64,000 nt of DNA from Elusimicrobiota bacterium (lineage in GTDB: Bacteria > Elusimicrobiota > Elusimicrobia > UBA1565 > UBA9628): positions 4,737 through 68,736 of the forward strand of contig DAIDHI010000033.1 in NCBI GenBank assembly GCA_027452025.1, in the 5' to 3' direction. The notes beneath the pieces are model-generated. The model had not been told where the DNA came from, did not search any database, and saw only the letters and a list, made by a program, of their open reading frames with translations. This document shows positions 1-64,000 of the stretch, piece by piece (the stretch's first letter is position 1; the number at the start of each line of letters is the position of its first letter). Made by a program: the position numbers and the translations under genes.

Positions 1-905
1 GCGAGCAGCAAGCAGGCCAGGAAAATGACGCCTAGGAGCAGGGCCAGCCGCTTGCTGGGGCCGTAGGCTTCGGAGAGGGTCCGGCTGGCGATGACGATCC
101 AGCCGCTCTGCGGGATGTGCGCAAAGCCCGCCAGCTGTCGCGAGCCCTCGGCGTTGGTGTAGACCATGGAGCCGGACGACTGCGACCACACGAGCGCGGG
201 CAGCTCGCCGCGGATATCCTGGAGGAACCTCCGGCTGTTGGGATGGAGGATGACGCGCCCGGTCCCGTCCATTATGATCACGTGGCCGGTCTTGCCGAAG
301 CGCACCCGCTTGAGGCCGCCCAGCGTGTGGCGGTTGAGCGCCACGATCCCCGCGACCTCTCCGACGACGGCGCCTCGGCGCCGGACGCGTTCCACGACGG
401 CGAAGCACCAGCGGCCGGAGACCGACCGGTAGACCTCCGAGAACCCGGGGGCGGCGCTCGGCAAGCCCGGCGCCAATGCGCCCGGCGAGGGCCGCAGGAG
501 TCCGCCGGTCTCGGGCGGGACGGCGTCCATCGCCACGATCCGTCCTTTGGCGTCGGCCACGACGACGCCGTCCAGGAGTTCGGCGCTGGTCGCCGCGGTG
601 TTGAGGATCGGGCGCACGCGCGCGGCGTCGAGGGTCGCGATCACGGGGTCGGCCGCGAGATCCTGAAGAGCGACGCGAGTGCGGCCGAGCAACTCGTCGG
701 TCTGGCTGGCGATCGTCTGGGCGATGATGAGCGATTCGCGCTGCTGCTCGCGGCGCATCGCCGAGACGCTGGCGTTGATCGCGAAGAACCCGCTCAAGGC
801 CGAGGTCGACGCGGCCACGAGCACGAGTGCGGCGGTGATCTTCGCCCGGAGGCTCGTGTCGATGAGGGTCAGCGCAGTTCTCCTCGCGGCGTTGAGGATT
901 CCCAA
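1..905 (-). CDS. Sensor protein N-terminal fragment (TM helix, Cache-like extracytoplasmic domain, TM helix); runs off the window edge
   Basis: Absent from the ORF track because there is no stop in the window. My reverse-strand translation reads LGILNAARRTALTLIDTSLRAKITAALVLVAASTSALSGFFAINASV (TM1). A soluble segment follows, ending GFAHIPQSGWIVIASRTLSEAYGPSKR, then LALLLGVIFLACLLLA (TM2) at nt 1. An in-frame TAG lies just upstream, and the only candidate start is TTG at 905-903, so the start is tentative. Confidence 0.5.
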   Translation of the reverse strand, partial: MGILNAARRTALTLIDTSLRAKITAALVLVAASTSALSGFFAINASVSAMRREQQRESLIIAQTIASQTDELLGRTRVALQDLAADPVIATLDAARVRPILNTAATSAELLDGVVVADAKGRIVAMDAVPPETGGLLRPSPGALAPGLPSAAPGFSEVYRSVSGRWCFAVVERVRRRGAVVGEVAGIVALNRHTLGGLKRVRFGKTGHVIIMDGTGRVILHPNSRRFLQDIRGELPALVWSQSSGSMVYTNAEGSRQLAGFAHIPQSGWIVIASRTLSEAYGPSKRLALLLGVIFLACLLL

Positions 906-1011
906 GTCTGGGTTCCGAGCCCTACTCTAATTGATTTCCGGCACGCCTGCAATTTCGTCCAAGTATCGGAATCCTTTCAGATTGATGGGCATCGAAAGAG
1001 AAGGAGGGATT

Positions 1012-1332
1012 ATGAACCATCTCGAGATCACGGATGCGAACTTCAAGGAGGAGGTGCTCGAAAGCGACGTTCCCGTCGTCGTCGACTTTTGGGCGCCGTG
1101 GTGCGGCCCCTGCCGCATGCTGGGGCCCATCATCGACGAGCTGGCCGGCGAATACGACGGGCGGGTCAAGATCGGCAAGCTCAACACCGACGAAAACCCG
1201 GCGGCGGCCTCGGCCCTGCGCATTTCGGCGATCCCGGCGGTGCTGTTCTTCAAGGGCGGACGGCTGGTGGACCGTTCCCTGGGCGTGGTGCCCAAAGCGC
1301 AGCTCAAGGGCCGCATCGAGACGCTCCTTTAG
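1012..1332 (+). CDS. trxA: Thioredoxin
   Basis: Active site WCGPC in VVDFWAPWCGPCRMLGP. AAGGAGG Shine-Dalgarno lies directly upstream of ATG 1012. The track ORF 931..1332 begins at an upstream ATG with no SD. Confidence 0.9.
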   Translation: MNHLEITDANFKEEVLESDVPVVVDFWAPWCGPCRMLGPIIDELAGEYDGRVKIGKLNTDENPAAASALRISAIPAVLFFKGGRLVDRSLGVVPKAQLKGRIETLL

Positions 1333-1359
1333 GCGCCTCGGGGCGCGGCGGCGCGCGGG

Positions 1360-1989
1360 TCAGCCGCCGAGAGTGCGGTCCTGGGTCTCGTACCACTCCA
1401 GCGCGCCGCGCAGGTGTCCCTCGTCGAAATCCGGCCAAAGCGCGTCCACGATGAAAAAGTCGGCGTAGGCGGATTGCACGGGCAGAAAGCCGCTCAAGCG
1501 CCGGGCGCCGCCCCACCGGATCACGAGCTCCACGGCGGGGATGTCGTGCGTGCGAATGGAGCCCTCCCGCGCGCCGGCCAGGTCCCAGGCCCAGCCGTAA
1601 TTGACCAGGAGGTTGACCTTCAGCCCCCGCCCGCGGCGCCGCAGAAAGGGACGCAGCGGCGCCGGAAACGCCGGCTTGGCGGCGTCTCCGACCACGCGCA
1701 GCGCCGCGCCCGCCTGGACCAGAAGCCCGGCCAGCTCCACGCACGCCCGCCGAAAGGCCGTCACCTGGGCGGGCGGCCTGCGGGTGTTCTCTACGGTAAA
1801 GCCGTAGACGGAGACTTGCTCGATGCCGGCGTTGCGGCAAGCCGCCGCCAGGCGCAAGCCGGGTAGGATCCCGGCCTGATAGCCCTCGTCGTTGGGGCGG
1901 CCGCGCTCGCGGGCCCACCGGCGGTTGCCGTCCGGGATGATGCCGACGTGGCGCGGAATCCTGGGTTTCATGGCCGGCGAACTTAGCAT
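1360..1989 (-). CDS. uppS: Undecaprenyl-diphosphate synthase (cis-prenyltransferase)
   Basis: HVGIIPDGNRRWARERG and IRWGGARRLSGFLPVQSAYADF motifs. An alternative start is Met7 at nt 1971. Confidence 0.85.
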   Translation of the reverse strand: MLSSPAMKPRIPRHVGIIPDGNRRWARERGRPNDEGYQAGILPGLRLAAACRNAGIEQVSVYGFTVENTRRPPAQVTAFRRACVELAGLLVQAGAALRVVGDAAKPAFPAPLRPFLRRRGRGLKVNLLVNYGWAWDLAGAREGSIRTHDIPAVELVIRWGGARRLSGFLPVQSAYADFFIVDALWPDFDEGHLRGALEWYETQDRTLGG

Positions 1990-2045
1990 TCCCGTCTGCC
2001 GTCCGGGTGACGAACAGGCAACGACTCCAAGACGCCCCGAGCGCG

Positions 2046-2082
2046 AAAACCCTCCTCCTTCCAGCGGCGGAAAGAGGAGGGT
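2046..2082 (-). terminator. Stem-loop terminator downstream of the 94-aa gene
   Basis: A 9-bp GC-rich stem pairs accctcctc (2049-2057) with gaggagggt (2074-2082) around a 16-nt loop. On the minus strand a short T run (GGGTTTTCG) follows. Confidence 0.45.
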
Positions 2083-2101
2083 CTTGCTTGGCGCGCGGCT
2101 C

Positions 2102-2386
2102 TTAGAATTCGACCCGGAAGCGGCGCGGATCGGACAGGACGACCTCTCCGTTGTCGAGGAGGGCCTTGGCCACGATGTCGTGCTGGCCGGCCCGCAAGTC
2201 CTGGAGATCGAACCAGAAGTAGCCGTCGGCCTGCCGGCAGGTATGGAATTGGCTGTCGTCGATCGAGACGAGGCAGCGCTGCGCGCCCGCGGCGTCGATG
2301 CGGATGGTGTAGCTGCGGGACGTCACCCTCTCGCGCTCGCGGGGATAGTCGATCTCGACGCGGGCCGCCGTCATGGTGTTCATCAT
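2102..2386 (-). CDS. Hypothetical small protein (94 aa, likely beta-sandwich)
   Basis: GGAGG SD 7 nt upstream of the ATG. Amino-acid composition is balanced, unlike the Arg/Gly/Pro-rich shadow ORFs. I recognise no family. Confidence 0.6.
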   Translation of the reverse strand: MMNTMTAARVEIDYPRERERVTSRSYTIRIDAAGAQRCLVSIDDSQFHTCRQADGYFWFDLQDLRAGQHDIVAKALLDNGEVVLSDPRRFRVEF

Positions 2387-2534
2387 TCGAGTTCCTCCGA
2401 GGCCTCCTGGATTTGAGACGCATTTGAGGCCGTTTCAGGCCGTCAGTGTAGACCATCGCGGTCAGGGGGGCCATTGCGGCGGCGTCAGGGTTTTGTGTCC
2501 GCCCCGCGCGGCGCTTCCTCGTCGGCCCGCAATT

Positions 2535-2543
2535 TGAGATAAT
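2535..2543 (+). promoter_or_regulatory. Extended -10 element (TGaGATAAT) for tatC
   Basis: TGAGATAAT at 2535-2543 ends 8 nt before the tatC ATG at 2552. There is no SD in between. Confidence 0.4.
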
Positions 2544-2551
2544 CCAACCAG

Positions 2552-3280
2552 ATGGAAGAGAGCGCGCTCGCCGTCCCCGAGGTCGTCGAGGATCCGCCGA
2601 TTCCGATTTGGGAGCACCTGGAGGAATTGCGCCACCGGCTCATCCAGTCGGTGATCATCCTCCTGGCGGGCGGGGGCTTGGTCTTCGCTTGGTCGCAGCA
2701 GATCCTCGCCCGCCTGGCCGAGCCCGTGGGGCAGGCGGTCTTCACCCAGCCGATGGAGGCTTTCGACACCCGCCTGCGGGTGGCCTTCTACATCGGGTTC
2801 TTGCTGACGCTGCCTCTGCTTCTGCACCAGGCCTGGCTGTTCACGGCTCGAGCCATGTCTCGCGCGACCCGGCGGATGGTGCTGCGGCTGCTTCCGCTGT
2901 CTTACGTGCTGTTTTTGGCCGGCGCCGCGCTGTGCTTCTTCGTCGTCGTCCCGCCCGCCACGAAGTTCTTCCTGGCCTTCGGCACCGACAACGTGCGTCC
3001 TTTCATCACGATCGGCGCCTATCTGGGCTTCGTGACCCGCATGACGTTGTCCTTCGGAATCGCTTTCCAGCTGCCTCTGGTGATGTTCGGCCTCAACCGC
3101 CTCGGCATCCTCAGCCGCAGCCAGCTGGCGGCTTGGCGCCGGCCGTTCTATTTCCTGGCCTTCGTGGTGGGCGCCTTCATGACCTCGCCGGAGGTCTTCA
3201 CGCAGCTCTGCTTGGCCTTCCCGCTCATCATCCTCTTCGAGATGTCCCTGCTGATGATGACGGATCCGCCAAATTGCTAG
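2552..3280 (+). CDS. tatC: Twin-arginine translocase subunit TatC
   Basis: N-terminal WEHLEELRHRLI motif and six hydrophobic segments with the typical TatC layout (FGIAFQLPLVMFGLNRLGI). Confidence 0.9.
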   Translation: MEESALAVPEVVEDPPIPIWEHLEELRHRLIQSVIILLAGGGLVFAWSQQILARLAEPVGQAVFTQPMEAFDTRLRVAFYIGFLLTLPLLLHQAWLFTARAMSRATRRMVLRLLPLSYVLFLAGAALCFFVVVPPATKFFLAFGTDNVRPFITIGAYLGFVTRMTLSFGIAFQLPLVMFGLNRLGILSRSQLAAWRRPFYFLAFVVGAFMTSPEVFTQLCLAFPLIILFEMSLLMMTDPPNC

Positions 3281-3289
3281 TCTCCTGAG

Positions 3290-3826
3290 ATGAAAAGGCT
3301 CCTGCTGGCCGCGGCGGCGCTGGCTCTTTGCGGCCGCGCCGGGGCCGAGGAGGGCCGCATGAAGCTCGAAAGCCCGGCATTCGCCGACCACCAGGCGATC
3401 CCGAAGAAATACACTTGCGACGGCGACAACGCGTCCCCGGCGCTGCGCTGGTCGGGCGTCCCGGCGCCGACCAAGAGTCTGGCGCTGGTCGTGGACGATC
3501 CCGACGCTCCCGCGGGTACGTGGGTGCACTGGGTCGTCTACGACATTCCCGCCTCGGCGACCCGTCTGGAGGAGGGGCTGCCCAAGCGCCCCTCGCTGGC
3601 CAACGGAGCCCGCCAGGGGGCCAGTTGGGGCGTCGAAACCTTCGAGCGCATCGGCTACGACGGCCCCTGCCCGCCTCCCGGAAAGCCGCACCGCTACTTC
3701 TTCAGCCTCTACGCCCTGGACGCGGTCCCCAGGCTGCCGCCGCGGGCCACGAAAGCCGACTTGCTCAAGGCCGCCGCGGGCCACGTCCTGGCCAAGGCCG
3801 AGCTCGTCGGCACCTACGGCCGCTGA
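3290..3826 (+). CDS. Secreted YbhB/YbcL-family PEBP (Raf kinase inhibitor-like) protein
   Basis: Signal peptide MKRLLLAAAALALCGRAGA. Family motifs VVDDPDAP, WVHWVVYDIP and GYDGPCPPPGKPHRYFFSLYALD. Confidence 0.85.
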   Translation: MKRLLLAAAALALCGRAGAEEGRMKLESPAFADHQAIPKKYTCDGDNASPALRWSGVPAPTKSLALVVDDPDAPAGTWVHWVVYDIPASATRLEEGLPKRPSLANGARQGASWGVETFERIGYDGPCPPPGKPHRYFFSLYALDAVPRLPPRATKADLLKAAAGHVLAKAELVGTYGR

Positions 3827-3902
3827 GCGTCGCAGCCTCGTCGATCGGGCGTCGCAACCGTTCGCTCTCCCGGGCGGTACAATGGAATTGGAGGTTGCGA
3901 CA

Positions 3903-4409
3903 ATGTCTGAGCGGATCGTCGGCGGCGAGTTCCTTCTCAAGCCCCGCTCGGGGCTTAAGGTCAGGCGCGTCCTCGACTGGGAGGCGGCGGGCTTGGCCGG
4001 GCTCCTCGGGGCTTTTTGCATGTTCGTGCTCGAGCTGGCCCTGATGCCCTTGGCCGGCCAAGGCGTCCTGGCGGCTCCACGGACGATCGCCGACGCCCTC
4101 TTCGGCGCCTCGTTGCCGGGCGGCGGCGCCGGCCGGCTCGTGGCCATCGCTCTGTTCGCGCACCTGACCTTGGGCTTGGTCTGGGGCCGCGCGGTCGCCG
4201 GGCTCGTCTTTGCCCGGCCCGAGGCCGACGCCGTGCCCCTGGGCGTGATGTTCGGCCTGTCTCTCTACGTCGTCAATTTCCACCTCATCGGACTGGCCTT
4301 GCCCGGCCTGGCGGCCGCGGGCGGCTGGGTCTGGGTGCTGGCGCACCTCCTCTTCGGAGCCGTCGCGGCGTCCGCCTACCGCCGCTTGGAACGGCTCGCC
4401 TACGAGTGA
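3903..4409 (+). CDS. Hypothetical integral membrane protein (about 4 TM)
   Basis: GGAGG SD 9 nt upstream of ATG 3903 (the track ORF starts at 3882). Four hydrophobic helices. Confidence 0.55.
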   Translation: MSERIVGGEFLLKPRSGLKVRRVLDWEAAGLAGLLGAFCMFVLELALMPLAGQGVLAAPRTIADALFGASLPGGGAGRLVAIALFAHLTLGLVWGRAVAGLVFARPEADAVPLGVMFGLSLYVVNFHLIGLALPGLAAAGGWVWVLAHLLFGAVAASAYRRLERLAYE

Positions 4410-4484
4410 TCGCTCTCGTTTTCGCCCCCGGCCGTATTTGCTAGAATGCGGCCGAGACGTGAGGCTATCGGGAGGAGTTGCGCC

Positions 4485-5603
4485 ATGAAGATCGGAGTCC
4501 CCAAGGAAATCAAGAACCGCGAGCACCGCGTGGGCCTGGTGCCCGGCGGCGCGAAGGCCCTGGTCAAGGACGGGCACAAGGTTTTCATCGAAAAATCGGC
4601 GGGCCTCGGCTCGGGCATCACGGACGAGGAATACAAGGCCGCGGGCGCGACGATCGTAGCCGACAAGCGCAAGCTCTTCGAAGACAGCGAGATGATCGTC
4701 AAGGTCAAGGAGCCGCTCGAGGAGGAATACGATTTCTTCCATTCCGACCAGATCCTCTATACCTACCTGCACTTGGCCGCGGCTCCGAAGCTCATTCGCT
4801 TCCTGCAGAAGAGCAAGGTCCGCGCCGTCGCCTACGAGACCATCCAGCTCAAGGACGGCAGCCTGCCGCTGCTCACGCCCATGAGCGAGGTGGCCGGGAA
4901 GATGTCGGTCCAGATCGGGGCGCAGTTTCTTGAGAAGCACTACGGCGGGCGAGGCATCCTTCTCGGGGGCGTGCCCGGCGTCAACCGCGGCGTCGTCACG
5001 ATCATCGGCGGCGGCGTCGTCGGCATCAACGCGGCCAAGATCGCCGTCGGCATGGGAGCCCGTGTCAACATCCTCGACATCTCGGCGGGCCGCCTGGCCT
5101 ACCTCGACGACGTCTTCGGCAATGCCGTCACGACGCTCATGAGCCACGACGAGAGCATCCACAACGCCGTCGTCGGCTCCGACCTCGTGATCGGCGCCGT
5201 GCTAATCCCCGGCGCCAAGGCGCCGCACCTCGTCACTGAGGCCATCGTCAAGAAGATGCGGCCGGGCTCGGTCATCGTCGATGTCGCCGTCGATCAAGGC
5301 GGCTGCGTCGAAACCGCCGAGGTCACGAGCCACGACAAGCCCGTGCTGATCAAGCACGGGGTCCTCCATTACGCCGTCCCCAACATCCCCGGGGCGGTCT
5401 CCAACACCTCCACGTACGCGCTGACCAACGTCACCCTCAAGTACGCCCGGGACATCGCCCGGCTGGGGCTGGAGGAAGCCGTGCGGCGCGACGAGGCCCT
5501 GCGCAAGGGCGTCAACGTCTATAAGGGCCAGGTGACCTGCGCCGCGGTGGCCCAGTCGGCGGGGGAGAAGTCCGCGGAGCTTTCCGCGCTGATCGCCGCC
5601 TAG
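4485..5603 (+). CDS. ald: Alanine dehydrogenase
   Basis: [23 protein letters not shown]-terminus, the Rossmann motif [15 protein letters not shown] and the end-to-end Ald/PNT family pattern. GGAGG SD upstream. Confidence 0.9.
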
Positions 5604-5605
5604 CG

Positions 5606-6358
5606 CTACCGGGCCGCAGCCAGGTAGAAGTCGGTGTCGACGGGCTCGCCGCCGGCGGCCTGCACGGTGTAGGGGCCGTCGAGGGAGTGGAGCAAGTCCC
5701 GAGCCAGCGTCCGGCGCTCCTCTTCGCTCATGCCGGCGACGTTCTCCGTCTCGGGGTTCAGATAGGAGGGCGCATAGCCGCCCAGCCGCACCTTCACCGC
5801 GTAACCTCCTCGCGGCAGCGCCGGGATGCGCGCGCGGTAGACGCCGTCGCCGTCCGTGGACGTCTCGAAGCGCTTGCCGGAGGCGGGGTCCTCGAAATCG
5901 ACCTCGCAGCGGGAAAGAGGCTTGAGGGTCACGAGGTCGAAGACCCGGCCTTGGAATCTCCAATCCCCGGAGGGCCGGCTGTCATGGGAGATCATGACCG
6001 CGGCGTCTGGATCGTCGTCGGCGTCGCCGGCGAGCGGCGCCGGGCGGGCGGCGGCCGGCGAAGAGCCCAGGACGGCGGGGGAAGGGGGCAGCGCCACGAA
6101 GCCTCGGCTGCGCACGAAGCGCGCGATGGGGGAATTCGCGCTCTCGGAGCCGCCCCAGCGGAGCACGAAATCCAGGCCCTTCCAGCCGGCCCAAAGCATG
6201 CCGCCTCCCAACAGCAGGAGGATGAGCGCCCGCGGCACGCCGGAGCCGCGGCGGCTCCGGTATGGGCCGGCCTCCTCGTCCCAGGAGGCCGGGCAATTGG
6301 GGCAGGCCGTAGCCTCGGGAGAAACCGGATGACCGCATTGCGGACAGCGGGAAGCCAT
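5606..6358 (-). CDS. Zinc-ribbon / TM / carboxypeptidase-regulatory-like domain protein
   Basis: N-terminal CPQCGHPVSPEATACPNCP, one TM helix (ALILLLLGGGMLWAGW), and a C-terminal beta-sandwich-like segment (FQGRVFD...DGDGVYRARIP...GGYAVKV). Confidence 0.6.
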   Translation of the reverse strand: MASRCPQCGHPVSPEATACPNCPASWDEEAGPYRSRRGSGVPRALILLLLGGGMLWAGWKGLDFVLRWGGSESANSPIARFVRSRGFVALPPSPAVLGSSPAAARPAPLAGDADDDPDAAVMISHDSRPSGDWRFQGRVFDLVTLKPLSRCEVDFEDPASGKRFETSTDGDGVYRARIPALPRGGYAVKVRLGGYAPSYLNPETENVAGMSEEERRTLARDLLHSLDGPYTVQAAGGEPVDTDFYLAAAR

Positions 6359-6385
6359 CGCGCTTTAGAATAGCAGGAGGGCGGC

Positions 6386-8197
6386 CTACGCGCAACCGCC
6401 GAGCGCGGCGCGCAGGCCCCAAAGACCGAAGGCGAGCAAGGCCAAAAGGGTCAGCGCCAGGCCCCGGTAGAACGGGGCGGGCCGGTAGAGCCAGACGACC
6501 TCGTGGGTCCCGGAGGGCACGGCGCAGGAGCGGAAAGCCCCGAGATAGGGCGTCGCCCGAGCCGGCCGGCCGTCTATAAATACCTCCCAGCCGCGGGTCA
6601 GGCGGTCGGCGACGGTGACGAGGCCGGGCCGCGGGCCCTCCACCCGGAGTCGGAGCCGGTCGGGAGCGTCTTGGAGCGTCTCGACGGCGCCCGCGGGCAG
6701 CCGGCGCACCCGCGCGGCCGCGCCCGCGACGGGCGCGGCTCGCGGGTGCTGCGGCCGGCCGTCGACGACCACGGAGACTCCGAGAAAGCGCAGGAGCGCG
6801 GGCAGTCGGCCGTTCGCGCGCGCCTCGGCTAGAACCCTCTCGAGGGCGGCCGGCCGGGTGATGTCGTCGCTGCGGATTTCACGGACGCCGAAGACCGTCG
6901 GGTGCGACGGCGCGAGGCTCTCGACGAGCAGGCTCCAGTCGTTCTCGGCCGAGCCCGGAGCCTGGCCGGCGCTGGACCGGTGAAGCGCCGCAAGAAGCGG
7001 GTCCGCCAGATAAGCCCTCCGGTCGCCCCCGGCTAGGCCGCGCGCGACCAGGGCCGGCCGCAGGCGGTAGAATCCCGCGCGCGCGCGCGCCGTCGCGGGC
7101 AGCGCCGCGAAGACCCAGAGATCGACAAAGACCGCGGCCAGCGCCAGCGCTCGGGCGGGGCGGCTGAGGCGTCCGGCGCCGGCGGCGGCCAGCAGCGCCA
7201 GCCCCAAGGACGCGGCGCAGCCCCACTGGGCGGGAAAGCGAAAGAGGGCGAGCCCCGGCAGGGCGCGCAGCAGCGCGCCGTAGGCGGGCGTCGAGCCGCC
7301 AAGCATGAGCAGCGCCCCGCCGGCCGCCCAGGCGGCCGGCGCCGCGGTCCGAGGGCGCCCTAGGCCGGCCGCCGCCAGGGCGAGCGCGGGAAGGCCGACA
7401 TAAAAGGACGTGATCGTCGGGTCGCCGGAGAAAGCCGCGGCCGCGCGGTTCCACCAGGGGCGCAGCAGCATCGTCATCAGAGCCCGGGGAGACAGGGAAT
7501 ACACGAGCGCGGCTTGAGCCGTGAGAGCGCCCGAGCGCAGGGACTCATGGAACAGTCGCAAGGCCGGGAGCAGCTGGACGGCGCACACGGCCAGGGCGCC
7601 CGCGCCGGCGGCCAGCCCCGGCAGAAGGCGGCGGCGCGGGCAGAGCGCCAAGGCCATGCCCAGGGTCATGTAGACGAAGAACGGGTGGCCGCCCAGATAC
7701 TGGAGCGCCAGGGCGAGGGCGGTCAGCAGCGGGCGGCCCTCGCTCCAGAAAAGCAGGACCAGCGGCATCAGCGCGAGCGAGTCGACCTGGGCGACTAGGC
7801 CCGCGTGATAATACGGAAAGCCCCCGCATCCGGCCACGAGCCCGGCCAGCGCGGCCGCCAGGCCTGCGGCGCCGCGGCTGCGGGCCAGCAACGCGGCGCC
7901 GACCGTCAGCAGCACCGCGTCCGCGGCCAGCTCCAGCCGGAAGGCCAGCGGAAACGGAAAAAGCGAGAACAGCGCGTGAAGCGGGAACAGCGCGCCCGCT
8001 TGAGGGTCGGCGAGCAGGGGCGAGCCGCAGAATTCATAGGGGTTCCATAGGGGCAGCACGCCGCATTGAAGCTGTCGCTCCACTTGGACGATCAGGGGAT
8101 GATAAAAGAGGAAAAGATTGCCGAACAGCGGCAGTCCTCGCGAGAACAGAGGAATCCTCCACACCGCCAGCGCCAGCGCGGCCAGCGCCGGCAGCAT
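6386..8197 (-). CDS. YfhO-like polytopic membrane glycosyltransferase (GT-C type), paralog 1
   Basis: Starts MLPALAALALAVW. It has the LPLWNPYEFCGSPLLADPQAGALFP motif shared with the second paralog at 61749, many TM helices and a C-terminal extracytoplasmic domain with a final TM. Its ATG overlaps the upstream stop (TGATG). The track ORF 6386..8893 extends artificially upstream. Confidence 0.7.
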   Translation of the reverse strand: MLPALAALALAVWRIPLFSRGLPLFGNLFLFYHPLIVQVERQLQCGVLPLWNPYEFCGSPLLADPQAGALFPLHALFSLFPFPLAFRLELAADAVLLTVGAALLARSRGAAGLAAALAGLVAGCGGFPYYHAGLVAQVDSLALMPLVLLFWSEGRPLLTALALALQYLGGHPFFVYMTLGMALALCPRRRLLPGLAAGAGALAVCAVQLLPALRLFHESLRSGALTAQAALVYSLSPRALMTMLLRPWWNRAAAAFSGDPTITSFYVGLPALALAAAGLGRPRTAAPAAWAAGGALLMLGGSTPAYGALLRALPGLALFRFPAQWGCAASLGLALLAAAGAGRLSRPARALALAAVFVDLWVFAALPATARARAGFYRLRPALVARGLAGGDRRAYLADPLLAALHRSSAGQAPGSAENDWSLLVESLAPSHPTVFGVREIRSDDITRPAALERVLAEARANGRLPALLRFLGVSVVVDGRPQHPRAAPVAGAAARVRRLPAGAVETLQDAPDRLRLRVEGPRPGLVTVADRLTRGWEVFIDGRPARATPYLGAFRSCAVPSGTHEVVWLYRPAPFYRGLALTLLALLAFGLWGLRAALGGCA

Positions 8198-8928
8198 CAG
8201 CGCCCGGACGCGGCGGGAGCCTCGAGCCGCCGGAGCATCATCCTCGCGATGCCCCGGTAGCCCGGGTCGCGGGAGCTTTCCGCGATCTCGCGATAAAGGG
8301 CGGCGGCGCGCGCGCGGTCGCCCCGGCTGAGATAAAGATAGGCGACCATGTTCTTGATCATGGTCGGGCAGTCCGGGCGCGAGAGCATCGGCTCGAGCAG
8401 CCGCAGGACCCGCCGCTTGTCGCCGGTGCGCGAGAATCCGACGGCGGCCATGTACTGCGCCAGCTCGACGTCTCCGGGGTTGCGCGCGGCGGCGTAGCGC
8501 AGGACGTCCAGGGCTTGATCGGGCCGGTTGAGATTGAAGGCGAGGGCGCCGGCCGCGTAGATCGCGACGTAGGTGAACGACGGGTCGATGTCGAGGACGC
8601 GCTCGGCGCGCGAGGCGAGCTCGGGATAGTGGCCGCCGCCCCAGGCGAGCTCGGGGTGCATGGGGTCGAGATAAGGATGGCTTCCCGGCTCCTCCGATAC
8701 CACCCCCGCTTCCTCCGGGGTGCCGTAATAGATCAGCAGCCGCACCAAGCCGAGATCCGCCGCCATCCGCCTCATGCCGAGGCTCAGCAGCGCGGCGTCC
8801 TCGACGGCGGAGTCGGCGTTGAGCCGGACGCCCGCGGCGGCGGCCTTCGGGGCGGGAGCGAGCCTCGTCGCGGCGAGATTGAGCGTGCAGCACGCCGCCA
8901 GGCCCAGCGCCAGCGGACGCAGGGCCAT
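8197..8928 (-). CDS. TPR-like repeat lipoprotein
   Basis: Signal peptide with lipobox MALRPLALGLAAC. Helical repeat content (ALDVLRYAAARNPGDVELAQYMAAVGF, AYLYLSRGDRARAAALYREIAE). Its start overlaps the permease stop (TGATG). Confidence 0.6.
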   Translation of the reverse strand: MALRPLALGLAACCTLNLAATRLAPAPKAAAAGVRLNADSAVEDAALLSLGMRRMAADLGLVRLLIYYGTPEEAGVVSEEPGSHPYLDPMHPELAWGGGHYPELASRAERVLDIDPSFTYVAIYAAGALAFNLNRPDQALDVLRYAAARNPGDVELAQYMAAVGFSRTGDKRRVLRLLEPMLSRPDCPTMIKNMVAYLYLSRGDRARAAALYREIAESSRDPGYRGIARMMLRRLEAPAASGR

Positions 8929-9692
8929 CAGAATTCCTTCTTGCGCAGCAGCGAGCGGGCGATCAGCAGCCAGATTCCCGCGTAAAGGGGGGCGTAGGAG
9001 AACGCCAGCCAGGTCGGAGGGCGCTGGGCGGAGGCGGCCGCCAACTGGTCGCGATAATTGAGCAGCTGCAGATCGGGAATCACGAAAGACAGAGCCCGCA
9101 ACGGCGCCATCTGCCATTGGGCCGGTCCCCAGGCGATCATGTAGCGCAGCTCGGGCAGGAAGTGCCCGAGCGTCCAGAGGATCAGCGTGATCGAGAGCGC
9201 CGTCAGCACCGAGGAGGAAAAAAGGGCCAGCGCCACTGCGAGGGCCGCCGTGATCAGCACCTTCAGGTAGGCCCCGAGCAGCGCCAGCGCATAGAGCGAG
9301 TCCCAGCGCCAGCCCTTCAGAAACAGCAGCAGCAGGTGAAAGGCGGCCATGGTCGCCATCGAGGCCGCAGCCGACATGGCCAAGCCCAGGAAGCGGCCGA
9401 ATAGGAATTCGCCCCGGCTGACCGGACGCGTCAGGATGAGATAGATCGTCTTGGCTTCCATCTCGCGCAGGATTACGGTCGTCGCGCCGTAGAGCGCGCC
9501 CGCCAGGCCCATGAGCTCGATGAAGCTGAGGCCGAAGTCGTAGAGGACGCGCACCTCCTGGTCGGCGGCGAGCGCCCCGAGAAGGACGCTGATGTAGAGC
9601 ACCAAGACGGCGAAAACCACGGTCAAGGCGAAGAACTTGCCGCGCACGTTCTCCTGCCAGGAGTTGCGGGCGAGGATCCAGACGTTCCTCAT
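8928..9692 (-). CDS. ABC-2 type transporter permease
   Basis: Six hydrophobic segments and an MRNVWILARNSWQENVRGKFF N-terminus typical of ABC-2/NosY-like permeases. ATGA overlap with the ATPase gene. Confidence 0.7.
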   Translation of the reverse strand: MRNVWILARNSWQENVRGKFFALTVVFAVLVLYISVLLGALAADQEVRVLYDFGLSFIELMGLAGALYGATTVILREMEAKTIYLILTRPVSRGEFLFGRFLGLAMSAAASMATMAAFHLLLLFLKGWRWDSLYALALLGAYLKVLITAALAVALALFSSSVLTALSITLILWTLGHFLPELRYMIAWGPAQWQMAPLRALSFVIPDLQLLNYRDQLAAASAQRPPTWLAFSYAPLYAGIWLLIARSLLRKKEF

Positions 9693-10426
9693 TGCACCGT
9701 CTCCACGAAGAGTCCTTCCAGGCCGTCCTTGGCGCGGGCCCATTCGTCCTGGGCCGCCACGCGCACGAGGCGCCCGTCCTTGAGGATGCCCACCCGGTCG
9801 CAGAGCTTTTCGATCTCGGAGATGCTGTGAGACGAGACGATGAGCGTCTTGCCTCGCCGCTTAAGGCGGGCCAAGCCGTCGCGGAAGTGCTTGATCGCGA
9901 GGGGATCGAGGCCGCTGACCGGCTCATCGAGAATGATGAGCCGCGGGTCGTGCAGGATGGCCTGCGCCAGGCCGACGCGCTGAGTCAGCCCCTTGGAGAG
10001 CTGGCCGATCTTGCGCCCGGCCACGGCTTCGAGGCCGGTCTCGGCGAGAGCCTGGCCGATGCCGGCTTCGAGAGCGGCGCCCTCCAAGCCGGAGAGTCGG
10101 CCGTAGAAGCCCAACGACTCCGCGGGCGTCAGGAAGGGGTAGAAGTAGGGCAGCTCGGGGAGATAGCCGATGCCGCCGTAGGCGCGAAAATCGGAGGCCT
10201 CATGCCCGAGGACGGAAATCTTCCCCGAAGTGGGCCGCAGCAGGCCTAAGGCCAGCTTGAAGGTCGTCGTCTTGCCGGAGCCGTTGAGCCCCAGCAGGCC
10301 GAAAGCCTCGCCCAAAGCGACGGAAAGATCGAGATCCTCGATGCCGCGCGTGTAGGTGGTGCGACCGAGATGAGAATAGGCGTAGGTCTTGCTGACCGCG
10401 GAAAAGACCAGCGCCGCGGCGCTCAC
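9689..10426 (-). CDS. ABC transporter ATP-binding protein
   Basis: Walker A GLNGSGKTT, signature LSKGLTQR and Walker B LIILDEP. GTG start overlapping the serA stop (GTGA). Confidence 0.9.
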   Translation of the reverse strand: MSAAALVFSAVSKTYAYSHLGRTTYTRGIEDLDLSVALGEAFGLLGLNGSGKTTTFKLALGLLRPTSGKISVLGHEASDFRAYGGIGYLPELPYFYPFLTPAESLGFYGRLSGLEGAALEAGIGQALAETGLEAVAGRKIGQLSKGLTQRVGLAQAILHDPRLIILDEPVSGLDPLAIKHFRDGLARLKRRGKTLIVSSHSISEIEKLCDRVGILKDGRLVRVAAQDEWARAKDGLEGLFVETVQ

Positions 10427-12018
10427 AGCCTGACCCAGCGCACGCCCGTGATGCCGGGGATTTCGGACAGCCGCGCGCGCAGGGCGGAGTCGACTTCCTC
10501 GTCGACGGTCAGCACCATGACGGCTTCTCCGTGGGCGGCTTGGCGGCCGACGCGCATGTCGGCGATGTTGATCCCGGACTCGCCGAGCAAGGTCCCGATG
10601 CGGCCGATGACGCCGGGGGTGTCGCGGTTGGTGACGATGAGCAGGTTGCCCTGCGGCCGGACCTCGACGCTCAGGTCGTTGAGCCTCACGATGCGCGGCT
10701 GGCCGGGGGCGGTAAACGCACCCGCCGCGGACACTCGCCCGCGGTCGGTCGCCGCGCTGACGAGCAGCAGCTGCTGAAAACCCTCCCGCGAGCGAGGATC
10801 GGCCGCGTCCGACACCTTGACTCCGCGCTCGCGGGCGATGGCGGGCGCGCTGATGTAGCTGACGCCCTGCACCTGCAAGGCCGCGAGCACGCCTTTGAGC
10901 GCCGCGACGGACAAGGGACGCTGCTGGGAGGGCGTGAATTCGCCGTGAAAGGTGCAGGCCACTTCGCGCAGGCCGGAGTCGATCATCTGGCCGAGGAAGC
11001 GGCCCAGCGTCTCCGCCAAGTCGAGGAAGCCGCCCAGCCCGCGGACCGTGTCGGCGTCGAAGCCCGGGAGGTTGAGCGCGTTGAGCGCCAGGCCTTTTTC
11101 CTGGAAGGAGATCACGCTCGCCGCAAGCTCCGTGGCGACCTTGCCCTGGGCCTCCTGAGTGGATGCGCCCAGGTGGGGAGTCAGGATCACGTTGGGAAGG
11201 CCGCGCAGCGGACTGTCCTGCGGCAGCGGCTCTTTTTCAAAGACGTCCAGGGCGGCCCCGGCGAGACGGCCCTCCTTGAGCGCCGAGGCCAGCGCTTCGA
11301 TATCCACGAGCTCGCCGCGCGCGCAGTTGATGAGGCGCGCGCCCCTCTTGACTCCGGCCAGGGCGGCGGCATCGACGAGTCGCCTCGTCTTGTCGGAGCC
11401 CGGGGCGTGCAGCGTGATGAAATCGCTTCGCGACAGCAGCTCATCGAGCGCGCAGAGCTCGGCGCCCAGCTCCCGCGCGCTGTCGGCGCTGACGAAGGGG
11501 TCGTAGCCGAGCACGGTCATGCCGAAGGCCAGCGCGCGCTTTGCCATCTCGCGGCCGATGCGTCCAAGGCCGACGATCCCGAGGGTCTTACCGTGCAGCT
11601 CCACGCCCATCCACTTGGCGCGCTGCCAGCGTCCGGCCTTGACCTCCGCGTCCGCCTGGGGGACGTTGCGGGCCAGCGCCAGCATGAGCCCGAAGGCGTG
11701 CTCGCAGGCGGCGACGGTGTTGGCGGCCGGGGCGTTGACGACGGCGATGCCGCGCAGCGTCGCCGCCGGCACGTCGATGTTGTCGACGCCCACGCCGGCG
11801 CGCCCGATGAGCCGCAGCGCCTTGGCCTTGGCGATCCAGTCCTTGGTGACCTTGGTCTCGGAGCGCACGAGCCACGCTCCGGCGTCCTGGAGCGCCTTTT
11901 CCAGCTTCTCGGGAGGCGGCGCGAGCTCGTAGCGCAGCTCGATGTCGGGGCGGCTCTCGAGCGGGCGAAGCCCGGCCGGATCGATGGCGTCGGTGACCAG
12001 CACCTTGAGCTTCGCCAT
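10423..12018 (-). CDS. serA: D-3-phosphoglycerate dehydrogenase (long form with C-terminal ACT domain)
   Basis: NAD motif GIVGLGRIGREMA, RGELVD and TPHLGAST catalytic region, and a 531-aa length with an ASB/ACT tail. Confidence 0.9.
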   Translation of the reverse strand: MAKLKVLVTDAIDPAGLRPLESRPDIELRYELAPPPEKLEKALQDAGAWLVRSETKVTKDWIAKAKALRLIGRAGVGVDNIDVPAATLRGIAVVNAPAANTVAACEHAFGLMLALARNVPQADAEVKAGRWQRAKWMGVELHGKTLGIVGLGRIGREMAKRALAFGMTVLGYDPFVSADSARELGAELCALDELLSRSDFITLHAPGSDKTRRLVDAAALAGVKRGARLINCARGELVDIEALASALKEGRLAGAALDVFEKEPLPQDSPLRGLPNVILTPHLGASTQEAQGKVATELAASVISFQEKGLALNALNLPGFDADTVRGLGGFLDLAETLGRFLGQMIDSGLREVACTFHGEFTPSQQRPLSVAALKGVLAALQVQGVSYISAPAIARERGVKVSDAADPRSREGFQQLLLVSAATDRGRVSAAGAFTAPGQPRIVRLNDLSVEVRPQGNLLIVTNRDTPGVIGRIGTLLGESGINIADMRVGRQAAHGEAVMVLTVDEEVDSALRARLSEIPGITGVRWVRL

Positions 12019-12027
12019 GGCTGGATT

Positions 12028-12939
12028 CTACTGAAAATGCCCGCCGGGAGTGAATACCAGCGGGGCCACGGCCTGGGGGCACTCCCTCTGCGGCAGGTGC
12101 CCGCAGCGCGCGACGACCTCGAGGCTGGAGCCCCTGATGAGGCGCCGCAGCCGCCTTCCCACCTCCAGCGGGATGATCCCGTCGGCGCCGCCCCAGACGA
12201 TGGCGACGGGGATATGCAGCCGAGCCAAACGATGGTCGAGCAGCTCGCCGCGGCGCAGCGCGGCGACGACCTCGGCGCTGTGGCGAGCGCGAATCGCCGC
12301 CGCGGCGGCCGCCAGCGCCCGCCGCGGGAGGCGGCGCTGGCGAAAGCTGGCGCGCCGGCTGAACTTCAAGAGGCTGCGCGGCGTCGGATCGACGAGGGCG
12401 CGCGCCGATTCTTCGGCCCGTCCCGAGGGATCTGTGATGCCGGCGGAATCGAGCAAGACCAGCCGCCGGACGCCCTGCGGCCAGTCCAAAGCCAGCCAGA
12501 GCGAGGTCCAGCCTCCGAGGCTGTTGGCGACCACGGCCCAGGAAGGGCAGACGGGCTCCAGGGCCGCGCGCAGCGCGCGGGACTGCGCGCGGATGCCGAA
12601 GCCGGAAGCCGAGACGGGCGGCGACGAGCCGTCGGTTCCCGGCATGTCGACGGCCAGCAGGCGAAGGCCCGGGCGCGACGCGCGCGAATCGAGCAGAAGC
12701 TTGTCCCACGTGAGGGCCGAGTCGCCGAGGCCATGAACGAAGGCCACGCAGCGGCAGGGCTCGCCTGCGCGGCATCCGTCGCGCTCATAAGCGAGCAGCC
12801 CTCCGGAAAGCTCCACGCGCCGCGCGCCCGCGGCCCATAGCCGGGCCCGCCGCCAAGCGACGTCGGCCTGGTAGGGCGCCAGCCACACGGCGGCCGCGGC
12901 GGCCAGAAGGGCCGCGGCGACGGCGGAAAGGAAGCGCAA
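12028..12939 (-). CDS. Membrane-anchored alpha/beta-fold hydrolase
   Basis: HGLGDS oxyanion region, nucleophile elbow ANSLGGW and C-terminal RCGHLPQ histidine. N-terminal hydrophobic anchor. The start is tentative (TTG 12939), because the frame is open far upstream into the aminotransferase gene. Confidence 0.6.
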   Translation of the reverse strand: MRFLSAVAAALLAAAAAVWLAPYQADVAWRRARLWAAGARRVELSGGLLAYERDGCRAGEPCRCVAFVHGLGDSALTWDKLLLDSRASRPGLRLLAVDMPGTDGSSPPVSASGFGIRAQSRALRAALEPVCPSWAVVANSLGGWTSLWLALDWPQGVRRLVLLDSAGITDPSGRAEESARALVDPTPRSLLKFSRRASFRQRRLPRRALAAAAAAIRARHSAEVVAALRRGELLDHRLARLHIPVAIVWGGADGIIPLEVGRRLRRLIRGSSLEVVARCGHLPQRECPQAVAPLVFTPGGHFQ

Positions 12940-12947
12940 GATGAAGG

Positions 12948-14036
12948 CTAGACGCCCGCCTTCGAGAGCCGTGCTTCCAGCGCGGCGAAGCCGGCGTCGA
13001 GGTCGGCCTTGGTGATGTAGCCCATGTGGGCGATGCGGATGATCTTGCCCTTGAGCTGCACCTGTCCGCCGGCGATCGATATGCCTTCCTTGGCCAGGAT
13101 GTCCTTGATCAGGGCGTCGCCGTCGACGCCGGCGGGCATATTGATCGCGGTGAGAATGTTGGCGGGGTCCTTGGCGAAGAGGGAAAGTCCCTGCCGCCCG
13201 GCCCAAGCGCGAGTGTAACGGGCCAGCTCGGCCGTGCGCTTCCAGACGTTCTCGATGCCTTCGTGGCGGATCATCTTGAGCGCCTCGGCTTGGCCGGCGA
13301 CCAGGGTCACGCCCGGGGTGTAAGGCGTTTCCCGGTTCTTGAGAGACTTGCGCATCGCGCGCCAATCGAAGTAGAAGCGGGGGAGCTTGGCCGACTCGAC
13401 GAGGGGCCAGGCGCGCTCGGAGACGGCGGCGAACGCGAGGCCGGGAGCGCACATCAGGCCCTTTTGCGAGCCGGTCAACACCACGTCCAGGCCCCAGGAA
13501 TCCATCTTGAGAGGTTCGGCCGCTAAGCCCGACACCGAATCGACCACGACGACCGCGGCCGATTGCTCGCGCACTTCGTGCGCGAGCTTCTCCAAGTCAT
13601 TGACCACTCCGGTGCTGGTATCCGTATGCTGGAAAAACACGGCCTTGACGTCCTTGTTCGCCTGCAAGGCCTGGCGCAGCCTCGCGGGGTCGGCGGCATG
13701 GCCCCACTCCTCGGCCACGACGACGGGGGAGACTCCGTAGGCCTTGGCGATGGAGACGAAGCGGTCGCCGAAGGCGCCCGTGGTGTGGACGATGATCTTA
13801 TCGCCGGGCGAAAGGAGATTGACGACGGCCGACTCCATCGAGCCGGTGCCCGACGTCGTCATCATCAGCACCGTGGCGCCCTGAGTCTGGTAAACGTAGC
13901 GCATGTCGTCTAGCACCGCGTCGAAAAGATCCCCGAACTCCTGGGTTCGGTGATGGAGGATCGGCCTCGCCATGGCCTCCGAGACGGCGGGAGGCAGGGG
14001 CGTGGGGCCGGGGGTCAGCAGGATATAGCGTTTCAT
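12948..14036 (-). CDS. Class-V (AGXT-type) aminotransferase, probable phosphoserine/serine aminotransferase
   Basis: MKRYILLTPGPTPLP N-terminus and PLP-lysine motif TGSQKGLMCAPG. Positioned two genes upstream of serA. Confidence 0.8.
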   Translation of the reverse strand: MKRYILLTPGPTPLPPAVSEAMARPILHHRTQEFGDLFDAVLDDMRYVYQTQGATVLMMTTSGTGSMESAVVNLLSPGDKIIVHTTGAFGDRFVSIAKAYGVSPVVVAEEWGHAADPARLRQALQANKDVKAVFFQHTDTSTGVVNDLEKLAHEVREQSAAVVVVDSVSGLAAEPLKMDSWGLDVVLTGSQKGLMCAPGLAFAAVSERAWPLVESAKLPRFYFDWRAMRKSLKNRETPYTPGVTLVAGQAEALKMIRHEGIENVWKRTAELARYTRAWAGRQGLSLFAKDPANILTAINMPAGVDGDALIKDILAKEGISIAGGQVQLKGKIIRIAHMGYITKADLDAGFAALEARLSKAGV

Positions 14037-14048
14037 AGAGAATGCCGG

Positions 14049-16469
14049 TCAGGCCATGCCGCCCGGGGGCGGCGAGGCGGGCCGGTCGCCGAGCCAGGGC
14101 GCGGGCTGCGGAGGCTTGGCCTGGCGCGACGCGCCGGCCGGCGACAGGACCAAGTCGAGCACCTCGTGGAAGTGCTTGACGGCGATGAGCTTCATCTCGG
14201 ACTGGATCTCGGCCGGGATGTCCTCGAGGTCCTTCTTGTTCTGGTCGGGGAAAATCACCGTCCGAAGCCCCTCGCGGTGGGCGGCCAGCACCTTCTCCTT
14301 GAGCCCGCCGATCGCAAGGACCCGGCCGCGCAGCGTGAGCTCGCCCGTCATGGCGAGCCCGGGCACGACGGCGCGCCCGGTCATGAGGCTGACCAGGGCC
14401 GAGGCGATGGCGATGCCCGCGGAAGGGCCGTCCTTCGGCGTGGCGCCCTCGGGCACGTGGACGTGGTAGTCGACGTCCTTGAAGAGGTCGGGCGACAGTC
14501 CGAGCTCCTTGGAGATCGCCTTGAGATAGGAGAAGCCGGCCTGCGCGGATTCGATCATGACGGAGCCGAGCTTGCCGGTCAGCTTGAGCTCGCCTTTCCC
14601 GGGCATCGAGACCGCCTCGATCGCCATCGTCACGCCGCCGACCTCGGTCCAGGCCAGGCCCGTGGACACTCCGACGGCGTTGAAGGAGTTCTTCTCGCGC
14701 AGGAACTTCGGCACGCCCAAAAACTGCGGGAGGTTCTCCGCGTCGATGGCGATCTTCTTGCTCGCGTCCTCGACGAGCCGTATGGCCGCCTTGCGCGAAA
14801 GCGTCGCCATCTCGCGATTGAGGCTGCGCACGCCGGCCTCGCGCGTGTATTCCTCGATGGTCCGGTCGATTGCGGAATCCGCGACCGTCACCGAATCCGG
14901 CTTGAGCCCGTGCTCCTTGAGTTGCTTGGGGACCAGGTAATTGCGCGCGATGAGGCGTTTCTCATTGTGCGTGTAGCCGGCGAAGCGCAGGATCTCCAGG
15001 CGGTCCTGGAGCGTGACGGGAATGCCGTCGAGGGTATTGGCCGTGCAGATGAACATCACCTGCGACAAGTCGAACTCCACGTCGAGGTAGTGGTCCAAGA
15101 AGGTCGAGTTCTGCTCCGGGTCGAGGACCTCGAGCAGGGCGGCTGCGGGGTCGCCGCGCCAATCCATGCCCATCTTGTCGATCTCGTCGAGCAGGAACAG
15201 GGGATTGCGGCTGCCCGCCTTTCTGATGGACTGCATGATGCGTCCCGGAAGGGAGCCGATATAGGTGCGGCGGTGGCCGCGAATCTCCGCCTCGTCGCGC
15301 ACCCCGCCCAAAGACATCCGCACGAACTTGCGTCCCAGCGATTTCGCGATCGACTGGCCGAGGGAGGTCTTGCCCACGCCGGGAGGGCCGACAAAGCAAA
15401 GGATCGGGCCGCGCAGGCCCTTGGTCAGCTTGGTGACGGCGATGTGTTCGAGAATGCGCTCCTTGACCTTTTTGAGGTCGTAGTGATCGGCCTCCAGGAT
15501 CTCCTGGGCGCGCTTGACATCGAGGTTGTCGCGCGTGCGCTTGGACCACGGGATGTGGATCATCCAATCCAGATACGTGCGCGAGACCGTGGACTCGGGC
15601 GAGTACGGCATCATCTTCTCGAGGCGGTTGACCTCCTTGACGGCGGCCTCCTCGGCCGCCTTGGGCATCCCCGCCTCCTTGACCTGCTTCTTGAGGTCCT
15701 CGATCTCCTGGGCGAAATCGTCCTTCTGGCGCAGTTCCTTCTGGATCGCCTTCATCTGCTCCGTCAGGTAGTATTCCTTCTGCGTCTTCTCGATTTGGGT
15801 CTTGACCCGCGTGTGGATCTTGCGCTCCAAAGTCAGGATCTCGATATCGGCCTTGAGCAGCTCGATGATGCGCTCGAGCCTCCTGGCCGTCTCCACGATC
15901 TCGAGCACCTCCTGGCGCTCCCCGGTCTTGACCAGGGCGTTGGCCGCGATGGTGTCGGCGACCTGCGAGGGGTCCTCGATGTGCCCGAGGGCGGCCACCA
16001 CTTCCGCGGAGGAGCGGCGCGCGAGCTTCGCGTGCTCGTCGAAGACGTCGATGGAATGGCGCATGAGCGCCTTGATCTCCGGGGTGATGGCGACGGGCTT
16101 CTCGGGGTATTCGAGGTCGGCCTCCCAATAGCCTTTCTCTTCCGGGAACTCGAGGGTCTTGGTGTGCACGCGCGCCAAGCCCTGCAGGAAGACCTTCAGC
16201 GTCCCATCCGGCATCTTGAGGAACTGCACGACCTCGACGAGGACGCCGATCTTGAAGAGCTCGTCTTGCTGAGGATCTTCGAGCTGGACCTCCTTCTGGG
16301 CGACGACGGCCAGGAGCTTGGACTCGTCCTTCATCGCCGCCTCGATGGCTTTGATGGACTTGGCCCGTCCGACCGACAGCGGCAGGACCATGTGGGGGAA
16401 GACGACGACGTCGCGCACCGCCAGCAGCGGCAGGTGCTCGGGGCGCTTCGTGGTCTTGGGGACGCTCAT
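14049..16469 (-). CDS. lon: ATP-dependent Lon protease
   Basis: Lon N-domain ([16 protein letters not shown]), Walker [10 protein letters not shown] and protease serine motif [10 protein letters not shown]. Confidence 0.95.
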
Positions 16470-17071
16470 TTCTTGGGGGCGAAGTCGAGCACGTGATCGA
16501 CGATGCCGTACTCCAGGGCTTCCTTGGCCGACAAATAGTAGTTACGCTCCGTATCCTTGCGGATGCGGTCCTCGGGCTGGCCGGTGTGGGCGGCGAGGAT
16601 GCCGATGAGGCGGTCCTTCGTCTTGCCCATCTCCTCGGCTTCGATGACGATGTCGGTGGCCTGCCCGGAGATGCCTCCGCGCACCAGCGGCTGGTGCATC
16701 ATGACGCGCGCGTGGGGCAGGATATAGCGCTTGCCTTTGGTCCCGGCCGCGAGCAATACGGCGCCGAAAGACATGGCCATGCCCATGCACATCGTGGAGA
16801 TCGGAGCCCGGATATACTGCATCGTGTCGTAGACGGCCAAGCCGGCCGTCACCATCCCGCCCGGGGAATTGATGTAGAGGTTGATGTCCTTGGTGTTGTC
16901 CTCGGCGTCGAGGTAAAGAAGCTGGGAAATGATGAGGTTCGCGGAGTCGGTGGTGACCACGCCTTCCTGGCCGCCGGCGAAGACGATGCGCTCCTTGAGG
17001 AGACGCGAAAAGATGTCGTAGCCGATGGCGGCGCCCTGGGTCCAGCGCTCGAGAATCGTAGGGATTACCAT
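16466..17071 (-). CDS. clpP: ATP-dependent Clp protease proteolytic subunit
   Basis: Catalytic Ser in [11 protein letters not shown] and His in MMHQP. The stop overlaps the lon start (ATGA). Confidence 0.95.
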
Positions 17072-17124
17072 GGCAAAATGATAGCTCTTTGCCCCGGGCC
17101 TAACAAGCGCGCCCCGACGGCGCG

Positions 17125-18402
17125 CTAGGCTTCGGTAATGACCGCTTTCTCGCGGATGAAGGCGAGGGTCTTGCGGTCGCGGATCATGCCGGCGATGGCG
17201 TCCTTGCGCTCCTCGAAGAGCTTGCGAATCTCCTCCTTCTTATCGTCGTTCTCGATGGCGGCGAGGTTCTTTTCGAGCTCGGCTTGGAGGTCGGAATCGA
17301 GAGCCTGGAGCTTCTCCTTCTCGGCGATCGCCGGCAGGAGGTAGGAGATGCGCACCTCGTCCTCGGCGCGCGGCTTGAGCTTCTCGCTCAGGTCCTTGGC
17401 CTGCTCCTGCGTAAGCTCGCCCTTGGGCCCGACGAGTTGGCGCTTGACGCGCTCCATGAGGTGCTCGAGCTGCGCCTCGACAAGGGACGGCGGCAGGGGG
17501 ATCTTGTTGGCCTTGAGCAGGGCTTCCTCGATCTGCTGGGACACCTCGCGCTCGGTCTTGGACTTGGCCTCCTCTTCCATGACCTCGCGCAGCTTGGCCT
17601 TGAGCAGGTCGACGCTTTCAAAGCCCATGTCCTTGGCGAACTCGGCGTCGATCTCGGGCAGCACCTTGCGCTTGATCTCCTTGACCGCGACCTTCAAGGC
17701 AGAGGGCTTGCCCTCGAGCTTGACGGAGATCTCCTTGGACTCCTCGCGCTTCATGCCGACGAGGCCCTCGATCAAGCCCTCGACCGTCTGCTCCGAGGAC
17801 ATGTCGACGAGCTCGTTTTGGCCTTTGGCATTGGGTAGCGCCTTGCCGCCCTGGAAGGCCTCGTAATCGATCACGACGTAGTGGTTCTTGGCGACGGCTT
17901 CCTCGGCGGCCTTCTCCAGCCGCGCGTTGGCTTCCCGCAGCTCCTGCAGCCGCGCGCCCACCTGCTCATCGGTGACGGGATAGCTCTTCCTCTTGATCGC
18001 GATCTTCGTGTAGTCCTTGGGCGTGACGACGGGCGCGGTCTCGGCGCGCACCTGAAGCTTCAGGGGCTTGCCCTCGTCCCACTTCACGTCCTCGACGGTG
18101 GGCGCGGCCACGGGCCGGATGCCCAGCTCGCGCATGGTCTCGGGCACATGCTTGCGGATCAAGGAGTCGAGCACCTGCTCGCGCGCGTGGCCGGTGAATT
18201 CCTTTTTGACCAGGTCGAGCGGCGCCTTGCCGGGCCGGAATCCCGGGATCTTGGCGCGCTGCTGGATGCGCACCAGGAGATTCTGGGTCTCGTTGTCGAC
18301 CTCGGCGGGAGGGATCTCGATGGAGAAGGTGACCTGACAGCCTTCTTCCTTGAGCTTCTTGGACCTGACCTTCTCGGACTTCTCGGACGTGAACAAACCC
18401 AT
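17125..18402 (-). CDS. tig: Trigger factor
   Basis: Ribosome-binding motif PGFRPGKAP and the three-domain length. GGAGGAG SD before ATG 18402. The track ORF (to 18573) runs through a tRNA and is over-extended. Confidence 0.9.
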
Positions 18403-18422
18403 GATCTCCTCCGTCGAACGCT

Positions 18423-18506
18423 TGGGCGGGGGGGGACTTGAACCCCCATACCGGTTAAGGTACACGGTCCTAAGCCGTGCGCGTCTGCCAGTTCCGCCAC
18501 CCGCCC
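18423..18506 (-). tRNA. tRNA-Leu (anticodon TAG)
   Basis: Hand-folded. Acceptor GGGCGGG/CCCGCCC, perfect anticodon stem CACGG/CCGTG with loop CTTAGGA, long variable arm, and T-arm GGGGG-TTCAAGT-CCCCC. No encoded CCA. Confidence 0.85.
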
Positions 18507-18523
18507 CAAAACAGAGCGGTCCC

Positions 18524-18555
18524 AATAAAAAAGGGACCGGTGAAGCCTTGGTCCC
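18524..18555 (-). terminator. Hairpin plus T-run between tRNA-Lys and tRNA-Leu
   Basis: On the minus strand: GGGACC, an 11-nt loop, GGTCCC, then TTTTTTATT. A third GGGACC copy (18518-18523) could form an alternative hairpin. Confidence 0.45.
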
Positions 18556-18562
18556 GAAATCT

Positions 18563-18636
18563 TGGGCCATCACGGACTCGAACCGTGAACCTTATCCTTA
18601 AGAGGGATCTGCTCTAACCAGTTGAGCTAATGGCCC
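18563..18636 (-). tRNA. tRNA-Lys (anticodon CTT)
   Basis: Hand-folded, 74 nt. Acceptor GGGCCAT/ATGGCCC, D-arm GCTC..GAGC, anticodon loop CTCTTAA, and T-arm CACGG-TTCGAGT-CCGTG. Confidence 0.85.
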
Positions 18637-18682
18637 GTGCGGCTATTATAGCACAGCCTCGGCTTCCTTAACAAATTTGACA

Positions 18683-18710
18683 TTGCAAAAATCTCGGCCG
18701 CTGTTATACT
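18683..18710 (+). promoter_or_regulatory. Sigma70-like promoter TTGCAA-16 nt-TATACT
   Basis: Seen in the AT-rich spacer. The -10 element ends 6 nt before the ATG at 18717. Confidence 0.5.
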
Positions 18711-18716
18711 CACGGC

Positions 18717-20552
18717 ATGTCCCGCTATTGGGTTTTTCAGAACAATCAAGTCGTGGGGCCCCACGACGCCGAAGAGCTCGCTCAGCTGCCGGGCTACGGC
18801 CCGGACACTCTGGTCTGCTCCGAGGGACGCAAGGGCACGAATATGGGCGACTGGCAGCGGGCCAGCATGATGCCGGAGCTGTCGGTGTCGCTCATGAAGG
18901 CGTCGCAGCTGGCGGCGGCCGGCAAGCCGGCGACAGGCGCGGTCTACGCTTCGCTGCCCCCGGAACCCACGCTCAAGGACCTCGCCGCGCTGGGAAGCCT
19001 GCAGGAGAAGGTCTCTTTCTTGGACTCGACGGTCACGCAGCTGCAAGACAGTCTGCGTCTGAAGGAAAACGAGCTGCTGAGCCTGCATAGGGAGCTGGAG
19101 GAAAAGACCAATCAAGCGCAGGGGCTGACTCAAAAGCTCGGCGCCCTCGAGCAGCAGCTCGCGTCCGTGGGCCAGCTGCAGCAGACCCTGGACAAGGCCG
19201 TCGCCGCCGAGCACGACGTGGAGTCGACCGTGGAGAAGCAAGCGCGCGTCATCGAAGACCTGACTCGCGAGATCCAGACGCTCAAGGGCGAGCAGCAGGA
19301 GATCGAGAAGCTCAAAGGCGAGCTGGAAACGCTTCGCAAGGGCCCGATTCTCGCGGCGCCGGCCGGCCTCGCCGCGCCGCAGGCTCTGCCCGACACGCTG
19401 GAGATCGTCCCGCCCGCCGCGCCGCCGTCGTCGCCGGCGCCCATCTCCCTGGAGCCCCCGTCTCCGGCCGCGTCCCCGGCCCCTTTTGCCGGCTTGTCGA
19501 TGCCCTTCGACGCGCCCGCCGAACCGGCGCCTTTCAAGCCCTTGCCCCTGGACCCCGTCTCTCCTGCCGCCGAGCCCTCCGTCGGCCCTTCGGCGTCGGC
19601 CCCCGGCCTGGAGCTCGGGGGGGCCGGCGCGGGTTTGGGCCTGTCGGCGGCGCCCTTCGGCGCTTCCGCCGCGTCGTTCAACCCCGTGCCGGAGGCGCCG
19701 GCCGGAGCGGATCTCGCCGCCAAGCCCAAGAAAAGCCGCGGCAAGGCTCTCGCGTTGGCGGGACTCGTCCTTGCCGGCGGCGCGGCCGCGGCCGCCGTCA
19801 AGCTGGGCCTTCTTCCGATTCCCGCGCTGAAGGCCGCCAAGCCGGCCCCGCCTCCCCTCCCCGCCGCTCCCCTCGCGCCCAAGCCCCCGTCGCCGGAGGA
19901 GCAGGCGGAGGCCGCCAAGCAAGCGGCCATCGACATGGTGCGCCGGTTCCCGACGCCGAAGGGCAAGACCATCGGAGAGGCTCTGGAAGCCGGCCTGAAG
20001 CTCGACGGGGGCCTCAGCCCGTGGCTGGCGGACAAGATCGTGGAAGGCGTCTACCAGGTCAATTTCTATTCCTCCAAACCTGCCGGAGGCAACGGACAAA
20101 CCTACGAGTTCGAGGCCAGCATGGCGGATGGTCGCGTGACGGGGCACAATCCGGTCGCGAAGGCCCTGCTGGCCACGCGGCCGCAAGTCGCGGCGACGCG
20201 CCGCCGGCGAGTGCGCGGCAAGGCGGCGCATGGCTCGATGCCGGGCGGCATGCTCAGCGCCCCCGGCTACGCGGGCGGACCCATCCAGCGGGCCGCGCCG
20301 AAGAAGCACGTCGCCCGGCGCGTGGCCAAGCCCGAGGCCACTCTCGACGACCTTCTCAGCGACAAGCAGGACAAGAAGAACGAGGGCCTCGATCAGATGC
20401 TGCTGCCCGGCATGGAGAAGGGGCAGGCGGGCGCCGACACGCCCCAGGCCCAGCCGACGAAGGCCTCCGCCGCCGCCAAACCGGCTTCGTCCCCGCAGGG
20501 CCAAGATCAGGGCTCGGACGCCGACCTCCTCGACACTATGCTCAAGCCCTGA
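18717..20552 (+). CDS. GYF_2-like domain / coiled-coil / proline-rich / TM protein
   Basis: The N-terminus YWVFQNNQVVGPHDAEELAQL...W resembles the GYF_2 (DUF4339) pattern. A heptad-rich segment of about 130 aa follows (LQEKVSFLDSTVTQLQDSLRLKENELLSLHRELEEK...), then a P/A/S-rich linker, a TM helix ALALAGLVLAGGAAAAAV and a C-terminal globular part. Confidence 0.65.
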   Translation: MSRYWVFQNNQVVGPHDAEELAQLPGYGPDTLVCSEGRKGTNMGDWQRASMMPELSVSLMKASQLAAAGKPATGAVYASLPPEPTLKDLAALGSLQEKVSFLDSTVTQLQDSLRLKENELLSLHRELEEKTNQAQGLTQKLGALEQQLASVGQLQQTLDKAVAAEHDVESTVEKQARVIEDLTREIQTLKGEQQEIEKLKGELETLRKGPILAAPAGLAAPQALPDTLEIVPPAAPPSSPAPISLEPPSPAASPAPFAGLSMPFDAPAEPAPFKPLPLDPVSPAAEPSVGPSASAPGLELGGAGAGLGLSAAPFGASAASFNPVPEAPAGADLAAKPKKSRGKALALAGLVLAGGAAAAAVKLGLLPIPALKAAKPAPPPLPAAPLAPKPPSPEEQAEAAKQAAIDMVRRFPTPKGKTIGEALEAGLKLDGGLSPWLADKIVEGVYQVNFYSSKPAGGNGQTYEFEASMADGRVTGHNPVAKALLATRPQVAATRRRRVRGKAAHGSMPGGMLSAPGYAGGPIQRAAPKKHVARRVAKPEATLDDLLSDKQDKKNEGLDQMLLPGMEKGQAGADTPQAQPTKASAAAKPASSPQGQDQGSDADLLDTMLKP

Positions 20553-20574
20553 CCGGTTCCTTTATAAGGCGATC

Positions 20575-21078
20575 ATGGAGGTCCTTCAGGCGCTCAAGCA
20601 GACCGAGGCGTCCCTCAGCCTGACCGCCGACCGCATCAGCGCCCTGGACGGCAAGCTCGAGGACCTGCTCTTCCGAGCCCAGCGCATCGCCTCCGCAGCC
20701 AAGAACAACTTGAAGACCAACGACACGATGTTCGGCTACGACCTCCAGGGCTTCCGGCGCGACGTGCGGGCCTTCGGCCATGAGATCACGGGCCTTCCCA
20801 ACATGATCGGGGCGCTGGAGCGCGCCGCGGAATTCTCGGAGCCCGCCATCAGGCCCGCGCAGGCGGTGATGCGGGCCTGCGAAAGGGTCAACCGAGCCCT
20901 CAAAGGCCTCCACGATCGCGCGCTCCTGGCGCATCAGCACATCCGGGAAGCCGAGCACAAGGTGGAAGCGTGGTATCTGGTCCAGGAAGTCGAGCAGATG
21001 GCCCAGAAAGGGCAATCGCTGCCCACGCTCGCCAACAAGGTTCTCATTCGCGTCAGCGATCCGAACTTCCAGGGATAG
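20575..21078 (+). CDS. Hypothetical all-helical protein (167 aa)
   Basis: Starts MEVLQALKQTEASL. Composition is balanced. I recognise no family. The upstream part of the track ORF (from 20230) is alternate-frame read-through of the previous gene. Confidence 0.55.
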   Translation: MEVLQALKQTEASLSLTADRISALDGKLEDLLFRAQRIASAAKNNLKTNDTMFGYDLQGFRRDVRAFGHEITGLPNMIGALERAAEFSEPAIRPAQAVMRACERVNRALKGLHDRALLAHQHIREAEHKVEAWYLVQEVEQMAQKGQSLPTLANKVLIRVSDPNFQG

Positions 21079-21079
21079 C

Positions 21080-21565
21080 ATGAGCGACCTGGACCTGCTG
21101 ATGCGCGTCGCGCGCCCCCGGACGCTCGTCGTTCTCGCCGCGGCCATCTTCCTCGTGGCCTACGGCAATTGGGCGCTGCGCTACCCGCGGCTTTGGTATC
21201 GTGAGCTCATGTATCCTCCGGCCAAGGATGTTTCGGGCCAGGGGCGCGATATAGAGCAGGCGCTGGAAGGGCAGAAATCGCTCGAGGTCGTGACTCGTTA
21301 CCGGCGCGTCGACGCTCTGCTGCAAGCCGCCGGGGCCCAGGGCTTCGACGTCTCGGGATTGGAGCGCGAGGCGCTGGAAGCGCTCGATCTCAACAAACCC
21401 GGCTACCGGACGCAGGCCTTGCTCGTGCTGTCGCGCGTGGAGCTGGAAATCCCGCGCAAGCGGCAGCCCGTGATTCCGGCCTCGGACGACGCTTCCGACC
21501 TGCGGGTTGCGCCCGATGTGCGCCCCAGCCGCGTCTCCCGGCGCCGACGGCGGAGGCGCGGGTGA
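21080..21565 (+). CDS. Hypothetical membrane-anchored protein with poly-Arg tail
   Basis: TM helix TLVVLAAAIFLVAYGNWAL. Begins 1 nt after the previous stop and overlaps the next start (GTGA). Confidence 0.5.
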   Translation: MSDLDLLMRVARPRTLVVLAAAIFLVAYGNWALRYPRLWYRELMYPPAKDVSGQGRDIEQALEGQKSLEVVTRYRRVDALLQAAGAQGFDVSGLEREALEALDLNKPGYRTQALLVLSRVELEIPRKRQPVIPASDDASDLRVAPDVRPSRVSRRRRRRRG

Positions 21566-23730
21566 GGCGTCGTCGCAGGCTCGCGGCTCTCGCGGTGGTC
21601 CTAGGCTGCGCGGCGGCGGCGGGTGGAGCGGAACTGCAGCAGACCGTCGAGTCGGCCTACCGGGCCTTCCTCGAGGGCCGGCTGGCCGACGCGCAAAGCG
21701 CCTACCGGTATCTCGCCACGATCGGGGCGGCCGTGCCCGACCCGGACGTCAATCTCGCCGTGCTGGCGCGGGACCGGGGTGACAACGATCTGGCCGTGGC
21801 GCAGTGGATGAAGGCCTCCCTCGGTCCCGGAGCCGACGGCTTCGTGTGGGACGAGCGCGGCTGGGCGGAGTTCTCGGCCGATCACCTGCGCGAGGCCAAG
21901 GAGGCCTTCCTCAAGGGCATCGACCGGTCGACGACGACGGCGACGCAAGCCGAAGCGAACCTGGGACTGGGGCTTCTGGCGCTGGCCGCTCGGGAGCCGA
22001 AATCCGGCCTGGCGCCTCTGCGCAGCGCCCTCGTGCAGGGCCCTTATGCGCTGTCCGCCGCTTCCTACGAGATGGCGCTCATCGCCCTCGCCGTGCGCGA
22101 CGGCTCTGCGGCGTTGGCGTATTTGCGCCAGAGCGTCGAGGTCGATCCGCTCAACTTCGAGGCGTTGGTCGCGCTCGCGAGATTCGAGGAGAAGATCGGG
22201 GAGACCCGCGTGGCCTGGACGCTCTATGGGCGGCTCCAGACCTTGGACCCGCAAGACAAGGAATTCGCCGGGCGCCTTCGGAAGCTCGCGCAATTCATCG
22301 ACGGCAACCCCCAGGACGGGCTGCCGGTGCGGCGGCTGGCCCGTCCGATGCTCGATGCGACCATCCCGCAGACGCCGCCGCCTTCGCCTGCTTCGGCGAG
22401 CCTGCGCGTCGCGCTGTTTTGCGACCGGGACGGCAAGCCGGCCGCGGCGACCCACTTTTATTTCATGACGAACGCGGACTTCAAGCTCGTCGCCGCCGAC
22501 GGCGAGGTCGTCAACGACAACGGCAAGGCGCTCGACCAGTGGGAAGCGACCTTCCGGCCGGAAAGCAATCTCGTCGAGGTCCGGGATCCCGCGAGAAACA
22601 TCGAGTACACGGCCAAGCAGCCTTTCAAGATCGTGCCGCAGGGACGCCTGGGAACCGTCCTCATCAAGAGCGCGCAGTTCACCCGGACCTTCGGCTTCGA
22701 CCGGGGGGACCGCGAGCTGCGCGGCAGCGTCGAGGTGATCCCGACGCCTTTCGGCTTCAAGCTCGTCAACGAGGTCCAGCTCGAGGACTATCTCCGCGGC
22801 GTGGTGGGCGCGGCCCTGCCCGAGGGCAGCCCGTCGCAGGCCTACGAGGCGCAGGCCATCGTGGCGCGCAGCACGGCCCTCTGGCAGAAGGCGCAGTCCG
22901 CGCCCACGTGGGAACGCGCCGACATCTGCGACTCGGAGGCCTGCCAGCGCTATCTCGGCGTCAACGAGGAGATGCAGAGCGCCTCGCGCGCCGTGGCGGC
23001 GACCGACGGAACGGTCCTGACGCTCGGCGGCCGCATCGCCCACCTGTCGCAGACCGAGGACTGCGGAGGCACGACGGAATCCGGGCGCGATTCCTCCGAC
23101 CCGAGCCTCGAGCACCTCGTGTCGGTCCACGACGGCCCCATGGCCGCCGTTCCCCTGCGCACGCCGGCCGAGCTCGAGCGCTGGACGCACGATTTCCCGC
23201 CCAAGGATCTCTATTGCGAGGCCGGCAATGTGGGCCAATCGCATTCGCGCTGGATCCGCGTGATCCCGGCCTCCGAGCTCAAGGAGCGCGCCGCGCGCAT
23301 CGAGTACATCGGCGACATCAAGAACCTCCGGGTGGCCGGCCGCACCGCGACCGGCCGCGTCCGGGCGCTCATCGCCGAGGGCACCCGCGGCACCCTGCGT
23401 TTCGAGGGCGCCCAGCAGATCGGAGATTTCTTGTCTCCCGGTTCGCTGCGCTCGACGTTGTTCACCATCACGCCCGTCATGAAGGGAAAGGTCGCCGACC
23501 GCTTCATCCTCTGGGGCGCGGGGACGGGCAGCGGGCTCGGGATGTGCCTGGCCGGCGCCGTAGGCCAGGCGAGCCTGGGGCGCAATTACCGCCAGATCCT
23601 CGAGACGTACTTTCCCGAGCTTCGCCTCGAGAACGTTCGCGCCCCCAAGCGTACGGCCCGCCGGGCCCCGCGGCACCATCTCAACCCGCGCCTGCGCCGA
23701 GTATTGGCGCGAAAAGCCCCGAAAAGATAA
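21562..23730 (+). CDS. TPR-repeat / SpoIID-LytB domain lipoprotein
   Basis: Signal/lipobox MRRRRRLAALAVVLGC and an N-terminal TPR-like region. C-terminal SpoIID-type motifs: YLRGVVGAALPEGSPSQAYEAQAIVARSTA, CDSEACQRYLG, and VLTLGGRIAHLSQTEDCGGTTES. Confidence 0.75.
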   Translation: MRRRRRLAALAVVLGCAAAAGGAELQQTVESAYRAFLEGRLADAQSAYRYLATIGAAVPDPDVNLAVLARDRGDNDLAVAQWMKASLGPGADGFVWDERGWAEFSADHLREAKEAFLKGIDRSTTTATQAEANLGLGLLALAAREPKSGLAPLRSALVQGPYALSAASYEMALIALAVRDGSAALAYLRQSVEVDPLNFEALVALARFEEKIGETRVAWTLYGRLQTLDPQDKEFAGRLRKLAQFIDGNPQDGLPVRRLARPMLDATIPQTPPPSPASASLRVALFCDRDGKPAAATHFYFMTNADFKLVAADGEVVNDNGKALDQWEATFRPESNLVEVRDPARNIEYTAKQPFKIVPQGRLGTVLIKSAQFTRTFGFDRGDRELRGSVEVIPTPFGFKLVNEVQLEDYLRGVVGAALPEGSPSQAYEAQAIVARSTALWQKAQSAPTWERADICDSEACQRYLGVNEEMQSASRAVAATDGTVLTLGGRIAHLSQTEDCGGTTESGRDSSDPSLEHLVSVHDGPMAAVPLRTPAELERWTHDFPPKDLYCEAGNVGQSHSRWIRVIPASELKERAARIEYIGDIKNLRVAGRTATGRVRALIAEGTRGTLRFEGAQQIGDFLSPGSLRSTLFTITPVMKGKVADRFILWGAGTGSGLGMCLAGAVGQASLGRNYRQILETYFPELRLENVRAPKRTARRAPRHHLNPRLRRVLARKAPKR

Positions 23731-23746
23731 GATCAAGCGGGCCTGC

Positions 23747-24910
23747 ATGGACACGGGCACGCGCGTCAAGGTCATCCACGTCGTCACACGCCTGGACTTC
23801 GGGGGCGCCCAGCAGAACACCCTCTATACCTGCCGGCACCTCGACTCCTCGCGCTTCGACTGCGTGCTGGCCAGCGGGCCCGGCGGGACCTTGGCCCCCG
23901 AGTTGGCGGCCTCCCTGGGCCAGGCGCGCCGGGTCATCGTGCCCTCTTTGGGCAGGGAGATCAGCTTGGGCCGAGACCTCCTCGCCCTGCTCCAGCTGGT
24001 CAATCTCTTCCTCTCGGAGCGTCCCGACGTGGTGCATACTCACAGCTCCAAGGCCGGCATCTTGGGCCACCTCGCCGCGGCCGCGGTCGGCGTGCCCGTC
24101 GTAATGCACACCTACCACGGATTCGGCTTCAACGAATTCCAGCCCCCGCGGGTCAAGAGGCTCTATGTCTGGCTCGAGCGGCTGTGCGCGCGCCTGAGCA
24201 CGGCGATCGTGTTCGTGTCGCGCGCCAACCAGGACTACGCCCGTCGGCACGGCATCGGCGATCCGGCGCGCTGGCGCCTTCTGCACTCCGGAGTCGCACT
24301 GAGCCGCTATCCCGCGCGCGTGGAGGACCGCGGGCGCAAGAAAGCCCAGCTCGGCCTCGGCTTGCACAAGCCCGTGGTGACCACCATCGGCAACCTGAAG
24401 CCGCAGAAAAATCCCGGCGACTTCCTCGCGATGGCCCAGAAAGTCCTGGCCCGCAGGCCGGAGACGGAGTTCTATTTCGTCGGCGACGGGCCGCTGCGCG
24501 GGCGCATCGAGTGCCAGGCGATCGCCGCGGGCCTGTCCAACCGACTGCGGCTTCCGGGCTGGCGCATGGACGTCGACGAGATCCTTGCCGTGTCCGACGT
24601 CTTCGTGCTGACCTCGCTTTGGGAAGGACTGCCGCGGGCCCTGGTCGAGGCGATGAAGACCGGCCTGCCCTGCGTCTGCTACGCGACGGACGGCGTCACC
24701 GACATCGTCTCCGACGGCGTCAACGGCTTCTGCGTGCCCCAGGGCAACGTCTCCGAACTCGCTTCCCGGGTGCTGGCGCTGCTCGACGACGAGAGCCTGC
24801 GCCGCCGGCTGGGCGAGCAGGCCGCTCGATCGATCGGCCCCGAGTTCGACATCGACGAGATGGTGCGTGCGCAGGAGCGCCTCTATGGCGAGCTGCTCGC
24901 CGCCGTTTAA
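23747..24910 (+). CDS. Glycosyltransferase family 4 (GT-B fold)
   Basis: VIHVVTRLDFGGAQ N-terminus and the EX7E motif SLWEGLPRALVEAM. Confidence 0.8.
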   Translation: MDTGTRVKVIHVVTRLDFGGAQQNTLYTCRHLDSSRFDCVLASGPGGTLAPELAASLGQARRVIVPSLGREISLGRDLLALLQLVNLFLSERPDVVHTHSSKAGILGHLAAAAVGVPVVMHTYHGFGFNEFQPPRVKRLYVWLERLCARLSTAIVFVSRANQDYARRHGIGDPARWRLLHSGVALSRYPARVEDRGRKKAQLGLGLHKPVVTTIGNLKPQKNPGDFLAMAQKVLARRPETEFYFVGDGPLRGRIECQAIAAGLSNRLRLPGWRMDVDEILAVSDVFVLTSLWEGLPRALVEAMKTGLPCVCYATDGVTDIVSDGVNGFCVPQGNVSELASRVLALLDDESLRRRLGEQAARSIGPEFDIDEMVRAQERLYGELLAAV

Positions 24911-25781
24911 GAAGCCCCTGGGGCTGGTCTTGTCCGGCGGCGGCGCGCTGGCCGCCTGGCAGATCGGGGCTCTGGCCGAGCTCGAGGAGAGATTGGGCCC
25001 GGTCTTCGACGGCGCGATCGGCTTTTCCGCCGGGGCGCTCAACGCCGCGGCCTACGCCTTTGGGCGCCTTCCGGAGGCTCTCGAGCGGTGGACCGGCGCC
25101 GGGTTCGGATTTCTCCGGCCGTCGCCGCGGCTGCGGCCGCTGAGCTTGTTCTCCGATGCGCCCTTGCGGCGGGCCATCGAGTTCCTGCCCGAGGACGGCG
25201 CGGCTCGCAGCCAAATGCGCAGCCGGCTGGTCGTGGTCTCGGCGCGCTGCGATCGCGGCGGGCTCGTCCACGGGGTCTTCGAGCCCGGTCAGGGCCGCTG
25301 GGACGGCCCTTTGCGCGACCACCTGCTGGCCAGCTGCGCGATCCCGCGGGTGTTCCCTCCGGTGGCCCTGAACGTCGAAGGACGTCGGCTGGCGGCTTTC
25401 GACGGGGGGGTGCCCTGCGGAGAGCCAATGGCGCTCGCGGCCCTGGGGCGCTGCGAGGACGTGCTCGTCCTCGAGATGGTGCGCGAGGAGGAGCTGGCGG
25501 CCCGGCCGTTTTGGCCGTGGCAGCGGGTTCATCTGGAAAATAGGGCGATCTGCCGAAGGCTCATCGACGCGACTTTGTGCGCCGCTTTGTGCGCCGCCCG
25601 GGGGCCCCGGGTCTTCCGGCTGGCGCCCTCGCGCCGGCTCGAGTTCGAGATGCTTCATTTTCGGCGCTCCGCCATCCGCGGCGCGATCGAGCAGGGACGC
25701 CGCGACGCCGCCGCCCTGCTTGCCGAGCCCGCCCGTTTCGTTGCGTCGGAAGTCCGCGGACCCGACATCCGCTTCAAATGA
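24885..25781 (+). CDS. Patatin-like phospholipase
   Basis: Oxyanion GLVLSGGGALAAW, nucleophile GFSAG and catalytic Asp in AAFDGGV. ATG 24885 overlaps the GT4 3' end by 26 nt (alternative GTG at 24867). Confidence 0.8.
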   Translation: MASCSPPFKKPLGLVLSGGGALAAWQIGALAELEERLGPVFDGAIGFSAGALNAAAYAFGRLPEALERWTGAGFGFLRPSPRLRPLSLFSDAPLRRAIEFLPEDGAARSQMRSRLVVVSARCDRGGLVHGVFEPGQGRWDGPLRDHLLASCAIPRVFPPVALNVEGRRLAAFDGGVPCGEPMALAALGRCEDVLVLEMVREEELAARPFWPWQRVHLENRAICRRLIDATLCAALCAARGPRVFRLAPSRRLEFEMLHFRRSAIRGAIEQGRRDAAALLAEPARFVASEVRGPDIRFK

Positions 25782-25792
25782 CGTCGATAAAT

Positions 25793-25801
25793 TGATATAT
25801 T
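25793..25801 (+). promoter_or_regulatory. Extended -10 element (TGaTATATT) upstream of icd
   Basis: Seen in the AT-rich spacer 41 nt upstream of the icd ATG. Confidence 0.35.
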
Positions 25802-25841
25802 AGCGGCAGCAGCCTTGCCGTCCGCGAGGAGATTCCCACAC

Positions 25842-27209
25842 ATGGCTCAATATAAGAAGATAAAGGTGCCCTCCGAGGGCGAAAAGATCGGCTTCAAGGA
25901 CGGAAAGCTCGTCGTTCCCGACCATCCCATCATCCCGTTTTTCCCCGGAGACGGCACCGGGCCCGATATCTGGAGAGCGACCAAGCTCGTCCTCGAAGGG
26001 GCCGTCGAGCGCGCCTATGAGGGCAAGAAGAAGATCGTCTGGATGGAGGTCTTCGCCGGCCTGACGGCGCTCAAGAACTACGACAAGGACACCGTTTTGC
26101 CCAAGGAGACTCTGGACGCGTTCAAGGAGTTCCGTGTCGGCATCAAAGGACCCCTGACCACGCCCGCCGGCCAATTCAAATTCGTCTGCCTCGACTGCGC
26201 CGCCGAGATGAATGACCGGCCCGCGCTGTGCCCGAAGTGCAAGAGCGAATGGATCACGCCGCGATTCCGCTCCGTCAACGTCGGCATCCGCCAGGCGCTC
26301 GACCTCTACGCCTGCGTGCGTCCGGTTCGCTGGTTCCAGGGCGTGCCGTGCCCCGTCAAGCACCCCGAAAAGTTCAACATCGTCATCTTCCGCGAGAACA
26401 CCGAGGATATCTACGCGGGCATCGAGTTCGAATACGGCACGAAGGACTGCCAGGAAGTCTACGACTTCCTGACCAAGAAGATGGGCAAGAAGATCCCGTT
26501 TGCCGACAGCGGCATCGGCATCAAGCCCATCTCGAAGACGGGCAGCCAGCGCCTGGTCCGCATGGCCATCCGCTACGCCATCGACCACAAGAAGCCGTCG
26601 GTGACTCTCGTGCACAAGGGCAACATCCAGAAGTTCACCGAGGGAGCTTTCCGCGACTGGGGCTACGAGGTGGCGAAGAGGGAGTTCCGCGATCAGATCG
26701 TGACCGAGGCGGAGCTGTGGGACAATCTCGGCGGCAAGATGCCGGCCGGCAAGGTCCTCGTCAAGGATCGCATCGCCGACCAGACGTTCCAGCAGCTGCT
26801 GCTGCGGCCCGACGAGTACAGCGTCCTCGCGACTCCCAACCTCAACGGCGATTATCTTTCCGACGCCGCCGTCGCCCAGGTGGGCGGCCTCGGCATCGGG
26901 CCCGGCGCCAACATCGGCGACGGCGTCGCCGTCTTCGAGGCGACGCACGGCACGGCGCCCAAATACACCAACAAGGACATGGTCAACCCGGGGTCGCTGA
27001 TCCTTTCGGGCGTGATGATGCTCGAGCACCTCGGCTGGCAGAAAGCCGCCGACATGGTCGTGAGCGCGCTCGAGCGGACCATCCAGGCCAAGACCGTCAC
27101 CTACGACTTCGAGCGCCAGATGGAAGGCGCCAAGAAGCTGAAGTGCTCGGAATTCGGCGCGGCCATCGTCGCCAACATGGGGGGGAGAGCTTTAGCGGCG
27201 GCCCGCTAG
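25842..27209 (+). CDS. icd: NADP-dependent isocitrate dehydrogenase with a zinc-ribbon-like insertion
   Basis: Collinear by eye with E. coli Icd ([67 protein letters not shown]). Carries about 30 extra residues with CxxC-x10-CxxC at aa 111-140. AGGAG SD before ATG 25842. Confidence 0.9.
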
Positions 27210-27230
27210 CCGCGTCGCCGCAGCGTCAAT

Positions 27231-27265
27231 CGCCGTCCCATGGGCCGCGCGCCCATGGGACGGCG
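27231..27265. terminator. Perfect 15-bp GC-rich hairpin after icd (no U-tract)
   Basis: cgccgtcccatgggc pairs with gcccatgggacggcg around a 5-nt loop. It starts 22 nt after the icd stop and ends 12 nt before the GT2 ATG. Confidence 0.4.
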
Positions 27266-27277
27266 GCTTAACCGTCC

Positions 27278-28267
27278 ATGAGCCAATCGCCAGCAAAGCC
27301 AGTTCTCTCCGTCTTGATCCCCGTCTACAACGAGGAAGAGAATCTGCCGGCTCTCGGGGAAGAAGTGCACGCGGCCGTCAAGGACCTCGGCATGACGGCC
27401 GAGGTTATCCTCACCGACGACGGCTCCACGGACGGCTCCTACGAGCAGATCGTGGCGCTGACGCGCCGCTATCCGGAGTTCAAGGCCGTGCGCCTCGGGC
27501 GCAACGCCGGCCAGACCGCGGCCTTGTCGGCCGGCATCAAATATGCCGGCGGCGAGCTCATCGCGTGCCTGGACGCCGACTTGCAAAACGACCCGCGCGA
27601 CCTGGCCAAGCTCATCGGCAAGCTGCAGGAAGGCTACGACGTCGTCAGCGGCTGGCGCAAGGACCGCAAGGACGCGTGGCTCAACCGCCGGCTCCCGAGC
27701 CAAATAGCCAATTCCCTGATTTCCTGGATCACGGGCGTCCATCTCCACGATTACGGCTGCACGCTCAAGCTCTACCGCGCGCGCTACCTCAAGCCGCTGC
27801 GCCTTTACGGCGAGATGCACCGCTTCGTGCCGGCCTTCGCAGGATTTTTAGGGGCGCGCATCGCGGAGCTTCCCGTCAACCATAGGCCCCGGACCAAAGG
27901 GACCTCCAAGTACGGCATCTCCCGCACCTTCAAGGTGATCTTGGACCTGCTCACCGTTAAGTTCATGGACGCCTACATGGGCAAGCCCATCTACCTTTTC
28001 GGCGGAGGGGGCATCGTCATGGGGCTGCTCGGAGTGCTCATGGCGGCCGCGACGCTCTATAAAAAGTTTTTTCTCGGGATTTACGTCAAGGACCAGCCGC
28101 TTTTTCAGGTCTCGATCTTCTTCCTCCTGGTGGGCTTCCAGCTTATCCTGCTCGGCCTTCTCGCCGAGATATTGATTCGCGTCTATTTCGACATCAAGGA
28201 CAAGCCTTCGTACTTCGTGAGGGAAACGGCCGGTTTCGATCCCAAGTTGGCCGAGGTGCGGGGCTGA
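27278..28267 (+). CDS. GT2 polyprenol-phosphate glycosyltransferase (GtrB/ArnC/CsbB-like)
   Basis: LSVLIPVYNEEENL, DDGSTDGS and DADLQND motifs, plus two C-terminal TM helices as in GtrB/DPM1-like enzymes. Confidence 0.8.
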   Translation: MSQSPAKPVLSVLIPVYNEEENLPALGEEVHAAVKDLGMTAEVILTDDGSTDGSYEQIVALTRRYPEFKAVRLGRNAGQTAALSAGIKYAGGELIACLDADLQNDPRDLAKLIGKLQEGYDVVSGWRKDRKDAWLNRRLPSQIANSLISWITGVHLHDYGCTLKLYRARYLKPLRLYGEMHRFVPAFAGFLGARIAELPVNHRPRTKGTSKYGISRTFKVILDLLTVKFMDAYMGKPIYLFGGGGIVMGLLGVLMAAATLYKKFFLGIYVKDQPLFQVSIFFLLVGFQLILLGLLAEILIRVYFDIKDKPSYFVRETAGFDPKLAEVRG

Positions 28268-28743
28268 TGCCTCCCGGGCCGCTGGAGTTCGGCGTCAGGG
28301 ACCTGCCCGCCGACGAGCCCATGCTCGTGCGCCGGAGCGTGCCGGCGGCCGTGTTTTCCGGCTGCCTGGAGGGCGAAGGCGCCTTCGCGGCGCCGGTCGA
28401 CGTCGAGCTCGAGCTGCGGGCCTGCGGCGAGGAGATCCTGTGCCGAGGACGGGTCAGCGGCGAGTGGACGCTCGAATGCACGCGCTGCCTCGCGCCCTTG
28501 CGCTGCGCTTTCCAGGCGCGCTTCGATGCCGCGCTCCAGGCGATCGATGGACGGGCCGACGCGTCGGAGGACGTGCGCCAAGCGCTGATCCTCGCCATCC
28601 CGTCGCTTCGTTATTGCCGCCAGGACTGCAAGGGCCTTTGCCCGCAATGCCGGACCAATCTCAACGAAAAGGACTGCGGCTGCGCGAGCGCCGTCCTAAG
28701 CGGACGATTCAAAACGACAAAAAGAGGGAACCATCATGCCTAA
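28267..28743 (+). CDS. yceD: YceD/DUF177 family protein
   Basis: C-terminal cysteine cluster CRQDCKGLCPQCRTNLNEKDCGC and the canonical position directly upstream of rpmF. The start overlaps the GT2 stop (TGATG). Confidence 0.75.
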   Translation: MPPGPLEFGVRDLPADEPMLVRRSVPAAVFSGCLEGEGAFAAPVDVELELRACGEEILCRGRVSGEWTLECTRCLAPLRCAFQARFDAALQAIDGRADASEDVRQALILAIPSLRYCRQDCKGLCPQCRTNLNEKDCGCASAVLSGRFKTTKRGNHHA

Positions 28744-28963
28744 TCCGAAACGCAAGCACACTCGCTCGCGGCGCGACAGCCGCCGCGCTCAGAACTGGAA
28801 GCTGGACGCGCTTTCCATGAGCGCCTGCGCCAATCCCGAATGCGGGAAGCTGCGCCCGCCGCACACCGTCTGCCCGCACTGCGGCTTTTACAACGGCAAG
28901 ATCGCCGTCGCTCCGAAGCAGAAGAAGGAAGCCGAAAGCGAAGGCGGAGAGCAAAAGAGCTAG
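28736..28963 (+). CDS. rpmF: 50S ribosomal protein L32
   Basis: MPNPKRKHTRSRRDSRRAQ N-terminus and the zinc-knuckle cysteines CANPECG...CPHCG. Confidence 0.9.
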   Translation: MPNPKRKHTRSRRDSRRAQNWKLDALSMSACANPECGKLRPPHTVCPHCGFYNGKIAVAPKQKKEAESEGGEQKS

Positions 28964-28974
28964 GCCGCCGGCGA

Positions 28975-29024
28975 AGGTGCCCGGCATTCACGATTTCTCG
29001 TGAACTCGCGAATGCCGGGCACCT
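28975..29024 (+). promoter_or_regulatory. 15-bp stem-loop between rpmF and plsX
   Basis: aggtgcccggcattc pairs with gaatgccgggcacct around a 20-nt loop. It ends 10 nt before the plsX TTG. No U-tract. Confidence 0.35.
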
Positions 29025-29034
29025 CGGGTGGATC

Positions 29035-30048
29035 TTGAAGCTGGCCCTCGACGCCGCGGCGGGGGATTTCGGGCTCGTCCCCAATATCGACGGAGCCTGC
29101 CGGGCCGCGGCGCAGGGCTTGGAGCTGCTGCTCGTCGGGCCGGCCCGCGACTTGGGCGAGCACCTCAGGCGCAAGGGCATCTCGGAATCGGACCCGCGCT
29201 TCGAGCTCGTCGACGCGCCGGAACTCGTCTCCATGTCGGAGGAGCCCGCGGCGGCCTGCCGCCTCAAGCCCCGCGCCTCGATCATGGTGTGCGCCCAGCT
29301 CGTCGCGTCCGGACGGGCGGCCGGGCTCGTATCGGCCGGAAATTCGGGAGCCGCCATGGCGGCGAGCCTGTGGCATCTTAAGAGGATCGACGGCGTCCTG
29401 CGTCCGGCCGTCGCGGCCGTCTTGCCCACGCCCCGCGGCCCAGTCGTGCTCCTCGACGCCGGGGCGAACGTCGACTGCAAGCCCTGGCACCTGGCGCAAT
29501 TCGCGGCGATGGGAAGCGTCTACGCGCAAGACGCGCTCGGCAAGGACCAACCCCGCATCGGCCTGCTTTCGATCGGGGAGGAATTTTCGAAGGGAAACAT
29601 GCTGGTCAAAGAGGCCGTCCCCTTGCTAGAATCGTCCGGCCTCGCCTTTCACGGAATGGTCGAGGGCCGCGATATCCCCGCGGGCACGGTGGACGTAATC
29701 GTGTGCGACGGCTTCGTCGGCAACGTCGCCGTGAAGTTGATGGAGGGGATGGGCGCGGCGGTGGCATCGCTCTTTAAAGCGGAGGTCGCGACCGGCTGGC
29801 TCTACGGAGCGGCGGCCGCTCTGTTGCGAGGGCCCTTGGAGCGCGTGAAACGCCGATTGAATTACGACGAATACGGCGGAGCGCCTCTGCTCGGAGTAGC
29901 GGGCAACGCGGTGATCGCCCATGGACGCTCCAACGGCAAGGCGATCGCCAACGCCTTGGGCATGGCGGCGCGCCTAAGCGAGCGCGGCAGCCAGGAGCGC
30001 ATCCGAAGAGCCGTCGACGATTTGAAGCACCAGCTGGAAAAGTTTTAA
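29035..30048 (+). CDS. plsX: Phosphate acyltransferase PlsX
   Basis: MKLALDAAAGDFG N-terminus (TTG start, the only in-frame start after the rpmF stop), plus SAGNSGA and VCDGFVGNVAVK motifs. Confidence 0.85.
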   Translation: MKLALDAAAGDFGLVPNIDGACRAAAQGLELLLVGPARDLGEHLRRKGISESDPRFELVDAPELVSMSEEPAAACRLKPRASIMVCAQLVASGRAAGLVSAGNSGAAMAASLWHLKRIDGVLRPAVAAVLPTPRGPVVLLDAGANVDCKPWHLAQFAAMGSVYAQDALGKDQPRIGLLSIGEEFSKGNMLVKEAVPLLESSGLAFHGMVEGRDIPAGTVDVIVCDGFVGNVAVKLMEGMGAAVASLFKAEVATGWLYGAAAALLRGPLERVKRRLNYDEYGGAPLLGVAGNAVIAHGRSNGKAIANALGMAARLSERGSQERIRRAVDDLKHQLEKF

Positions 30049-30062
30049 GAAGGGGCAATATC

Positions 30063-30845
30063 ATGACAACACAAACCGCAGCTCAGCCCGCGGCCGAGAC
30101 CGGCCTGCGGCTCAAAGACCGAGTGGCCATCATCACCGGTTCGGCTCAAGGCATCGGCTACGCTACGGCCGAGCTATTGGGGCAAAACGGCGCGAAGGTC
30201 GTGATGGTCGACGTCGACGCGGCCAAGATCGAGGAGTCCCGCAAGAGCCTCGAGGGCGCCGGAATCCAGACCCTCGGGGTGAAAGCCGACGTGACCCGCT
30301 TCGAGGACTGCGAAGGCGTCGTCAAATCCTCGCTGGACAAATTCGGGAAAATTGATATATTGGTCAACAACGCGGGCATCACCCGGGACAACCTGGTCAT
30401 GCGGATGTCGGAGGCGGACTGGGACCTGGTGCTCAATGTGAATCTCAAGGGAGCCTTCAATTTCATCAAGGCCGTCAGCCGCTCGATGCTCAAGGCTCAC
30501 TACGGGCGCATCGTGAACATCGCGTCCGTCGTCGGCGAGGAAGGCAACGCCGGCCAGGCGAATTACTGCGCCTCCAAGGGAGGGCTCATAGCGCTGACGA
30601 AGTCCTGCGCACGCGAGTTCGCCTCCCGCAACATCCTGTGCAACGCCGTGGCTCCCGGCTTCATCAGGACGCGCCTGACCGACGTGATTCCTGAGGCCGA
30701 GAAGCAGAAGTTGCTGACGAAGATTTTGGTGGGCCGCATGGGCGAACCCATCGATATCGCGCGCGCCGTGCTTTTCTTGGCGAGCGACGAGGCGTCCTAC
30801 ATCACCGGCCACGTTCTCAACGTGAACGGCGGCGGGTACATGTAG
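30063..30845 (+). CDS. fabG: 3-oxoacyl-ACP reductase
   Basis: TGSAQGIG cofactor motif, NNAGITRD, and the catalytic YCASKGG (YxxxK). Confidence 0.9.
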
Positions 30846-30864
30846 GTCCATAGGAGAAGACCAC

Positions 30865-31110
30865 ATGGCTGAGACAAGCGTTGCAGACCGCGTCAAGCAG
30901 ATCATCGTCGAGCAGTTGGGCGTAGACGCCGCCGAGGTGACCCCTCAGGCGCATTTCGTCAATGACCTGGGCGCCGACTCGCTCGACACCGTCGAGCTGG
31001 TGATGGCCCTGGAAGAGGAGTTCGACACCGAGATCCCCGACGAGCAGGCCGAGAAGATCCAGACCGTCGGCCAGGCGATCGACTACATCCAGGCGCACGC
31101 CAAGAAGTAG
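30865..31110 (+). CDS. acpP: Acyl carrier protein
   Basis: Phosphopantetheine site [20 protein letters not shown]. Confidence 0.95.
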
Positions 31111-31125
31111 CCGAAGGTCGACGCA

Positions 31126-31812
31126 GTGCCTGACGGGCTCAGACCTCTCGAGGAGGTCATCGGGTATCGCTTCAGGGATCCGGAGCTGCTCAACGAGGCG
31201 CTGTCTCACAAGTCCTTCGCCTCGGAGAGCAAATCCGGCGTTTACAACGAGCGATTGGAGTTTTTGGGCGACAGCATTCTGGCCGCCGTCGTCGCCCATC
31301 AGCTCTACGCGGGCTACCCGGACCAGGACGAAGGCAGCCTTTCCAAGAAGAAGTCTCAGCTCGTCTCGCGGCCGATGCTGGCGCGCTGGGCAGCCGGCAT
31401 CCGCTTGGGCGACTACCTGCTCCTCGGCGTCGGCGAGGAGACCTCGGGGGGACGAACCCGGCAGAGCCTGCTGGGAAACGCTCTCGAGGCCCTCATCGGC
31501 GCGATCTACCTCGACGGCGGCTACGAAGCGTCCGAGCGCTTCATAAGAGCCTGGCTGGTCGAGCACGGCGACATCCAGGAGACGGACTACAAGAGCCGGC
31601 TCCAAGAAGTGCTGCAAAAGAAGTTCAAAGTCCCGCCCGTTTACGAGCTGTCCGGATCGACCGGTCCTGACCATGACAAGACGTTTTTGGTCATGGTCAG
31701 GATCGGCGAGCGGGTCCTCGGGCGGGGATCGGGCAAGAGCAAGAAGGAAGCCGAGCAGTCGGCGGCGCGACACGCGCTGGAATCGGCCGCCGAGGGCGCG
31801 AGCAAGCCGTAG
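31126..31812 (+). CDS. rnc: Ribonuclease III
   Basis: Signature NERLEFLGDS and a C-terminal dsRBD (GSGKSKKEAEQSAARHAL). GTG start. Confidence 0.9.
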   Translation: MPDGLRPLEEVIGYRFRDPELLNEALSHKSFASESKSGVYNERLEFLGDSILAAVVAHQLYAGYPDQDEGSLSKKKSQLVSRPMLARWAAGIRLGDYLLLGVGEETSGGRTRQSLLGNALEALIGAIYLDGGYEASERFIRAWLVEHGDIQETDYKSRLQEVLQKKFKVPPVYELSGSTGPDHDKTFLVMVRIGERVLGRGSGKSKKEAEQSAARHALESAAEGASKP

Positions 31813-31829
31813 GGGACCAGGGAGGCGTC

Positions 31830-33074
31830 ATGGATTACGAGTTGACGGAGCAGCAGCAGGACATCGTTTCGCTCGCCGCGCTCTTGGCGCAGCAGAAGAT
31901 CAAGCCCGTGCGCGAGCACTATGACCAGACCGAGGAGTTCCCTTGGCCGATCGTCGAGGAGCTGCGCAAGGCCGACCTTTTCGGCGTCTATCTGCCGGAG
32001 GCCTACGGAGGCCTCGGCGGCGGGGCAGTCGAGCTCGTGCTGGTCACGGAGCAGATTTCGCGGGTCTGCGGCGGCATCGCGCTTGCCGTGGCGGCCTCCG
32101 GTCTTTGCGGCATCCCGATCCTTCTCTTCGGAAACGCCGAGCAGCGACAGAAGTGGCTTCCCGATCTCGCCAGCGGCAAGCGGCTGGGCGCGTTCACGAT
32201 CACGGAGCCTCAGGCCGGGTCCGACGCCACGGCCACGAAGTGCACGGCCAAACTCGAGGGCGACTATTACGTTCTCAACGGCCAGAAGAACTTCTGCTCC
32301 AACGGCAACGCCGCCGAGCTCTACACGCTGTTCGCGACCACCAACCCCAACCGCGGGGCGCGAGGCATCTCGGCCTTCGTCGTCGAAAAAGGCACGCCGG
32401 GCTTTACCTTCGGCAAGAAGGAGCACAAGATGGGAATCCGGGCTTCCTGGACTTACGACCTCATCTTCAACAACTGCAAGATCCCTAAAAAGAACCTCCT
32501 TTATAAAGAGGGCTACGGGCTCTTCGTCGCGCAGAATACGTTCGACATGTCCCGGCCCGGAGTGGCCGCGCAAGCCCTCGGCATCGGGCAGGGGGCGCTC
32601 GACGAGACGCTCTCCTATATTCGCGTGCGCAAGCAGTTCAACCAGACCATCGCGAGCTTCCAGGCCATCCAGCACATGATGGCGGACTCCGCCACTCAAA
32701 TCGAGGCCAGCCGGGCGTTGCTCTACGCCACGGCGAAGGCCATCGACAAGGCCTTCAAGCCAGCCATCGACGCGGCCATCGAGAAGGGCACGATCGTCTT
32801 CGACGAAATGAACCGGCTGGAGTGCAAGCGCTGGACGAAGGAGTCGGGCATGTGCAAGGTCATGTGCTCGGACACCGCCATGAAAGTGGCCGTAGACTGC
32901 GTGCAGATGTGCGGCGGCATCGGCTACATGCGGGATTTCCCGGTCGAGAAGTTCATGCGCGACGCCAAGATCACGCAGATCTACGAGGGGACGAACCAAA
33001 TCCAGCGCAACGAGATCGCCATGATGATCATAAAGGAAGCGGCCTCGAAGCAGAAGGAAGCGGTCGCCGCCTAG
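31830..33074 (+). CDS. Acyl-CoA dehydrogenase
   Basis: ACAD pattern (GAFTITEPQAGSD, YVLNGQKNF, QMCGGIGYMRDFPVEKFMRDAKITQIYEGTNQIQ). Carries an insertion of about 30 aa before the last helix bundle. Confidence 0.85.
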   Translation: MDYELTEQQQDIVSLAALLAQQKIKPVREHYDQTEEFPWPIVEELRKADLFGVYLPEAYGGLGGGAVELVLVTEQISRVCGGIALAVAASGLCGIPILLFGNAEQRQKWLPDLASGKRLGAFTITEPQAGSDATATKCTAKLEGDYYVLNGQKNFCSNGNAAELYTLFATTNPNRGARGISAFVVEKGTPGFTFGKKEHKMGIRASWTYDLIFNNCKIPKKNLLYKEGYGLFVAQNTFDMSRPGVAAQALGIGQGALDETLSYIRVRKQFNQTIASFQAIQHMMADSATQIEASRALLYATAKAIDKAFKPAIDAAIEKGTIVFDEMNRLECKRWTKESGMCKVMCSDTAMKVAVDCVQMCGGIGYMRDFPVEKFMRDAKITQIYEGTNQIQRNEIAMMIIKEAASKQKEAVAA

Positions 33075-33112
33075 CGCCTTGTCATCGAAAGCTTTTTGCC
33101 AAGGGCAAAAAG

Positions 33113-33149
33113 CAAGAGCCGGCCCCTCGGGGCCGGCTCTTGCCGTTTT
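33113..33149. terminator. Bidirectional Rho-independent terminator between convergent genes
   Basis: A 13-bp stem pairs caagagccggccc with gggccggctcttg. It is followed by cgTTTT on plus and TTTTTG on minus. An adjacent second hairpin pairs gctttttgc with gcaaaaagc (33091-33113). Confidence 0.65.
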
Positions 33150-33166
33150 GGGGGGCCGAGCCGTTC

Positions 33167-33835
33167 CTAGTCGGCCTTCTCCGCGGAAATCAGCCCGAGA
33201 TCGATTCCCTTGACCACGGCTTCGGTGCGGTTGGACACGCCCAGCTTCTGGAACATGCTGTTGAGATGATTCTTGACCGTCTTGACGCTGCACTCGAGGC
33301 GAGCGGCGATCTCCTTGTTCGATTGGCCGCGGCCGAGCAGCGCCAGGACCTTGATCTCGGTCTTGGTGAGCGCGACCAGGGAAGCCTCGGAAGAGGAGTT
33401 GCCCATCTGGCGCAGGCCGTCGATGAGCTTGCTCATGACCGGCTGCGGGATCATGACTCCTTGGTTGGCGAAGGCCTTCAAGGCGTTGACCAGCTCGGAG
33501 GCCGGCAGCATCTTGGAGAGGTAGCCGTTGGCTCCGGCCTGGATGGCTTCCATCACGTGGGATTCGTCCTCGAATGAGGAGAGGATGAGGACGTTGGTCG
33601 TCGGGCAGTCGCGGTGGATCTGTCGCGTCGCCTCGATGCCGTCCATATGAGGGAGCTTGATGTCGAGGAGGATGACGTTGGGCTTGAGCTTTTTAACCAG
33701 CCGCAGCGCTTCCTGACCGTCGGCGGCTTCGCCGACGACCTCGATGGACTTCTCGTTTTCAAGCAAGTCCTTGATGCCTTCCCGGAAAAGGGTCTGATCG
33801 TCCGCGATCACGACGCTGATCTTCTTCTTGGCCAC
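33167..33835 (-). CDS. NarL/LuxR-family response regulator (no adjacent kinase)
   Basis: Receiver domain (VVIADDQ, LLDIKLPHMDG) and a LuxR HTH (SNKEIAARLECSVKTVKNHLNSMFQKLGV). GTG start at 33835 preceded by GGAGAG. Confidence 0.85.
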   Translation of the reverse strand: MAKKKISVVIADDQTLFREGIKDLLENEKSIEVVGEAADGQEALRLVKKLKPNVILLDIKLPHMDGIEATRQIHRDCPTTNVLILSSFEDESHVMEAIQAGANGYLSKMLPASELVNALKAFANQGVMIPQPVMSKLIDGLRQMGNSSSEASLVALTKTEIKVLALLGRGQSNKEIAARLECSVKTVKNHLNSMFQKLGVSNRTEAVVKGIDLGLISAEKAD

Positions 33836-33935
33836 CTGTCGCTCTCCTTGACTGCCCGACGCGTCGCATAATATACAAAATATTTTCACTCGCGCCAGGG
33901 CAATCGCTTGGCGCGTCGTGAGGGGGGCTTTTTTT

Positions 33936-33944
33936 TGATATAAT
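33936..33944 (+). promoter_or_regulatory. Extended -10 (TGaTATAAT) for tRNA-Met
   Basis: A consensus TATAAT ends 9 nt before the first tRNA base. Confidence 0.4.
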
Positions 33945-33953
33945 CGCCGCCGC

Positions 33954-34026
33954 GGCGCCGTAGCTCAGGGGTTAGAGCGAGCGTTTCATAAGCGTTAGGT
34001 CGGTGGTTCAAATCCACCCGGCGCCA
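33954..34026 (+). tRNA. tRNA with CAT anticodon (elongator Met, or Ile2 if lysidinylated)
   Basis: Hand-folded. Acceptor GGCGCCG/CGGCGCC (G1-C72 paired, so not an initiator), anticodon loop TTCATAA, and T-arm GGTGG-TTCAAAT-CCACC. Confidence 0.8.
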
Positions 34027-34036
34027 CCGATTTGCG

Positions 34037-34064
34037 GGCCTGCGTCATCGCGGGCCTTTTTATT
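34037..34064 (+). terminator. Rho-independent terminator after tRNA-Met
   Basis: An 8-bp stem pairs ggcctgcg with cgcgggcc (one G-U pair) around the loop tcat, followed by TTTTTATT. Confidence 0.6.
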
Positions 34065-34084
34065 GGCCGTTTCGTGACGCCGGT

Positions 34085-34114
34085 TTGACTTGCCGCTTTG
34101 TTTATAGATATAGT
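34085..34114 (+). promoter_or_regulatory. Sigma70-like promoter TTGACT-18 nt-TATAGT for the histone-fold gene
   Basis: Seen in the AT-rich spacer about 50 nt upstream of ATG 34164. Confidence 0.5.
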
Positions 34115-34163
34115 TGGTTCGACGTCCTTATATACATCGCGTCTATTCAGGAGAGGGACCACA

Positions 34164-34346
34164 ATGGCCGAGACTCTCGTCGTCGTCAGCAAAGTCAAGA
34201 AGATCGTCAAGGACGCCGGTTTCCGCACGGGGGGCGATTATATCGACAGCCTCTCCAACAAGATCAGCAGCCTCATCCAGGCTTCCATCGAGAAGGTCAA
34301 GGCCGACGGCAAGAAGAAGACGCTCGGCGCCGAGGATCTGGCTTAA
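34164..34346 (+). CDS. Histone-fold DNA-binding protein (bacterial singlet histone-like, 60 aa)
   Basis: The sequence is MAETLVVVSKVKKIVKDAGFRTGGDYIDSLSNKISSLIQASIEKVKADGKKKTLGAEDLA. It aligns by eye with archaeal HMfB ([54 protein letters not shown]). AGGAGAG SD. The track ORF starts at an upstream ATG (34098) that lies inside the promoter region. Confidence 0.7.
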   Translation: MAETLVVVSKVKKIVKDAGFRTGGDYIDSLSNKISSLIQASIEKVKADGKKKTLGAEDLA

Positions 34347-34366
34347 GACCAGGGACACCGTCGCGC

Positions 34367-35371
34367 ATGCAAACGTTCAGGGATTTCATGGAGGCAGCCC
34401 TCTACGACCCTGAGCGCGGCTATTATAGCCGCCGCACGCCGACGGAGGATTTCTACACCGCTCCGGAGCTGCATCCCGCCTATGCCGGAGCGCTCGCGCG
34501 CGTCGTGGCCCAGCGCTTCGAGCTGATGAAGGCGGCCGGCGTCCCGGGGCCTTATTCTGTCGTGGAAATGGGCTGCGGCCAGGGGCGCCTCGGACGGGCG
34601 CTGCTCTGCGAGTTCAAGCAGAGGCACCCGGCCTGGGCGACGCAGACCCGCTACGTCCTCATCGAGCGTTCCCGCACGGCGCTGCTCGACGCCATCATGG
34701 CGGCCTCGCAGGTCCACGGGCAGGTGTTGGGCTACAGCCGCCTCGAGGAGCTCCTTCCCTGCTCCGGGATCTTCCTGTCCAACGAGCTGGTGGACGCCTT
34801 CCCGGTGCACCTGCTCGAGAAGCGCTCCGGGCGAGTCTTCGAGGTCTATGTCGAGGATTCCGGACGCACCGTGCTCTCCGATCTGTCCACGCCGGAGCTG
34901 GTCCCCCATGCTCAAGCGGTCGAGGCCAGCCTCGCCGAGGGCGAGCGCCATGCCGTCAATCTTGAAGCCCGCCGCTGGCTGCGCCTGGTCTCCCAGAAGC
35001 TCGAGGCGGGCTACGTCGTGACGATTGACTACGGCAAGCGCTTCGGCGCCAGCCCCAATCCTCCGCGGACGTTCTACCGGCACACCACCGATGAACTGGT
35101 GACCGACGGCAAGGGCCGCAAGGACATCACGGCCTCCGTCGACTTCGACGCCCTCATCGACGAGGGCGGCCGCTTGGGTCTCGGCTTGGAGCTTTACGGC
35201 TCGCTTTCTCGCTTCCTGCTCGAGGCCGGAATCGCGGATTGGATGCCGTCGGGAGACTCCGTGGCCGACCTCAAGGCTCGCACGAAAATCAAGACGCTCA
35301 TCCATCCGGAAGGGATGGGCGAGGTCTTCAAGGTTTTGATCCAGAAGAGATCCCCGGAGCTGCCCCAATGA
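34367..35371 (+). CDS. MidA/NDUFAF7-family SAM-dependent methyltransferase (DUF185)
   Basis: FMEAALYDPERGYYS N-terminus, SAM motif VVEMGCGQGRLG, NELVDAFPVH and TIDYG motifs typical of the MidA family. The stop overlaps the nuoA ATG (ATGA). Confidence 0.75.
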   Translation: MQTFRDFMEAALYDPERGYYSRRTPTEDFYTAPELHPAYAGALARVVAQRFELMKAAGVPGPYSVVEMGCGQGRLGRALLCEFKQRHPAWATQTRYVLIERSRTALLDAIMAASQVHGQVLGYSRLEELLPCSGIFLSNELVDAFPVHLLEKRSGRVFEVYVEDSGRTVLSDLSTPELVPHAQAVEASLAEGERHAVNLEARRWLRLVSQKLEAGYVVTIDYGKRFGASPNPPRTFYRHTTDELVTDGKGRKDITASVDFDALIDEGGRLGLGLELYGSLSRFLLEAGIADWMPSGDSVADLKARTKIKTLIHPEGMGEVFKVLIQKRSPELPQ

Positions 35372-35724
35372 TGAGCGCGTTCGCCGTCGTCTATGCCCTC
35401 ACTCTCGTCGCCGTTCTTTTCGCGGCCGTGACGCTGATCGCGGCCAAGCTGCTTCGGCCGCGCGTGGAATACGCCCGGAAACTCTCCACCTACGAGTGCG
35501 GCATCCCGGCCGTCGGCACCACCGAGGTCAAGCTCAACATCCGCTTCTACGTCTTCGCCTTGCTGTTCGTGCTCTTCGACGTCGAGACGCTCTACGTCTA
35601 TCCTTGGGCCGTCACGGCCAAGAGCCTGGGCACGCCGGCGATCGCGGAGATGGGAGTTTTCCTCGCGATTCTCTTCATCGGGCTGGCTTACGCCTGGGCC
35701 AAGGGCGCGCTGCAGTGGGAATAG
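35368..35724 (+). CDS. nuoA: NADH-quinone oxidoreductase subunit A
   Basis: Three TM helices with YECG and FDVE motifs. Confidence 0.9.
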   Translation: MMSAFAVVYALTLVAVLFAAVTLIAAKLLRPRVEYARKLSTYECGIPAVGTTEVKLNIRFYVFALLFVLFDVETLYVYPWAVTAKSLGTPAIAEMGVFLAILFIGLAYAWAKGALQWE

Positions 35725-35747
35725 GGGACTAGACCGAGAGATTCGAC

Positions 35748-36356
35748 ATGGGCATCGTCATCGAGAAGCTGCCGGGAATCACCAAGGGCCTGCCAGGCGG
35801 GGAACTCCTCCTGACGACGGCCGACTACTTCGTCGATCTGGGCCGCCGGGCGTCGCTTTGGCCGATGACGTTCGGCCTTGCCTGCTGCGCCATCGAAATG
35901 ATGGGCTCCTATGCCTCGCGCTTCGATTTCGACCGCATGGGGGTCATTCCCCGCGCCAGCCCGAGACAGGCCGACGTGATGATCGTGGCGGGCACCGTCT
36001 GCAAGAAGATGGCCGAGCCGATCCTGGAGATCTATCACCAGATGCCCGAGCCGCGCTTCGTCATCTCGATGGGCTCTTGCGCCAACTGCGGCGGGCCCTA
36101 TTACGACTCATACTCGGTGCTCAAGGGCGTGGACAGGATCGTGCCTGTCGACGTATACATCGCGGGCTGCCCTCCCCGTCCCGAGGCCCTGCAATACGCG
36201 GTGGTCAAGCTCCAGGAGAAGATCGCCCGCATGAAGCTCTCCCAAGCGGGAGGAGCCTCGCTCCAGCAGGAGCGAGGCAGCCGCGACGTCGTCGGCGGCG
36301 CGGCGCCCCAGCCGCTGCCCGGTTCGGAGACCGGGCCGCGCATCGAGGTCGGCTGA
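35748..36356 (+). CDS. nuoB: NADH-quinone oxidoreductase subunit B (with a C-terminal extension of about 40 aa)
   Basis: N2-cluster cysteines [20 protein letters not shown] and AGCPPRPE. Confidence 0.95.
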
Positions 36357-36357
36357 G

Positions 36358-36927
36358 ATGACCCAAGACGAGCTTTACTCCAAACTGGCGGCGGAGCTGC
36401 CGCACCTTGAGAAGGCCCAGACGCAGGTCAAGGACTATCTCACGATGCGCCTTCCCTCGGCCGATCGCCTTCTCGAGACCGTCCGCGCCCTCAAGGAACG
36501 GCTGGGCTTCGATTACCTGGAGATGGTGAGCGCCACCGACTGGCTCGGGCCCGTCAAGCCGGAAGGCTACATCCGCAACCCGAACCCGATCGTCTTCATG
36601 GCCGAGGGGGCCACGCCGCAAAGCATCCCCACGGCGACGCCGAACTTCCCGTATCGTCCGATGATCGAGCTGGTCTGGATGCTCGCCAACATCCCGGAGA
36701 AGATCAGGCTCGTCCTCAAGCTGGAAGTGCCGCGCGAAGACGCCGCGGTCCCGAGCCTTTGCGGCCTCTTCAAGGCGGCCGACTGGCAAGAGCGCGAGAT
36801 CTACGATTTGATGGGCGTGGCCTTCACGGGCCATCCCAATCTGACGAAGATCCTCACGCCGGAGTTCCTCCAGGGCCATCCGTTGCGCAAGGATTACGTC
36901 CACGTCAAGGACCGCTTCGATGAATAA
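36358..36927 (+). CDS. nuoC: NADH-quinone oxidoreductase subunit C
   Basis: [23 protein letters not shown] and PLRKDY motifs. Confidence 0.9.
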
Positions 36928-38062
36928 AGGAGCCATGGCCCCAGACCAGGAGCAGGACACGCCCTTGAAGTCGGACTCGATGTTCATCAATCTTGGCCCG
37001 CAGCACCCGTCGACCCACGGCGTGCTTCGCGTCGGCCTGACCATCGATGGAGAAATGATCACCAAGGCCGTGCCCGACGTCGGCTATCTCCACCGAGGCA
37101 CGTCCAAGCTCGCCGAGGTCCGCGGCTACCATCACTGCGTCGTCCTCACGGACCGCTGGGATTACGTCTCCGCGATGCCCAACAACCTGGTCTTCTGCCT
37201 GGCCGCGGAACGCCTGATGGGGCTAAATGTGCCGCCGCGCGGCGACGTCCTGCGCGTGCTCATGTGCGAGCTCAACCGCATCGCCAGCCACCTGCTGTTC
37301 TTCGGGACCTACGGCATCGACATCGGCGCCTTCACGCCGTTCCTCTACGCTTTCCGCGAACGAGAGATGATCCTCGACCTCTTCGAGATGGTCAGCGGCG
37401 CGCGCCTGACCTACAACTACATCCGCCTCGGCGGCGTGATGGTGGATGTGACCGACGAGTGGGTGGCCAAGTGCCGCGAGTTCATCGAGTACTTCAAGCC
37501 GCGACTCGACGAGTACGACACGCTCCTCACTTATAATCCGATCTTCATGGCGCGCACCGAGAAGGTCGGCCTCATCCCGCCGCAGACGGCGGTCAACTGG
37601 GGCCTCTCGGGCCCCAACCTGCGCGGGTCGGGCGTCAATTACGACGTGCGCAAGGCCGACCCGTATTGCGGCTACGAGCAATACGACTTCGAGATTCCGC
37701 TGGGCAAGACCGGCTCTTGCTGGGATCGCTACTTCTGTCGCGTCTCGGAGATGCGCCAGTCGGTGCGCATCGTCTTGCAGGCTCTCGACAAGCTCGCGCC
37801 GGGACCGGTCATGGCCCCCGGAGTGGCGAAGGTGCCCAAGCCCCAGCCGGGCGAGGCGTACGCTCACGTCGAGGGCGCGCGAGGCGACCTGGGCATCTTC
37901 CTCGTCTCCGACGGCCAGGCAAGCCCCTATCGCATGCACGTGAAGGCGCCGTCCTTCATGAATCTGGCCATCCTCCAGGAGCTGCTGGTCGGCAACAAGG
38001 TCTCCGACGTGATCGCCATCCTGGGGTCGACCGACATCGTCTTGGGCGAGGTGGACCGTTAA
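36920..38062 (+). CDS. nuoD: NADH-quinone oxidoreductase subunit D
   Basis: [23 protein letters not shown] and the C-terminal DIVLGEVDR motifs. An alternative start is ATG 36935. Confidence 0.95.
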
Positions 38063-39442
38063 ATGAGCGAACCGGCGAAGGAAAAGGAAGCCGTACCGGC
38101 GGCGACGCCAGCGAATGTCGTGCCGGCCGGGGCGGCGGCAGCGCCGGCGGCCGCCGCGGGCACCGTCGCCCCGAAGCCGGCGCCGAAAGCCGCCGCCAAG
38201 CCCCTGCCCACGCCCGTCTTCAACGAGCGCCACGGCAAGCTCATTTTGAATTCCCGCTACTGGCCCACCGAACTGTGGAAGAGCCCTTGGTCGCTGCCCA
38301 GCTACCGCAAAGGAGCGCTGGTGCTCTTCGGCCTCATCGCCGGCATCCTCCTCACCGGCGCCGCCGTGGGGGAGCTCTCGCGCTGGGCGGATAAGCTCTA
38401 CGCCTTGATCGCCGCCTTCGTCGCGGCCCGGCATTGGCCCGCCGTGACGACCGACGCGGTCTGGGACCTCATCAAGATCCTGATCGTGCTGCACGTCGTG
38501 CTTATCAACGGCCTCTGGGCCATCTGGTGGGAGCGCAAGATCTCCGCGCACATCCAGTCCCGCGTCGGACCGACTTACGCGGGAGGCTGGCACGGCTGGG
38601 CTCAGACTCTCCTCGACGGCGTCAAGCTGCTGCTCAAAGAGGACATCACGCCGACGGCCGCCGACAAGTGGGTGCACGCCCTGGCCCCGGCGATCGTCGT
38701 GGCGCCCGTGATCATTGCCTTCGCCCCGGTGACCTTCGGCAAGCAGCTGGCGGCGGCGAACCTCGACATGGGCGTGCTCTACATCTTCGCCTTCGCGGGG
38801 ATCTCCGTCATCGGCGTCATCATGGCCGGCTGGGCGTCCGGCAACAAGTACTCGCTGCTCGGCGGCCTGCGCGCTTCCGCGCAGCTCGTCAGCTACGAGC
38901 TGCCTCGCGGCTTTTCGATCGTCCCGGTCCTGATGTTCGCCGGCTCCCTGAACCTCTCCACCATCGCCGACGCGCAAGCGGGCTACTGGCACGGCTTGCC
39001 CCGCTGGTTCATCTTCTATCCGGTGATCGGGCCGCTCGCCTTCGTGATCTTTCTCATCGCCTCGGTCGCGGAGACCAACCGCACCCCCTTCGACATCCCG
39101 GAGGCCGAGTCCGAGCTCGTGAGCGGCTTTCATACGGAATATTCGGGTATGAAGTGGTCGATCTTCTTCCTGGCCGAATACGGCTACGTCCTGCTCGCCT
39201 CGTTTTTGCTGGCGACGTTTTTCCTCGGCGGCGGCGCCTCTCCCTTCGCCTTCGACCACGTGATCCCGAGCTGGATTTGGATGCTGGGCAAGGCGATGCT
39301 GATGATGTTCACGTTCCTCTGGATTCGCTGGACGTTCCCGCGCTTGCGCGCCGACCAGCTGATGGATTTCAACTGGAAGTTCCTGCTCCCCTGGAGCTTC
39401 GCCAATATCGCCTTCGCGGGCCTGTTCCTCCTCTTCCGATGA
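38063..39442 (+). CDS. nuoH: NADH-quinone oxidoreductase subunit H with an N-terminal extension of about 120 aa
   Basis: The core begins around WWERKISAHIQSRVGP, with ETNRTPFDIPEAESELVSGFHTEYSG further on. The ATG directly abuts the nuoD stop (TAAATG). Confidence 0.85.
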   Translation: MSEPAKEKEAVPAATPANVVPAGAAAAPAAAAGTVAPKPAPKAAAKPLPTPVFNERHGKLILNSRYWPTELWKSPWSLPSYRKGALVLFGLIAGILLTGAAVGELSRWADKLYALIAAFVAARHWPAVTTDAVWDLIKILIVLHVVLINGLWAIWWERKISAHIQSRVGPTYAGGWHGWAQTLLDGVKLLLKEDITPTAADKWVHALAPAIVVAPVIIAFAPVTFGKQLAAANLDMGVLYIFAFAGISVIGVIMAGWASGNKYSLLGGLRASAQLVSYELPRGFSIVPVLMFAGSLNLSTIADAQAGYWHGLPRWFIFYPVIGPLAFVIFLIASVAETNRTPFDIPEAESELVSGFHTEYSGMKWSIFFLAEYGYVLLASFLLATFFLGGGASPFAFDHVIPSWIWMLGKAMLMMFTFLWIRWTFPRLRADQLMDFNWKFLLPWSFANIAFAGLFLLFR

Positions 39443-39966
39443 TCGAATACTTCTCGAAGGTCTTTCGCGGCGCCTGGGCCACCGTGGCCGGGATGATGGT
39501 GACGCTCAAATACATGGTCAAGCCCTCCGTCACGGTGCATTATCCGACGGAGAAGCTCGTGCCTTTCGAGCGCTTCCGGGGGGCGCTGCTTTTCGACCCG
39601 GGCACCTGCATCTCCTGCAATCTGTGCGTGAAGGCTTGCCCCTCGACCTGCATCACGCTCGAGAACGCCACCATCCCCGACCCCAAGAATCCCGCGATCA
39701 AGAAAAAGGTCGCCAAGGTGGACTGGTACACCATCGATTTCGGCAAATGCAACTTTTGCCGGCTTTGCGAGGAATCCTGCCCGACCAAGCCGAAGTCGGT
39801 CTGGCATTCGCTCGACTACGAGGTCGTGTTCTTCTCCCGCGACGAGATGGTCCGGTGCTGGAAGGCGGGCACGAAGTTCGTCGGCCAGTATTGGGACCGC
39901 AAAGAGAAGGCCTTCAAGGATCCCGAGGGACAGATTCAGATCCAAGACGTGCAGGCGAGGCGCTAG
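39439..39966 (+). CDS. nuoI: NADH-quinone oxidoreductase subunit I
   Basis: Two 4Fe-4S motifs, CISCNLCVKACP and CNFCRLCEESCP. ATGA overlap with nuoH. Confidence 0.9.
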   Translation: MIEYFSKVFRGAWATVAGMMVTLKYMVKPSVTVHYPTEKLVPFERFRGALLFDPGTCISCNLCVKACPSTCITLENATIPDPKNPAIKKKVAKVDWYTIDFGKCNFCRLCEESCPTKPKSVWHSLDYEVVFFSRDEMVRCWKAGTKFVGQYWDRKEKAFKDPEGQIQIQDVQARR

Positions 39967-40461
39967 ATGCTCGAACAGATCGTCTTCTATTCGCTGGCCG
40001 CGCTGATCACCGCGTCGGCCCTTATGGTCGTGACGGCGAGGAACACAGTGCACTCCGCCCTGTTCTTGGGCCTGTGCTTGGCCGGCGTGGGGGGGATTTT
40101 CGCGCTGCTCGGAGCCGATTTTCTTTTCGCAGGCCAGATCATGGTCTATGTCGGCGGCATCGCCGTCCTGATCATGTTCGTGGTCATGCTCCTCGGCCGG
40201 GCCTCCGACCTGCACCTGCGACAGATGAACAAGCAGTGGGCGGCGGCGCTGCTGGTCTGCGCCGCCTCGCTGGCCGGGTTCTGGAAGATCGTGCGGATGG
40301 CGGGCGGGGCCCTCGCGACGGCGCCGGTCAAGCCGACGACCGGCCCGCTGGGTCTCATCATGATGGGCGACTACGCCCTGCCTTTCGAGCTCGTCTCCCT
40401 GGTGCTGACCGGGGCGCTGCTCGGGGCGATCTTTTTCTCCCGCAGCGAGAAAAGCCAATGA
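39967..40461 (+). CDS. nuoJ: NADH-quinone oxidoreductase subunit J
   Basis: Typical NuoJ TM pattern (FLFAGQIMVYVGGIAVLIMFVVML) and position in the operon. Confidence 0.85.
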   Translation: MLEQIVFYSLAALITASALMVVTARNTVHSALFLGLCLAGVGGIFALLGADFLFAGQIMVYVGGIAVLIMFVVMLLGRASDLHLRQMNKQWAAALLVCAASLAGFWKIVRMAGGALATAPVKPTTGPLGLIMMGDYALPFELVSLVLTGALLGAIFFSRSEKSQ

Positions 40462-40763
40462 ACCTGGGAAGCTACGTCGCTCTGTCGGCCGCGTTGTTTT
40501 TGATCGGGGTCTTCGGCGCCCTGACCCGGCGCAACATCATCGGCATTCTCATGGCCATCGAGCTCATGTTCAACGCCGCCAACATCAACCTGGCCGCTTT
40601 CAACCGATATCTGCATCCGGGCGGCATCATCGGCCAGACCCTGGCGCTCTTCATCATCAGCATCGCCGCCGCCGAGGTCGTGGTCGGCCTGTCGCTGGTC
40701 CTGGCGATCTACCGCAACACCGACACCGTCTACGTCGAGGACTACAACCTGCTCAAGGGATAA
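40458..40763 (+). CDS. nuoK: NADH-quinone oxidoreductase subunit K
   Basis: 101 aa with three TM helices, ILMAIELMFNAANINL and IAAAEVVVGLSLVLAIYR. ATGA overlap with nuoJ. Confidence 0.9.
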   Translation: MNLGSYVALSAALFLIGVFGALTRRNIIGILMAIELMFNAANINLAAFNRYLHPGGIIGQTLALFIISIAAAEVVVGLSLVLAIYRNTDTVYVEDYNLLKG

Positions 40764-40767
40764 GCCC

Positions 40768-42732
40768 ATGCTTGAACACGTCTACCTCATCCCGCTGATC
40801 CCGCTATTCGCCTCCCTGGTCATCCTTCTGGGCTTCAAGGAGGACCCGCACTCTCCGGCGCCCTACCTCGGCCTCGCGGCGATGGGCTGGTGCCTGCTGC
40901 AGGCCGTCTCGATCTTCTGGGGCGTGGCCGGGGGCCGCATCGTTCTGCCTTACGAAGCCAGCATCAATTGGTTTCCCCTGGCGACCGAGGTGGCCGGCAA
41001 GGCGTTTTCCTACCAGATGCCGATCGGCGTCCTTATCGACGGCCCGGCGGCCGTGATGCTCGTCGTCGTGACGCTGGTGAGCTTCCTCGTCCAGCTCTAT
41101 TCGCTCGGCTACATGCACGGCGATTCGCGCTTCAGGCGCTACTACGCCTTCCTCTCTTTCTTCACGGCTTCGATGCTGGGCCTGGTCGTTTCCAACAATC
41201 TCCTGGTCACGTTCATGTGCTGGGAGCTGGTGGGCGTCTCCTCTTACCTGCTCATCGGCTTCTGGTTCGAGAAGCCCGGGCCCGCGTACGCTTCCAAGAA
41301 GGCGTTCATGACGACGAAGCTCGGCGACTGCGGCCTCTACCTGGCGCTCCTCTTCATCTTCACGAAGGTCGGCAGCTTCCAGATCGATCAGGTCCGCGAG
41401 TTCGCGACCCGCGGATATTTCGGGATGGGCGCGGCGACGGCGATCGGCTTCGGCCTGCTGTGCGGCTGCGCCGGCAAGTCGGCGCAATGGCCCCTCTTCA
41501 TCTGGCTGCCCGATGCCATGGAGGGCCCGACGCCGGTGTCGGCCCTCATCCACGCGGCCACCATGGTGGCCGCCGGCATCTACCTCATCGCCAAGACGTA
41601 CTTCATCTTCCTGGCCGCCCCGATCGCGATGGAGGCCGTGGCCTGGATCGGCCTCATCACGGCTTTTCTCGCGGCGTCGATGGCCTTGGTCTCCTACGAC
41701 ATCAAGCGCGTCCTCGCCTTCTCCACCGTTTCCCAGCTCGGCTTCATGATGTGCGCGCTGGGGGCGGGGGGCTACACCGCCGGCCTGTTCCATCTGACCA
41801 CGCACGCTTTCTTCAAGGGCCTCCTCTTCTTGGGCGCGGGCTCGGTGATCCATGCCGTGCACACCAACGATATGCGCTCGATGGGCGGCCTGTCGAAAAA
41901 GATGCCCATCACGTTCCTGACGATGCTCGCGGCGACTCTGGCCATCTCCGGCGTTTGGCCCTTTGCGGGCTATTTCTCCAAGGACATGATCCTTGAAAGC
42001 GTCTATCATCACAGCCCCGTCATGTTCTACTTGCTGACCGCGGCCGCCTTGATGACGGCCTTCTACATGTTCCGCTTGATCTCCATGACCTTCCTGGGCC
42101 CCGACCGCGACCACGAGAAGCACCACCACGCGCACGAGTCTCCGCTGGTGATGACCGTGCCCCTCATGGTCCTCGGCCTCCTGTCCGTCGTCGCCGGCGC
42201 CGCACTGGCCCACGACGGCTTCGTGGAGCGCCTGCTGTCGTTCCCGATGCCGCAGACGCCGGGGCCGGAGTTTCCGAGGGCTCTGGGCCTGGGCGTCAGC
42301 GCCTTGGTCTTGTGTTCGCTGGCCCTGTCCTGGTTCCTCTACGGGCGCGGCGACTTCTCGATCGCCGAGGCCGTTAAGAAGCGCTTTTCCGCCGTCTTCA
42401 ACGTCCTCGAGGGCCGTTATTATTTCGACCAGTTGTTCCTGGGTCTGGTCGCCGTCGCCGACGGCGCGGCCAAGCTCGCCTTCTGGATCGACGCGCGCGT
42501 CATCGACCAGACGTTCGTCGACGGCTGGGGGTTGCTCATGCGGGTGTTCTCGGAGCTCAGCGCCTTGTTCGACGGCCTCTTCATCGACCGCACGGTGGAC
42601 GGCTTCGGGGGCTTGAGCTCGGACCTGGGCACGGGCCTGCGCGCCTTGGTCGCCGATGGGCAGGTGCAGGAGTATTTGCTGTACGCGGCGATCGCCGTGA
42701 GCTTGGCCACGATCTTCATCTTGTCGCGTTGA
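40768..42732 (+). CDS. nuoL: NADH-quinone oxidoreductase subunit L
   Basis: Antiporter-like core (FMCWELVGVSSYLLIGFW, WLPDAMEGPTPVSALIHAATMV) plus the long C-terminal lateral-helix region. Confidence 0.95.
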   Translation: MLEHVYLIPLIPLFASLVILLGFKEDPHSPAPYLGLAAMGWCLLQAVSIFWGVAGGRIVLPYEASINWFPLATEVAGKAFSYQMPIGVLIDGPAAVMLVVVTLVSFLVQLYSLGYMHGDSRFRRYYAFLSFFTASMLGLVVSNNLLVTFMCWELVGVSSYLLIGFWFEKPGPAYASKKAFMTTKLGDCGLYLALLFIFTKVGSFQIDQVREFATRGYFGMGAATAIGFGLLCGCAGKSAQWPLFIWLPDAMEGPTPVSALIHAATMVAAGIYLIAKTYFIFLAAPIAMEAVAWIGLITAFLAASMALVSYDIKRVLAFSTVSQLGFMMCALGAGGYTAGLFHLTTHAFFKGLLFLGAGSVIHAVHTNDMRSMGGLSKKMPITFLTMLAATLAISGVWPFAGYFSKDMILESVYHHSPVMFYLLTAAALMTAFYMFRLISMTFLGPDRDHEKHHHAHESPLVMTVPLMVLGLLSVVAGAALAHDGFVERLLSFPMPQTPGPEFPRALGLGVSALVLCSLALSWFLYGRGDFSIAEAVKKRFSAVFNVLEGRYYFDQLFLGLVAVADGAAKLAFWIDARVIDQTFVDGWGLLMRVFSELSALFDGLFIDRTVDGFGGLSSDLGTGLRALVADGQVQEYLLYAAIAVSLATIFILSR

Positions 42733-42781
42733 GCAAGGATTTGACGGAAGCAAATTCAATGAGGAAGCAGGGGTCTAACGT

Positions 42782-44242
42782 ATGAACATGCTGAGCCTGG
42801 TCACTTTCATTCCCTTGGCGGGGGCGCTGCTCGTCCTGGCGCTGCCCAAGGAGCGCGTCAAGGCGATCCAAGCGACGGCGCTGGCGAGCGCCGGGGCCTC
42901 CCTGGCCCTGTCGATCGCGCTGATCCCGCTGTTCAACCGGGGCTCGGCCGACATGCAGTTCGTCGAGCGGCTGTCCTGGATCCCCTCGATGGATATCCAC
43001 TATGTCCTCGGCGTCGACGGCCTCTCCTTCCCGCTGCTGCTGCTGACGACCTTCATCAGCTTCATCGCCCTGATCGGGTCGCTGGGCATCAAGGAGCGCG
43101 TCAAGGAGTATTTCTTCTGGTTCCTGGTCCTGGAAGTGGGCATGCTCGGCGTCTTCGAGGCCCTCGACCTCGTGCTTTTCTACGTGTTCTGGGAGCTCTG
43201 CCTCGTCCCGATGTATTTCCTGATCGGCATCTGGGGCGGCCCGCGCAAGGAGTTCGCCGCGATCAAGTTCTTCCTGTATACCCTGGCCGGCTCCGTTTTC
43301 ATGCTGCTGGCCATCCTGGCCGTCTACTTCAACACGGCCCCGCACACCTTCGACATGATCGCCTTGATGAAGGCCCACTCCGCTTGGAGCCTGAAGTTCC
43401 AGATCCTGGTATTCCTGGGCTTCTACCTGGCCTTCGCTATCAAGATTCCGGCCTTCCCGTTCCATACCTGGCTGCCGTTGGCGCACGTCGAGGCGCCGAC
43501 CGCCGTTTCCGTCATCCTGGCCGCCGTGCTGCTCAAGATGGGCCTCTACGGCCTGCTGCGCGTCTGCTACGAGATGCTCCCGCTGGGCTTTCACTGGTTC
43601 CTGCCCTTCCTGATCGCCATCGCCGTAATCAACATCGTCTACGGCGCCCTGTGCGCCATGGCGCAGACGGACATGAAGAAGATGGTCGCCTATTCCTCGG
43701 TCAACCACATGGGCTACTGCCTGCTGGGCGTGGCCGGCGTCTCGGCGATCGGATTTTCGGGCGCCGTGCTCCAGATGATCAACCACGGCATCATCACCGG
43801 CTCCCTGTTCCTTCTCGTCGGCGTGATCTACGACCGCGCCCATACGCGCGACATCTCGGCCTTCGGCGGCCTCGCCGCCCGGGTGCCGATCTATGCCGGC
43901 CTGATGTTTTTGGCCTGCTTCGCCTCCCTGGGCCTGCCCGGGCTGGCGGGCTTCGTCAGCGAGTTCATGTGCTTCCTCGGGGGCTTCGCGCAGTGGAAGA
44001 TCTATACGGCGATCTCGGTGCTGGGCGTGCTCGCCACGGCGGCCTTTTTCCTGCGCATGATGGAGAAGGTCTTCCTCGGGCCGCTCAACAACAAGTGGGC
44101 GGGACTTTCCGACATGAGCGCTCGCGAACTGTGCTCGATCGTGCCGCTGACCGTGCTGACCATCGCTTTCGGCGTCTGGCCGAAGCTCGCGTTGGCCTTC
44201 ATCAATACCACGGCGGTGCAGATGGCCGGCCTCTTCAAATAA
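42782..44242 (+). CDS. nuoM: NADH-quinone oxidoreductase subunit M
   Basis: FYVFWELCLVPMYFLIGIWG and HTWLPLAHVEAPTAVSVILA motifs. Confidence 0.95.
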   Translation: MNMLSLVTFIPLAGALLVLALPKERVKAIQATALASAGASLALSIALIPLFNRGSADMQFVERLSWIPSMDIHYVLGVDGLSFPLLLLTTFISFIALIGSLGIKERVKEYFFWFLVLEVGMLGVFEALDLVLFYVFWELCLVPMYFLIGIWGGPRKEFAAIKFFLYTLAGSVFMLLAILAVYFNTAPHTFDMIALMKAHSAWSLKFQILVFLGFYLAFAIKIPAFPFHTWLPLAHVEAPTAVSVILAAVLLKMGLYGLLRVCYEMLPLGFHWFLPFLIAIAVINIVYGALCAMAQTDMKKMVAYSSVNHMGYCLLGVAGVSAIGFSGAVLQMINHGIITGSLFLLVGVIYDRAHTRDISAFGGLAARVPIYAGLMFLACFASLGLPGLAGFVSEFMCFLGGFAQWKIYTAISVLGVLATAAFFLRMMEKVFLGPLNNKWAGLSDMSARELCSIVPLTVLTIAFGVWPKLALAFINTTAVQMAGLFK

Positions 44243-44245
44243 GCG

Positions 44246-45670
44246 ATGAGCAACCTCCACCTCCTCTCCCCGGAGCTGGCCCTGGGCGGCATGGCCCTCG
44301 GCCTGATGGTCGCCGACCTTTTTGTGGCAGCCAAGCACGGCCGGCTCCTCTACCATTTGGGGTGGCTGGTCTCGATTCTGGCGCTGGTGATGGTCGGCTA
44401 CACCATCTCGAACTCCGCCGCGGGACAGGGCGTGGGCAGCCTGTGGGCCGTGGACCCGATGAGCCAGTTCTTCAAGATGCTCATCCTGCTGACGACCGTC
44501 CTCTGCCTGCTGATGGGGCTGGAGTACAAGGATTTGCCGCCGGCTCACGCGGGGACGTTCGTCTGCCTGCTCCTTTTTTCGGCGGTCGGGATGATGCTGC
44601 TGGTCTCTTCCGTCGACTTGCTTCTGACCTTCGTGGCCCTCGAGCTCATCTCGCTGACCTCCTTCATCCTGGCCGGTTTCGAGCGGCGCAACCACAAGTC
44701 CAACGAGGGCTCGGTCAAGTATTTCCTGTTCGGAGCGTTCTCCTCGGCCATCATGGCCTACGGCATCTCGCTTTTCTACGGCGCCACGGGCACCACGAGG
44801 CTGGTCGGCGTCGGCCACGACGGCGGGCCGATGTTCCTGCTCGGCTTGCTGATGATCCTGCTGGGCTTCTGCTTCAAGGCCTCGATCGCGCCCATGCACT
44901 TCTGGGTGCCTGACGCTTACGAAGGGGCACCGACTCCCGTGACGGCCTTCCTGTCCTTGGCGCCCAAGATCGCCACCCTGGGCGCGATGGTGCGCCTCTT
45001 CACGGTTCTGCTGCCCGCTTCGGCTTTCAACCTGACCACGCTCTTCGTGGTCCTGGCCGCGGCGACGATGACCGTGGGCAACTTCACGGCGTTTTTCCAG
45101 AACAACGTCAAGCGCCTCCTCGCCTACTCCTCGATCGCGCAGGCGGGCTACATCCTCATCGGGATCGCTTCCGGCAATACGATCGGCACCGAGGGCGTGC
45201 TGCTCTATTCCTTCGTCTACGTCGCCATGAACATCGGGGCCTTCGCCGTCGCCCAGTCCGTCGCCTCGCGCAGCGACGGGGCCGGCGCCTATGACCTGGA
45301 GGCTTTCAATGGCCTGGCGCGGCGCTCTTTCGGCCTGGCCCTGGCGATGGCGTTCTTCCTGCTCTCGCTTTCCGGTATCCCGCCCTTGGCCGGGTTCATC
45401 GGCAAGTTCTATATCTTCTCGGCGGCCGTCCAGTCGGGCCATATGGGCCTGGCCGTCATCGCCGTGATCAATAGCGTGGTTTCCGTCTACTACTACATGC
45501 GGGTGGTTTACCACATGTTCTTCAAGCCGGCTGCCGACGAGACGCCTCTAGCCGTCGGGCCTTTCCTTTATGGCGGCTTGGCCATCGCCATGGCCGGCAT
45601 CCTGGCCTTCGGCGTCTACCCCGAGCCGCTGGTCGCCAGCGTCCAAGCCTCGGCTCAATACCTGCCCTGA
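44246..45670 (+). CDS. nuoN: NADH-quinone oxidoreductase subunit N
   Basis: FVALELISLTSFILAGF and HFWVPDAYEGAPTPVTAFL motifs. Confidence 0.95.
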   Translation: MSNLHLLSPELALGGMALGLMVADLFVAAKHGRLLYHLGWLVSILALVMVGYTISNSAAGQGVGSLWAVDPMSQFFKMLILLTTVLCLLMGLEYKDLPPAHAGTFVCLLLFSAVGMMLLVSSVDLLLTFVALELISLTSFILAGFERRNHKSNEGSVKYFLFGAFSSAIMAYGISLFYGATGTTRLVGVGHDGGPMFLLGLLMILLGFCFKASIAPMHFWVPDAYEGAPTPVTAFLSLAPKIATLGAMVRLFTVLLPASAFNLTTLFVVLAAATMTVGNFTAFFQNNVKRLLAYSSIAQAGYILIGIASGNTIGTEGVLLYSFVYVAMNIGAFAVAQSVASRSDGAGAYDLEAFNGLARRSFGLALAMAFFLLSLSGIPPLAGFIGKFYIFSAAVQSGHMGLAVIAVINSVVSVYYYMRVVYHMFFKPAADETPLAVGPFLYGGLAIAMAGILAFGVYPEPLVASVQASAQYLP

Positions 45671-45700
45671 GGCCGCCTCGTTTCATGCTAGAATAGGCCA

Positions 45701-46213
45701 ATGTTGGCTCCTTTGGCCGTTTGTTTGCTCGCCCTGACGCCCGCCCGCGCCTCCCTCGACGGCTCCAACTCGCCTACGCTCACGCTCTTGAACCGCACGG
45801 CCGCCCAGGACACGGCCGCGGCGGGCGCGACGCGCCCCGAGGACTCCAAGGAGCAGGCCTCTCAGGCCTTCACCGGAGGCAGCCCCGCCGCTTCGGCGCC
45901 TCTGCCTACCGGCACGGCCGCCAACGGGCAATCCTACATCATGGTCGGCCAAAGCCCCATCCAGGGCATCAGCATCTATACCCCGAAGCTCGATCCGAGC
46001 GGCCACGGGACCACCGGCCAGCCTACGGCCCGGGATTTCATCAGCCGCAAGAAGGTCTTCGGCGCGGGGGCCCTTGGCGCGGCCGCCGTGGTCGGAGGCT
46101 TGATGGCGGGCGGGGGCTTGGGAGCGGCCCTGCTCGTGCTCGGCGGAGCGCTGCTCGGCGTCGCGGCGCTTTTTGGCTGGCTCAACCACAAGCTCAAGAA
46201 GGGCAAGCGCTGA
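45701..46213 (+). CDS. Hypothetical secreted protein with a C-terminal glycine-zipper membrane segment
   Basis: Signal peptide MLAPLAVCLLALTPARA. C-terminal GAGALGAAAVVGGLMAGGGLGAALLVLGGALLGVAALFGW followed by KLKKGKR. Confidence 0.5.
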   Translation: MLAPLAVCLLALTPARASLDGSNSPTLTLLNRTAAQDTAAAGATRPEDSKEQASQAFTGGSPAASAPLPTGTAANGQSYIMVGQSPIQGISIYTPKLDPSGHGTTGQPTARDFISRKKVFGAGALGAAAVVGGLMAGGGLGAALLVLGGALLGVAALFGWLNHKLKKGKR

Positions 46214-46228
46214 GGACGCGCCGCCTGG

Positions 46229-47116
46229 ATGAGCGGGCCGCGCGACCTCATCTTAGCCGCTGCCGCGACCGGCTCCTTCCTGCTTTGCCTCTCCGTGGCC
46301 AGCCGCTGCAGGCCTTCCCCGGCGCCTCGCTGGGCCGCTGAAACGGCCGCCCAGGCCGCGACCGGCGGCGACGGCGGCGTCACGCCCGCTTATCAGCGCC
46401 TCTGGAGCACGCCCCAAGACTACCTCGCCGACTACGGCTTCGAGAACTTCAACCGGGACCGCCTCTCGGTCCATTATCAGGTCCCGCGCTGGGCCCTGGG
46501 CCCATATGAAGCGCAGTTCGGCTACCGGCCGGCCGAAGCCGCCGCCATCTCCGACTCCGCGCGAGCCGCGGCCTATTTCGAATCTCGCGGTTTCCGGGTG
46601 CTCAGGCCCGGAGTGGTGGCCGTCGACATGCCGCAGCTGGTACGAAAGAACGCTGCGCTCGTGCGGCCCGTGGCCGCCGCCCTGGACCGCACCGCGCGCC
46701 TGCGCTCCTACGGCTCCGACGACGTCATCGGCGCGGCCGCCTCCTTGGTGCAGACCGCCATCCGCTATCAGGTGCCGGCCCTTGAGGTCGACGGCCGCGA
46801 CACGGCGGGCGTGCTGCAGCCGGTATCCGTGCTCGTGCGCGGCTTCGGTGACTGCGACACCAAGACCGGGCTGCTGGCGTCGCTTCTGGCCAACTGGCCG
46901 CGCATGCGCATGCTGGGAGTCGCCTTGCCCGGGCACTATCTCATGGGCGTGCTGCGCCTGCCCGGCCAGGGCGACGCCTATGTGGAGTACGACGGGCTCG
47001 ATTACGACCTCGTCGAGGCCGCCGGCCCGGCCTGGCTTCCGATCGGCATGGTCTCCGAGCACACGATGGCGCTGCTCGAGGCAGCCGACGGCTACCGCAT
47101 CGATCCGTTCTTCTAG
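46229..47116 (+). CDS. Hypothetical exported protein with a transglutaminase/papain-like Cys-His-Asp arrangement
   Basis: N-terminal hydrophobic segment. Candidate triad RGFGDCDTKTGLLASLL, then PGHYLMGV, then YDGLDYDLVEA. Confidence 0.5.
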   Translation: MSGPRDLILAAAATGSFLLCLSVASRCRPSPAPRWAAETAAQAATGGDGGVTPAYQRLWSTPQDYLADYGFENFNRDRLSVHYQVPRWALGPYEAQFGYRPAEAAAISDSARAAAYFESRGFRVLRPGVVAVDMPQLVRKNAALVRPVAAALDRTARLRSYGSDDVIGAAASLVQTAIRYQVPALEVDGRDTAGVLQPVSVLVRGFGDCDTKTGLLASLLANWPRMRMLGVALPGHYLMGVLRLPGQGDAYVEYDGLDYDLVEAAGPAWLPIGMVSEHTMALLEAADGYRIDPFF

Positions 47117-47125
47117 GAGAAAGAC

Positions 47126-47671
47126 ATGTTTTTCACCCACATCCTCGTCGGCTTGTTCGACTTCACGCTCGCCGTGGTCATGTCCGCGCTGATCATCTTC
47201 CTCACTTACCGGGTCTTCATCGCCGCCAATCCGGACTTCGACATGGAGGAGGAGATCCGCAAGGGCAACGTCGCCGTCGGCACGCTCGTGGCCGCGATCC
47301 TCTTCGCCGCGTCCATGATCCTCCAGAAGGGGATGGATTCCGTCGTCGGCATGGTGCGCCTGCGCCTGATCGCGCCGGCGGAGACGGGCTTCACGCTTTG
47401 GCAGCTGCTGTGGCTTTGCCTTGGGCAGCTGGCCATGTCGATGGTCCTGGCGCTTCTGACCGTCTCCATCACCCTGCGCCTCTTCGGGCGCCTGGCCCGG
47501 GTGCGCGGCTGGCGGCCGGGAGCGGAGCTGCAAAGAGGCAATCTCGCCGCCGGAATCCTGCTTTCCGCAGCCGTCGTGGTCGCGTCCCTCTACGTCGGCG
47601 AGGGCGTCAGCGCCCTCTCCAAGGCCCTGACGCCGCAGCCCGTGATCGGGCAAGTCCAGATCATGCGCTGA
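47126..47671 (+). CDS. DUF350-like membrane protein (two repeats)
   Basis: Two copies of a TM/TM unit each preceded by a small polar loop (EEEIRKGNVAVG and AELQRGNLAAG), the pattern I associate with YjfL/DUF350. Confidence 0.55.
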   Translation: MFFTHILVGLFDFTLAVVMSALIIFLTYRVFIAANPDFDMEEEIRKGNVAVGTLVAAILFAASMILQKGMDSVVGMVRLRLIAPAETGFTLWQLLWLCLGQLAMSMVLALLTVSITLRLFGRLARVRGWRPGAELQRGNLAAGILLSAAVVVASLYVGEGVSALSKALTPQPVIGQVQIMR

Positions 47672-47709
47672 CCGTCAAAAAATCGTTGAAATAGCGTCAT
47701 TTTTTAAAA

Positions 47710-47738
47710 TTGACTCCCTGATGACGATTAGTTAGAAT
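47710..47738 (+). promoter_or_regulatory. Near-consensus sigma70 promoter TTGACT-17 nt-TAGAAT for the pyrimidine cluster
   Basis: Seen in the AT-rich spacer. A 6-bp inverted repeat, cgtcat (47695-47700) and atgacg (47721-47726), brackets the -35 element. Confidence 0.55.
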
Positions 47739-47756
47739 GGGCCATTCCCCTAGGCC

Positions 47757-49163
47757 ATGCCCGCATCCGATTCCCGCCGCGATTTCGAAAAGCGCTTCCA
47801 GGAGCTTCATCCCGCCTTGCGCCCGGAGGAAGCGGCCGTCGAGGCCAATCGCTGCCTGTACTGCTATGACGCCCCCTGCGTGCGGGCCTGCCCCACGCAC
47901 ATCGACGTCCCGCGCTTCATCAAGCAGATCGCGTCGGGAAACCTGAGCGGCTCGGCCAAGACGATCCTCGAGGCCAACGCCTTCGGCCACTCCTGCGCCC
48001 GGGCCTGTCCGGTGGAGGTCCTGTGCGAAGGCGCCTGCGTCTACCACGATTGGCAGGAACGTCCCATCTCCATCGCCGCCCTGCAGCGCCGGGCCACCGA
48101 TTTTCTACAGGCGCAAGGGCGCTCGCCGTTCGCGCCCGGCCCCGACGCCGGCTTCAAGGTCGCCGTCGTAGGCGCGGGGCCCGCGGGCCTTTCCTGCGCG
48201 GCCTATCTGCGCCGCCTCGGCTACGGCGTGACCGTCTTCGATCGCGAAAAGACGCCGGGCGGCCTCAACACCTTCGGGATCGCGCAATACAAGATGTCGA
48301 AGGAAGTCTCGCTCGACGAGATAGAACGAATCCTCAAGCTCGGCATCGAGCTCAAGCTGGGCGTCGAGATCGGCAAGGACCTCCCGGCCGCGCGGCTGCT
48401 CTCAGATTTCGACGCGATCTTCCTGGGCGTCGGCCTGGGGGCCACCAAGGCCCTCGGCGTCAAGGGAGAGGCCCTGGACGGCGTGTGGGACGCCCTCTCC
48501 TTCATCCGCCACGTCAAGGACCGCGATCTCAAGCCCCTGGGCCAAAGCGAGTGCACCGTCGTCATCGGCGCCGGAAACACCGCCATCGACGCCGTCACGC
48601 AGTCCAAGCGGGCCGGCGCGCGCCGCGTGGTCATGGCCTACCGACGCGGCGAGGCGGACATGGGCGCTTACGGCTTCGAATACGCCCTGGCCAAATCCGA
48701 CGGCGCGCAATTTCTTTGGAACGCCGCGCCCGTCGAAGTCCTCGGGCGCCGGCGCGTCGAAGGCGTCGCCTTCGAAAAGACCGCGGTGCGCGGCGGCAAG
48801 GTCGTCTCCCTGCCCCGCAGCCGCTTCACCGTCGCCTGCGACCGCGTGATCAAGGCCATCGGGCAAAGCAAGCTCGCGGGCCTGGCCGGCGAGCTCGGGC
48901 TGCGGCTGGCGGCCGACGGGCGCATCGCCGTCGAGGCCCGGACCCTGCGCACCTCCCAGCCGCGGATCTTCGCGGGCGGCGACTCCGTCAACGGGGGTAA
49001 AGAGGTGGTCAACGCCGCCGCCGACGGCAAGCGGGCCGCCTACGGCATCCACCTGGCCCTGCGGCCGGGGGCCCCGGTCCCCGCCGGCAACGAGTATTGG
49101 GTCTCCACCATCGACGGCCGCCGCGTGGCGCCGATCCCGCAAAAAGAGCTGATCCATGGCTGA
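47757..49163 (+). CDS. preT: NAD-dependent dihydropyrimidine dehydrogenase subunit PreT (GltD-like)
   Basis: 4Fe-4S region CLYCYDAPCVRACP ... CARACPVEVLCEGAC and dinucleotide motif VAVVGAGPAGLSCA. Confidence 0.85.
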   Translation: MPASDSRRDFEKRFQELHPALRPEEAAVEANRCLYCYDAPCVRACPTHIDVPRFIKQIASGNLSGSAKTILEANAFGHSCARACPVEVLCEGACVYHDWQERPISIAALQRRATDFLQAQGRSPFAPGPDAGFKVAVVGAGPAGLSCAAYLRRLGYGVTVFDREKTPGGLNTFGIAQYKMSKEVSLDEIERILKLGIELKLGVEIGKDLPAARLLSDFDAIFLGVGLGATKALGVKGEALDGVWDALSFIRHVKDRDLKPLGQSECTVVIGAGNTAIDAVTQSKRAGARRVVMAYRRGEADMGAYGFEYALAKSDGAQFLWNAAPVEVLGRRRVEGVAFEKTAVRGGKVVSLPRSRFTVACDRVIKAIGQSKLAGLAGELGLRLAADGRIAVEARTLRTSQPRIFAGGDSVNGGKEVVNAAADGKRAAYGIHLALRPGAPVPAGNEYWVSTIDGRRVAPIPQKELIHG

Positions 49164-50499
49164 TCTTTCCACCGACTGCGCCGGCATAAAGTCTCCGAAC
49201 CCGTTTTGGCTGGCCTCGGCGCCGCCGACCAACTCCGGCGAGCAGGTCATGCGCGCCTTCGAGTACGGCTGGGGGGGGGCGGTCTGGAAGACGCTGGGCC
49301 AGGACCCGCCCGTCATCAACGTCACCTCGCGCTACGGCAGCCTGGATATCGGGGGCCAGAAGGCCGCGGGCTTCAACAACATCGAGCTGATCACGGACCG
49401 TCCGCTCGAGGACAATCTGCGCGAGATCTACCAGGTCAAGAAGCGCTTCCCGAAAAACGCCGTCGTCGCCTCGCTCATGGTCCCCTGCGAGCGGCAAGCC
49501 TGGCACGACATCGTGGCTAAGGTCATCGACGCGGGCAGCGACGGCATCGAGCTGAACTTCGGCTGCCCGCACGGCATGAGCGAGCGCGGGATGGGGTCGG
49601 CGGTCGGGCAGGTGCCCGAATACGTCCAGATGGTCACCGAGTTCGTCAAGGAGAAGTCGACGATCCCGGTCCTGGTCAAGCTCACCCCGAACGTGGCCGA
49701 CGTCCGCTACCCCGCCCGCGCCGCCAAGGCCGGCGGCGCCGACGGCGTCTCGCTGATCAACACCATCAACTCCATCGTCGGCATCGATCTCGAGACGCTC
49801 AAGCCGAAGTTCTCGGTGGGCGGCAAGCTCGCCCACGGCGGCTATTGCGGTCCGGCGGTCAAGCCGATCGCCCTCAATATGGTGAGCCAGATCGCCAACG
49901 ATCCGCAGACCCAGGGCCTGCCCATCTCCGGCATCGGCGGCATCTCGACTTGGGCCGACGCCGTCGAATTCATGCTTCTGGGCTCCTCCTCCGTGCAGCT
50001 GTGCACGGCCGTCATGCACTACGGCTTTCGCATCATCGAGGAGCTCACGGCAGGGCTTGAGGACTGGATGGAGGCGCGGGGCTTTGCGAAGATCTCGGAG
50101 TTCGTGGGGCGTTCGGCGCCGAGCATCGTCGAATGGAAGCAGCTCAACCTCCACCACAAGACGGTGGCCCGCATCGACCGCGACCGGTGCATCGGCTGCG
50201 ATCTGTGCTACGTGGCCTGCAACGACACGGCGCACCAGTGCATCGTCCTGCCCAAAGCGAAGGGCAAGGCCGCCCGCAAGCCCATCGTCATCGAGGAGGA
50301 CTGCGTCGGCTGCAATCTCTGCTCGATCGTCTGTCCGGTGGACGGCTGCATTACGATGACGGAGATAGCGACCGGCCTTGAGCCGCTGACGTGGGAGCAG
50401 CATGTCAAGGGCGGCCGCTACAGCGACGTCTACCGCCGGATGCACGGGCAGCCGTCGACGGCCAAGCGGCCCGGGAAGAGCCTTTCGAATGCCGCCTGA
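49156..50499 (+). CDS. preA: Dihydropyrimidine dehydrogenase subunit PreA (DHOD-like TIM barrel plus 2x[4Fe-4S])
   Basis: GIELNFGCPHGM, and the C-terminal CIGCDLCYVACND and CVGCNLCSIVCP motifs. Overlaps preT by 8 nt. Confidence 0.85.
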   Translation: MADLSTDCAGIKSPNPFWLASAPPTNSGEQVMRAFEYGWGGAVWKTLGQDPPVINVTSRYGSLDIGGQKAAGFNNIELITDRPLEDNLREIYQVKKRFPKNAVVASLMVPCERQAWHDIVAKVIDAGSDGIELNFGCPHGMSERGMGSAVGQVPEYVQMVTEFVKEKSTIPVLVKLTPNVADVRYPARAAKAGGADGVSLINTINSIVGIDLETLKPKFSVGGKLAHGGYCGPAVKPIALNMVSQIANDPQTQGLPISGIGGISTWADAVEFMLLGSSSVQLCTAVMHYGFRIIEELTAGLEDWMEARGFAKISEFVGRSAPSIVEWKQLNLHHKTVARIDRDRCIGCDLCYVACNDTAHQCIVLPKAKGKAARKPIVIEEDCVGCNLCSIVCPVDGCITMTEIATGLEPLTWEQHVKGGRYSDVYRRMHGQPSTAKRPGKSLSNAA

Positions 50500-50989
50500 A
50501 ACGGACAACCTCAAGCTGGAAGAGCTTTACCTGGCCGATCAGGGCGACCGCTCCAAGGTCTACGACTCGCCCGCCGGGCTCAAGGACCTCGAGCAGCGCG
50601 ACGCCATGCGCCGGGCCCTGGTCGGCGAGATGATCTCGCGCGGCGAGGTGAGCACGCCCAACGACCTCTACCACGCCGCCGTCATCCTCCTGCACGGAGG
50701 CGAGCCGACGCAGTTCCTGACGGCCCACCGCTTCGCCTGCATGGCGGCGATCAACGGCCACCGGCCGTCTCGCTGGCTCATGGCCGCGACGCTCGACCGC
50801 TTCCTCATGGCCGTGGGCCAGCCGCAGGTCTACGGCACGCAATTCGAGCACGACCGGCAGTCCAATCAGTATCAGCTGCGCCTGCCCATCGACGACGCGC
50901 AGATCCTCTCTTTCGAGAAGAAGTTCTTCAACGTCCCGACCGTTTCCGAGCGGCTGTCCCAGCTCAACGGCCGGCTGTCCAACAAATGA
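50489..50989 (+). CDS. Hypothetical protein (166 aa) embedded in the pyrimidine cluster
   Basis: MPPETDNLKLEELYLADQGDRSKVY... with balanced composition. The ORF sits in the 510-nt interval between the preA stop and the amidohydrolase start, overlapping preA by 11 nt. I recognise no family with confidence. Confidence 0.5.
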   Translation: MPPETDNLKLEELYLADQGDRSKVYDSPAGLKDLEQRDAMRRALVGEMISRGEVSTPNDLYHAAVILLHGGEPTQFLTAHRFACMAAINGHRPSRWLMAATLDRFLMAVGQPQVYGTQFEHDRQSNQYQLRLPIDDAQILSFEKKFFNVPTVSERLSQLNGRLSNK

Positions 50990-51009
50990 ACCACTGCGGA
51001 GGCCCTTCC

Positions 51010-51885
51010 ATGTCGCGAACCGTGCGCTGCGGACTCATCCAGACGTCGTGCGATTGGTCCACCCCCAAGCACTCCCTCAAGGAGATCAAGAAGAAGATGA
51101 TCGACAAGCACGTGCCGATCATCGAGAAGGCCGGCAAGGACGGCGTGCAGATCCTCTGCATGCAGGAAATCTTTTACGGGCCCTATTTCTGCGCCGAGCA
51201 GGACGACAAGTGGTACGATACGGCCGAGCCCATCCCCGGCCCGACGACCAAGCTCATGCAGAAGCTGGCCAAGAAGCACAAGATGGCGATCGTCGTCCCG
51301 ATCTACGAGACGCCCGCCGTCGGGACCTATTACAACACGGCCGCCGTCATCGACGCCGACGGCGAGATCCTGGGGATCTACCGCAAGAACCACATCCCGC
51401 ATTGCGCGCCCGGCTTCTGGGAGAAGTTCTACTTCAAGCCCGGGAACCTCGGCTATCCGGTCTTCCAGACGAAATACGCGAAAGTGGGCGTCTATATCTG
51501 CTATGACCGGCACTTCCCGGACGGCGCGCGCATCCTGGGCCTGGGCGGCGCCGAGATCGTCTTCAATCCCTCGGCGACCGTCGCCGGGCTTTCCGAATAT
51601 CTCTGGAAGCTCGAGCAGCCGGCCCACTGCGTGGCCAACCAGTATTTCCTGGGCGCCATCAACCGCGTCGGACGCGAGAAGCCGTGGAACATCGGCGAGT
51701 TTTACGGCCAGTCCTATTTCTGCGACCCGCGCGGGCAGATGCTGGCCGTCGGACCCCGCGACAAGGACGCGCTGGTGACCGCCGATATCGATCTCGACGA
51801 GATCCTGGAGGTCCGCAAGACCTGGCAGTTCTTCCGCGACCGCCGGCCGGAGACCTATCAGCCGCTCGTCGAGCAATTGCCCTGA
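51010..51885 (+). CDS. Beta-ureidopropionase-like carbon-nitrogen hydrolase (nitrilase superfamily)
   Basis: Glu-Lys-Cys triad contexts LCMQEIFYGPYF, IYRKNHIPH and VGVYICYDRHFPD. GGAGG SD 7 nt before ATG 51010 (an alternative ATG at 50986 overlaps the upstream stop). Confidence 0.8.
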   Translation: MSRTVRCGLIQTSCDWSTPKHSLKEIKKKMIDKHVPIIEKAGKDGVQILCMQEIFYGPYFCAEQDDKWYDTAEPIPGPTTKLMQKLAKKHKMAIVVPIYETPAVGTYYNTAAVIDADGEILGIYRKNHIPHCAPGFWEKFYFKPGNLGYPVFQTKYAKVGVYICYDRHFPDGARILGLGGAEIVFNPSATVAGLSEYLWKLEQPAHCVANQYFLGAINRVGREKPWNIGEFYGQSYFCDPRGQMLAVGPRDKDALVTADIDLDEILEVRKTWQFFRDRRPETYQPLVEQLP

Positions 51886-51900
51886 TCGAGACCGACTAGC

Positions 51901-53379
<1,479 letters not shown>

Positions 53380-53381
53380 CC

Positions 53382-54779
53382 ATGTCCTACGAACTCGTCA
53401 TCAAGGGCGCGACCGTCATCAGCGCCGCCGACACCTTCGTCGCCGACCTCGCCGTCGAGCACGGCAAGATCGCCGCCCTCGGCCGCATCGAACCGAACGG
53501 CTCCCGCGTCGTCGACGCGCGCGGCTGCGTGGCCGTGCCTGGCGGCATCGACGTCCACACCCATTTCGACATGCCCTTCATGGGCGCGACGACGGCCGAC
53601 GACTTCACCAGCGGCTCGACCGGCGCGGTCTTTGGCGGCACCACGACGGTCGTCGATTTCGCCATCCAAAAGAGAGGCGAGTCCCTCAAAAAAGCCCTGG
53701 ACACGTGGCATGAGAAAGCCGAGGGGAAATCCGCCGTCGACTACGCCTTCCACATGATCGTCGTAGACCTGCCCGAAAAGCGCGTCAAGGAGATGGATGA
53801 CCTGGTCAAGGAAGGCATCTCTTCCTTCAAGCTCTTCATGGCCTATCCGGGCATCTTCATGAGCGACGACGCGACCATCTTCCGCGCGCTGACCCGGACC
53901 AAGGAAAACGGCGGCATGATCTGCATGCACGCCGAGAACGGGGGAGTCATCGACGTGCTCGTCAAGAAGGCGCTGGCGGAGGGGAAGATCGAGCCGAAAT
54001 ACCACGCGCTGACCCGGCCGATGTCGGCCGAAGCCGAGGCCACGCGCCGCGCCATCGCGCTCTCCGATATGGCCGGCGTGCCGATCTACTTCGTGCATCT
54101 TTCGGCCGGGGACGCCATGGCGGAGGTGCGGCGGGCGCGCGAGCGGGGCCAGGCGGTCTTCGCGGAGACCTGCCCGCAGTATCTTTATCTCTCCTACGAG
54201 GATTACGAGCGTCCCGGCTTCGAGGGCGCGAAATTCGTCATGAGCCCGCCCCTGCGGCCCCGGGGCAACGAAGAGCGGCTCTGGAAGGGCCTGGTGCGCA
54301 ACGACCTGCAGGTCGTCTCCACCGACCATTGCTCCTTCTGCATGAAGGCCACGCCCTCCAAGCCCGGCAAGGAGCTGGGCAAGAAGGACTTTTCCAAGAT
54401 CCCCAACGGCGCGCCCGGCGTCGAGACGCGCATGCTCCTGCTCTGGGACGCCGTCTCGCAGGGCCGCCTGACCCCCAACCGCTTCGTCGACGTGACGTCG
54501 ACGACCCCGGCCAAGCTTTTCGGGCTCTATCCGCGCAAAGGGCATCTGTCGCCCGGCGCCGACGCCGACATCGTGCTCATCGACCCGAAGAAGAAGACCA
54601 CCTTCAGCGCCAAGACGCACCACACCGCAGCCGACTACAACCCCTACGAGGGTAAGACCGTGGCCGGCGCCATCCGCGACGTGTTCATCCGGGGCGAGCA
54701 TATGGTGGGAGGGGGGCGCATGACCGGCCGCGCCAGCCACGGCTCCTTTCTCAAGCGGGCGCCCCGGAGCGGGCATTGA
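53382..54779 (+). CDS. Dihydropyrimidinase (D-hydantoinase)
   Basis: Metal ligands GGIDVHTHFDMP, the carbamylated-lysine context SSFKLFMAY, and VSTDHC. Confidence 0.9.
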   Translation: MSYELVIKGATVISAADTFVADLAVEHGKIAALGRIEPNGSRVVDARGCVAVPGGIDVHTHFDMPFMGATTADDFTSGSTGAVFGGTTTVVDFAIQKRGESLKKALDTWHEKAEGKSAVDYAFHMIVVDLPEKRVKEMDDLVKEGISSFKLFMAYPGIFMSDDATIFRALTRTKENGGMICMHAENGGVIDVLVKKALAEGKIEPKYHALTRPMSAEAEATRRAIALSDMAGVPIYFVHLSAGDAMAEVRRARERGQAVFAETCPQYLYLSYEDYERPGFEGAKFVMSPPLRPRGNEERLWKGLVRNDLQVVSTDHCSFCMKATPSKPGKELGKKDFSKIPNGAPGVETRMLLLWDAVSQGRLTPNRFVDVTSTTPAKLFGLYPRKGHLSPGADADIVLIDPKKKTTFSAKTHHTAADYNPYEGKTVAGAIRDVFIRGEHMVGGGRMTGRASHGSFLKRAPRSGH

Positions 54780-55672
54780 GGAGGGCTTGGCTCGCCATGG
54801 CGCTGGCCGTCTGGTCCGCCCTTCCTGCGGCGGGCGTCGAGACCTATTCGCCCTGCGCCAAGCCCGGCGAAAACCCGGCGATCATGGCCGTCAATAACAG
54901 CATCTCGCTAGCCTTCCTCAACGCCAACATGGACTACATCGAGCCCAGCGACTCGGGCGCCTTGCCGGTGACCAACTATAGCCCGGGCAACGGCGCCAAT
55001 TATCTCGATTACGAGGAGGGCAGCCTAAACGGCGCGCGGCTATCCGTCTCATGGATGAGCCCGACGTACGCGGACCTTTACGTCCAGGCGCAATGGGACG
55101 GTGCCACGGGGCAGGCGAACTATACCGGCTTCGACACCAACAACAATCCCGTGACCGGCATTTCCGGCGCGACGATCCAGGACTACCAGCTCAAGCTCGG
55201 AAAGGGCATCGTCACGGGCGAGAAGTGGATGCTCACGCCTTACGCCTCTTTCGGGGGGCGACATTGGACTCGCGTGATCGGCGAGGGGACCTCGGGCGAC
55301 TATAATGAGACCTACCAGCATTTCTATCTGGGGGTGGGCAGCTTGGTCCAGTACGCTGCGACCGACGCCTGGGTCATCACGGGCGAGGCGATGGTCGGCC
55401 GCACCTTTTACGCCTGGATCAACGACGCGCCCGACGGCCTCGACCACGCTCCCCTGGGAGCCGCCCCGATCCTCAAGCTGGGGCTGGAGGCGGATGCGCG
55501 CGCGGGCGAGCGCCTGCACCTCTTCGCCGGTTTCGACTACACCTACTTCACCTACGGCCAAAGCGACGTCTACCTCGTCCCCAACAGCAACCCGCAGGAG
55601 GTCGTGCTGGAGCCGATCAGCCGCACCCAGATGTTCGACGTCACCCTCGGAGCACGATTTTCGTACTTTTAG
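54776..55672 (+). CDS. Outer-membrane beta-barrel protein
   Basis: Signal peptide MRRAWLAMALAVWSALPAAG, alternating hydrophobic strands and a terminal aromatic signature GARFSYF. The TTG start overlaps the upstream stop. Confidence 0.6.
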   Translation: MRRAWLAMALAVWSALPAAGVETYSPCAKPGENPAIMAVNNSISLAFLNANMDYIEPSDSGALPVTNYSPGNGANYLDYEEGSLNGARLSVSWMSPTYADLYVQAQWDGATGQANYTGFDTNNNPVTGISGATIQDYQLKLGKGIVTGEKWMLTPYASFGGRHWTRVIGEGTSGDYNETYQHFYLGVGSLVQYAATDAWVITGEAMVGRTFYAWINDAPDGLDHAPLGAAPILKLGLEADARAGERLHLFAGFDYTYFTYGQSDVYLVPNSNPQEVVLEPISRTQMFDVTLGARFSYF

Positions 55673-55696
55673 CCGCCTAGCGACAGGAGAATAGAA

Positions 55697-57223
55697 ATGC
55701 CCACTCTGACCAAGAAGCCCCAGACGCGGAAAGCAACGGCCGCGCCCGCCGAGTTGAAGCTTTACATCGGCGGCAAGTGGATCGATGGCTCGCACGACCG
55801 CGTGGTCGAATCCGTCAATCCGGCCGACACGCGCGACGTGGTCGCGCGCTTTAGGAGCGCGAGCCGAGCCGACGCCCTCAAGGCGATCGACGCCGCCGAA
55901 AACGCCTCCGCGGCCTGGGCCAAGACCCCGGCGCCCCAGCGCGGGCGGGTGCTCTCGCGGGTGGCCGAGATCGCGCGCAAGCGGCGCGACGAGCTCGCGG
56001 CGCTGATGACCCGCGAGGAGGGCAAGATCCTTCCCGAGGCCAAGGGCGAGATGGACAAGGGCATCACCCTCATCGATTGGTTCGCCGGGGAGGGCCTGCG
56101 TTTGATGGGCACGAGCGCTCCCTCGGAGCTTGCGGGCAACTTTCTCTATACGATCCGCCAGCCTCTGGGCGTGGCGTCGATCATCACGCCTTGGAACTTC
56201 CCCTGGGCGATCCCGGTCTGGAAGACGGCGCCGGCCCTGGTCGCGGGCAACGCCGTCGTGCTCAAGGCGGCGTCCAACGTCCCGGCGATGGCGGTGGAAA
56301 TCGTCAAGATCTTCGAGGAGGCGGGCCTGCCGCCGGGCGTGCTCAACCTCGTGCTCGGCGAGCCCGAAACCTTCGGCGACGCGCTCATCGAGGACCCGCG
56401 CCTCAAGGCCGTCTCCTTCACCGGGTCCAACGAGGTCGGCCAGCGCGTGTACGAGCTCTGCGGCAAGCGCGGGGCCAAGGTGACCTGCGAAATGGGCGGC
56501 AAGAACCCGACCGTCGTCTGGAACGACGCCGACCTGAATCTCGCGCTTGCCGGCGTCATGAAGGGCGCCTTCGGCTCCACGGGCCAGCGCTGCACGGCCA
56601 CCTCCCGCCTCATCCTGGGCGAGAAGATCTACGACGAGTTCATGGGCCTGCTGCTCTCCGAGGTCAAGAAGATTAAGGTCGGCGACGGCATGGATCCGAC
56701 GGTCGGGATGGGGCCGGCCGTCGACGCCGCCCAGCTCAAGACCGACCTCGACTACATCGAGATCGGCAAAAAGGAAGGCGCCCGGCTTCTGTGCGGCGGC
56801 GGCCGGCCTGACGGCGCGCAGCTGCAGCACGGCTACTTCGTCGAGCCCACCGTCTTCGAGAACGTGAAGCCCAAGTCGCGGCTGTGGCAGGAGGAGATCT
56901 TCGGTCCCGTCCTTTCCGTGGCGCGGGCCAGGACGTTCGAGCATGCGCTCGAGCTGGCCAACGACTGCTCCTTCGGGCTGACCGCGGCCTTCTACGGCCA
57001 GGACCTGACGCTGGCGATGAAGTTCGTCGAGGGTATGGAAGCCGGCATGGTCCACGTCAACAGCCCGACGATCGGAGGCGAGGCGCAGGTGCCCTTCGGA
57101 GGCGTGAAGGGCTCGGGCGTAGGCGAGCGGGAGATGTCCAAGGAGGGGCTCCACTTTTTCACGGAGCTAAAGACGGTCTTTCTGGACTACACCGGCCAGC
57201 GCCGTCAATCGAACCTCTATTAG
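55697..57223 (+). CDS. NAD(P)-dependent aldehyde dehydrogenase (candidate semialdehyde dehydrogenase)
   Basis: ITPWNFP, catalytic Glu in CEMGGKNP and catalytic Cys in GQRCTA. AGGAG SD. Confidence 0.85.
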   Translation: MPTLTKKPQTRKATAAPAELKLYIGGKWIDGSHDRVVESVNPADTRDVVARFRSASRADALKAIDAAENASAAWAKTPAPQRGRVLSRVAEIARKRRDELAALMTREEGKILPEAKGEMDKGITLIDWFAGEGLRLMGTSAPSELAGNFLYTIRQPLGVASIITPWNFPWAIPVWKTAPALVAGNAVVLKAASNVPAMAVEIVKIFEEAGLPPGVLNLVLGEPETFGDALIEDPRLKAVSFTGSNEVGQRVYELCGKRGAKVTCEMGGKNPTVVWNDADLNLALAGVMKGAFGSTGQRCTATSRLILGEKIYDEFMGLLLSEVKKIKVGDGMDPTVGMGPAVDAAQLKTDLDYIEIGKKEGARLLCGGGRPDGAQLQHGYFVEPTVFENVKPKSRLWQEEIFGPVLSVARARTFEHALELANDCSFGLTAAFYGQDLTLAMKFVEGMEAGMVHVNSPTIGGEAQVPFGGVKGSGVGEREMSKEGLHFFTELKTVFLDYTGQRRQSNLY

Positions 57224-57224
57224 C

Positions 57225-57872
57225 GTGACGGCATTCGCGGCGCTCGTCGGCGGAGGACTCGGCGGCCTCTTCGGGGCCGCCGCCGCGCACGTCCTGGTGA
57301 CGGCGCTCAACCAGTTGGGCGCCGCGTCCTGGCTCAAGGGGCCTTTCGGCCCGCCGTTCTTCGACATCGCGCTCTACATGGGCGTGCTGCTGGCGGGCGC
57401 CGCCGCCGGAGCGCTGCGGCGCCCGGGGCCGGCGGCCGCCGCGCTGGCCGCGGCCTTCGGCCTCATCGCCCTGCCTATGTCCGCCCTGACGCACGTCGCG
57501 CGCTGGGGGATGGACGCGGGGGGAGGCCCGACCAACGGCTGGTATTACACCGTCGGCGGGCTCTATTTGCTCGCCACGTGGGGGACGATGGCCGGCCTGG
57601 GGGCCTGGGGCGCGGCGCGCCGCCGCCTTATCGGCGCCGCGCTCGCCTGCGCCGGAGCCTTCGCGGGCTACGGCGTCTTATCGCTGATCCTTTGGCTTGC
57701 GCCGTCTTACCGCTCCGTCGTCTGGTCGCCCACCGGCTTTGTCCCGTCGCCGGTCAATCTGCTCGACGGCCTGCTCACGGGAGCGGGCCTGTCTTTGGGG
57801 ATCTTTGTCGCAAGGAGAAACCATCATGAAGAAAGCCGCCGCCGTGTTGGACAAGGCGCCGTCGTCCGATAG
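57225..57872 (+). CDS. Hypothetical Gly/Ala-rich integral membrane protein
   Basis: Fills the gap of about 600 nt between the ALDH and aminotransferase genes. Five to six hydrophobic segments. GTG start. Its tail overlaps the next gene by 47 nt. Confidence 0.45.
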   Translation: MTAFAALVGGGLGGLFGAAAAHVLVTALNQLGAASWLKGPFGPPFFDIALYMGVLLAGAAAGALRRPGPAAAALAAAFGLIALPMSALTHVARWGMDAGGGPTNGWYYTVGGLYLLATWGTMAGLGAWGAARRRLIGAALACAGAFAGYGVLSLILWLAPSYRSVVWSPTGFVPSPVNLLDGLLTGAGLSLGIFVARRNHHEESRRRVGQGAVVR

Positions 57873-59163
57873 CACCGAGGCCGTGGCCGCGCTGCGGCAG
57901 CGCCACGTGCTGCCGCTTCCCGGTCCGATGTATTCCACGCCCATCCAGATCGTACGCGGGCAGATGCAGTATCTCTTCGACGAGAAGGGCCGCAAGTATC
58001 TCGACGCCTTCGCCGGGGTGGCGACGGTCTCCATCGGCCACTGCCATCCCCACTGGCTCTCCAAGATCGAGGAGCAGATGAGGCAGTATTTTCACACCAC
58101 GCCCCTCTATCTTCACCCGTCTCTGGGCGCCTTCGCCAAGCGGCTGGCCGGCAAGCTCCACGCCGCCAATCCCGAGCTCGAGGTGTGCTTCTTCACCAAC
58201 TCCGGATCCGAAGCCAACGAGCTGGCCGCCCTCATCGCCAAGAATTTCACGGGCTGCCACGACTTCGTTGCGCTGCGCCATGCCTATCACGGGCGCACAC
58301 TGATGACGATGGCTCTCACCGGCCAATCGAATTGGCGCCATTCCACGCCTTACGGTCAGAGCGTGCACTTCGCCAAGGCCTGCTACACCTATCGGCGCCC
58401 CGAGGGGCAGACCCCGCGCCAGTTCGCCGCCTCCTGCGTCGACGACCTGGCCGACTTGATCAAGACCTCCACGCCGGGCAAGATCGCCGCGTTCTACGCC
58501 GAGCCCATCAACGGCGTGGGCGGCGTCATCACGCCCGAGCCGGAATACTTCCCCGGAGCCTACGAGGCGGTCAAGAAGGCCGGCGGCCTCTTCATCGCCG
58601 ACGAGGTGCAGACGGGCGTGGGCCGGACGGGAAAGACTTTCACCGGCATCGAGAAGTGGGGCGTGCGCCCGGACATCGTGACCATGGCCAAGGGCCTGGG
58701 CAACGGCTACCCGATCGGGGCGGTGATCACCACTCGCCGCATCGCCGAGGCCATGAAGGGCAAGCTCCACTACAACACCTTCGGCGGCGGCCCCGTGCAG
58801 ATGGCGGCGGCCGGCGCCGTCCTCGACGTCCTCGAGAAGGAGAAGCTCGCCGACAACGCGGCCGAGGTCGGGTCCTATCTCATGGGGCGGCTAAAGAAGC
58901 TCGAGCGCGAGTCCGCGCACGTCGGCGAGGCGCGCGGCATGGGCCTGATGATCGGCGTCGAGATCGTCAAGGACCAGAAGCGCAAGGAGCCGGCGCCCGA
59001 GCTCGCGGCCAAGCTCCTGGACCTGACCAAGGAGCGCGGGCTGCTTATCGGCAAGGGGGGCCTGGCCGGCAACGTCCTGCGCGTCAAGCCGCCCCTTTGC
59101 GTGACGCGCCGCGACGCGGATTTCGCCGCGGACGTCCTGCAGGAGTCCCTGGCCGCGCTCTGA
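57826..59163 (+). CDS. Class-III aminotransferase, AGXT2 / beta-alanine-pyruvate type
   Basis: FTNSGSEANE, FIADEVQTGVGRTG and PLP lysine in TMAKGLGNGYP. AAGGAG SD before ATG 57826. Confidence 0.85.
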   Translation: MKKAAAVLDKAPSSDSTEAVAALRQRHVLPLPGPMYSTPIQIVRGQMQYLFDEKGRKYLDAFAGVATVSIGHCHPHWLSKIEEQMRQYFHTTPLYLHPSLGAFAKRLAGKLHAANPELEVCFFTNSGSEANELAALIAKNFTGCHDFVALRHAYHGRTLMTMALTGQSNWRHSTPYGQSVHFAKACYTYRRPEGQTPRQFAASCVDDLADLIKTSTPGKIAAFYAEPINGVGGVITPEPEYFPGAYEAVKKAGGLFIADEVQTGVGRTGKTFTGIEKWGVRPDIVTMAKGLGNGYPIGAVITTRRIAEAMKGKLHYNTFGGGPVQMAAAGAVLDVLEKEKLADNAAEVGSYLMGRLKKLERESAHVGEARGMGLMIGVEIVKDQKRKEPAPELAAKLLDLTKERGLLIGKGGLAGNVLRVKPPLCVTRRDADFAADVLQESLAAL

Positions 59164-59183
59164 TCGGCTACAATAGGGGCGAC

Positions 59184-59624
59184 ATGAGCCCCATCCTGAG
59201 GCTGCGCCGCGGCGTCGGCGTCGTTTTCGTCGCGGCCGGCGTCCTGCACGCCACCATAATGGTCATGGCGACGCTGTATTCGATGCGCCTGCTCCCCTTC
59301 GTGATCACGGCGCGGTTGTGGAGCCGCTTGTACTTCGGCCACTTCCTGGCCCTGGTCCTGGGCTGCGGGCTTTATCTCGCGCTCGGCTACCGGCGCCGCG
59401 GCTTCTACTTCGAGCCCCTGCTCGACTTCGCCGCGGGAGTGGCGGGCTTCAACGTGTTCCTGACGCTGACCGCCGTAGCGCTGGTGCGCCATTGGCTGCC
59501 GGCCTGGCTTTCTCCGATCCCGTCGGCTTTTTTGCTGGCCTACGGCCTCGGGCTCATGCGCGGCCGGCGCTTCGGCTTCGGGAAAGGCTACGCGCCGCCT
59601 CGGGAAGGCTCAGAGCCGGCGTGA
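59184..59624 (+). CDS. Hypothetical membrane protein (about 4 TM)
   Basis: Hydrophobic helices (VGVVFVAAGVLHATIMVMATLY, FLALVLGCGLYLALGY and others). Its 3' end overlaps the convergent CoA-transferase gene by 71 nt. Confidence 0.45.
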   Translation: MSPILRLRRGVGVVFVAAGVLHATIMVMATLYSMRLLPFVITARLWSRLYFGHFLALVLGCGLYLALGYRRRGFYFEPLLDFAAGVAGFNVFLTLTAVALVRHWLPAWLSPIPSAFLLAYGLGLMRGRRFGFGKGYAPPREGSEPA

Positions 59625-60543
59625 CGCAGGCGTCGAGCCCTTCCAGGCGCCGCGCCCACTGAGCGGAGGTGGCCTTGCGGAACTCCGCCTCCAGCGCCCG
59701 GCTCAGGCGGGCGCGGTCGCGGCGCGCGTCGAGAGCCGCCAGCCGCGAAAGGCCCAGGCGCTCGAGCAGCGCCAGCCAAAACGGCCGCTCCACGGCCGCG
59801 ACGGCGATCCAACGGCGGTCCCGGGTCTCGTAGAGCCGGTAGTAAGGGAGCTCGCCCAGCCACCAGGGCTTCGCGCCTTTCCCGGAACCGGCATTGGCCA
59901 GCGGCAGGACGAGCCAGGAATGGAGGGCCTGGGCCATCGACATCCGCACCAGGCGTCCGCGGCCGGTGAACTCGCGCTCGAGCAGGGCGGCTAGGATGCC
60001 CGAGACGGCGGCCATGGAGCCCGAGAGGTCGCCCACCTGCGCGGGCGGCGGCGCCGGGCGGCCTCCGGCGGCCGCCACAAAGCCGCTGCGCGCGAGAAAA
60101 TTCAAGTCGTGCCCGGCCTGCCGGGCCCAGGGGCCGTCCGCCGGATAGCCCGAGAGCGAGCAGTAGACCAAGCGCGGATTGAGCCGGGCCACGGTCTCGA
60201 AGCCCAACCCCATGCGCTCCATGCGCCCCGGCCGGAAGGTCTCGAGCAGCACGTCGGCGCGCGCGAGCAGCCGCCGCAGGCGGGCTTTGGCCGCGGACTT
60301 TCGAAGGTCGAGCCGCACCGTCCTTTTGCCGTCGTTGACCATGCGGAAGGCGCGCGGCTCCAGCCCTCGCATCAGGTCCTCGGCGTGAGGCTGCTCGACG
60401 CGCGTCACCCGCATGCCCATGTCGGCCAGGATCTGAGAGGCGAAAGGGCCGGGGAGCAATTTGCTAAAATCCAGCACTCGGAACCGGGCGAAGCCGCGGA
60501 AGGGGATTCCGATGCCGCCGACGGGACGCCCGGGCAGGATCAT
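59554..60543 (-). CDS. Family III CoA-transferase (CaiB/BaiF-like)
   Basis: VLDFSKLLPGPFASQILADMG N-terminus, ETFRPGRMERMGLG and GHDLNF motifs. Confidence 0.8.
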   Translation of the reverse strand: MILPGRPVGGIGIPFRGFARFRVLDFSKLLPGPFASQILADMGMRVTRVEQPHAEDLMRGLEPRAFRMVNDGKRTVRLDLRKSAAKARLRRLLARADVLLETFRPGRMERMGLGFETVARLNPRLVYCSLSGYPADGPWARQAGHDLNFLARSGFVAAAGGRPAPPPAQVGDLSGSMAAVSGILAALLEREFTGRGRLVRMSMAQALHSWLVLPLANAGSGKGAKPWWLGELPYYRLYETRDRRWIAVAAVERPFWLALLERLGLSRLAALDARRDRARLSRALEAEFRKATSAQWARRLEGLDACVTPALSLPEAARSLSRSRSAGRA

Positions 60544-60558
60544 CGCGCGAGTATATCA

Positions 60559-61752
60559 TTGAACACGGCCACCCGTAAGTACATAGAGCTCGACGAGCGC
60601 TACGGAGCGCACAACTACCACCCGCTGCCGGTGGTGCTCGAGCGCGGCAAAGGGGTCTTCGTCTGGGACGTCGAAGGCCGGCGCTACTTCGACATGCTGT
60701 CGTCGTATTCCGCCCTCAATCAGGGGCATGGTCATCCTCGGATCGTCGCCGCGGCCAAAAAGCAGGTCGGCAAGCTGGCTTTGACCTCCCGCGCTTTCCA
60801 CAACACCTTGATGGGCGCCTTCCTCAAGCGCATCTGCGAGCTGACCGGCCAGGACATGGCCCTGCCCATGAACTCCGGCGCCGAAGCCGTCGAGACGGCC
60901 ATCAAAGCCATGCGCCAGTGGGGCTACCTGCGCAAGGGCATCGCCGCCAACCGCGCCGAGATCATCGTCTGCCGGGGCAACTTCCACGGCCGCACGACGA
61001 CGATCGTGGGCTTTTCCTCGGATCCGGACTCCTCCGGCAACTTCGGACCGGCCACGCCCGGCTTCGTCACGGTCAACTACGGCTCCCTAGAGGATCTCGA
61101 GGCGGCCATCACCGCGAACACCTGCGGCTTCCTGGTCGAGCCCATCCAAGGCGAGGCCGGCGTGCTCGTGCCGCCCGAGGGTTATCTGGCCAAGGCGCGT
61201 CAGCTTTGCGCCGACCGCAAGGTCTTATTCTGCGCCGACGAGATCCAGACCGGGCTCGGCCGCACCGGGCGCCTGTTCGCCGTCGACCACGAGGCTGTCA
61301 AGCCGGATCTCATCATCCTCGGCAAGGCGCTGTCCGGAGGGCTCTATCCCATCTCCGCCGTCGCCGCGTCCTCCGAGGTCCTCGGACTTTTCCGGCCGGG
61401 CACCCACGGCAGCACCTTCGGCGGCAACCCCTTGGCCAGCGCGATCGGCTTGGCCGCCCTCGATGTGATCGTGCGCGAGAAGCTGCCCGCCAACGCCGCC
61501 AAGCAGGGGGAATACTTCCGCCGGCGCCTCAAGGAGATGCGCCATCCCTTGGTCGTCGATATCCGGGGCAAGGGCCTGCTGACCGGCCTGGAATTCCGGA
61601 TCCCGACCCGTCCGCTGTGCGAAAAGCTCATGGAGCGCGGCGTCCTCGCCAAGGACAGCCATGAGATGACCATCCGCTTCGCGCCGCCCCTGACCATCAC
61701 CCGCTCCCAGCTCGACTCGGCCCTGCGGGCGATCCGAACAGCCCTGTCTTGA
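60559..61752 (+). CDS. rocD: Ornithine aminotransferase
   Basis: Collinear by eye with B. subtilis RocD (YGAHNYHPLPVV, DMLSSYSALNQGHGHP, NFHGRT, CADEIQTGLGRTG, ILGKALSGG, GSTFGGNPLA, IRFAPPL). A TTG is the only possible start. Confidence 0.9.
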   Translation: MNTATRKYIELDERYGAHNYHPLPVVLERGKGVFVWDVEGRRYFDMLSSYSALNQGHGHPRIVAAAKKQVGKLALTSRAFHNTLMGAFLKRICELTGQDMALPMNSGAEAVETAIKAMRQWGYLRKGIAANRAEIIVCRGNFHGRTTTIVGFSSDPDSSGNFGPATPGFVTVNYGSLEDLEAAITANTCGFLVEPIQGEAGVLVPPEGYLAKARQLCADRKVLFCADEIQTGLGRTGRLFAVDHEAVKPDLIILGKALSGGLYPISAVAASSEVLGLFRPGTHGSTFGGNPLASAIGLAALDVIVREKLPANAAKQGEYFRRRLKEMRHPLVVDIRGKGLLTGLEFRIPTRPLCEKLMERGVLAKDSHEMTIRFAPPLTITRSQLDSALRAIRTALS

Positions 61753-63737
61753 GCTCGCGCCTGAAGCGCTTCGCGCCCGCGGCCGCCTACCTCGGTCTGA
61801 GCGCCGTCTTTTGGCTCGCCGCGCTCCGCGGCCGCCGCGCGCTGTTCTACGACGTCTTGTTCTATCTGACGTATCCCAACACGGCCTTCCTGCGCGCCTC
61901 GCTCTCCCGGGGCCTTCTGCCGCTCTGGAATCCGCACCTTTATTCGGGGACTCCGTTTCTTGCCGACATCCAGACCGCCGTCTTCTACCCGGCCACTTGG
62001 CTCTACGCCTTGATGCCGTTCGCGCGGGCGCTGGCGCTCGCCGTCTGGCTCCACGCCGCGCTGGCCGGCTTGGCGATGCATCTGCTGGCGCGCAAGCTCG
62101 GGTTCTCGCACGAAGGCGCCTGCGCGGCGGGACTGGCCTACGGGTTCAACGGCTTCTTCGTCTCGCACTACGCCTATCCCGAGGTTTTTTCCACCTACCC
62201 CTGGCTGCCCGTCATCCTGTGGCTGCTGCTGCGGGCTCTCGACGGCGGCTCCCGCCGCGACGCTCTGGCGGCCGGGGGGGCCGCGGCGCTGGCCGTCTGC
62301 GCGGGACATCCTCAATTCGCCCTCTACACCGGCGCGGGCGCCGCGGCTTTCTTCCTCTTGGAGCGCCCGTCGACGCGGGCGGCCGGGATCCTGGCGCTGG
62401 CGGGGCTCTTTGCCGCCGGCGCTTGCGCCGTCCAATGGCTGCCCTTCTTCGCTTTCCTGCGCCATTGCAGCCGTCTCGCCTCCCCCAGCTACGATTTCTC
62501 GACGCTGTATTCCGTCAAGCCCGCCGACCTCGCCCGCATGCTCGCGCAGCCGCTCTGGAACCGATCCTTCTCGCCTTCGAGCGGAGACTCCCACGTCGTG
62601 GGCTTCTATTTCGGTCTTCCGCTGCTTTTTCTGGCTCTGTGGGGGCTCTTCGCCGGACGGCGCGCCCGGGCCTTCGCGTGGCTGGCGGCCGCCGGAATCG
62701 CGCTCTCATTGGGCCGGTTTCTGCCCCTCTATCCGGCGCTCTACGCGTGGGTCGCCCCAATACGCTGGCTTAGGTTCCCGGCCCAGGCGCTATTCCTGGC
62801 CTGCTTCGGCCTGGCCGGCCTGGCCGGCTTGGGCCTCGACCGCCTGGGTTGGCCCGCCGCCGCATCCTGGGGGCTGCTGGCTCTCGCCGCGGCCGATCTG
62901 CTGCTCTTCGCCGGCCGCGCCGTCCAGACCATCGATCCCGCCTTCTACGCGGCCCGCCTGTCCACGCCCGCCTACCTGCGCCGCGCGGCGGGGGAAGACT
63001 ACCGGATCATGATGACCCCGCGGACCCGTCAGGCCGGCAGGCGCGCCGGGCGCAATCGCCTGGACGCCTGGCTCGGCTTTCGCGACTCGCTCTACCCGAA
63101 CCTCGCCGAAGCCGAGGGCCTGCGGGATGCCGACGGCCGGCTGGAGCTGCGCGACGCCGCCTACGACGGCGTCCTGAGCGCCCTGTCTCGCAGCCCCCGC
63201 TCGCCCTGGCTCGACGCCTTGAGCATCCGCTATCTGCTGACCTTCTGGGACCTGCCCGCCTCGAAATTCCGGCTCGCACGCGCCGGCCCGATCAAGGTCT
63301 ACGAGAACGAGTCGGCCCTCCCGAGGGCTTACTTTTGCCCCGCGGCCGTCCACGTTCCTCCGGGCGGCGAAACGGCCTACGTCCAAGCCCACCCCGGGTT
63401 CGATTTCCGCCGGGCATTGCTTTGGTCGGGGCCGCAGAGCCCGGGGCGCTCCCGGGGGCGGGCCCGTCTTCTGAGCGGCTCCCCGAACGCCTTGAGCGCC
63501 GAGGTCGCGGCCTCCGGACCGGGCTGGCTTGTGGTGACCGACGCCTACGACCCAGGCTGGACGGCGCGAGTCGACGGAGGGCCGCAGCCGCTTGCGCGGG
63601 TCAACGCCGTCCAACGCGCCGTCGCCGTGGGAGCCGGAAACCACCTCGTGGAAATGCGCTACGAGCCGCCCTTCTTTCGGGCGGGGGCCGCGGTTTCGCT
63701 CCTGACGCTGGCCGGGGGGCTGCTTTGGGCGCTTTAG
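61749..63737 (+). CDS. YfhO-like polytopic membrane glycosyltransferase (GT-C type), paralog 2
   Basis: LPLWNPHLYSGTPFLADIQTAVFYP motif, many TM helices and a C-terminal soluble domain plus terminal TM, the same layout as 6386..8197. The TTG start overlaps the rocD stop. Confidence 0.7.
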   Translation: MSSRLKRFAPAAAYLGLSAVFWLAALRGRRALFYDVLFYLTYPNTAFLRASLSRGLLPLWNPHLYSGTPFLADIQTAVFYPATWLYALMPFARALALAVWLHAALAGLAMHLLARKLGFSHEGACAAGLAYGFNGFFVSHYAYPEVFSTYPWLPVILWLLLRALDGGSRRDALAAGGAAALAVCAGHPQFALYTGAGAAAFFLLERPSTRAAGILALAGLFAAGACAVQWLPFFAFLRHCSRLASPSYDFSTLYSVKPADLARMLAQPLWNRSFSPSSGDSHVVGFYFGLPLLFLALWGLFAGRRARAFAWLAAAGIALSLGRFLPLYPALYAWVAPIRWLRFPAQALFLACFGLAGLAGLGLDRLGWPAAASWGLLALAAADLLLFAGRAVQTIDPAFYAARLSTPAYLRRAAGEDYRIMMTPRTRQAGRRAGRNRLDAWLGFRDSLYPNLAEAEGLRDADGRLELRDAAYDGVLSALSRSPRSPWLDALSIRYLLTFWDLPASKFRLARAGPIKVYENESALPRAYFCPAAVHVPPGGETAYVQAHPGFDFRRALLWSGPQSPGRSRGRARLLSGSPNALSAEVAASGPGWLVVTDAYDPGWTARVDGGPQPLARVNAVQRAVAVGAGNHLVEMRYEPPFFRAGAAVSLLTLAGGLLWAL

Positions 63738-63738
63738 C

Positions 63739-63767
63739 TAGACAGGGCCATCCAAAACTGATATACT
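63739..63767 (+). promoter_or_regulatory. Sigma70-like promoter TAGACA-17 nt-TATACT
   Basis: Seen in the AT-rich spacer upstream of the gabT-like gene. Confidence 0.45.
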
Positions 63768-63796
63768 GTCACACCCCACGGTAAAAACTCATATAT

Positions 63797-64000
63797 ATGC
63801 TCACTAAATCGAAAGCCAAGGACCTTTGGGAGCTGCGCGGCCGCCTCGTTTCCACGGGCACCGCCGCCTACACCGACGTCGTCATCGACCATGCCCAGAA
63901 CGCAAAGGTCTGGGACGTCGACGGCAAGGAATACGTGGATTTCGCCGGCGGCATCGGCACGCTCAACGTCGGCCACTGCCACCCCAAGGTCGTCGCAGCC
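63797..64000 (+). CDS. gabT: 4-aminobutyrate aminotransferase, N-terminal fragment (runs off the window)
   Basis: My translation gives [68 protein letters not shown]. This matches the E. coli GabT segment [31 protein letters not shown]. Confidence 0.75.

Follow-up and report, generated by a model that had tools for sequence, protein, structure and literature searches.

Few enzymes have been studied as thoroughly as isocitrate dehydrogenase (IDH), whose 'phosphorylation loop' is the textbook case of active-site regulation. This loop, the Phos-loop, is a recognised variable region of the IDH family, being longer and helical in subfamily II (PMC3521221), and the equivalent loop is disordered in the apo form of the archaeal S. 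tokodaii IDH and bridges NADP and isocitrate in the complexes (PMC6313988). Because the Phos-loop is flexible and recognised as variable, it is a site that tolerates and uses embellishment. The stretch of DNA analysed here (the window, 64,000 nucleotides of contig DAIDHI010000033.1 from an Elusimicrobiota bacterium) encodes an IDH in which this loop carries a 30-residue insert with four cysteines. No solved structure with the insert was found by phmmer of PDB sequences or by Foldseek of the model, and no published description of it was found in the full-text literature outside subscription-only papers. The conserved predicted metal-knuckle in this loop defines an undescribed structural class of IDH.

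The icd gene (25842..27209, + strand) encodes a subfamily I NADP-dependent isocitrate dehydrogenase of 455 aa plus the stop codon, as assigned from its ORF, TIGR00183, Pfam Iso_dh and Foldseek. The ORF spans 25815..27209 (+), and the start that matches the homologues is the ATG at 25842. The protein scores 639.4 bits against TIGR00183 (prokaryotic NADP-IDH; curated cut-off 567.3) and 608.7 bits against NF005425 (cut-off 490), and has a Pfam Iso_dh match with an E-value of 1.9e-83. The substrate, metal and catalytic residues S144, N146, R150, R160, R184, Y191, K259, D313, D337 and D341 are all present, corresponding in the HMMER alignment and in the same order to E. coli S113, N115, R119, R129, R153, Y160, K230, D283, D307 and D311, and this set is invariant across an alignment of 36 clade members. 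Similarly, the NADP-specificity residues K374, Y375, V381, Y421 and R425 (E. coli K344, Y345, V351, Y391 and R395) are invariant or nearly so in the 36-sequence clade alignment. The first-pass annotation, made from the letters of the window, had described the protein outside the insert as collinear with known IDHs and its catalytic motifs as intact, and these results bear it out.

The AlphaFold2 model of the full icd protein has a mean pLDDT of 88.5. Its Foldseek matches include the A. fulgidus IDH 2iv0 (E 7e-54, TM 0.85/0.94 for query/target), and the top 30 are all IDHs; superposed on the A. fulgidus, B. subtilis and E. coli IDHs, the model gives TM scores of 0.83-0.85 when normalised to the query and 0.89-0.94 when normalised to the target. 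The host genome is a metagenome-assembled genome (MAG) of 3.2 Mb, 94% complete, and the close icd homologues are labelled Elusimicrobia or Elusimicrobiota. No second TIGR00183-level IDH was found in this 94%-complete genome, which has one further Iso_dh-family paralogue, below every curated cut-off. Judged from its sequence, the icd product is the organism's working and complete subfamily-I NADP-IDH, its homodimeric state and its isocitrate-to-2-oxoglutarate activity being predicted.

The Cys4 insert comprises aa 111-140 (26172..26261, +) and sits in the Cd ('phosphorylation') loop, where the conserved motifs KGPLTTP.G and RFRS flank it. Its cysteines form the motif C116-x2-C119-x10-C130-x2-C133, with both Cys of each knuckle invariant and their codons read directly in the DNA: the first knuckle, C116-L-D-C119, spans 26187..26198 (+; Cys codons 26187-26189 and 26196-26198), and the second, C130-P-K-C133, which has a weak PF0610 match, spans 26229..26240 (+; Cys codons 26229-26231 and 26238-26240). 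The chain leaves the insert through T139-P-R141-F142-R143-S144 (26256..26273, +), in which T139, R141, F142, R143 and S144 are invariant, and enters the substrate-binding serine. The insert ends three residues ahead of this Ser144 (codon 26271-26273), the equivalent of E. coli Ser113. The HMMER alignments with E. coli IDH 1ai2 and P. aeruginosa ICD 5m2e both break into two stretches, covering residues 4-110 and 142-446 of the query, and for residues 111-141 (31 aa) none of the 20 solved subfamily-I IDH sequences that phmmer matched among all PDB sequences offers a counterpart; the E. coli enzyme has at this site a short, glycine-rich turn, V-G-G-G-I-R-S113. The coordinates, the CxxC-x10-CxxC motif and the placement directly before the conserved isocitrate-binding serine, all proposed in the first-pass annotation, were thus found to be exact.

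The insert is conserved throughout the close homologues of the enzyme. In the best 120 matches (68-92% identity) from a collection of 5.8 billion proteins, the loop pattern could read 118 sequences, and a segment of 33-39 residues, exactly four of them Cys, separates T-P from R-S in every one of these 118. Additionally, a genome scan by an insert-only alignment found at least 67 insert-bearing loci among GTDB species representatives, a count which is a lower bound since the scan used one peptide pattern. These loci are labelled Elusimicrobiota, candidate division KSB1, Caldithrix (Calditrichota), Cloacimonadota and Marinimicrobia/Neomarinimicrobiota, with one Armatimonadia-labelled MAG, and the insert-bearing genomes from the scan are all from uncultured organisms (MAGs and one Marinimicrobia record without a MAG label). 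All four cysteines are invariant in the homologues and the loci; other invariant or near-invariant positions of the insert are V115, L117, E122, R126-P127, S135, T139, R141 and F142. Since 118 of 118 readable homologues and 67 genome loci carry the four Cys, a chance origin of the insert is excluded.

The length of the insert varies solely between the two knuckles, where the Cys spacing ranges from x10 to x15 in the relatives. The commonest spacing is x14, and the x10 of the window is a short form, found by a region-restricted search in about 50 clusters, of which the named ones are all labelled Elusimicrobia. A far more divergent IDH, P0126 (47-56% identity), has a Cys4 insert at the same site. 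This sequence and the fragment P0220 came from a library of 50%-identity representatives, whose clusters mix insert-bearing and insert-less IDHs and are therefore little guide to prevalence. In 15 fairly close pairs, the pooled pN/pS was 0.166 in the insert, compared with 0.141 in the remainder of icd; the insert is thus translated and under purifying selection, constrained like the enzyme itself, in line with the earlier view of it as a functional embellishment of an intact gene. The insert is a genuine, ancient feature maintained under selection, and it marks a large clade of hundreds of enzymes in at least 5-6 phyla of mostly uncultured bacteria. An alignment had been suggested as a check on its spread, and the 118 homologues and 67 loci show that spread to be wide; of the suggestion that no IDH with such a mini-domain was known, the part concerning structures and papers stands, but rarity does not, given a clade of this breadth.

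The distribution of the insert is patchy within the phyla in which it occurs. Insert-bearing IDHs are present in 7 of the 201 Elusimicrobiota genomes sampled and insert-less TIGR00183 IDHs in three of the 201; most of the remaining ones have just shorter proteins of the Iso_dh family (~350-370 aa), below the TIGR00183 cut-off. Of 61 genomes from the phylum to which the Caldithrix MAG belongs, 9 carry it. A quick tree that left out the insert columns clusters 33 insert-bearing IDHs together (SH-aLRT 94), and in the LG+C20 tree a branch with support of 98/92 separates 32 of these 33 from the rest. Constraining all 33 to one clade lowers the log-likelihood by 0.96 units (AU p 0.435), and a single origin of the insert is, on these alignments, not rejected. 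The divergent P0126 sits in the tree on a long branch away from the insert clade, and its placement is impossible.

The nearest relative of the whole insert clade is the insert-less IDH of genome G004 (62-65% identity), which may be either a sister of the clade or a case of secondary loss, and which offers a natural comparison enzyme. A genus of the window's own GTDB family (g2) also has an insert-less IDH, in a PEPCK-TPR-IDH-aconitase locus, and it branches outside the insert clade. Loss of the insert in place within this genus was considered and rejected: because its IDH stands in another locus and branches outside the clade, it represents a replacement and not an in-place deletion. As insert-less IDHs work well in relatives, this genus included, the module is unnecessary for catalysis.

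In the full AlphaFold model, the insert has a pLDDT of 89-93 and strands at 114-116, 121-122 and 138-140, a pattern that corresponds, in the model, to a two-knuckle, three-stranded zinc ribbon. When the insert was folded alone (with flanks, 28 sequences), its core had a pLDDT of 72-76 and the whole 63; the lower core values outside the context of the enzyme are a hint that the insert leans on the enzyme body. In Foldseek, the best matches of the isolated insert are all Cys4 ribbons, with scores that are weak (E at least 0.09) because the insert has only about 30 residues. These ribbons are the S. solfataricus translation recovery factor Trf (6htj), which superposes with an rmsd of 1.1 A and 38% identity over 29 columns, PF0610 (2gmg), ribosomal eL40, the rubredoxin-like domain of LapB, the zinc finger of reverse gyrase, Nob1 and PhlB. 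Similarly, an independent all-against-all search with VIA-align gave 33 rows with weak Z scores of 2.0-3.3. Most of these rows could be recognised, and those are Cys4 metal knuckles, such as those of Nob1, eL40, RNA polymerase subunits, MCM zinc fingers and Nop10; the Fe-binding C-terminal domain of rubrerythrin (9fj2, Z 3.2) is also among them.

At the sequence level, the Pfam family PF23470 (PF0610 rubredoxin-like zinc beta-ribbon) matches aa 127-143 only, with 22.4 bits, below its cut-off of 26, and a profile search with the insert gave matches of marginal E-value to PF0610, rubredoxins, TFIIS/RPB9 and eL40. The homologue P0007 bears a precomputed PF23470 label. The top profile matches, C2H2 zinc fingers (2i13, CTCF), were rejected as spurious, since their scores come only from a linker-like G-x-[KR]-P-x-K-C-x-x-C-G string, added up across tandem repeats. 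Together, the sequence and the predicted fold suggest a Cys4 zinc ribbon, and the zinc-ribbon-like character first attributed to the segment agrees with both.

Residues elsewhere in the enzyme co-occur with the insert. Comparing 167 insert-bearing with 25 insert-less IDHs, just six positions reach 90% conservation in the former while their residue occurs in no more than 15% of the latter: R141, L74, L77, Q314, E424 and Q426. The position of R141 is Gly in every insert-less IDH examined. Leu at position 74 is found in 99% of insert-bearing vs 4% of insert-less IDHs, and Leu at position 77 in 92% vs 12%. These two residues (L74-T-A-L77, 26061..26072, +) correspond to E. coli E72 and T75 and belong to the modelled helix 74-79; they are Leu/Leu in the distant insert-bearing P0126 and D/K in the insert-less IDH of G004, while most of the other insert-less IDHs have E at position 74. 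Their co-occurrence with the insert suggests a docking surface for it on helix 74-79, on which the hydrophobic base of the ribbon (F112, F/Y114, L117 and W/F/Y137) may pack. Of the other positions, Q314 adjoins the metal ligand D313 (E. coli D283), which in the IDH dimer forms part of the active site of the other subunit, and E424 and Q426 flank R425 (E. coli R395), which binds the 2'-phosphate of NADP. The module would then lie across the cleft mouth, close to the cofactor site and to the partner subunit.

The genetic context of icd varies by lineage. In other phyla, the gene adjoins aconitase in 25 of the 67 insert-bearing loci and citrate synthase in 13 of 67, and in the Elusimicrobia its neighbours are glycosyltransferases. 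Across the 67 loci, no insert-specific partner gene was found beside icd, the neighbours being ordinary TCA genes, TPR genes and glycosyltransferases, and no co-conserved thioredoxin-type or sensor gene was found there either. A look for expression evidence listed no RNA run that contains the gene. The gene for AceK (PF06315) was not found in the host genome (94% complete) nor in five insert-bearing genomes of other phyla, in a search where the E. coli control was positive. Because AceK is missing from these six insert-bearing genomes, AceK-type control of Ser144 does not apply, and the framing of the serine as an AceK phosphorylation site, brought over from E. coli in the first-pass annotation, was set aside.

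Here it is proposed, at slightly better than even confidence, that the insert is a structural metal knuckle which rigidifies and caps the active-site loop, rather than an on/off switch. The G-G-G turn of the Cd ('phosphorylation') loop would be replaced by a small knuckle of the zinc-ribbon or rubredoxin type, whose four Cys in all likelihood bind a single metal ion, probably Zn(II). The ion would staple the three short strands into a rigid mini-domain, with a conserved base (F/Y114, V115, L117, E122, W/F/Y137, T139, R141 and F142) packing on helix 74-79 through L74 and L77 and a variable tip (x10-x14) pointing to the solvent. In this way, the module may fix the position of Ser144 and Asn146 and cap the mouth of the active-site cleft, which would tune the access of isocitrate and NADP. 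The co-varying helix, the conservation of the base and the variable distal loop fit a structural cap at least as well as the sensing and interaction roles that had been suggested for the module. Counting against the cap are the weak fold scores of the isolated module, its sub-threshold Pfam match and the good performance of insert-less IDHs in relatives.

Among these other roles, a redox or metal switch is an unlikely but serious alternative. A labile Zn(Cys)4 site would lose its ion to oxidants or metal depletion, the ribbon would unfold, Ser144 and Asn146 would be displaced and the activity would fall or cease, making the insert a built-in functional analogue of the phosphorylation of Ser113 by AceK. 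The end of the insert three residues before the substrate-binding serine speaks for it, and with AceK not found in the six insert-bearing genomes some other control at the loop is conceivable; Cys4 zinc sites are indeed redox switches in Hsp33 and RsrA. However, sequence cannot tell a labile from a structural site and most zinc ribbons are structural, the NADPH of IDH is usually wanted under oxidative stress, so that inactivation by oxidants would be counter-intuitive, and the thioredoxin-type or sensor gene that might accompany such a switch was not found beside icd. That the module is a reversible redox/metal switch, in which loss of the metal unfolds the ribbon and displaces the serine, is regarded as rather improbable. 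If true, bacteria of several phyla, mostly anaerobic and uncultured, would gate the carbon flow at isocitrate without any kinase, and would do so at exactly the residue whose phosphorylation serves E. coli for control. A docking module for other proteins, serving as a handle for an aconitase/citrate synthase metabolon, for a regulator or for a higher-order IDH assembly, is more doubtful. Zinc ribbons often mediate macromolecular contacts, icd adjoins aconitase or citrate synthase in many loci, and the tip of the ribbon is hydrophilic and probably exposed; yet TCA genes commonly cluster whether the insert is present or not, the gene for the insert-less enzyme of genus g2 adjoining aconitase too, no neighbour is specific to the insert-bearing loci, those of the Elusimicrobia being glycosyltransferases, and the most conserved residues are at the base of the ribbon, not at its tip.

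A rubredoxin-type Fe(Cys)4 centre that passes electrons, like the C-terminal domain of rubrerythrin, is very unlikely. The latter has a CxxC-x12-CxxC motif, which the x10-x14 spacing of the insert resembles, the same domain is among the VIA-align rows (9fj2), and rubredoxin profiles match weakly (best E 0.08-0.17, range 0.08-0.98). Against this, IDH works by hydride transfer to NADP and lacks a flavin that could split electron pairs, Pfam Rubredoxin is absent even at E <= 1, and the first knuckle is followed by A or S, where rubredoxins typically have Gly. That the segment arose by misassembly or a frameshift, or that the gene is decaying, deserves next to no credence, and nothing was found in its favour: the same in-frame segment is present in hundreds of sequences that were assembled independently, and its synonymous changes exceed replacements, and the conserved segment in homologues and loci, together with the purifying selection on it, excludes an artefact or pseudogene. 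The structural metal cap, as the preferred reading, would make the insert a case of a domain insertion that stabilises a catalytic loop, and a regulatory role would make it a new mode of TCA-cycle control. The insert is in addition a second, independent evolutionary elaboration of the IDH phosphorylation loop.

As a whole, the icd protein resembles the homodimeric subfamily-I NADP-IDHs of E. coli (Icd, 1ai2/3icd), P. aeruginosa (5m2e), A. fulgidus (2iv0) and B. subtilis (1hqs), with which it has 52-54% identity over the aligned columns, the same fold, the substrate, metal, catalytic and NADP-specificity residues and, in many lineages, the TCA gene context. It differs from E. coli Icd in the Cys4 module of 30-34 residues that replaces G-G-G before Ser113, in the Leu residues at the positions of E72 and T75, and in that AceK was not found in the insert-bearing genomes searched. 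The AceK-regulated E. coli IDH has the same loop and serine; however, its control is exerted by a separate kinase/phosphatase, not found in those six genomes. The subfamily-II IDHs (eukaryotic IDH1/IDH2 type) also have an enlarged Phos-loop, but it is helical and without a metal site, and these enzymes belong to another subfamily of low sequence identity to subfamily I. Similarly to the insert, the known Cys4 ribbons (Trf 6htj, PF0610 2gmg/PF23470, eL40, the LapB C-terminal domain, Nob1 and RPB12) have two CxxC motifs 10-14 residues apart and a three-stranded mini-sheet, the latter predicted for the insert, a likeness that is generic and below family thresholds. Those ribbons are free-standing or terminal domains, mostly binding nucleic acids or proteins, whereas the insert of icd sits in an active-site loop.

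Both insert-bearing and insert-less isocitrate dehydrogenases (IDHs) occur in the GTDB family of the window's genome, and the two types substitute for each other inside this one bacterial family. This follows from genus g2 of the family, for which the genomes G194 and G178 have only an insert-less IDH, lacking the type with the 30-residue Cys4 zinc-ribbon-like segment, and this insert-less IDH was placed outside the insert clade in the tree. Its gene is part of a string coding for PEPCK, a TPR protein, IDH and aconitase, in an order conserved in the two g2 genomes (L071:139-6892 and L072:315-6787).

The nearest relative of the entire insert-bearing clade is also an insert-less IDH, encoded in genome G004 (contig C73; L073:2989-4233) from another Elusimicrobiota family, with 62-65% identity and a fumarate hydratase gene directly after it. 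This enzyme represents either the sister of the insert-bearing clade or a case of secondary ribbon loss, and it would be useful as an experimental control for the insert-bearing enzyme.

The window's own genome has a second Iso_dh-family gene on the minus strand of contig C47 (L002:1468-2643, ~390 aa), which scores ~180 bits equally on the NAD-IDH, homoisocitrate dehydrogenase and isopropylmalate dehydrogenase models, being under all the curated cut-offs. In other Elusimicrobiota genomes, the insert profile gave weak matches (E-values of 4.5e-5 to 7e-4) in G069 (C6:10487-10582), G127 (C243:1022-1108), G101 (C5:86804-86914) and G148 (C67:6652-6744). The ORFs holding these matches are small (57-168 aa) and probably correspond to free-standing zinc-ribbon proteins.

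Downstream of icd, the gene for the insert-bearing IDH, a reading of the window's sequence located a GC-rich palindrome (27233-27265), which starts 24 nt past the icd stop and ends 12 nt ahead of the ATG (27278) of the next gene. The palindrome has 14-nt arms, each with a CCATGG, and a central loop of ~5 nt; no T-tract follows it. The gene after the palindrome (27278-28267) has homologs at other loci that match glycosyltransferase family 2 (GT2), and the upstream neighbor of icd is an ORF at 24867-25781. The genetic context of icd differs between lineages, having this ORF and the GT2-type gene as flanks in the window's Elusimicrobia lineage, whereas in KSB1, Cloacimonadota and Marinimicrobia icd is flanked by the TCA cycle genes for aconitase and citrate synthase.

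Follow-up and report, generated by a model that had tools for sequence, protein, structure and literature searches.

Does the 60-aa ORF that precedes the complex I genes of an Elusimicrobiota bacterium encode a histone, and what would such a protein do at the head of a respiratory gene string? A first-pass annotation had proposed a bacterial histone-fold protein of the Bd0055/HBb class, expressed from its own promoter and followed by a MidA-nuo gene string. We analyzed the 64,000-nt stretch of DNA that carries the ORF (the window; G+C 66%) and compared it with related loci. The features of the window on which the analysis draws are listed below.

33954 to 34028, + strand: tRNA-Met, anticodon CAT (ARAGORN; Rfam tRNA, 68 bits)
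34036 to 34067, + strand: terminator-like hairpin 3' of the tRNA, 9 pairs (7 G-C) with a T-rich tail (consensus scan)
34085 to 34114, + strand: sigma-70-like promoter TTGACT-18-TATAGT (consensus scan, 10/12 matches)
34150 to 34157, + strand: Shine-Dalgarno (SD) GGAGAGGG, 6 nt ahead of the ATG (from sequence)
34164 to 34346, + strand: histone gene, ATG start, TAA stop, 60 aa; predicted α3-truncated product of the HBb/Bd0055-like "bacterial dimer" class
34347 to 34366, + strand: 20-nt spacer from the histone stop to MidA, no terminator
34367 to 35371, + strand: MidA/NDUFAF7-type methyltransferase, Methyltransf_28 (Pfam E 2.2e-36), whose stop overlaps the nuoA start (ATGA)
35368 to 45670, + strand: nuoA-B-C-D-H-I-J-K-L-M-N, 11 subunits, without nuoEFG (ORFs and Pfam)

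The 60-aa ORF is a conserved gene

The ORF was present exactly as annotated, from an ATG to a TAA at 34164-34346 on the + strand, and its 60-aa product, MAETLVVVSKVKKIVKDAGFRTGGDYIDSLSNKISSLIQASIEKVKADGKKKTLGAEDLA, is basic with a pI of 9.35. A longer in-frame ORF opens with a TTG at 34098; every homologue begins at MAE. The good SD and the TTGACT-18-TATAGT promoter claimed for the gene were both recovered. SDs of the GGAGG/AGGAG type occurred within the final 20 nt before the ATG at nearly all related loci, and the promoter-like site was the sole one between 33700 and 34700, where the consensus scan expected 0.1. In the nearest relatives (L007, L066, L001 and L076) the hexamers were identical or nearly so and lay about as far away. 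All promoter and terminator assignments in this work are consensus-scan predictions. An Rfam search of 33800-34500 returned the tRNA only, with no leader or riboswitch.

We identified 755 homologues at E<=1e-3, almost all of them 59-60 aa long and the best 80-93% identical. A look-up of the exact window protein gave no record, the nearest cluster being 93% identical. Relatives were encoded by 115 species-representative genomes, and 80 non-redundant loci kept of the 115 matches, plus the window, made up our locus set. The labels of the 80 kept loci were nearly all Elusimicrobia, Elusimicrobiota or Endomicrobia, four being labelled only "bacterium"; at the closest loci the histone was 85-88% identical and NuoD up to 88%. 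With the window copy as the reference, the median pN was 0.17 against a median pS of 0.51, indicating at the sequence level that the gene is under strong purifying selection. The histone claim had made presence of the ORF in close relatives a point of proof, and hundreds of length-conserved homologues provided it.

The product is predicted to have an α3-truncated histone fold

When all PDB chains were searched by phmmer with the single window sequence, the only significant matches were α3-truncated histones of bacteria and archaea. The best were the entries of Bdellovibrio HBb/Bd0055 (8fvx and 8cmp; E about 5e-9, residues 1-58 to 1-58, 39 bits), which agrees with the class first assigned, and they were followed by Leptospira HLp (9qt0; E 1e-7, 35 bits) and Thermococcus HTkC (9f2c; E 1.5e-4). 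A family profile searched against the PDB reached the M. kandleri histone (1f1e, E 3e-8), HmvA (E 4e-8), HMfA (E 2e-5) and HMfB (E 6e-5), the last bearing out the kinship with archaeal HMfB that had been noted by eye; it also matched HPhA and the Asgard/archaeal histone A (9qv5) and, more weakly, NF-YB and H4. Since the HBb sequence is within this profile, HBb is its top match by construction, while the archaeal matches are independent of that inclusion.

A search with Pfam PF00808 (CBFD_NFYB_HMF) had also been proposed, lack of a significant match counting against the claim, and this condition would technically have applied: the window protein fell below the cutoff (E 0.096; 13.4 vs 21.4 bits), and NCBIfam gave no match to it. 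Naming sources label the homologues "hypothetical protein", and no precomputed Pfam domain was found. Among 52 family members searched against Pfam, PF00808 was the commonest weak match (28/52, best E 3.5e-5), with DUF1931 and core Histone next. The sub-threshold score comes from a Pfam model that detects this clade poorly, and it does not count against the fold. As PF00808 was not significant, the histone assignment was drawn from the fold and from the sequence and profile matches in the PDB.

We predicted the fold of the monomer with AF2 from a 52-sequence alignment of Elusimicrobia, Bdellovibrio-type and outgroup proteins. The model (pLDDT 87.7) had a helix-loop-long central helix-loop-helix architecture, with α1 at residues 2-17, L1 at 18-23, α2 at 24-48 (25 residues), L2 at 49-55 and α3 at 56-58, the chain ending at residue 60. 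In a Foldseek search of the PDB the top eight matches were HLp, HBb (four entries) and HTkC, with a probability of 1.00, TM scores of 0.72-0.81 and rmsd values of 1.4-2.7 Å; Asgard, eukaryotic H4, TAF and NF-Y histone folds came next, and each of the 50 PDB matches listed was a histone-fold protein. The structural check proposed for the histone fold therefore came out in its favour. A separate AF2 run from 31 close homologues had given a low-confidence helical hairpin (pLDDT 68.7), for which Foldseek returned designed proteins and coiled coils; that model was discarded.

The sequence signatures first pointed out were also in place, with VKDAG closing helix 1 and GKKKTLGAEDL at L2/α3. Helix 3 was indeed truncated; the chain stops two residues past ED, and α3 was a single turn in the model. 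An α3 of 3-4 residues and a shortened α2, which mark the "bacterial dimer" histones, were both found in the AF2 model. The S-K motif, the α1 lysines and the L2 RKT...D of the same class were present as S9-K10, K12, K13, K16, K51-K52-T53 and D58, with K instead of R at the first position of the RKT motif, and clustering with HBb-like bacterial proteins was indicated by HBb as the best PDB match and by the published lists. Together these results support the assignment of the ORF product as a bacterial histone of the α3-truncated, HBb/Bd0055-like "bacterial dimer" class.

Most DNA contacts of HBb are retained, with substitutions at defined positions

We compared the window histone with HBb of Bdellovibrio bacteriovorus (PDB 8fvx, 8cmp, 9ezz and 9f0e), to which it is about 45-48% identical over the whole chain. 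The two proteins share the N-terminus MAE-LVV-SKVKK with the bacterial S9-K10 motif, a short α2, a one-turn α3, a basic pI and a bacterial origin. The main DNA contacts of HBb are N22, R57, S9, T53, T8, S24, K10, K12, K52 and K16, of which R57 is the second-best (Hu 2024, PMC11317129). S9, K10, K12, K16, K52 and T53 are identical in the window histone, whereas N22 is replaced by the basic R21, R57 by E57 as in HMfB, and T8 by V8. The clamp of HBb is R51-D58, reinforced by D49, and its hydrophobic dimer interface consists of V11, L31, I35, L38 and I59 (Hu 2024, PMC11317129). The window histone keeps the KADG motif and the clamp residues D48 and D58 but has K51 in place of R51; its interface positions are V11, L30, I34, L37 and L59. 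It also differs from HBb in having an L1 one residue shorter, an L2 one residue longer (GKKKT vs GRKT) and a length of 60 aa vs 64 aa, without the IVIDHL tail. S9, K10, K16, K52, T53 and D58 were invariant over the Elusimicrobia and Bdellovibrio sequences, and R21-T22-G23-G24-D25 and K52-T53-L54-G55 were invariant across Elusimicrobia.

The archaeal nucleosomal histones HMfA and HMfB (PDB 1b67 and 1a7w) share with the window protein the histone fold, an IKDAG-type end of α1 and an (R/K)KT-x3-ED L2/α3 signature. In a pairwise BLASTP with what we take to be the HMfB sequence, R21 aligned with R19. The window protein differs in its α2, about one turn shorter, and in its α3 of only one turn, and it has neither the full-length α3 nor the C-terminal tetramerisation surface of the HMfB type; without that surface, hypernucleosome formation is not expected.

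On the analogy of HBb, two chains would form a handshake histone-fold dimer that would touch DNA non-specifically (backbone, minor groove). The contacts would come from the first turn of α1 (S9, K10, K12 and K16) and from the paired L1/L2 loops (R21, T22, K52 and T53), braced by a K51-D58/D48 clamp. Binding would bend the DNA with no wrapping, as HBb does, and the histone would be a small, abundant nucleoid-associated protein.

The histone gene appears to be the first cistron of a MidA-nuo operon

The first-pass annotation had placed the gene at the head of a MidA-nuo string, separated from it by a 20-nt gap with no hairpin, and this description was accurate. No terminator-like site was predicted on the + strand of the 20-nt spacer, the histone-MidA junction did not fold unusually (z = -1.4), and the Methyltransf_28 gene at 34367-35371 is followed by 11 nuo genes. 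As nuoD is followed directly by nuoH, the NADH-oxidising N-module (nuoEFG) is missing from the cluster; complex I without an N-module has been described for groundwater and peat Elusimicrobia, and the window cluster matches it. The consensus scan of the window gave no further + strand promoter-like site before nuoL, and terminator-like sites were at chance frequency. The gene would thus be transcribed from its own promoter, just 3' of the tRNA-Met gene, and would open a single long transcription unit, histone-MidA-nuoABCDHIJKLMN. Judged from the spacer, the single promoter, the scarcity of terminators and the synteny described below, histone and nuo genes appear to form an operon.

Three ORFs on the same strand follow directly on nuoN, two without a Pfam match (45701-46213, 170 aa; 46229-47116, 295 aa) and one encoding a DUF350 membrane protein (47126-47671), and all three may belong to the nuo transcription unit as well. 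Upstream, 28840-33889 holds plsX, fabG, acpP and the genes of RNase III and an acyl-CoA dehydrogenase on the + strand, together with a divergent gene for a NarL/LuxR-type response regulator (33167-33889, - strand) that was 74-95% identical and in the same position at about 40 related loci.

Linkage of histone and nuo genes is widespread in Elusimicrobia

Conservation of this gene order in related genomes, which had been put forward as a check, was examined by tblastn with the neighbour proteins of the window in the 80 non-redundant related loci plus the window; 78 loci were informative downstream. The histone gene lay just upstream of nuoA in 65 of the 78, window included. The order was histone-MidA-nuoA in 42/78 (again with the window), histone-UbiE/COQ5-type methyltransferase-nuoA in 16/78 (Pfam E down to 5e-44) and histone directly followed by nuoA in 7/78; a Pyr_redox_2 oxidoreductase came next in 3/78 and something else in 10/78. 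The three arrangements that lead to nuoA coincide with three clades, whose NuoD is 70-88%, 58-67% and 67-76% identical to that of the window, and the 65 loci are therefore not independent. The distance from the histone stop to the next gene was mostly 3-60 nt and sometimes negative (overlap). At 70 of 81 loci there was no terminator-like hairpin 3' of the histone gene, and the clearest terminators were found where nuo was not downstream (L014, L080 and L084).

The slot between histone and nuoA is filled by MidA in one clade and by the unrelated UbiE/COQ5 in another, and is empty in a third; loci recorded for this methyltransferase slot are L004, L010, L012, L018, L048, L052, L056 and L060. At L024, L027 and L032 the histone gene (about 6001-6183) is followed by that of a 456-460-aa Pyr_redox_2 flavoprotein (about 6211-7581) with no nuo, the histone gene still lying behind the response regulator and tRNA-Met. 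This flavoprotein might belong to the NDH-2- or SQR-like quinone reductases; it would look as though the position had passed from one NADH/quinone oxidoreductase to another. L089/L090, outside the 78-locus set, carry the histone gene (5001-5183) in a PFK-histone-AAA_17 kinase-dCMP deaminase string with 0-30 nt spacers, and L068, L075 and L085, two of them labelled Endomicrobia and all three counted among the 10 other arrangements, share the histone-kinase(-deaminase) part. The histone gene is thus embedded in an operon also at loci that lack a downstream nuo cluster. Other genes, not nuo, were found 3' of the histone gene at L014, L080 and L081.

The HBb-type genes of Bdellovibrio stand alone, convergent with ligA, whereas the Elusimicrobia gene heads a nuo string; the gene of an archaeal relative lies among translation genes. 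Since α3 histones are in general single-gene operons (Schwab 2024, PMC11390915) and the Bdellovibrio genes stand alone, the histone-nuo arrangement is atypical. It would be ancestral and widely retained in respiratory Elusimicrobia, and the linkage may be inherited gene order. The persistence of the histone without adjacent nuo, including in genomes labelled Endomicrobia, a class that has been described as fermenting, argues that its core function is independent of complex I.

A tRNA-Met gene often precedes the histone gene

The tRNA at 33954-34028 is preceded by TATAAT at 33940-33945 and its G1-C72 acceptor end marks it as a non-initiator type; from its sequence it would be elongator Met or possibly tRNA-Ile2. 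A same-strand tRNA-Met(CAT) within 1.2 kb upstream of the histone gene was found at 48 of about 80 non-redundant loci, among them L014, L016, L021, L036, L039, L040, L044, L050, L063, L080, L081 and L084. The gap from the tRNA to the histone ATG was often only about 43 nt in these 48 loci, a spacing that suggests joint transcription of tRNA and histone with processing by RNase P/Z. In these short-gap relatives the histone is probably co-transcribed with tRNA-Met. The window differs from them in the terminator-like hairpin that follows the tRNA and in the separate promoter of the histone gene.

Alternative explanations

We weighed three other readings of the ORF. A chance ORF or a mis-called short peptide without function might be suspected from the length of 60 aa, from the label "hypothetical protein" wherever homologues are named and from the missing precomputed Pfam domain and NCBIfam match, but hundreds of homologues of conserved length, strong purifying selection, a conserved SD and a confidently predicted histone fold make this next to impossible; the number of homologues, pN/pS, the AF2 model and Foldseek exclude a spurious ORF. 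It is also conceivable that the protein is a face-to-face (FtF) α3 histone like HLp of Leptospira perolatii (PDB 9qt0-9qt2) and HTkC of Thermococcus kodakarensis (9f2c), forming homotetramers that wrap DNA and not a bending dimer. Both proteins have the same truncated histone fold and a similar length, with 35-38% identity; HLp is the top Foldseek match (TM 0.77/0.81, rmsd 1.9 Å) and a strong sequence match, and two of its tetramer residues, R49 and R55, have basic counterparts in K44 and K51. The similarity to tetrameric, DNA-wrapping HLp nearly equals that to HBb, so similarity does not distinguish a bending dimer from a wrapping tetramer. However, the FtF interface of HLp (R49, N53 and R55) aligns with K44, D48 and K51 and is not reproduced in the window histone, where the interface asparagine N53 is an aspartate, D48, inside the same KADG motif as in dimeric HBb. 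The sequence score of HBb is, moreover, slightly above that of HLp (39 vs 35 bits). Published clustering puts the Elusimicrobiota histones in the "bacterial dimer" group and not with the FtF histones, and for that dimer group AlphaFold gave no confident oligomer above the dimer (Schwab 2024, PMC11390915). We judge an FtF tetramer unlikely.

The third reading moves the primary role to complex I, with the protein as a nuo regulator, an assembly or accessory factor or a MidA substrate and not a general chromatin protein. The tight same-strand linkage to nuo in 65/78 loci of three clades speaks for it, as does the fact that this linkage stays while the middle gene (MidA, UbiE-type or none) and the upstream flank vary. 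Terminators 3' of the histone gene are usually absent, the arrangement is atypical beside the stand-alone Bdellovibrio homologues and the single-gene α3 histones (Schwab 2024, PMC11390915), and an invariant R21 in an R-T-G-G loop is encoded beside a homologue of protein-arginine methyltransferases. On the other hand, the same DNA-contact residues occur where nuo is not downstream (L068, L075, L085, L089/L090, L014, L080 and L081), Endomicrobia described as fermenters are among the hosts, homology indicates non-specific DNA binding, and the linkage may simply have been inherited. R21 is just as conserved at loci where MidA is not the neighbour, and the known substrate of MidA/NDUFAF7 is an arginine in the HRGXE motif of NuoD/NDUFS2; the HRG arginine is present in the window NuoD (LHRGTSK). 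MidA together with this arginine suggests that arginine methylation of a bacterial complex I takes place here. A primary role in complex I is very unlikely. That the histone is wired into the nuo operon, its dosage tied to respiratory or growth state through a tRNA-Met/histone/nuo transcript, or that MidA methylates it at R21, is likewise distinctly unlikely. The best explanation, which we hold to be probable as a whole, is an HBb-class histone whose handshake dimer bends DNA and whose gene is the first cistron of the MidA-nuo unit; by analogy with HBb, the histone most likely functions as a nucleoid protein that, as a dimer, bends DNA non-specifically and is co-transcribed with nuo.

Relation to known bacterial histones and significance

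Histones occur in <2% of bacterial genomes. The novelty of the window protein had been overrated, the Elusimicrobia subfamily being already in published surveys. Supplementary Table 1 and the alignment of Hocher 2023 list it among bacterial singlet histones, and comparison with that list, as had been proposed, gave near-identical Elusimicrobia proteins; one entry, OGR57714.1 of Elusimicrobia bacterium GWA2_69_24 (MSETLVVVSKVKAMVKASGFRTGGDFLDALSSRVNQIVQAAIEKVKNEGAKKTLGAEDL), comes from the same genome as our locus L040. The "bacterial dimer" α3 histones have been defined, with Elusimicrobiota among their main hosts (Schwab 2024, PMC11390915), and Elusimicrobiota were named for the HBb-type group with conserved DNA-contact residues (Hu 2024, PMC11317129). 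Since Elusimicrobia members are already catalogued, the locus does not extend the protein family by a new category. In the wider family we noted many tandem doublets of 118-150 aa with two histone folds per chain, and signal-peptide-like or long N-terminal fusions such as P0126 (279 aa) and P0167 (189 aa); P0123, P0133 and P0137 are among the other proteins noted for such doublets or fusions.

The genomic context is a different matter. A full-text literature search for a link between histone-fold proteins and nuo, or between Elusimicrobia, histones and NADH dehydrogenase, found nothing relevant; Hocher 2023 does not treat operons or genomic context, and the accessible part of the Schwab 2024 supplements held no Elusimicrobia strings. 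There appears to be no earlier report of a histone gene at the head of an N-module-less complex I operon, often with tRNA-Met in front of it, and the phylum-wide order tRNA-Met, histone, optional methyltransferase, nuo contradicts the generalisation that α3 histones are single-gene operons.

Characterised bacterial histones are limited to those of Bdellovibrio and Leptospira, the Elusimicrobia proteins being known from sequence. The window locus provides a clean example of an Elusimicrobia histone with its promoter, SD and operon context, and the Elusimicrobia variant (K51 clamp, E57, R21 and a shorter tail) is a natural comparison for the HBb residues behind DNA bending. It opens to testing the idea of a chromatin protein co-regulated with respiration and of possible histone methylation; if MidA were to methylate R21, histone arginine methylation would have an example in bacteria.

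Follow-up and report, generated by a model that had tools for sequence, protein, structure and literature searches.

The methyltransferase of 334 aa that is encoded immediately upstream of nuoA in an Elusimicrobiota complex I operon would, with a probability of roughly 0.6 by our estimate, methylate Arg59 of the NuoD subunit, next to the iron-sulfur cluster N2, during the assembly of the complex, as suggested by sequence comparison and by analogy with mitochondria. The reading is built on the family of the protein, recognized by both sequence and fold, the intact motifs of the enzyme, the overlap of its gene with nuoA, the conserved linkage of the two genes among relatives and the target arginine found in NuoD.

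In the proposed scheme, midA and the nuo genes would be made from one transcript that runs from the promoter through hbb and midA into nuoABCDHIJKLMN, and the translation of midA would run into the start of nuoA. MidA is then predicted to add one or, more probably, two methyl groups to Arg59, a residue in the HRGT loop of newly synthesized NuoD that would adjoin the cluster N2 held by NuoB. The modification would precede or accompany the docking of NuoD onto NuoB and NuoH. Methylation of Arg59 may aid the assembly, tune N2, or both, and MidA would fill the role that NDUFAF7 has in mitochondria and that the Paracoccus homologue presumably has as well. Four elements of this scheme are each inferred from the evidence below, namely the shared transcript, the substrate, the modified residue and the number of methyl groups added.

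The window, which denotes the whole analysed stretch of 64,000 nucleotides, is part of C33, a contig in a metagenome-assembled genome (MAG) of 3.2 Mb from the Elusimicrobiota, whose nearest relatives are groundwater Elusimicrobia. The features of the locus are given below, with the strand where one is assigned.

33954-34028, tRNA-Met, upstream of the promoter candidate
34036-34057, terminator-like hairpin between tRNA-Met and the promoter candidate
34085..34114, + strand, sigma-70-like promoter candidate (TTGACT-18-TATAGT; a consensus match at 10/12 positions only)
34164..34346, + strand, hbb, 60-aa HBb-type histone-like gene, the first gene of the string
34367..35371, + strand, midA, 334-aa MidA/NDUFAF7-family (PF02636) SAM-dependent methyltransferase
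34559..34594, + strand, SAM-binding motif I of the midA product, VVEMGCGQGRLG, residues 65-76
35368..35371, + strand, ATGA, the nuoA start overlapping the midA stop
35368..35724, + strand, nuoA (PF00507, 118 bits)
35748..36356, + strand, nuoB (Pfam match; cluster N2 cysteines present)
36358..36927, + strand, nuoC (Pfam match)
36920..38062, + strand, nuoD, 380 aa, the proposed substrate (PF00346, 333 bits)
37085..37108, + strand, NuoD loop YLHRGTSK, residues 56-63, with the Arg59 codon at 37094-37096
38063..39442, + strand, nuoH, with an N-terminal extension of ~130 aa (Pfam match begins at residue 137)
39439..39966, + strand, nuoI, with two 4Fe-4S motifs and an ATGA overlap with nuoH (Pfam match)
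39967..40461, + strand, nuoJ (Pfam match)
40458..40763, + strand, nuoK, 101 aa, assigned by position and sequence only
40768..42732, + strand, nuoL (Pfam match)
42782..44242, + strand, nuoM (Pfam match)
44246..45670, + strand, nuoN (Pfam match)

The midA frame extends from the ATG at 34367 to the TGA at 35369-35371, and the ATG of nuoA at 35368-35370 overlaps this stop codon, just as the original prediction had seen in the sequence; a second in-frame ATG of nuoA is located at 35371, with GGAG 10 nt upstream. A longer midA frame starting from an in-frame TTG at 34085 was rejected, since all relatives start at MxTFRDFM, and it is further disfavoured by the promoter-like site that the added stretch holds and by its overlap with the histone gene. 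The hbb gene ends 20 nt before midA, while the intergenic gaps of the nuo operon vary from -8 to +49 nt. Because nuoH (from 38063) adjoins nuoD (to 38062) without a gap, no nuoE, nuoF or nuoG is accommodated in the window's nuoABCDHIJKLMN operon, and the contiguous gene string corresponds to an 11-subunit, NuoEFG-less complex I, which agrees with the subunit count of the original prediction. The product of nuoD is matched by the NuoD models of NCBIfam, with NF004739 and TIGR01962 scoring above cut-off. Judged from spacing only, hbb, midA and nuoA to nuoN likely constitute one transcription unit; the sequencing runs that matched the locus comprised two DNA metagenome runs, covering small parts only, and no RNA runs.

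Downstream of nuoN, three ORFs separated by gaps of 30, 15 and 9 nt occupy 45701-47671, among which only the third has a Pfam match (DUF350), and they may belong to the nuo transcript. They are followed at 47757-50499 by two genes that look like those for the small and large dihydropyrimidine dehydrogenase subunits, with the domains Fer4_20 plus Pyr_redox_2 and DHO_dh plus 4Fe-4S, respectively, and a separate promoter-like site is found ahead of the pair at 47710-47738. The N-terminal extension of NuoH (38063-38470) is common to the relatives with MidA-linked operons, in which the tblastn alignments start at query residue 53-62. With f1 denoting the window's family and f1-f12 denoting GTDB families, the corresponding alignments start at residue 80-154 in f6, f7, f9, f10, f12 and loci from outside the class; an alignment start at residue 53 is likewise seen in two f5 operons that lack MidA.

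PF02636 (Methyltransf_28), formerly termed DUF185/MidA and corresponding to COG1565, is the sole Pfam family matched by the midA product, with a score of 126 bits (E 2.2e-36; profile positions 2-236 of 249) against a gathering cut-off of 23.3 bits, and this was the very profile search that the original prediction had proposed. It is the only PF02636 gene of the genome (n=1). No model was matched in the NCBIfam search of the protein, and the source annotations of its relatives read 'SAM-dependent MidA family methyltransferase'.

An alignment of 58 relatives revealed 20 invariant columns and 39 more that are conserved at ≥90% overall. In motif I, E67 and G69 are invariant, and G71 and G73 are nearly invariant. 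The family motifs SNELVDAFPVH, IDYG, DITASVDF and HPEGMGEVFKV are present in the midA product and also align to 4f3n, and nearly all positions of the corresponding consensus strings (ExGxGxG, NELxDAxP, DYG, DxTxxVDF and HPxGMGExFKV) are invariant or conserved at ≥90% in the 58 relatives. Since all of the motifs are kept in these relatives, the pattern is that expected of an active enzyme, and catalysis is predicted from the conserved SAM and family motifs.

The AlphaFold2 model of the midA product, which was built on the 58 relatives, reached a mean pLDDT of 96.4 and matches the solved fold of the family, consisting of a methyltransferase core with seven beta-strands and family-specific inserts. 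The first six PDB hits of the model all belong to COG1565/MidA (4g67, 4f3n, 1zkd, 5zu0/5ztz) with TMq values of 0.79-0.82, while the other methyltransferases that come next in the structure search reach only ~0.4. The sequence search against solved proteins gave E values of 5e-23 for 4f3n/4g67, 7e-10 for 1zkd and 1.6e-3 for Dictyostelium MidA (5ztz). Both sequence and modelled structure place the midA product within the MidA/NDUFAF7 family, of which it is a compact and diverged representative. Its identity as a MidA-family methyltransferase linked to the nuo operon can be taken as nearly certain, and the MidA (DUF185) hallmarks, including the SAM motif, on which the original prediction had relied are borne out by profile and fold alike.

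The linkage of midA and nuoA is conserved across a large clade of the Elusimicrobiota. To survey it, PF02636 and PF00507 (NuoA) profile searches were run over 401 Elusimicrobiota genomes and the coordinates of the matches were compared. In f1, each of the 33 MidA-bearing genomes has midA immediately before nuoA in the same orientation. The same adjacency was found in eight of the nine MidA-bearing genomes of f2 (seven with a domain-to-domain gap ≤338 nt), as well as in all MidA-bearing genomes of f3 (2/2) and f8 (4/4). Apart from three f2 genomes having wider gaps of 338-520 nt, the domain-to-domain gaps in these families amount to 216-316 nt. Within the window's order, 43 of the 48 genomes with the EFG-less operon have MidA directly upstream of nuoA, and together with the four f8 genomes they dispel the concern that the adjacency might be unique to this genome. 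The fetched loci confirm the order hbb-midA-nuoABCDH, and hbb stands upstream of MidA or nuoA in 37/46 loci blasted across the class, whether MidA is present or not. An [AG]TGA stop/start overlap occurs in 11/21 linked loci including the window (10/20 scanned, plus the window), and its occurrences extend across f1, f2, f3 and f8.

Four genomes (G194, G277, G317 and G092) cleanly lack midA and have hbb directly before nuoA, and in a further one (G353) nuoA is situated at a contig edge and there is no PF02636 match. In f11 (G218, L021:2895-4390), two ORFs of 403 and 145 aa with no Pfam match come between midA and nuoA, which makes this the only genome of the linked clade where the two genes are separated.

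The linked MidAs group together in a single clade of the maximum-likelihood tree (100/97), and the unlinked MidAs of f6, f7, f9, f10 and f12, which score higher against PF02636, branch apart from it. Because the linked MidAs are monophyletic, the linkage arose once, and the many adjacent cases, which go back to one ancestral arrangement, are not independent events. The linked MidAs have diverged down to 33% identity while staying nuo-linked. None of the four nearest homologues outside the phylum (Acidobacteriota loci) is located next to nuo genes.

A second nuo cluster with the unusual gene order nuoLMN-ABCD-(E)F(G)-H is harbored by the same genome outside the window (G000:C79:24155-35950, where G000 stands for the window's genome). 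This cluster contains the genome's only NuoF (C79:32306-32800), the motif of its NuoD is YLHRAFEK, and no MidA was found near it. In 12/12 f1 genomes possessing only nuoA of this EFG-containing type, no PF02636 gene was detected. Across the order, MidA is present in 43/48 EFG-less genomes versus 0/12 EFG-containing-only genomes (Fisher p 4e-9, with genomes that are not phylogenetically independent); since adjacent genes are expected to be lost together, the pattern shows association rather than mechanism. In this genome, the methyltransferase gene accompanies the EFG-less operon rather than the second, 14-subunit enzyme, the NuoD of which carries HRAF, and the gene reportedly keeps to the EFG-less operon in Ca. 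Actinomarina as well.

The proposed target is defined by work on the bovine 49-kDa subunit, in which the modified peptide KCDPHIGLLHRGTEK (residues 75-89) contains a symmetrically dimethylated Arg-85 in the context LLHRGTEK (Carroll et al. 2013, PMC3750175). The same arginine is dimethylated in human, Pichia pastoris and Paracoccus denitrificans (Nqo4), whereas it is kept but unmodified in E. coli, and Thermus has Thr at that position (PMC3750175). NDUFAF7 is responsible for the methylation of this arginine of NDUFS2 in human cells (Rhein et al. 2013, PMC3829151), and the alpha-proteobacterial homologues do likewise according to bioinformatic and structural evidence (review, PMC9006661). In the window's NuoD, Arg59 is the equivalent of bovine Arg-85 in a gapless alignment with 9/15 identical positions, and the phmmer register against the 430-residue mature chains (query residue 19 to chain residue 45) is consistent with this assignment. 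The original prediction had pointed out the LHRG(T/S)xK loop and had placed the methylated arginine within it; the loop is indeed kept as YLHRGTSK at residues 56-63, and this placement holds up against the published bovine peptide (PMC3750175).

Possession of the target arginine was considered as a marker that would separate methylated from unmethylated NuoDs and was discarded, as the residue is nearly universal, including in MidA-less genomes (f5 and E. coli, the latter having no PF02636 gene in the control panel); its presence alone accordingly proves little. HRG[T/S], as in mitochondria, is found in 22/22 linked NuoDs, while the position two residues after the arginine is Val or Ile in three of the four operons that lost MidA and Phe, Ile or Met in the f5 genomes without any MidA. 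These sequences, a small and phylogenetically structured sample, give hints that RG(T/S) may be part of the recognition site. The window's NuoD departs from the conserved HRGXE motif (PMC8042128) at the glutamate, which is replaced by Ser (HRGTS); four related NuoDs from this family group have Ser, Gln or Cys at that position, and all the other Elusimicrobiota NuoDs examined have Glu. The substitution counts against a methylated Arg59, as do the remote sequence similarity to the experimentally proven enzymes (E 1.6e-3 for Dictyostelium MidA) and the Acidobacteriota homologues that are not linked to nuo.

It is also conceivable, albeit unlikely, that the enzyme serves this complex I through another target, such as a different residue of NuoD, NuoB, the N-terminal extension of NuoH or a wholly different protein, or that it works mainly as a binding chaperone. 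The linkage ties the gene to the operon and not to a particular residue, the bacterial PF02636 proteins outside the alpha-proteobacteria are without a tested substrate, and the nearest homologues outside the phylum are not nuo-linked, so that the family may have several substrates; moreover, the unusual NuoH extension is peculiar to this operon type. Nevertheless, the sole substrate ever shown for the family is this arginine (PMC3750175, PMC3829151, PMC9006661), and the HRGT context is the mitochondrial one in all linked operons and drifts after the loss of MidA.

The slot before complex I is filled by two unrelated methyltransferases, namely MidA in f1, f2, f3 and f8 and MenG in f6, f7, f9, f10 and f12, and it is empty in G194, G277, G317 and G092. 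The slot genes of the latter five sister families (L035:2158-2967, L038:2181-2957, L040:2198-2932, L043:2256-2966 and L044:4353-5072) are genuine MenG/UbiE genes, which score 91-145 bits against PF01209 and 129-189 bits against TIGR01934. The MenG-slot genomes contain MqnA/D of the futalosine pathway and also keep a separate canonical MidA. A menaquinone-pathway search was carried out on G000 and 13 relatives. The linked-MidA genomes showed no full-length MenG/UbiE, the one match (59 bits in G398) falling well short of the 158-bit cut-off, and MenB did not exceed its cut-off in any of them; no MqnA/D was found in the window's order (G000 and relatives searched), and three f8 genomes gave weak partial PF02621 matches only. 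No Men or Mqn pathway was found in these genomes of the window's order, although they carry two complex I enzymes.

The shared slot (hbb-X-nuoA), together with the lack of full-length MenG/UbiE in the linked-MidA genomes, might be taken to mean that the protein methylates a small molecule (a quinone) and took the place of MenG before nuoA. This is rated as quite improbable, because its fold and motifs are those of MidA and not of UbiE (it matches PF02636 only, and neither PF01209 nor TIGR01934), because the rest of the menaquinone pathway also seems to be missing, which would leave no demethylmenaquinone to methylate, and because the MenG-slot genomes keep a separate MidA, by which the two functions appear distinct. 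An adjacency devoid of functional meaning, in which the gene landed upstream of nuoA in one ancestor and was carried along, would fit the single origin of the arrangement and a permissive slot that holds MidA, MenG or nothing, but it is scarcely credible in view of the pairing and stop/start overlap kept down to 33% identity, the independent NDUFAF7-nuo linkage reported in Actinomarina and the known biochemistry of the family, which points to this very complex.

The midA product resembles human NDUFAF7 and Dictyostelium discoideum MidA (5ztz, 5zu0, 5zzw) in the Pfam family, the fold (TMq ~0.8), the SAM motif, the partner subunit with the HRGT context of the arginine and the association with complex I biogenesis (a predicted one for the midA product). 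In contrast to these proteins, to which it is ~21% identical, it has 334 aa instead of ~400-440 and no targeting sequence, its gene is located inside the complex I operon, its partner is an 11-subunit enzyme without the NADH module and its activity is predicted. The structure of MidA was reportedly described by Shahul Hameed et al. in Cell Rep in 2018.

The closest solved relatives are the COG1565 protein of Burkholderia thailandensis (4f3n, 4g67) and RPA4359 of Rhodopseudomonas palustris (1zkd), with E 5e-23 for 4f3n/4g67, 29-30% identity, TMq values of 0.80-0.82 and all family motifs aligned; the window's protein lacks ~75 N-terminal residues present in 4f3n. To our knowledge, 4f3n/4g67 and 1zkd are structural-genomics proteins with no known substrate and no known link to a nuo operon.

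Nqo4 of Paracoccus denitrificans carries symmetric dimethylarginine at the equivalent residue of a bacterial complex I (PMC3750175). Paracoccus is an alpha-proteobacterium with a 14-subunit enzyme, where the modification is demonstrated and the enzyme inferred, whereas the window presents the reverse case, with an evident gene and an inferred modification. In Ca. Actinomarina, nuoABCDHIJKLMN without nuoEFG forms one string with a PF02636 gene (Bulzu et al., bioRxiv 10.1101/2021.02.01.429150); like the window's genome, the Actinomarina genomes encode a 14-subunit complex I in addition. The NDUFAF7 gene of Actinomarina, which belongs to another phylum, is placed downstream of nuoN, unlike midA of the window, which is upstream, follows a histone-like gene and represents an arrangement that often overlaps nuoA.

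A literature search for an operon link between midA and nuo returned one passing mention only, that of Bulzu et al. (bioRxiv 10.1101/2021.02.01.429150), and in the paper on groundwater Elusimicrobia the EFG-less complex I is covered but the methyltransferase is not mentioned. The maturation of complex I by MidA/NDUFAF7 through an arginine of NDUFS2/NuoD is established in eukaryotes, and the modification is established in one bacterium (PMC3750175, PMC3829151, PMC9006661, PMC8042128). The new elements are the clade within the Elusimicrobia, a midA position that is upstream of nuoA and often overlaps it, and a slot that alternates between midA and menG; the novelty is limited by the Paracoccus Nqo4 modification and the Actinomarina NDUFAF7 behind an 11-subunit nuo operon, both of which were already known. 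The 'unusually direct link' envisaged by the original prediction stands insofar as the adjacency is conserved, but it is less unusual than supposed, given that Paracoccus Nqo4 is dimethylated and that an NDUFAF7 gene is listed for Actinomarina.

In mitochondria, arginine dimethylation by NDUFAF7 is needed for the assembly of complex I, and its mechanistic role is debated (PMC8042128). The mitochondrial system is hard to study, with enzyme and substrate embedded in a 45-subunit organellar complex, while neighbouring genes for the enzyme and its substrate in a bacterial operon would offer a minimal pair for testing, for which E. coli could act as host, having no MidA gene in the control search and an unmodified arginine in its own NuoCD. 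With this operon, genomic evidence for the arginine modification also reaches the 11-subunit complex I and a phylum that is only distantly related to the alpha-proteobacteria. Because an entire branch of the phylum retains the pairing, the same maturation step as in mitochondria, by analogy, probably occurs in this Elusimicrobia branch. A broader and decidedly speculative extension, which we regard as possible but doubtful, is that methylation of the N2-adjacent arginine by MidA-type enzymes is an old step preferentially associated with 11-subunit complex I rather than an alpha-proteobacterial or mitochondrial speciality; under this extension, the Thr or Ser two residues after the arginine may be a recognition determinant that decays after the enzyme is lost.

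Long paralogues of 598-675 aa that are unlinked to nuo (L060:2234-4261, L061:2197-4059 and L062:2290-4086) constitute a third PF02636 clade, and one match (G285:C1:454840-455886) is embedded inside an open frame of 3339 aa.
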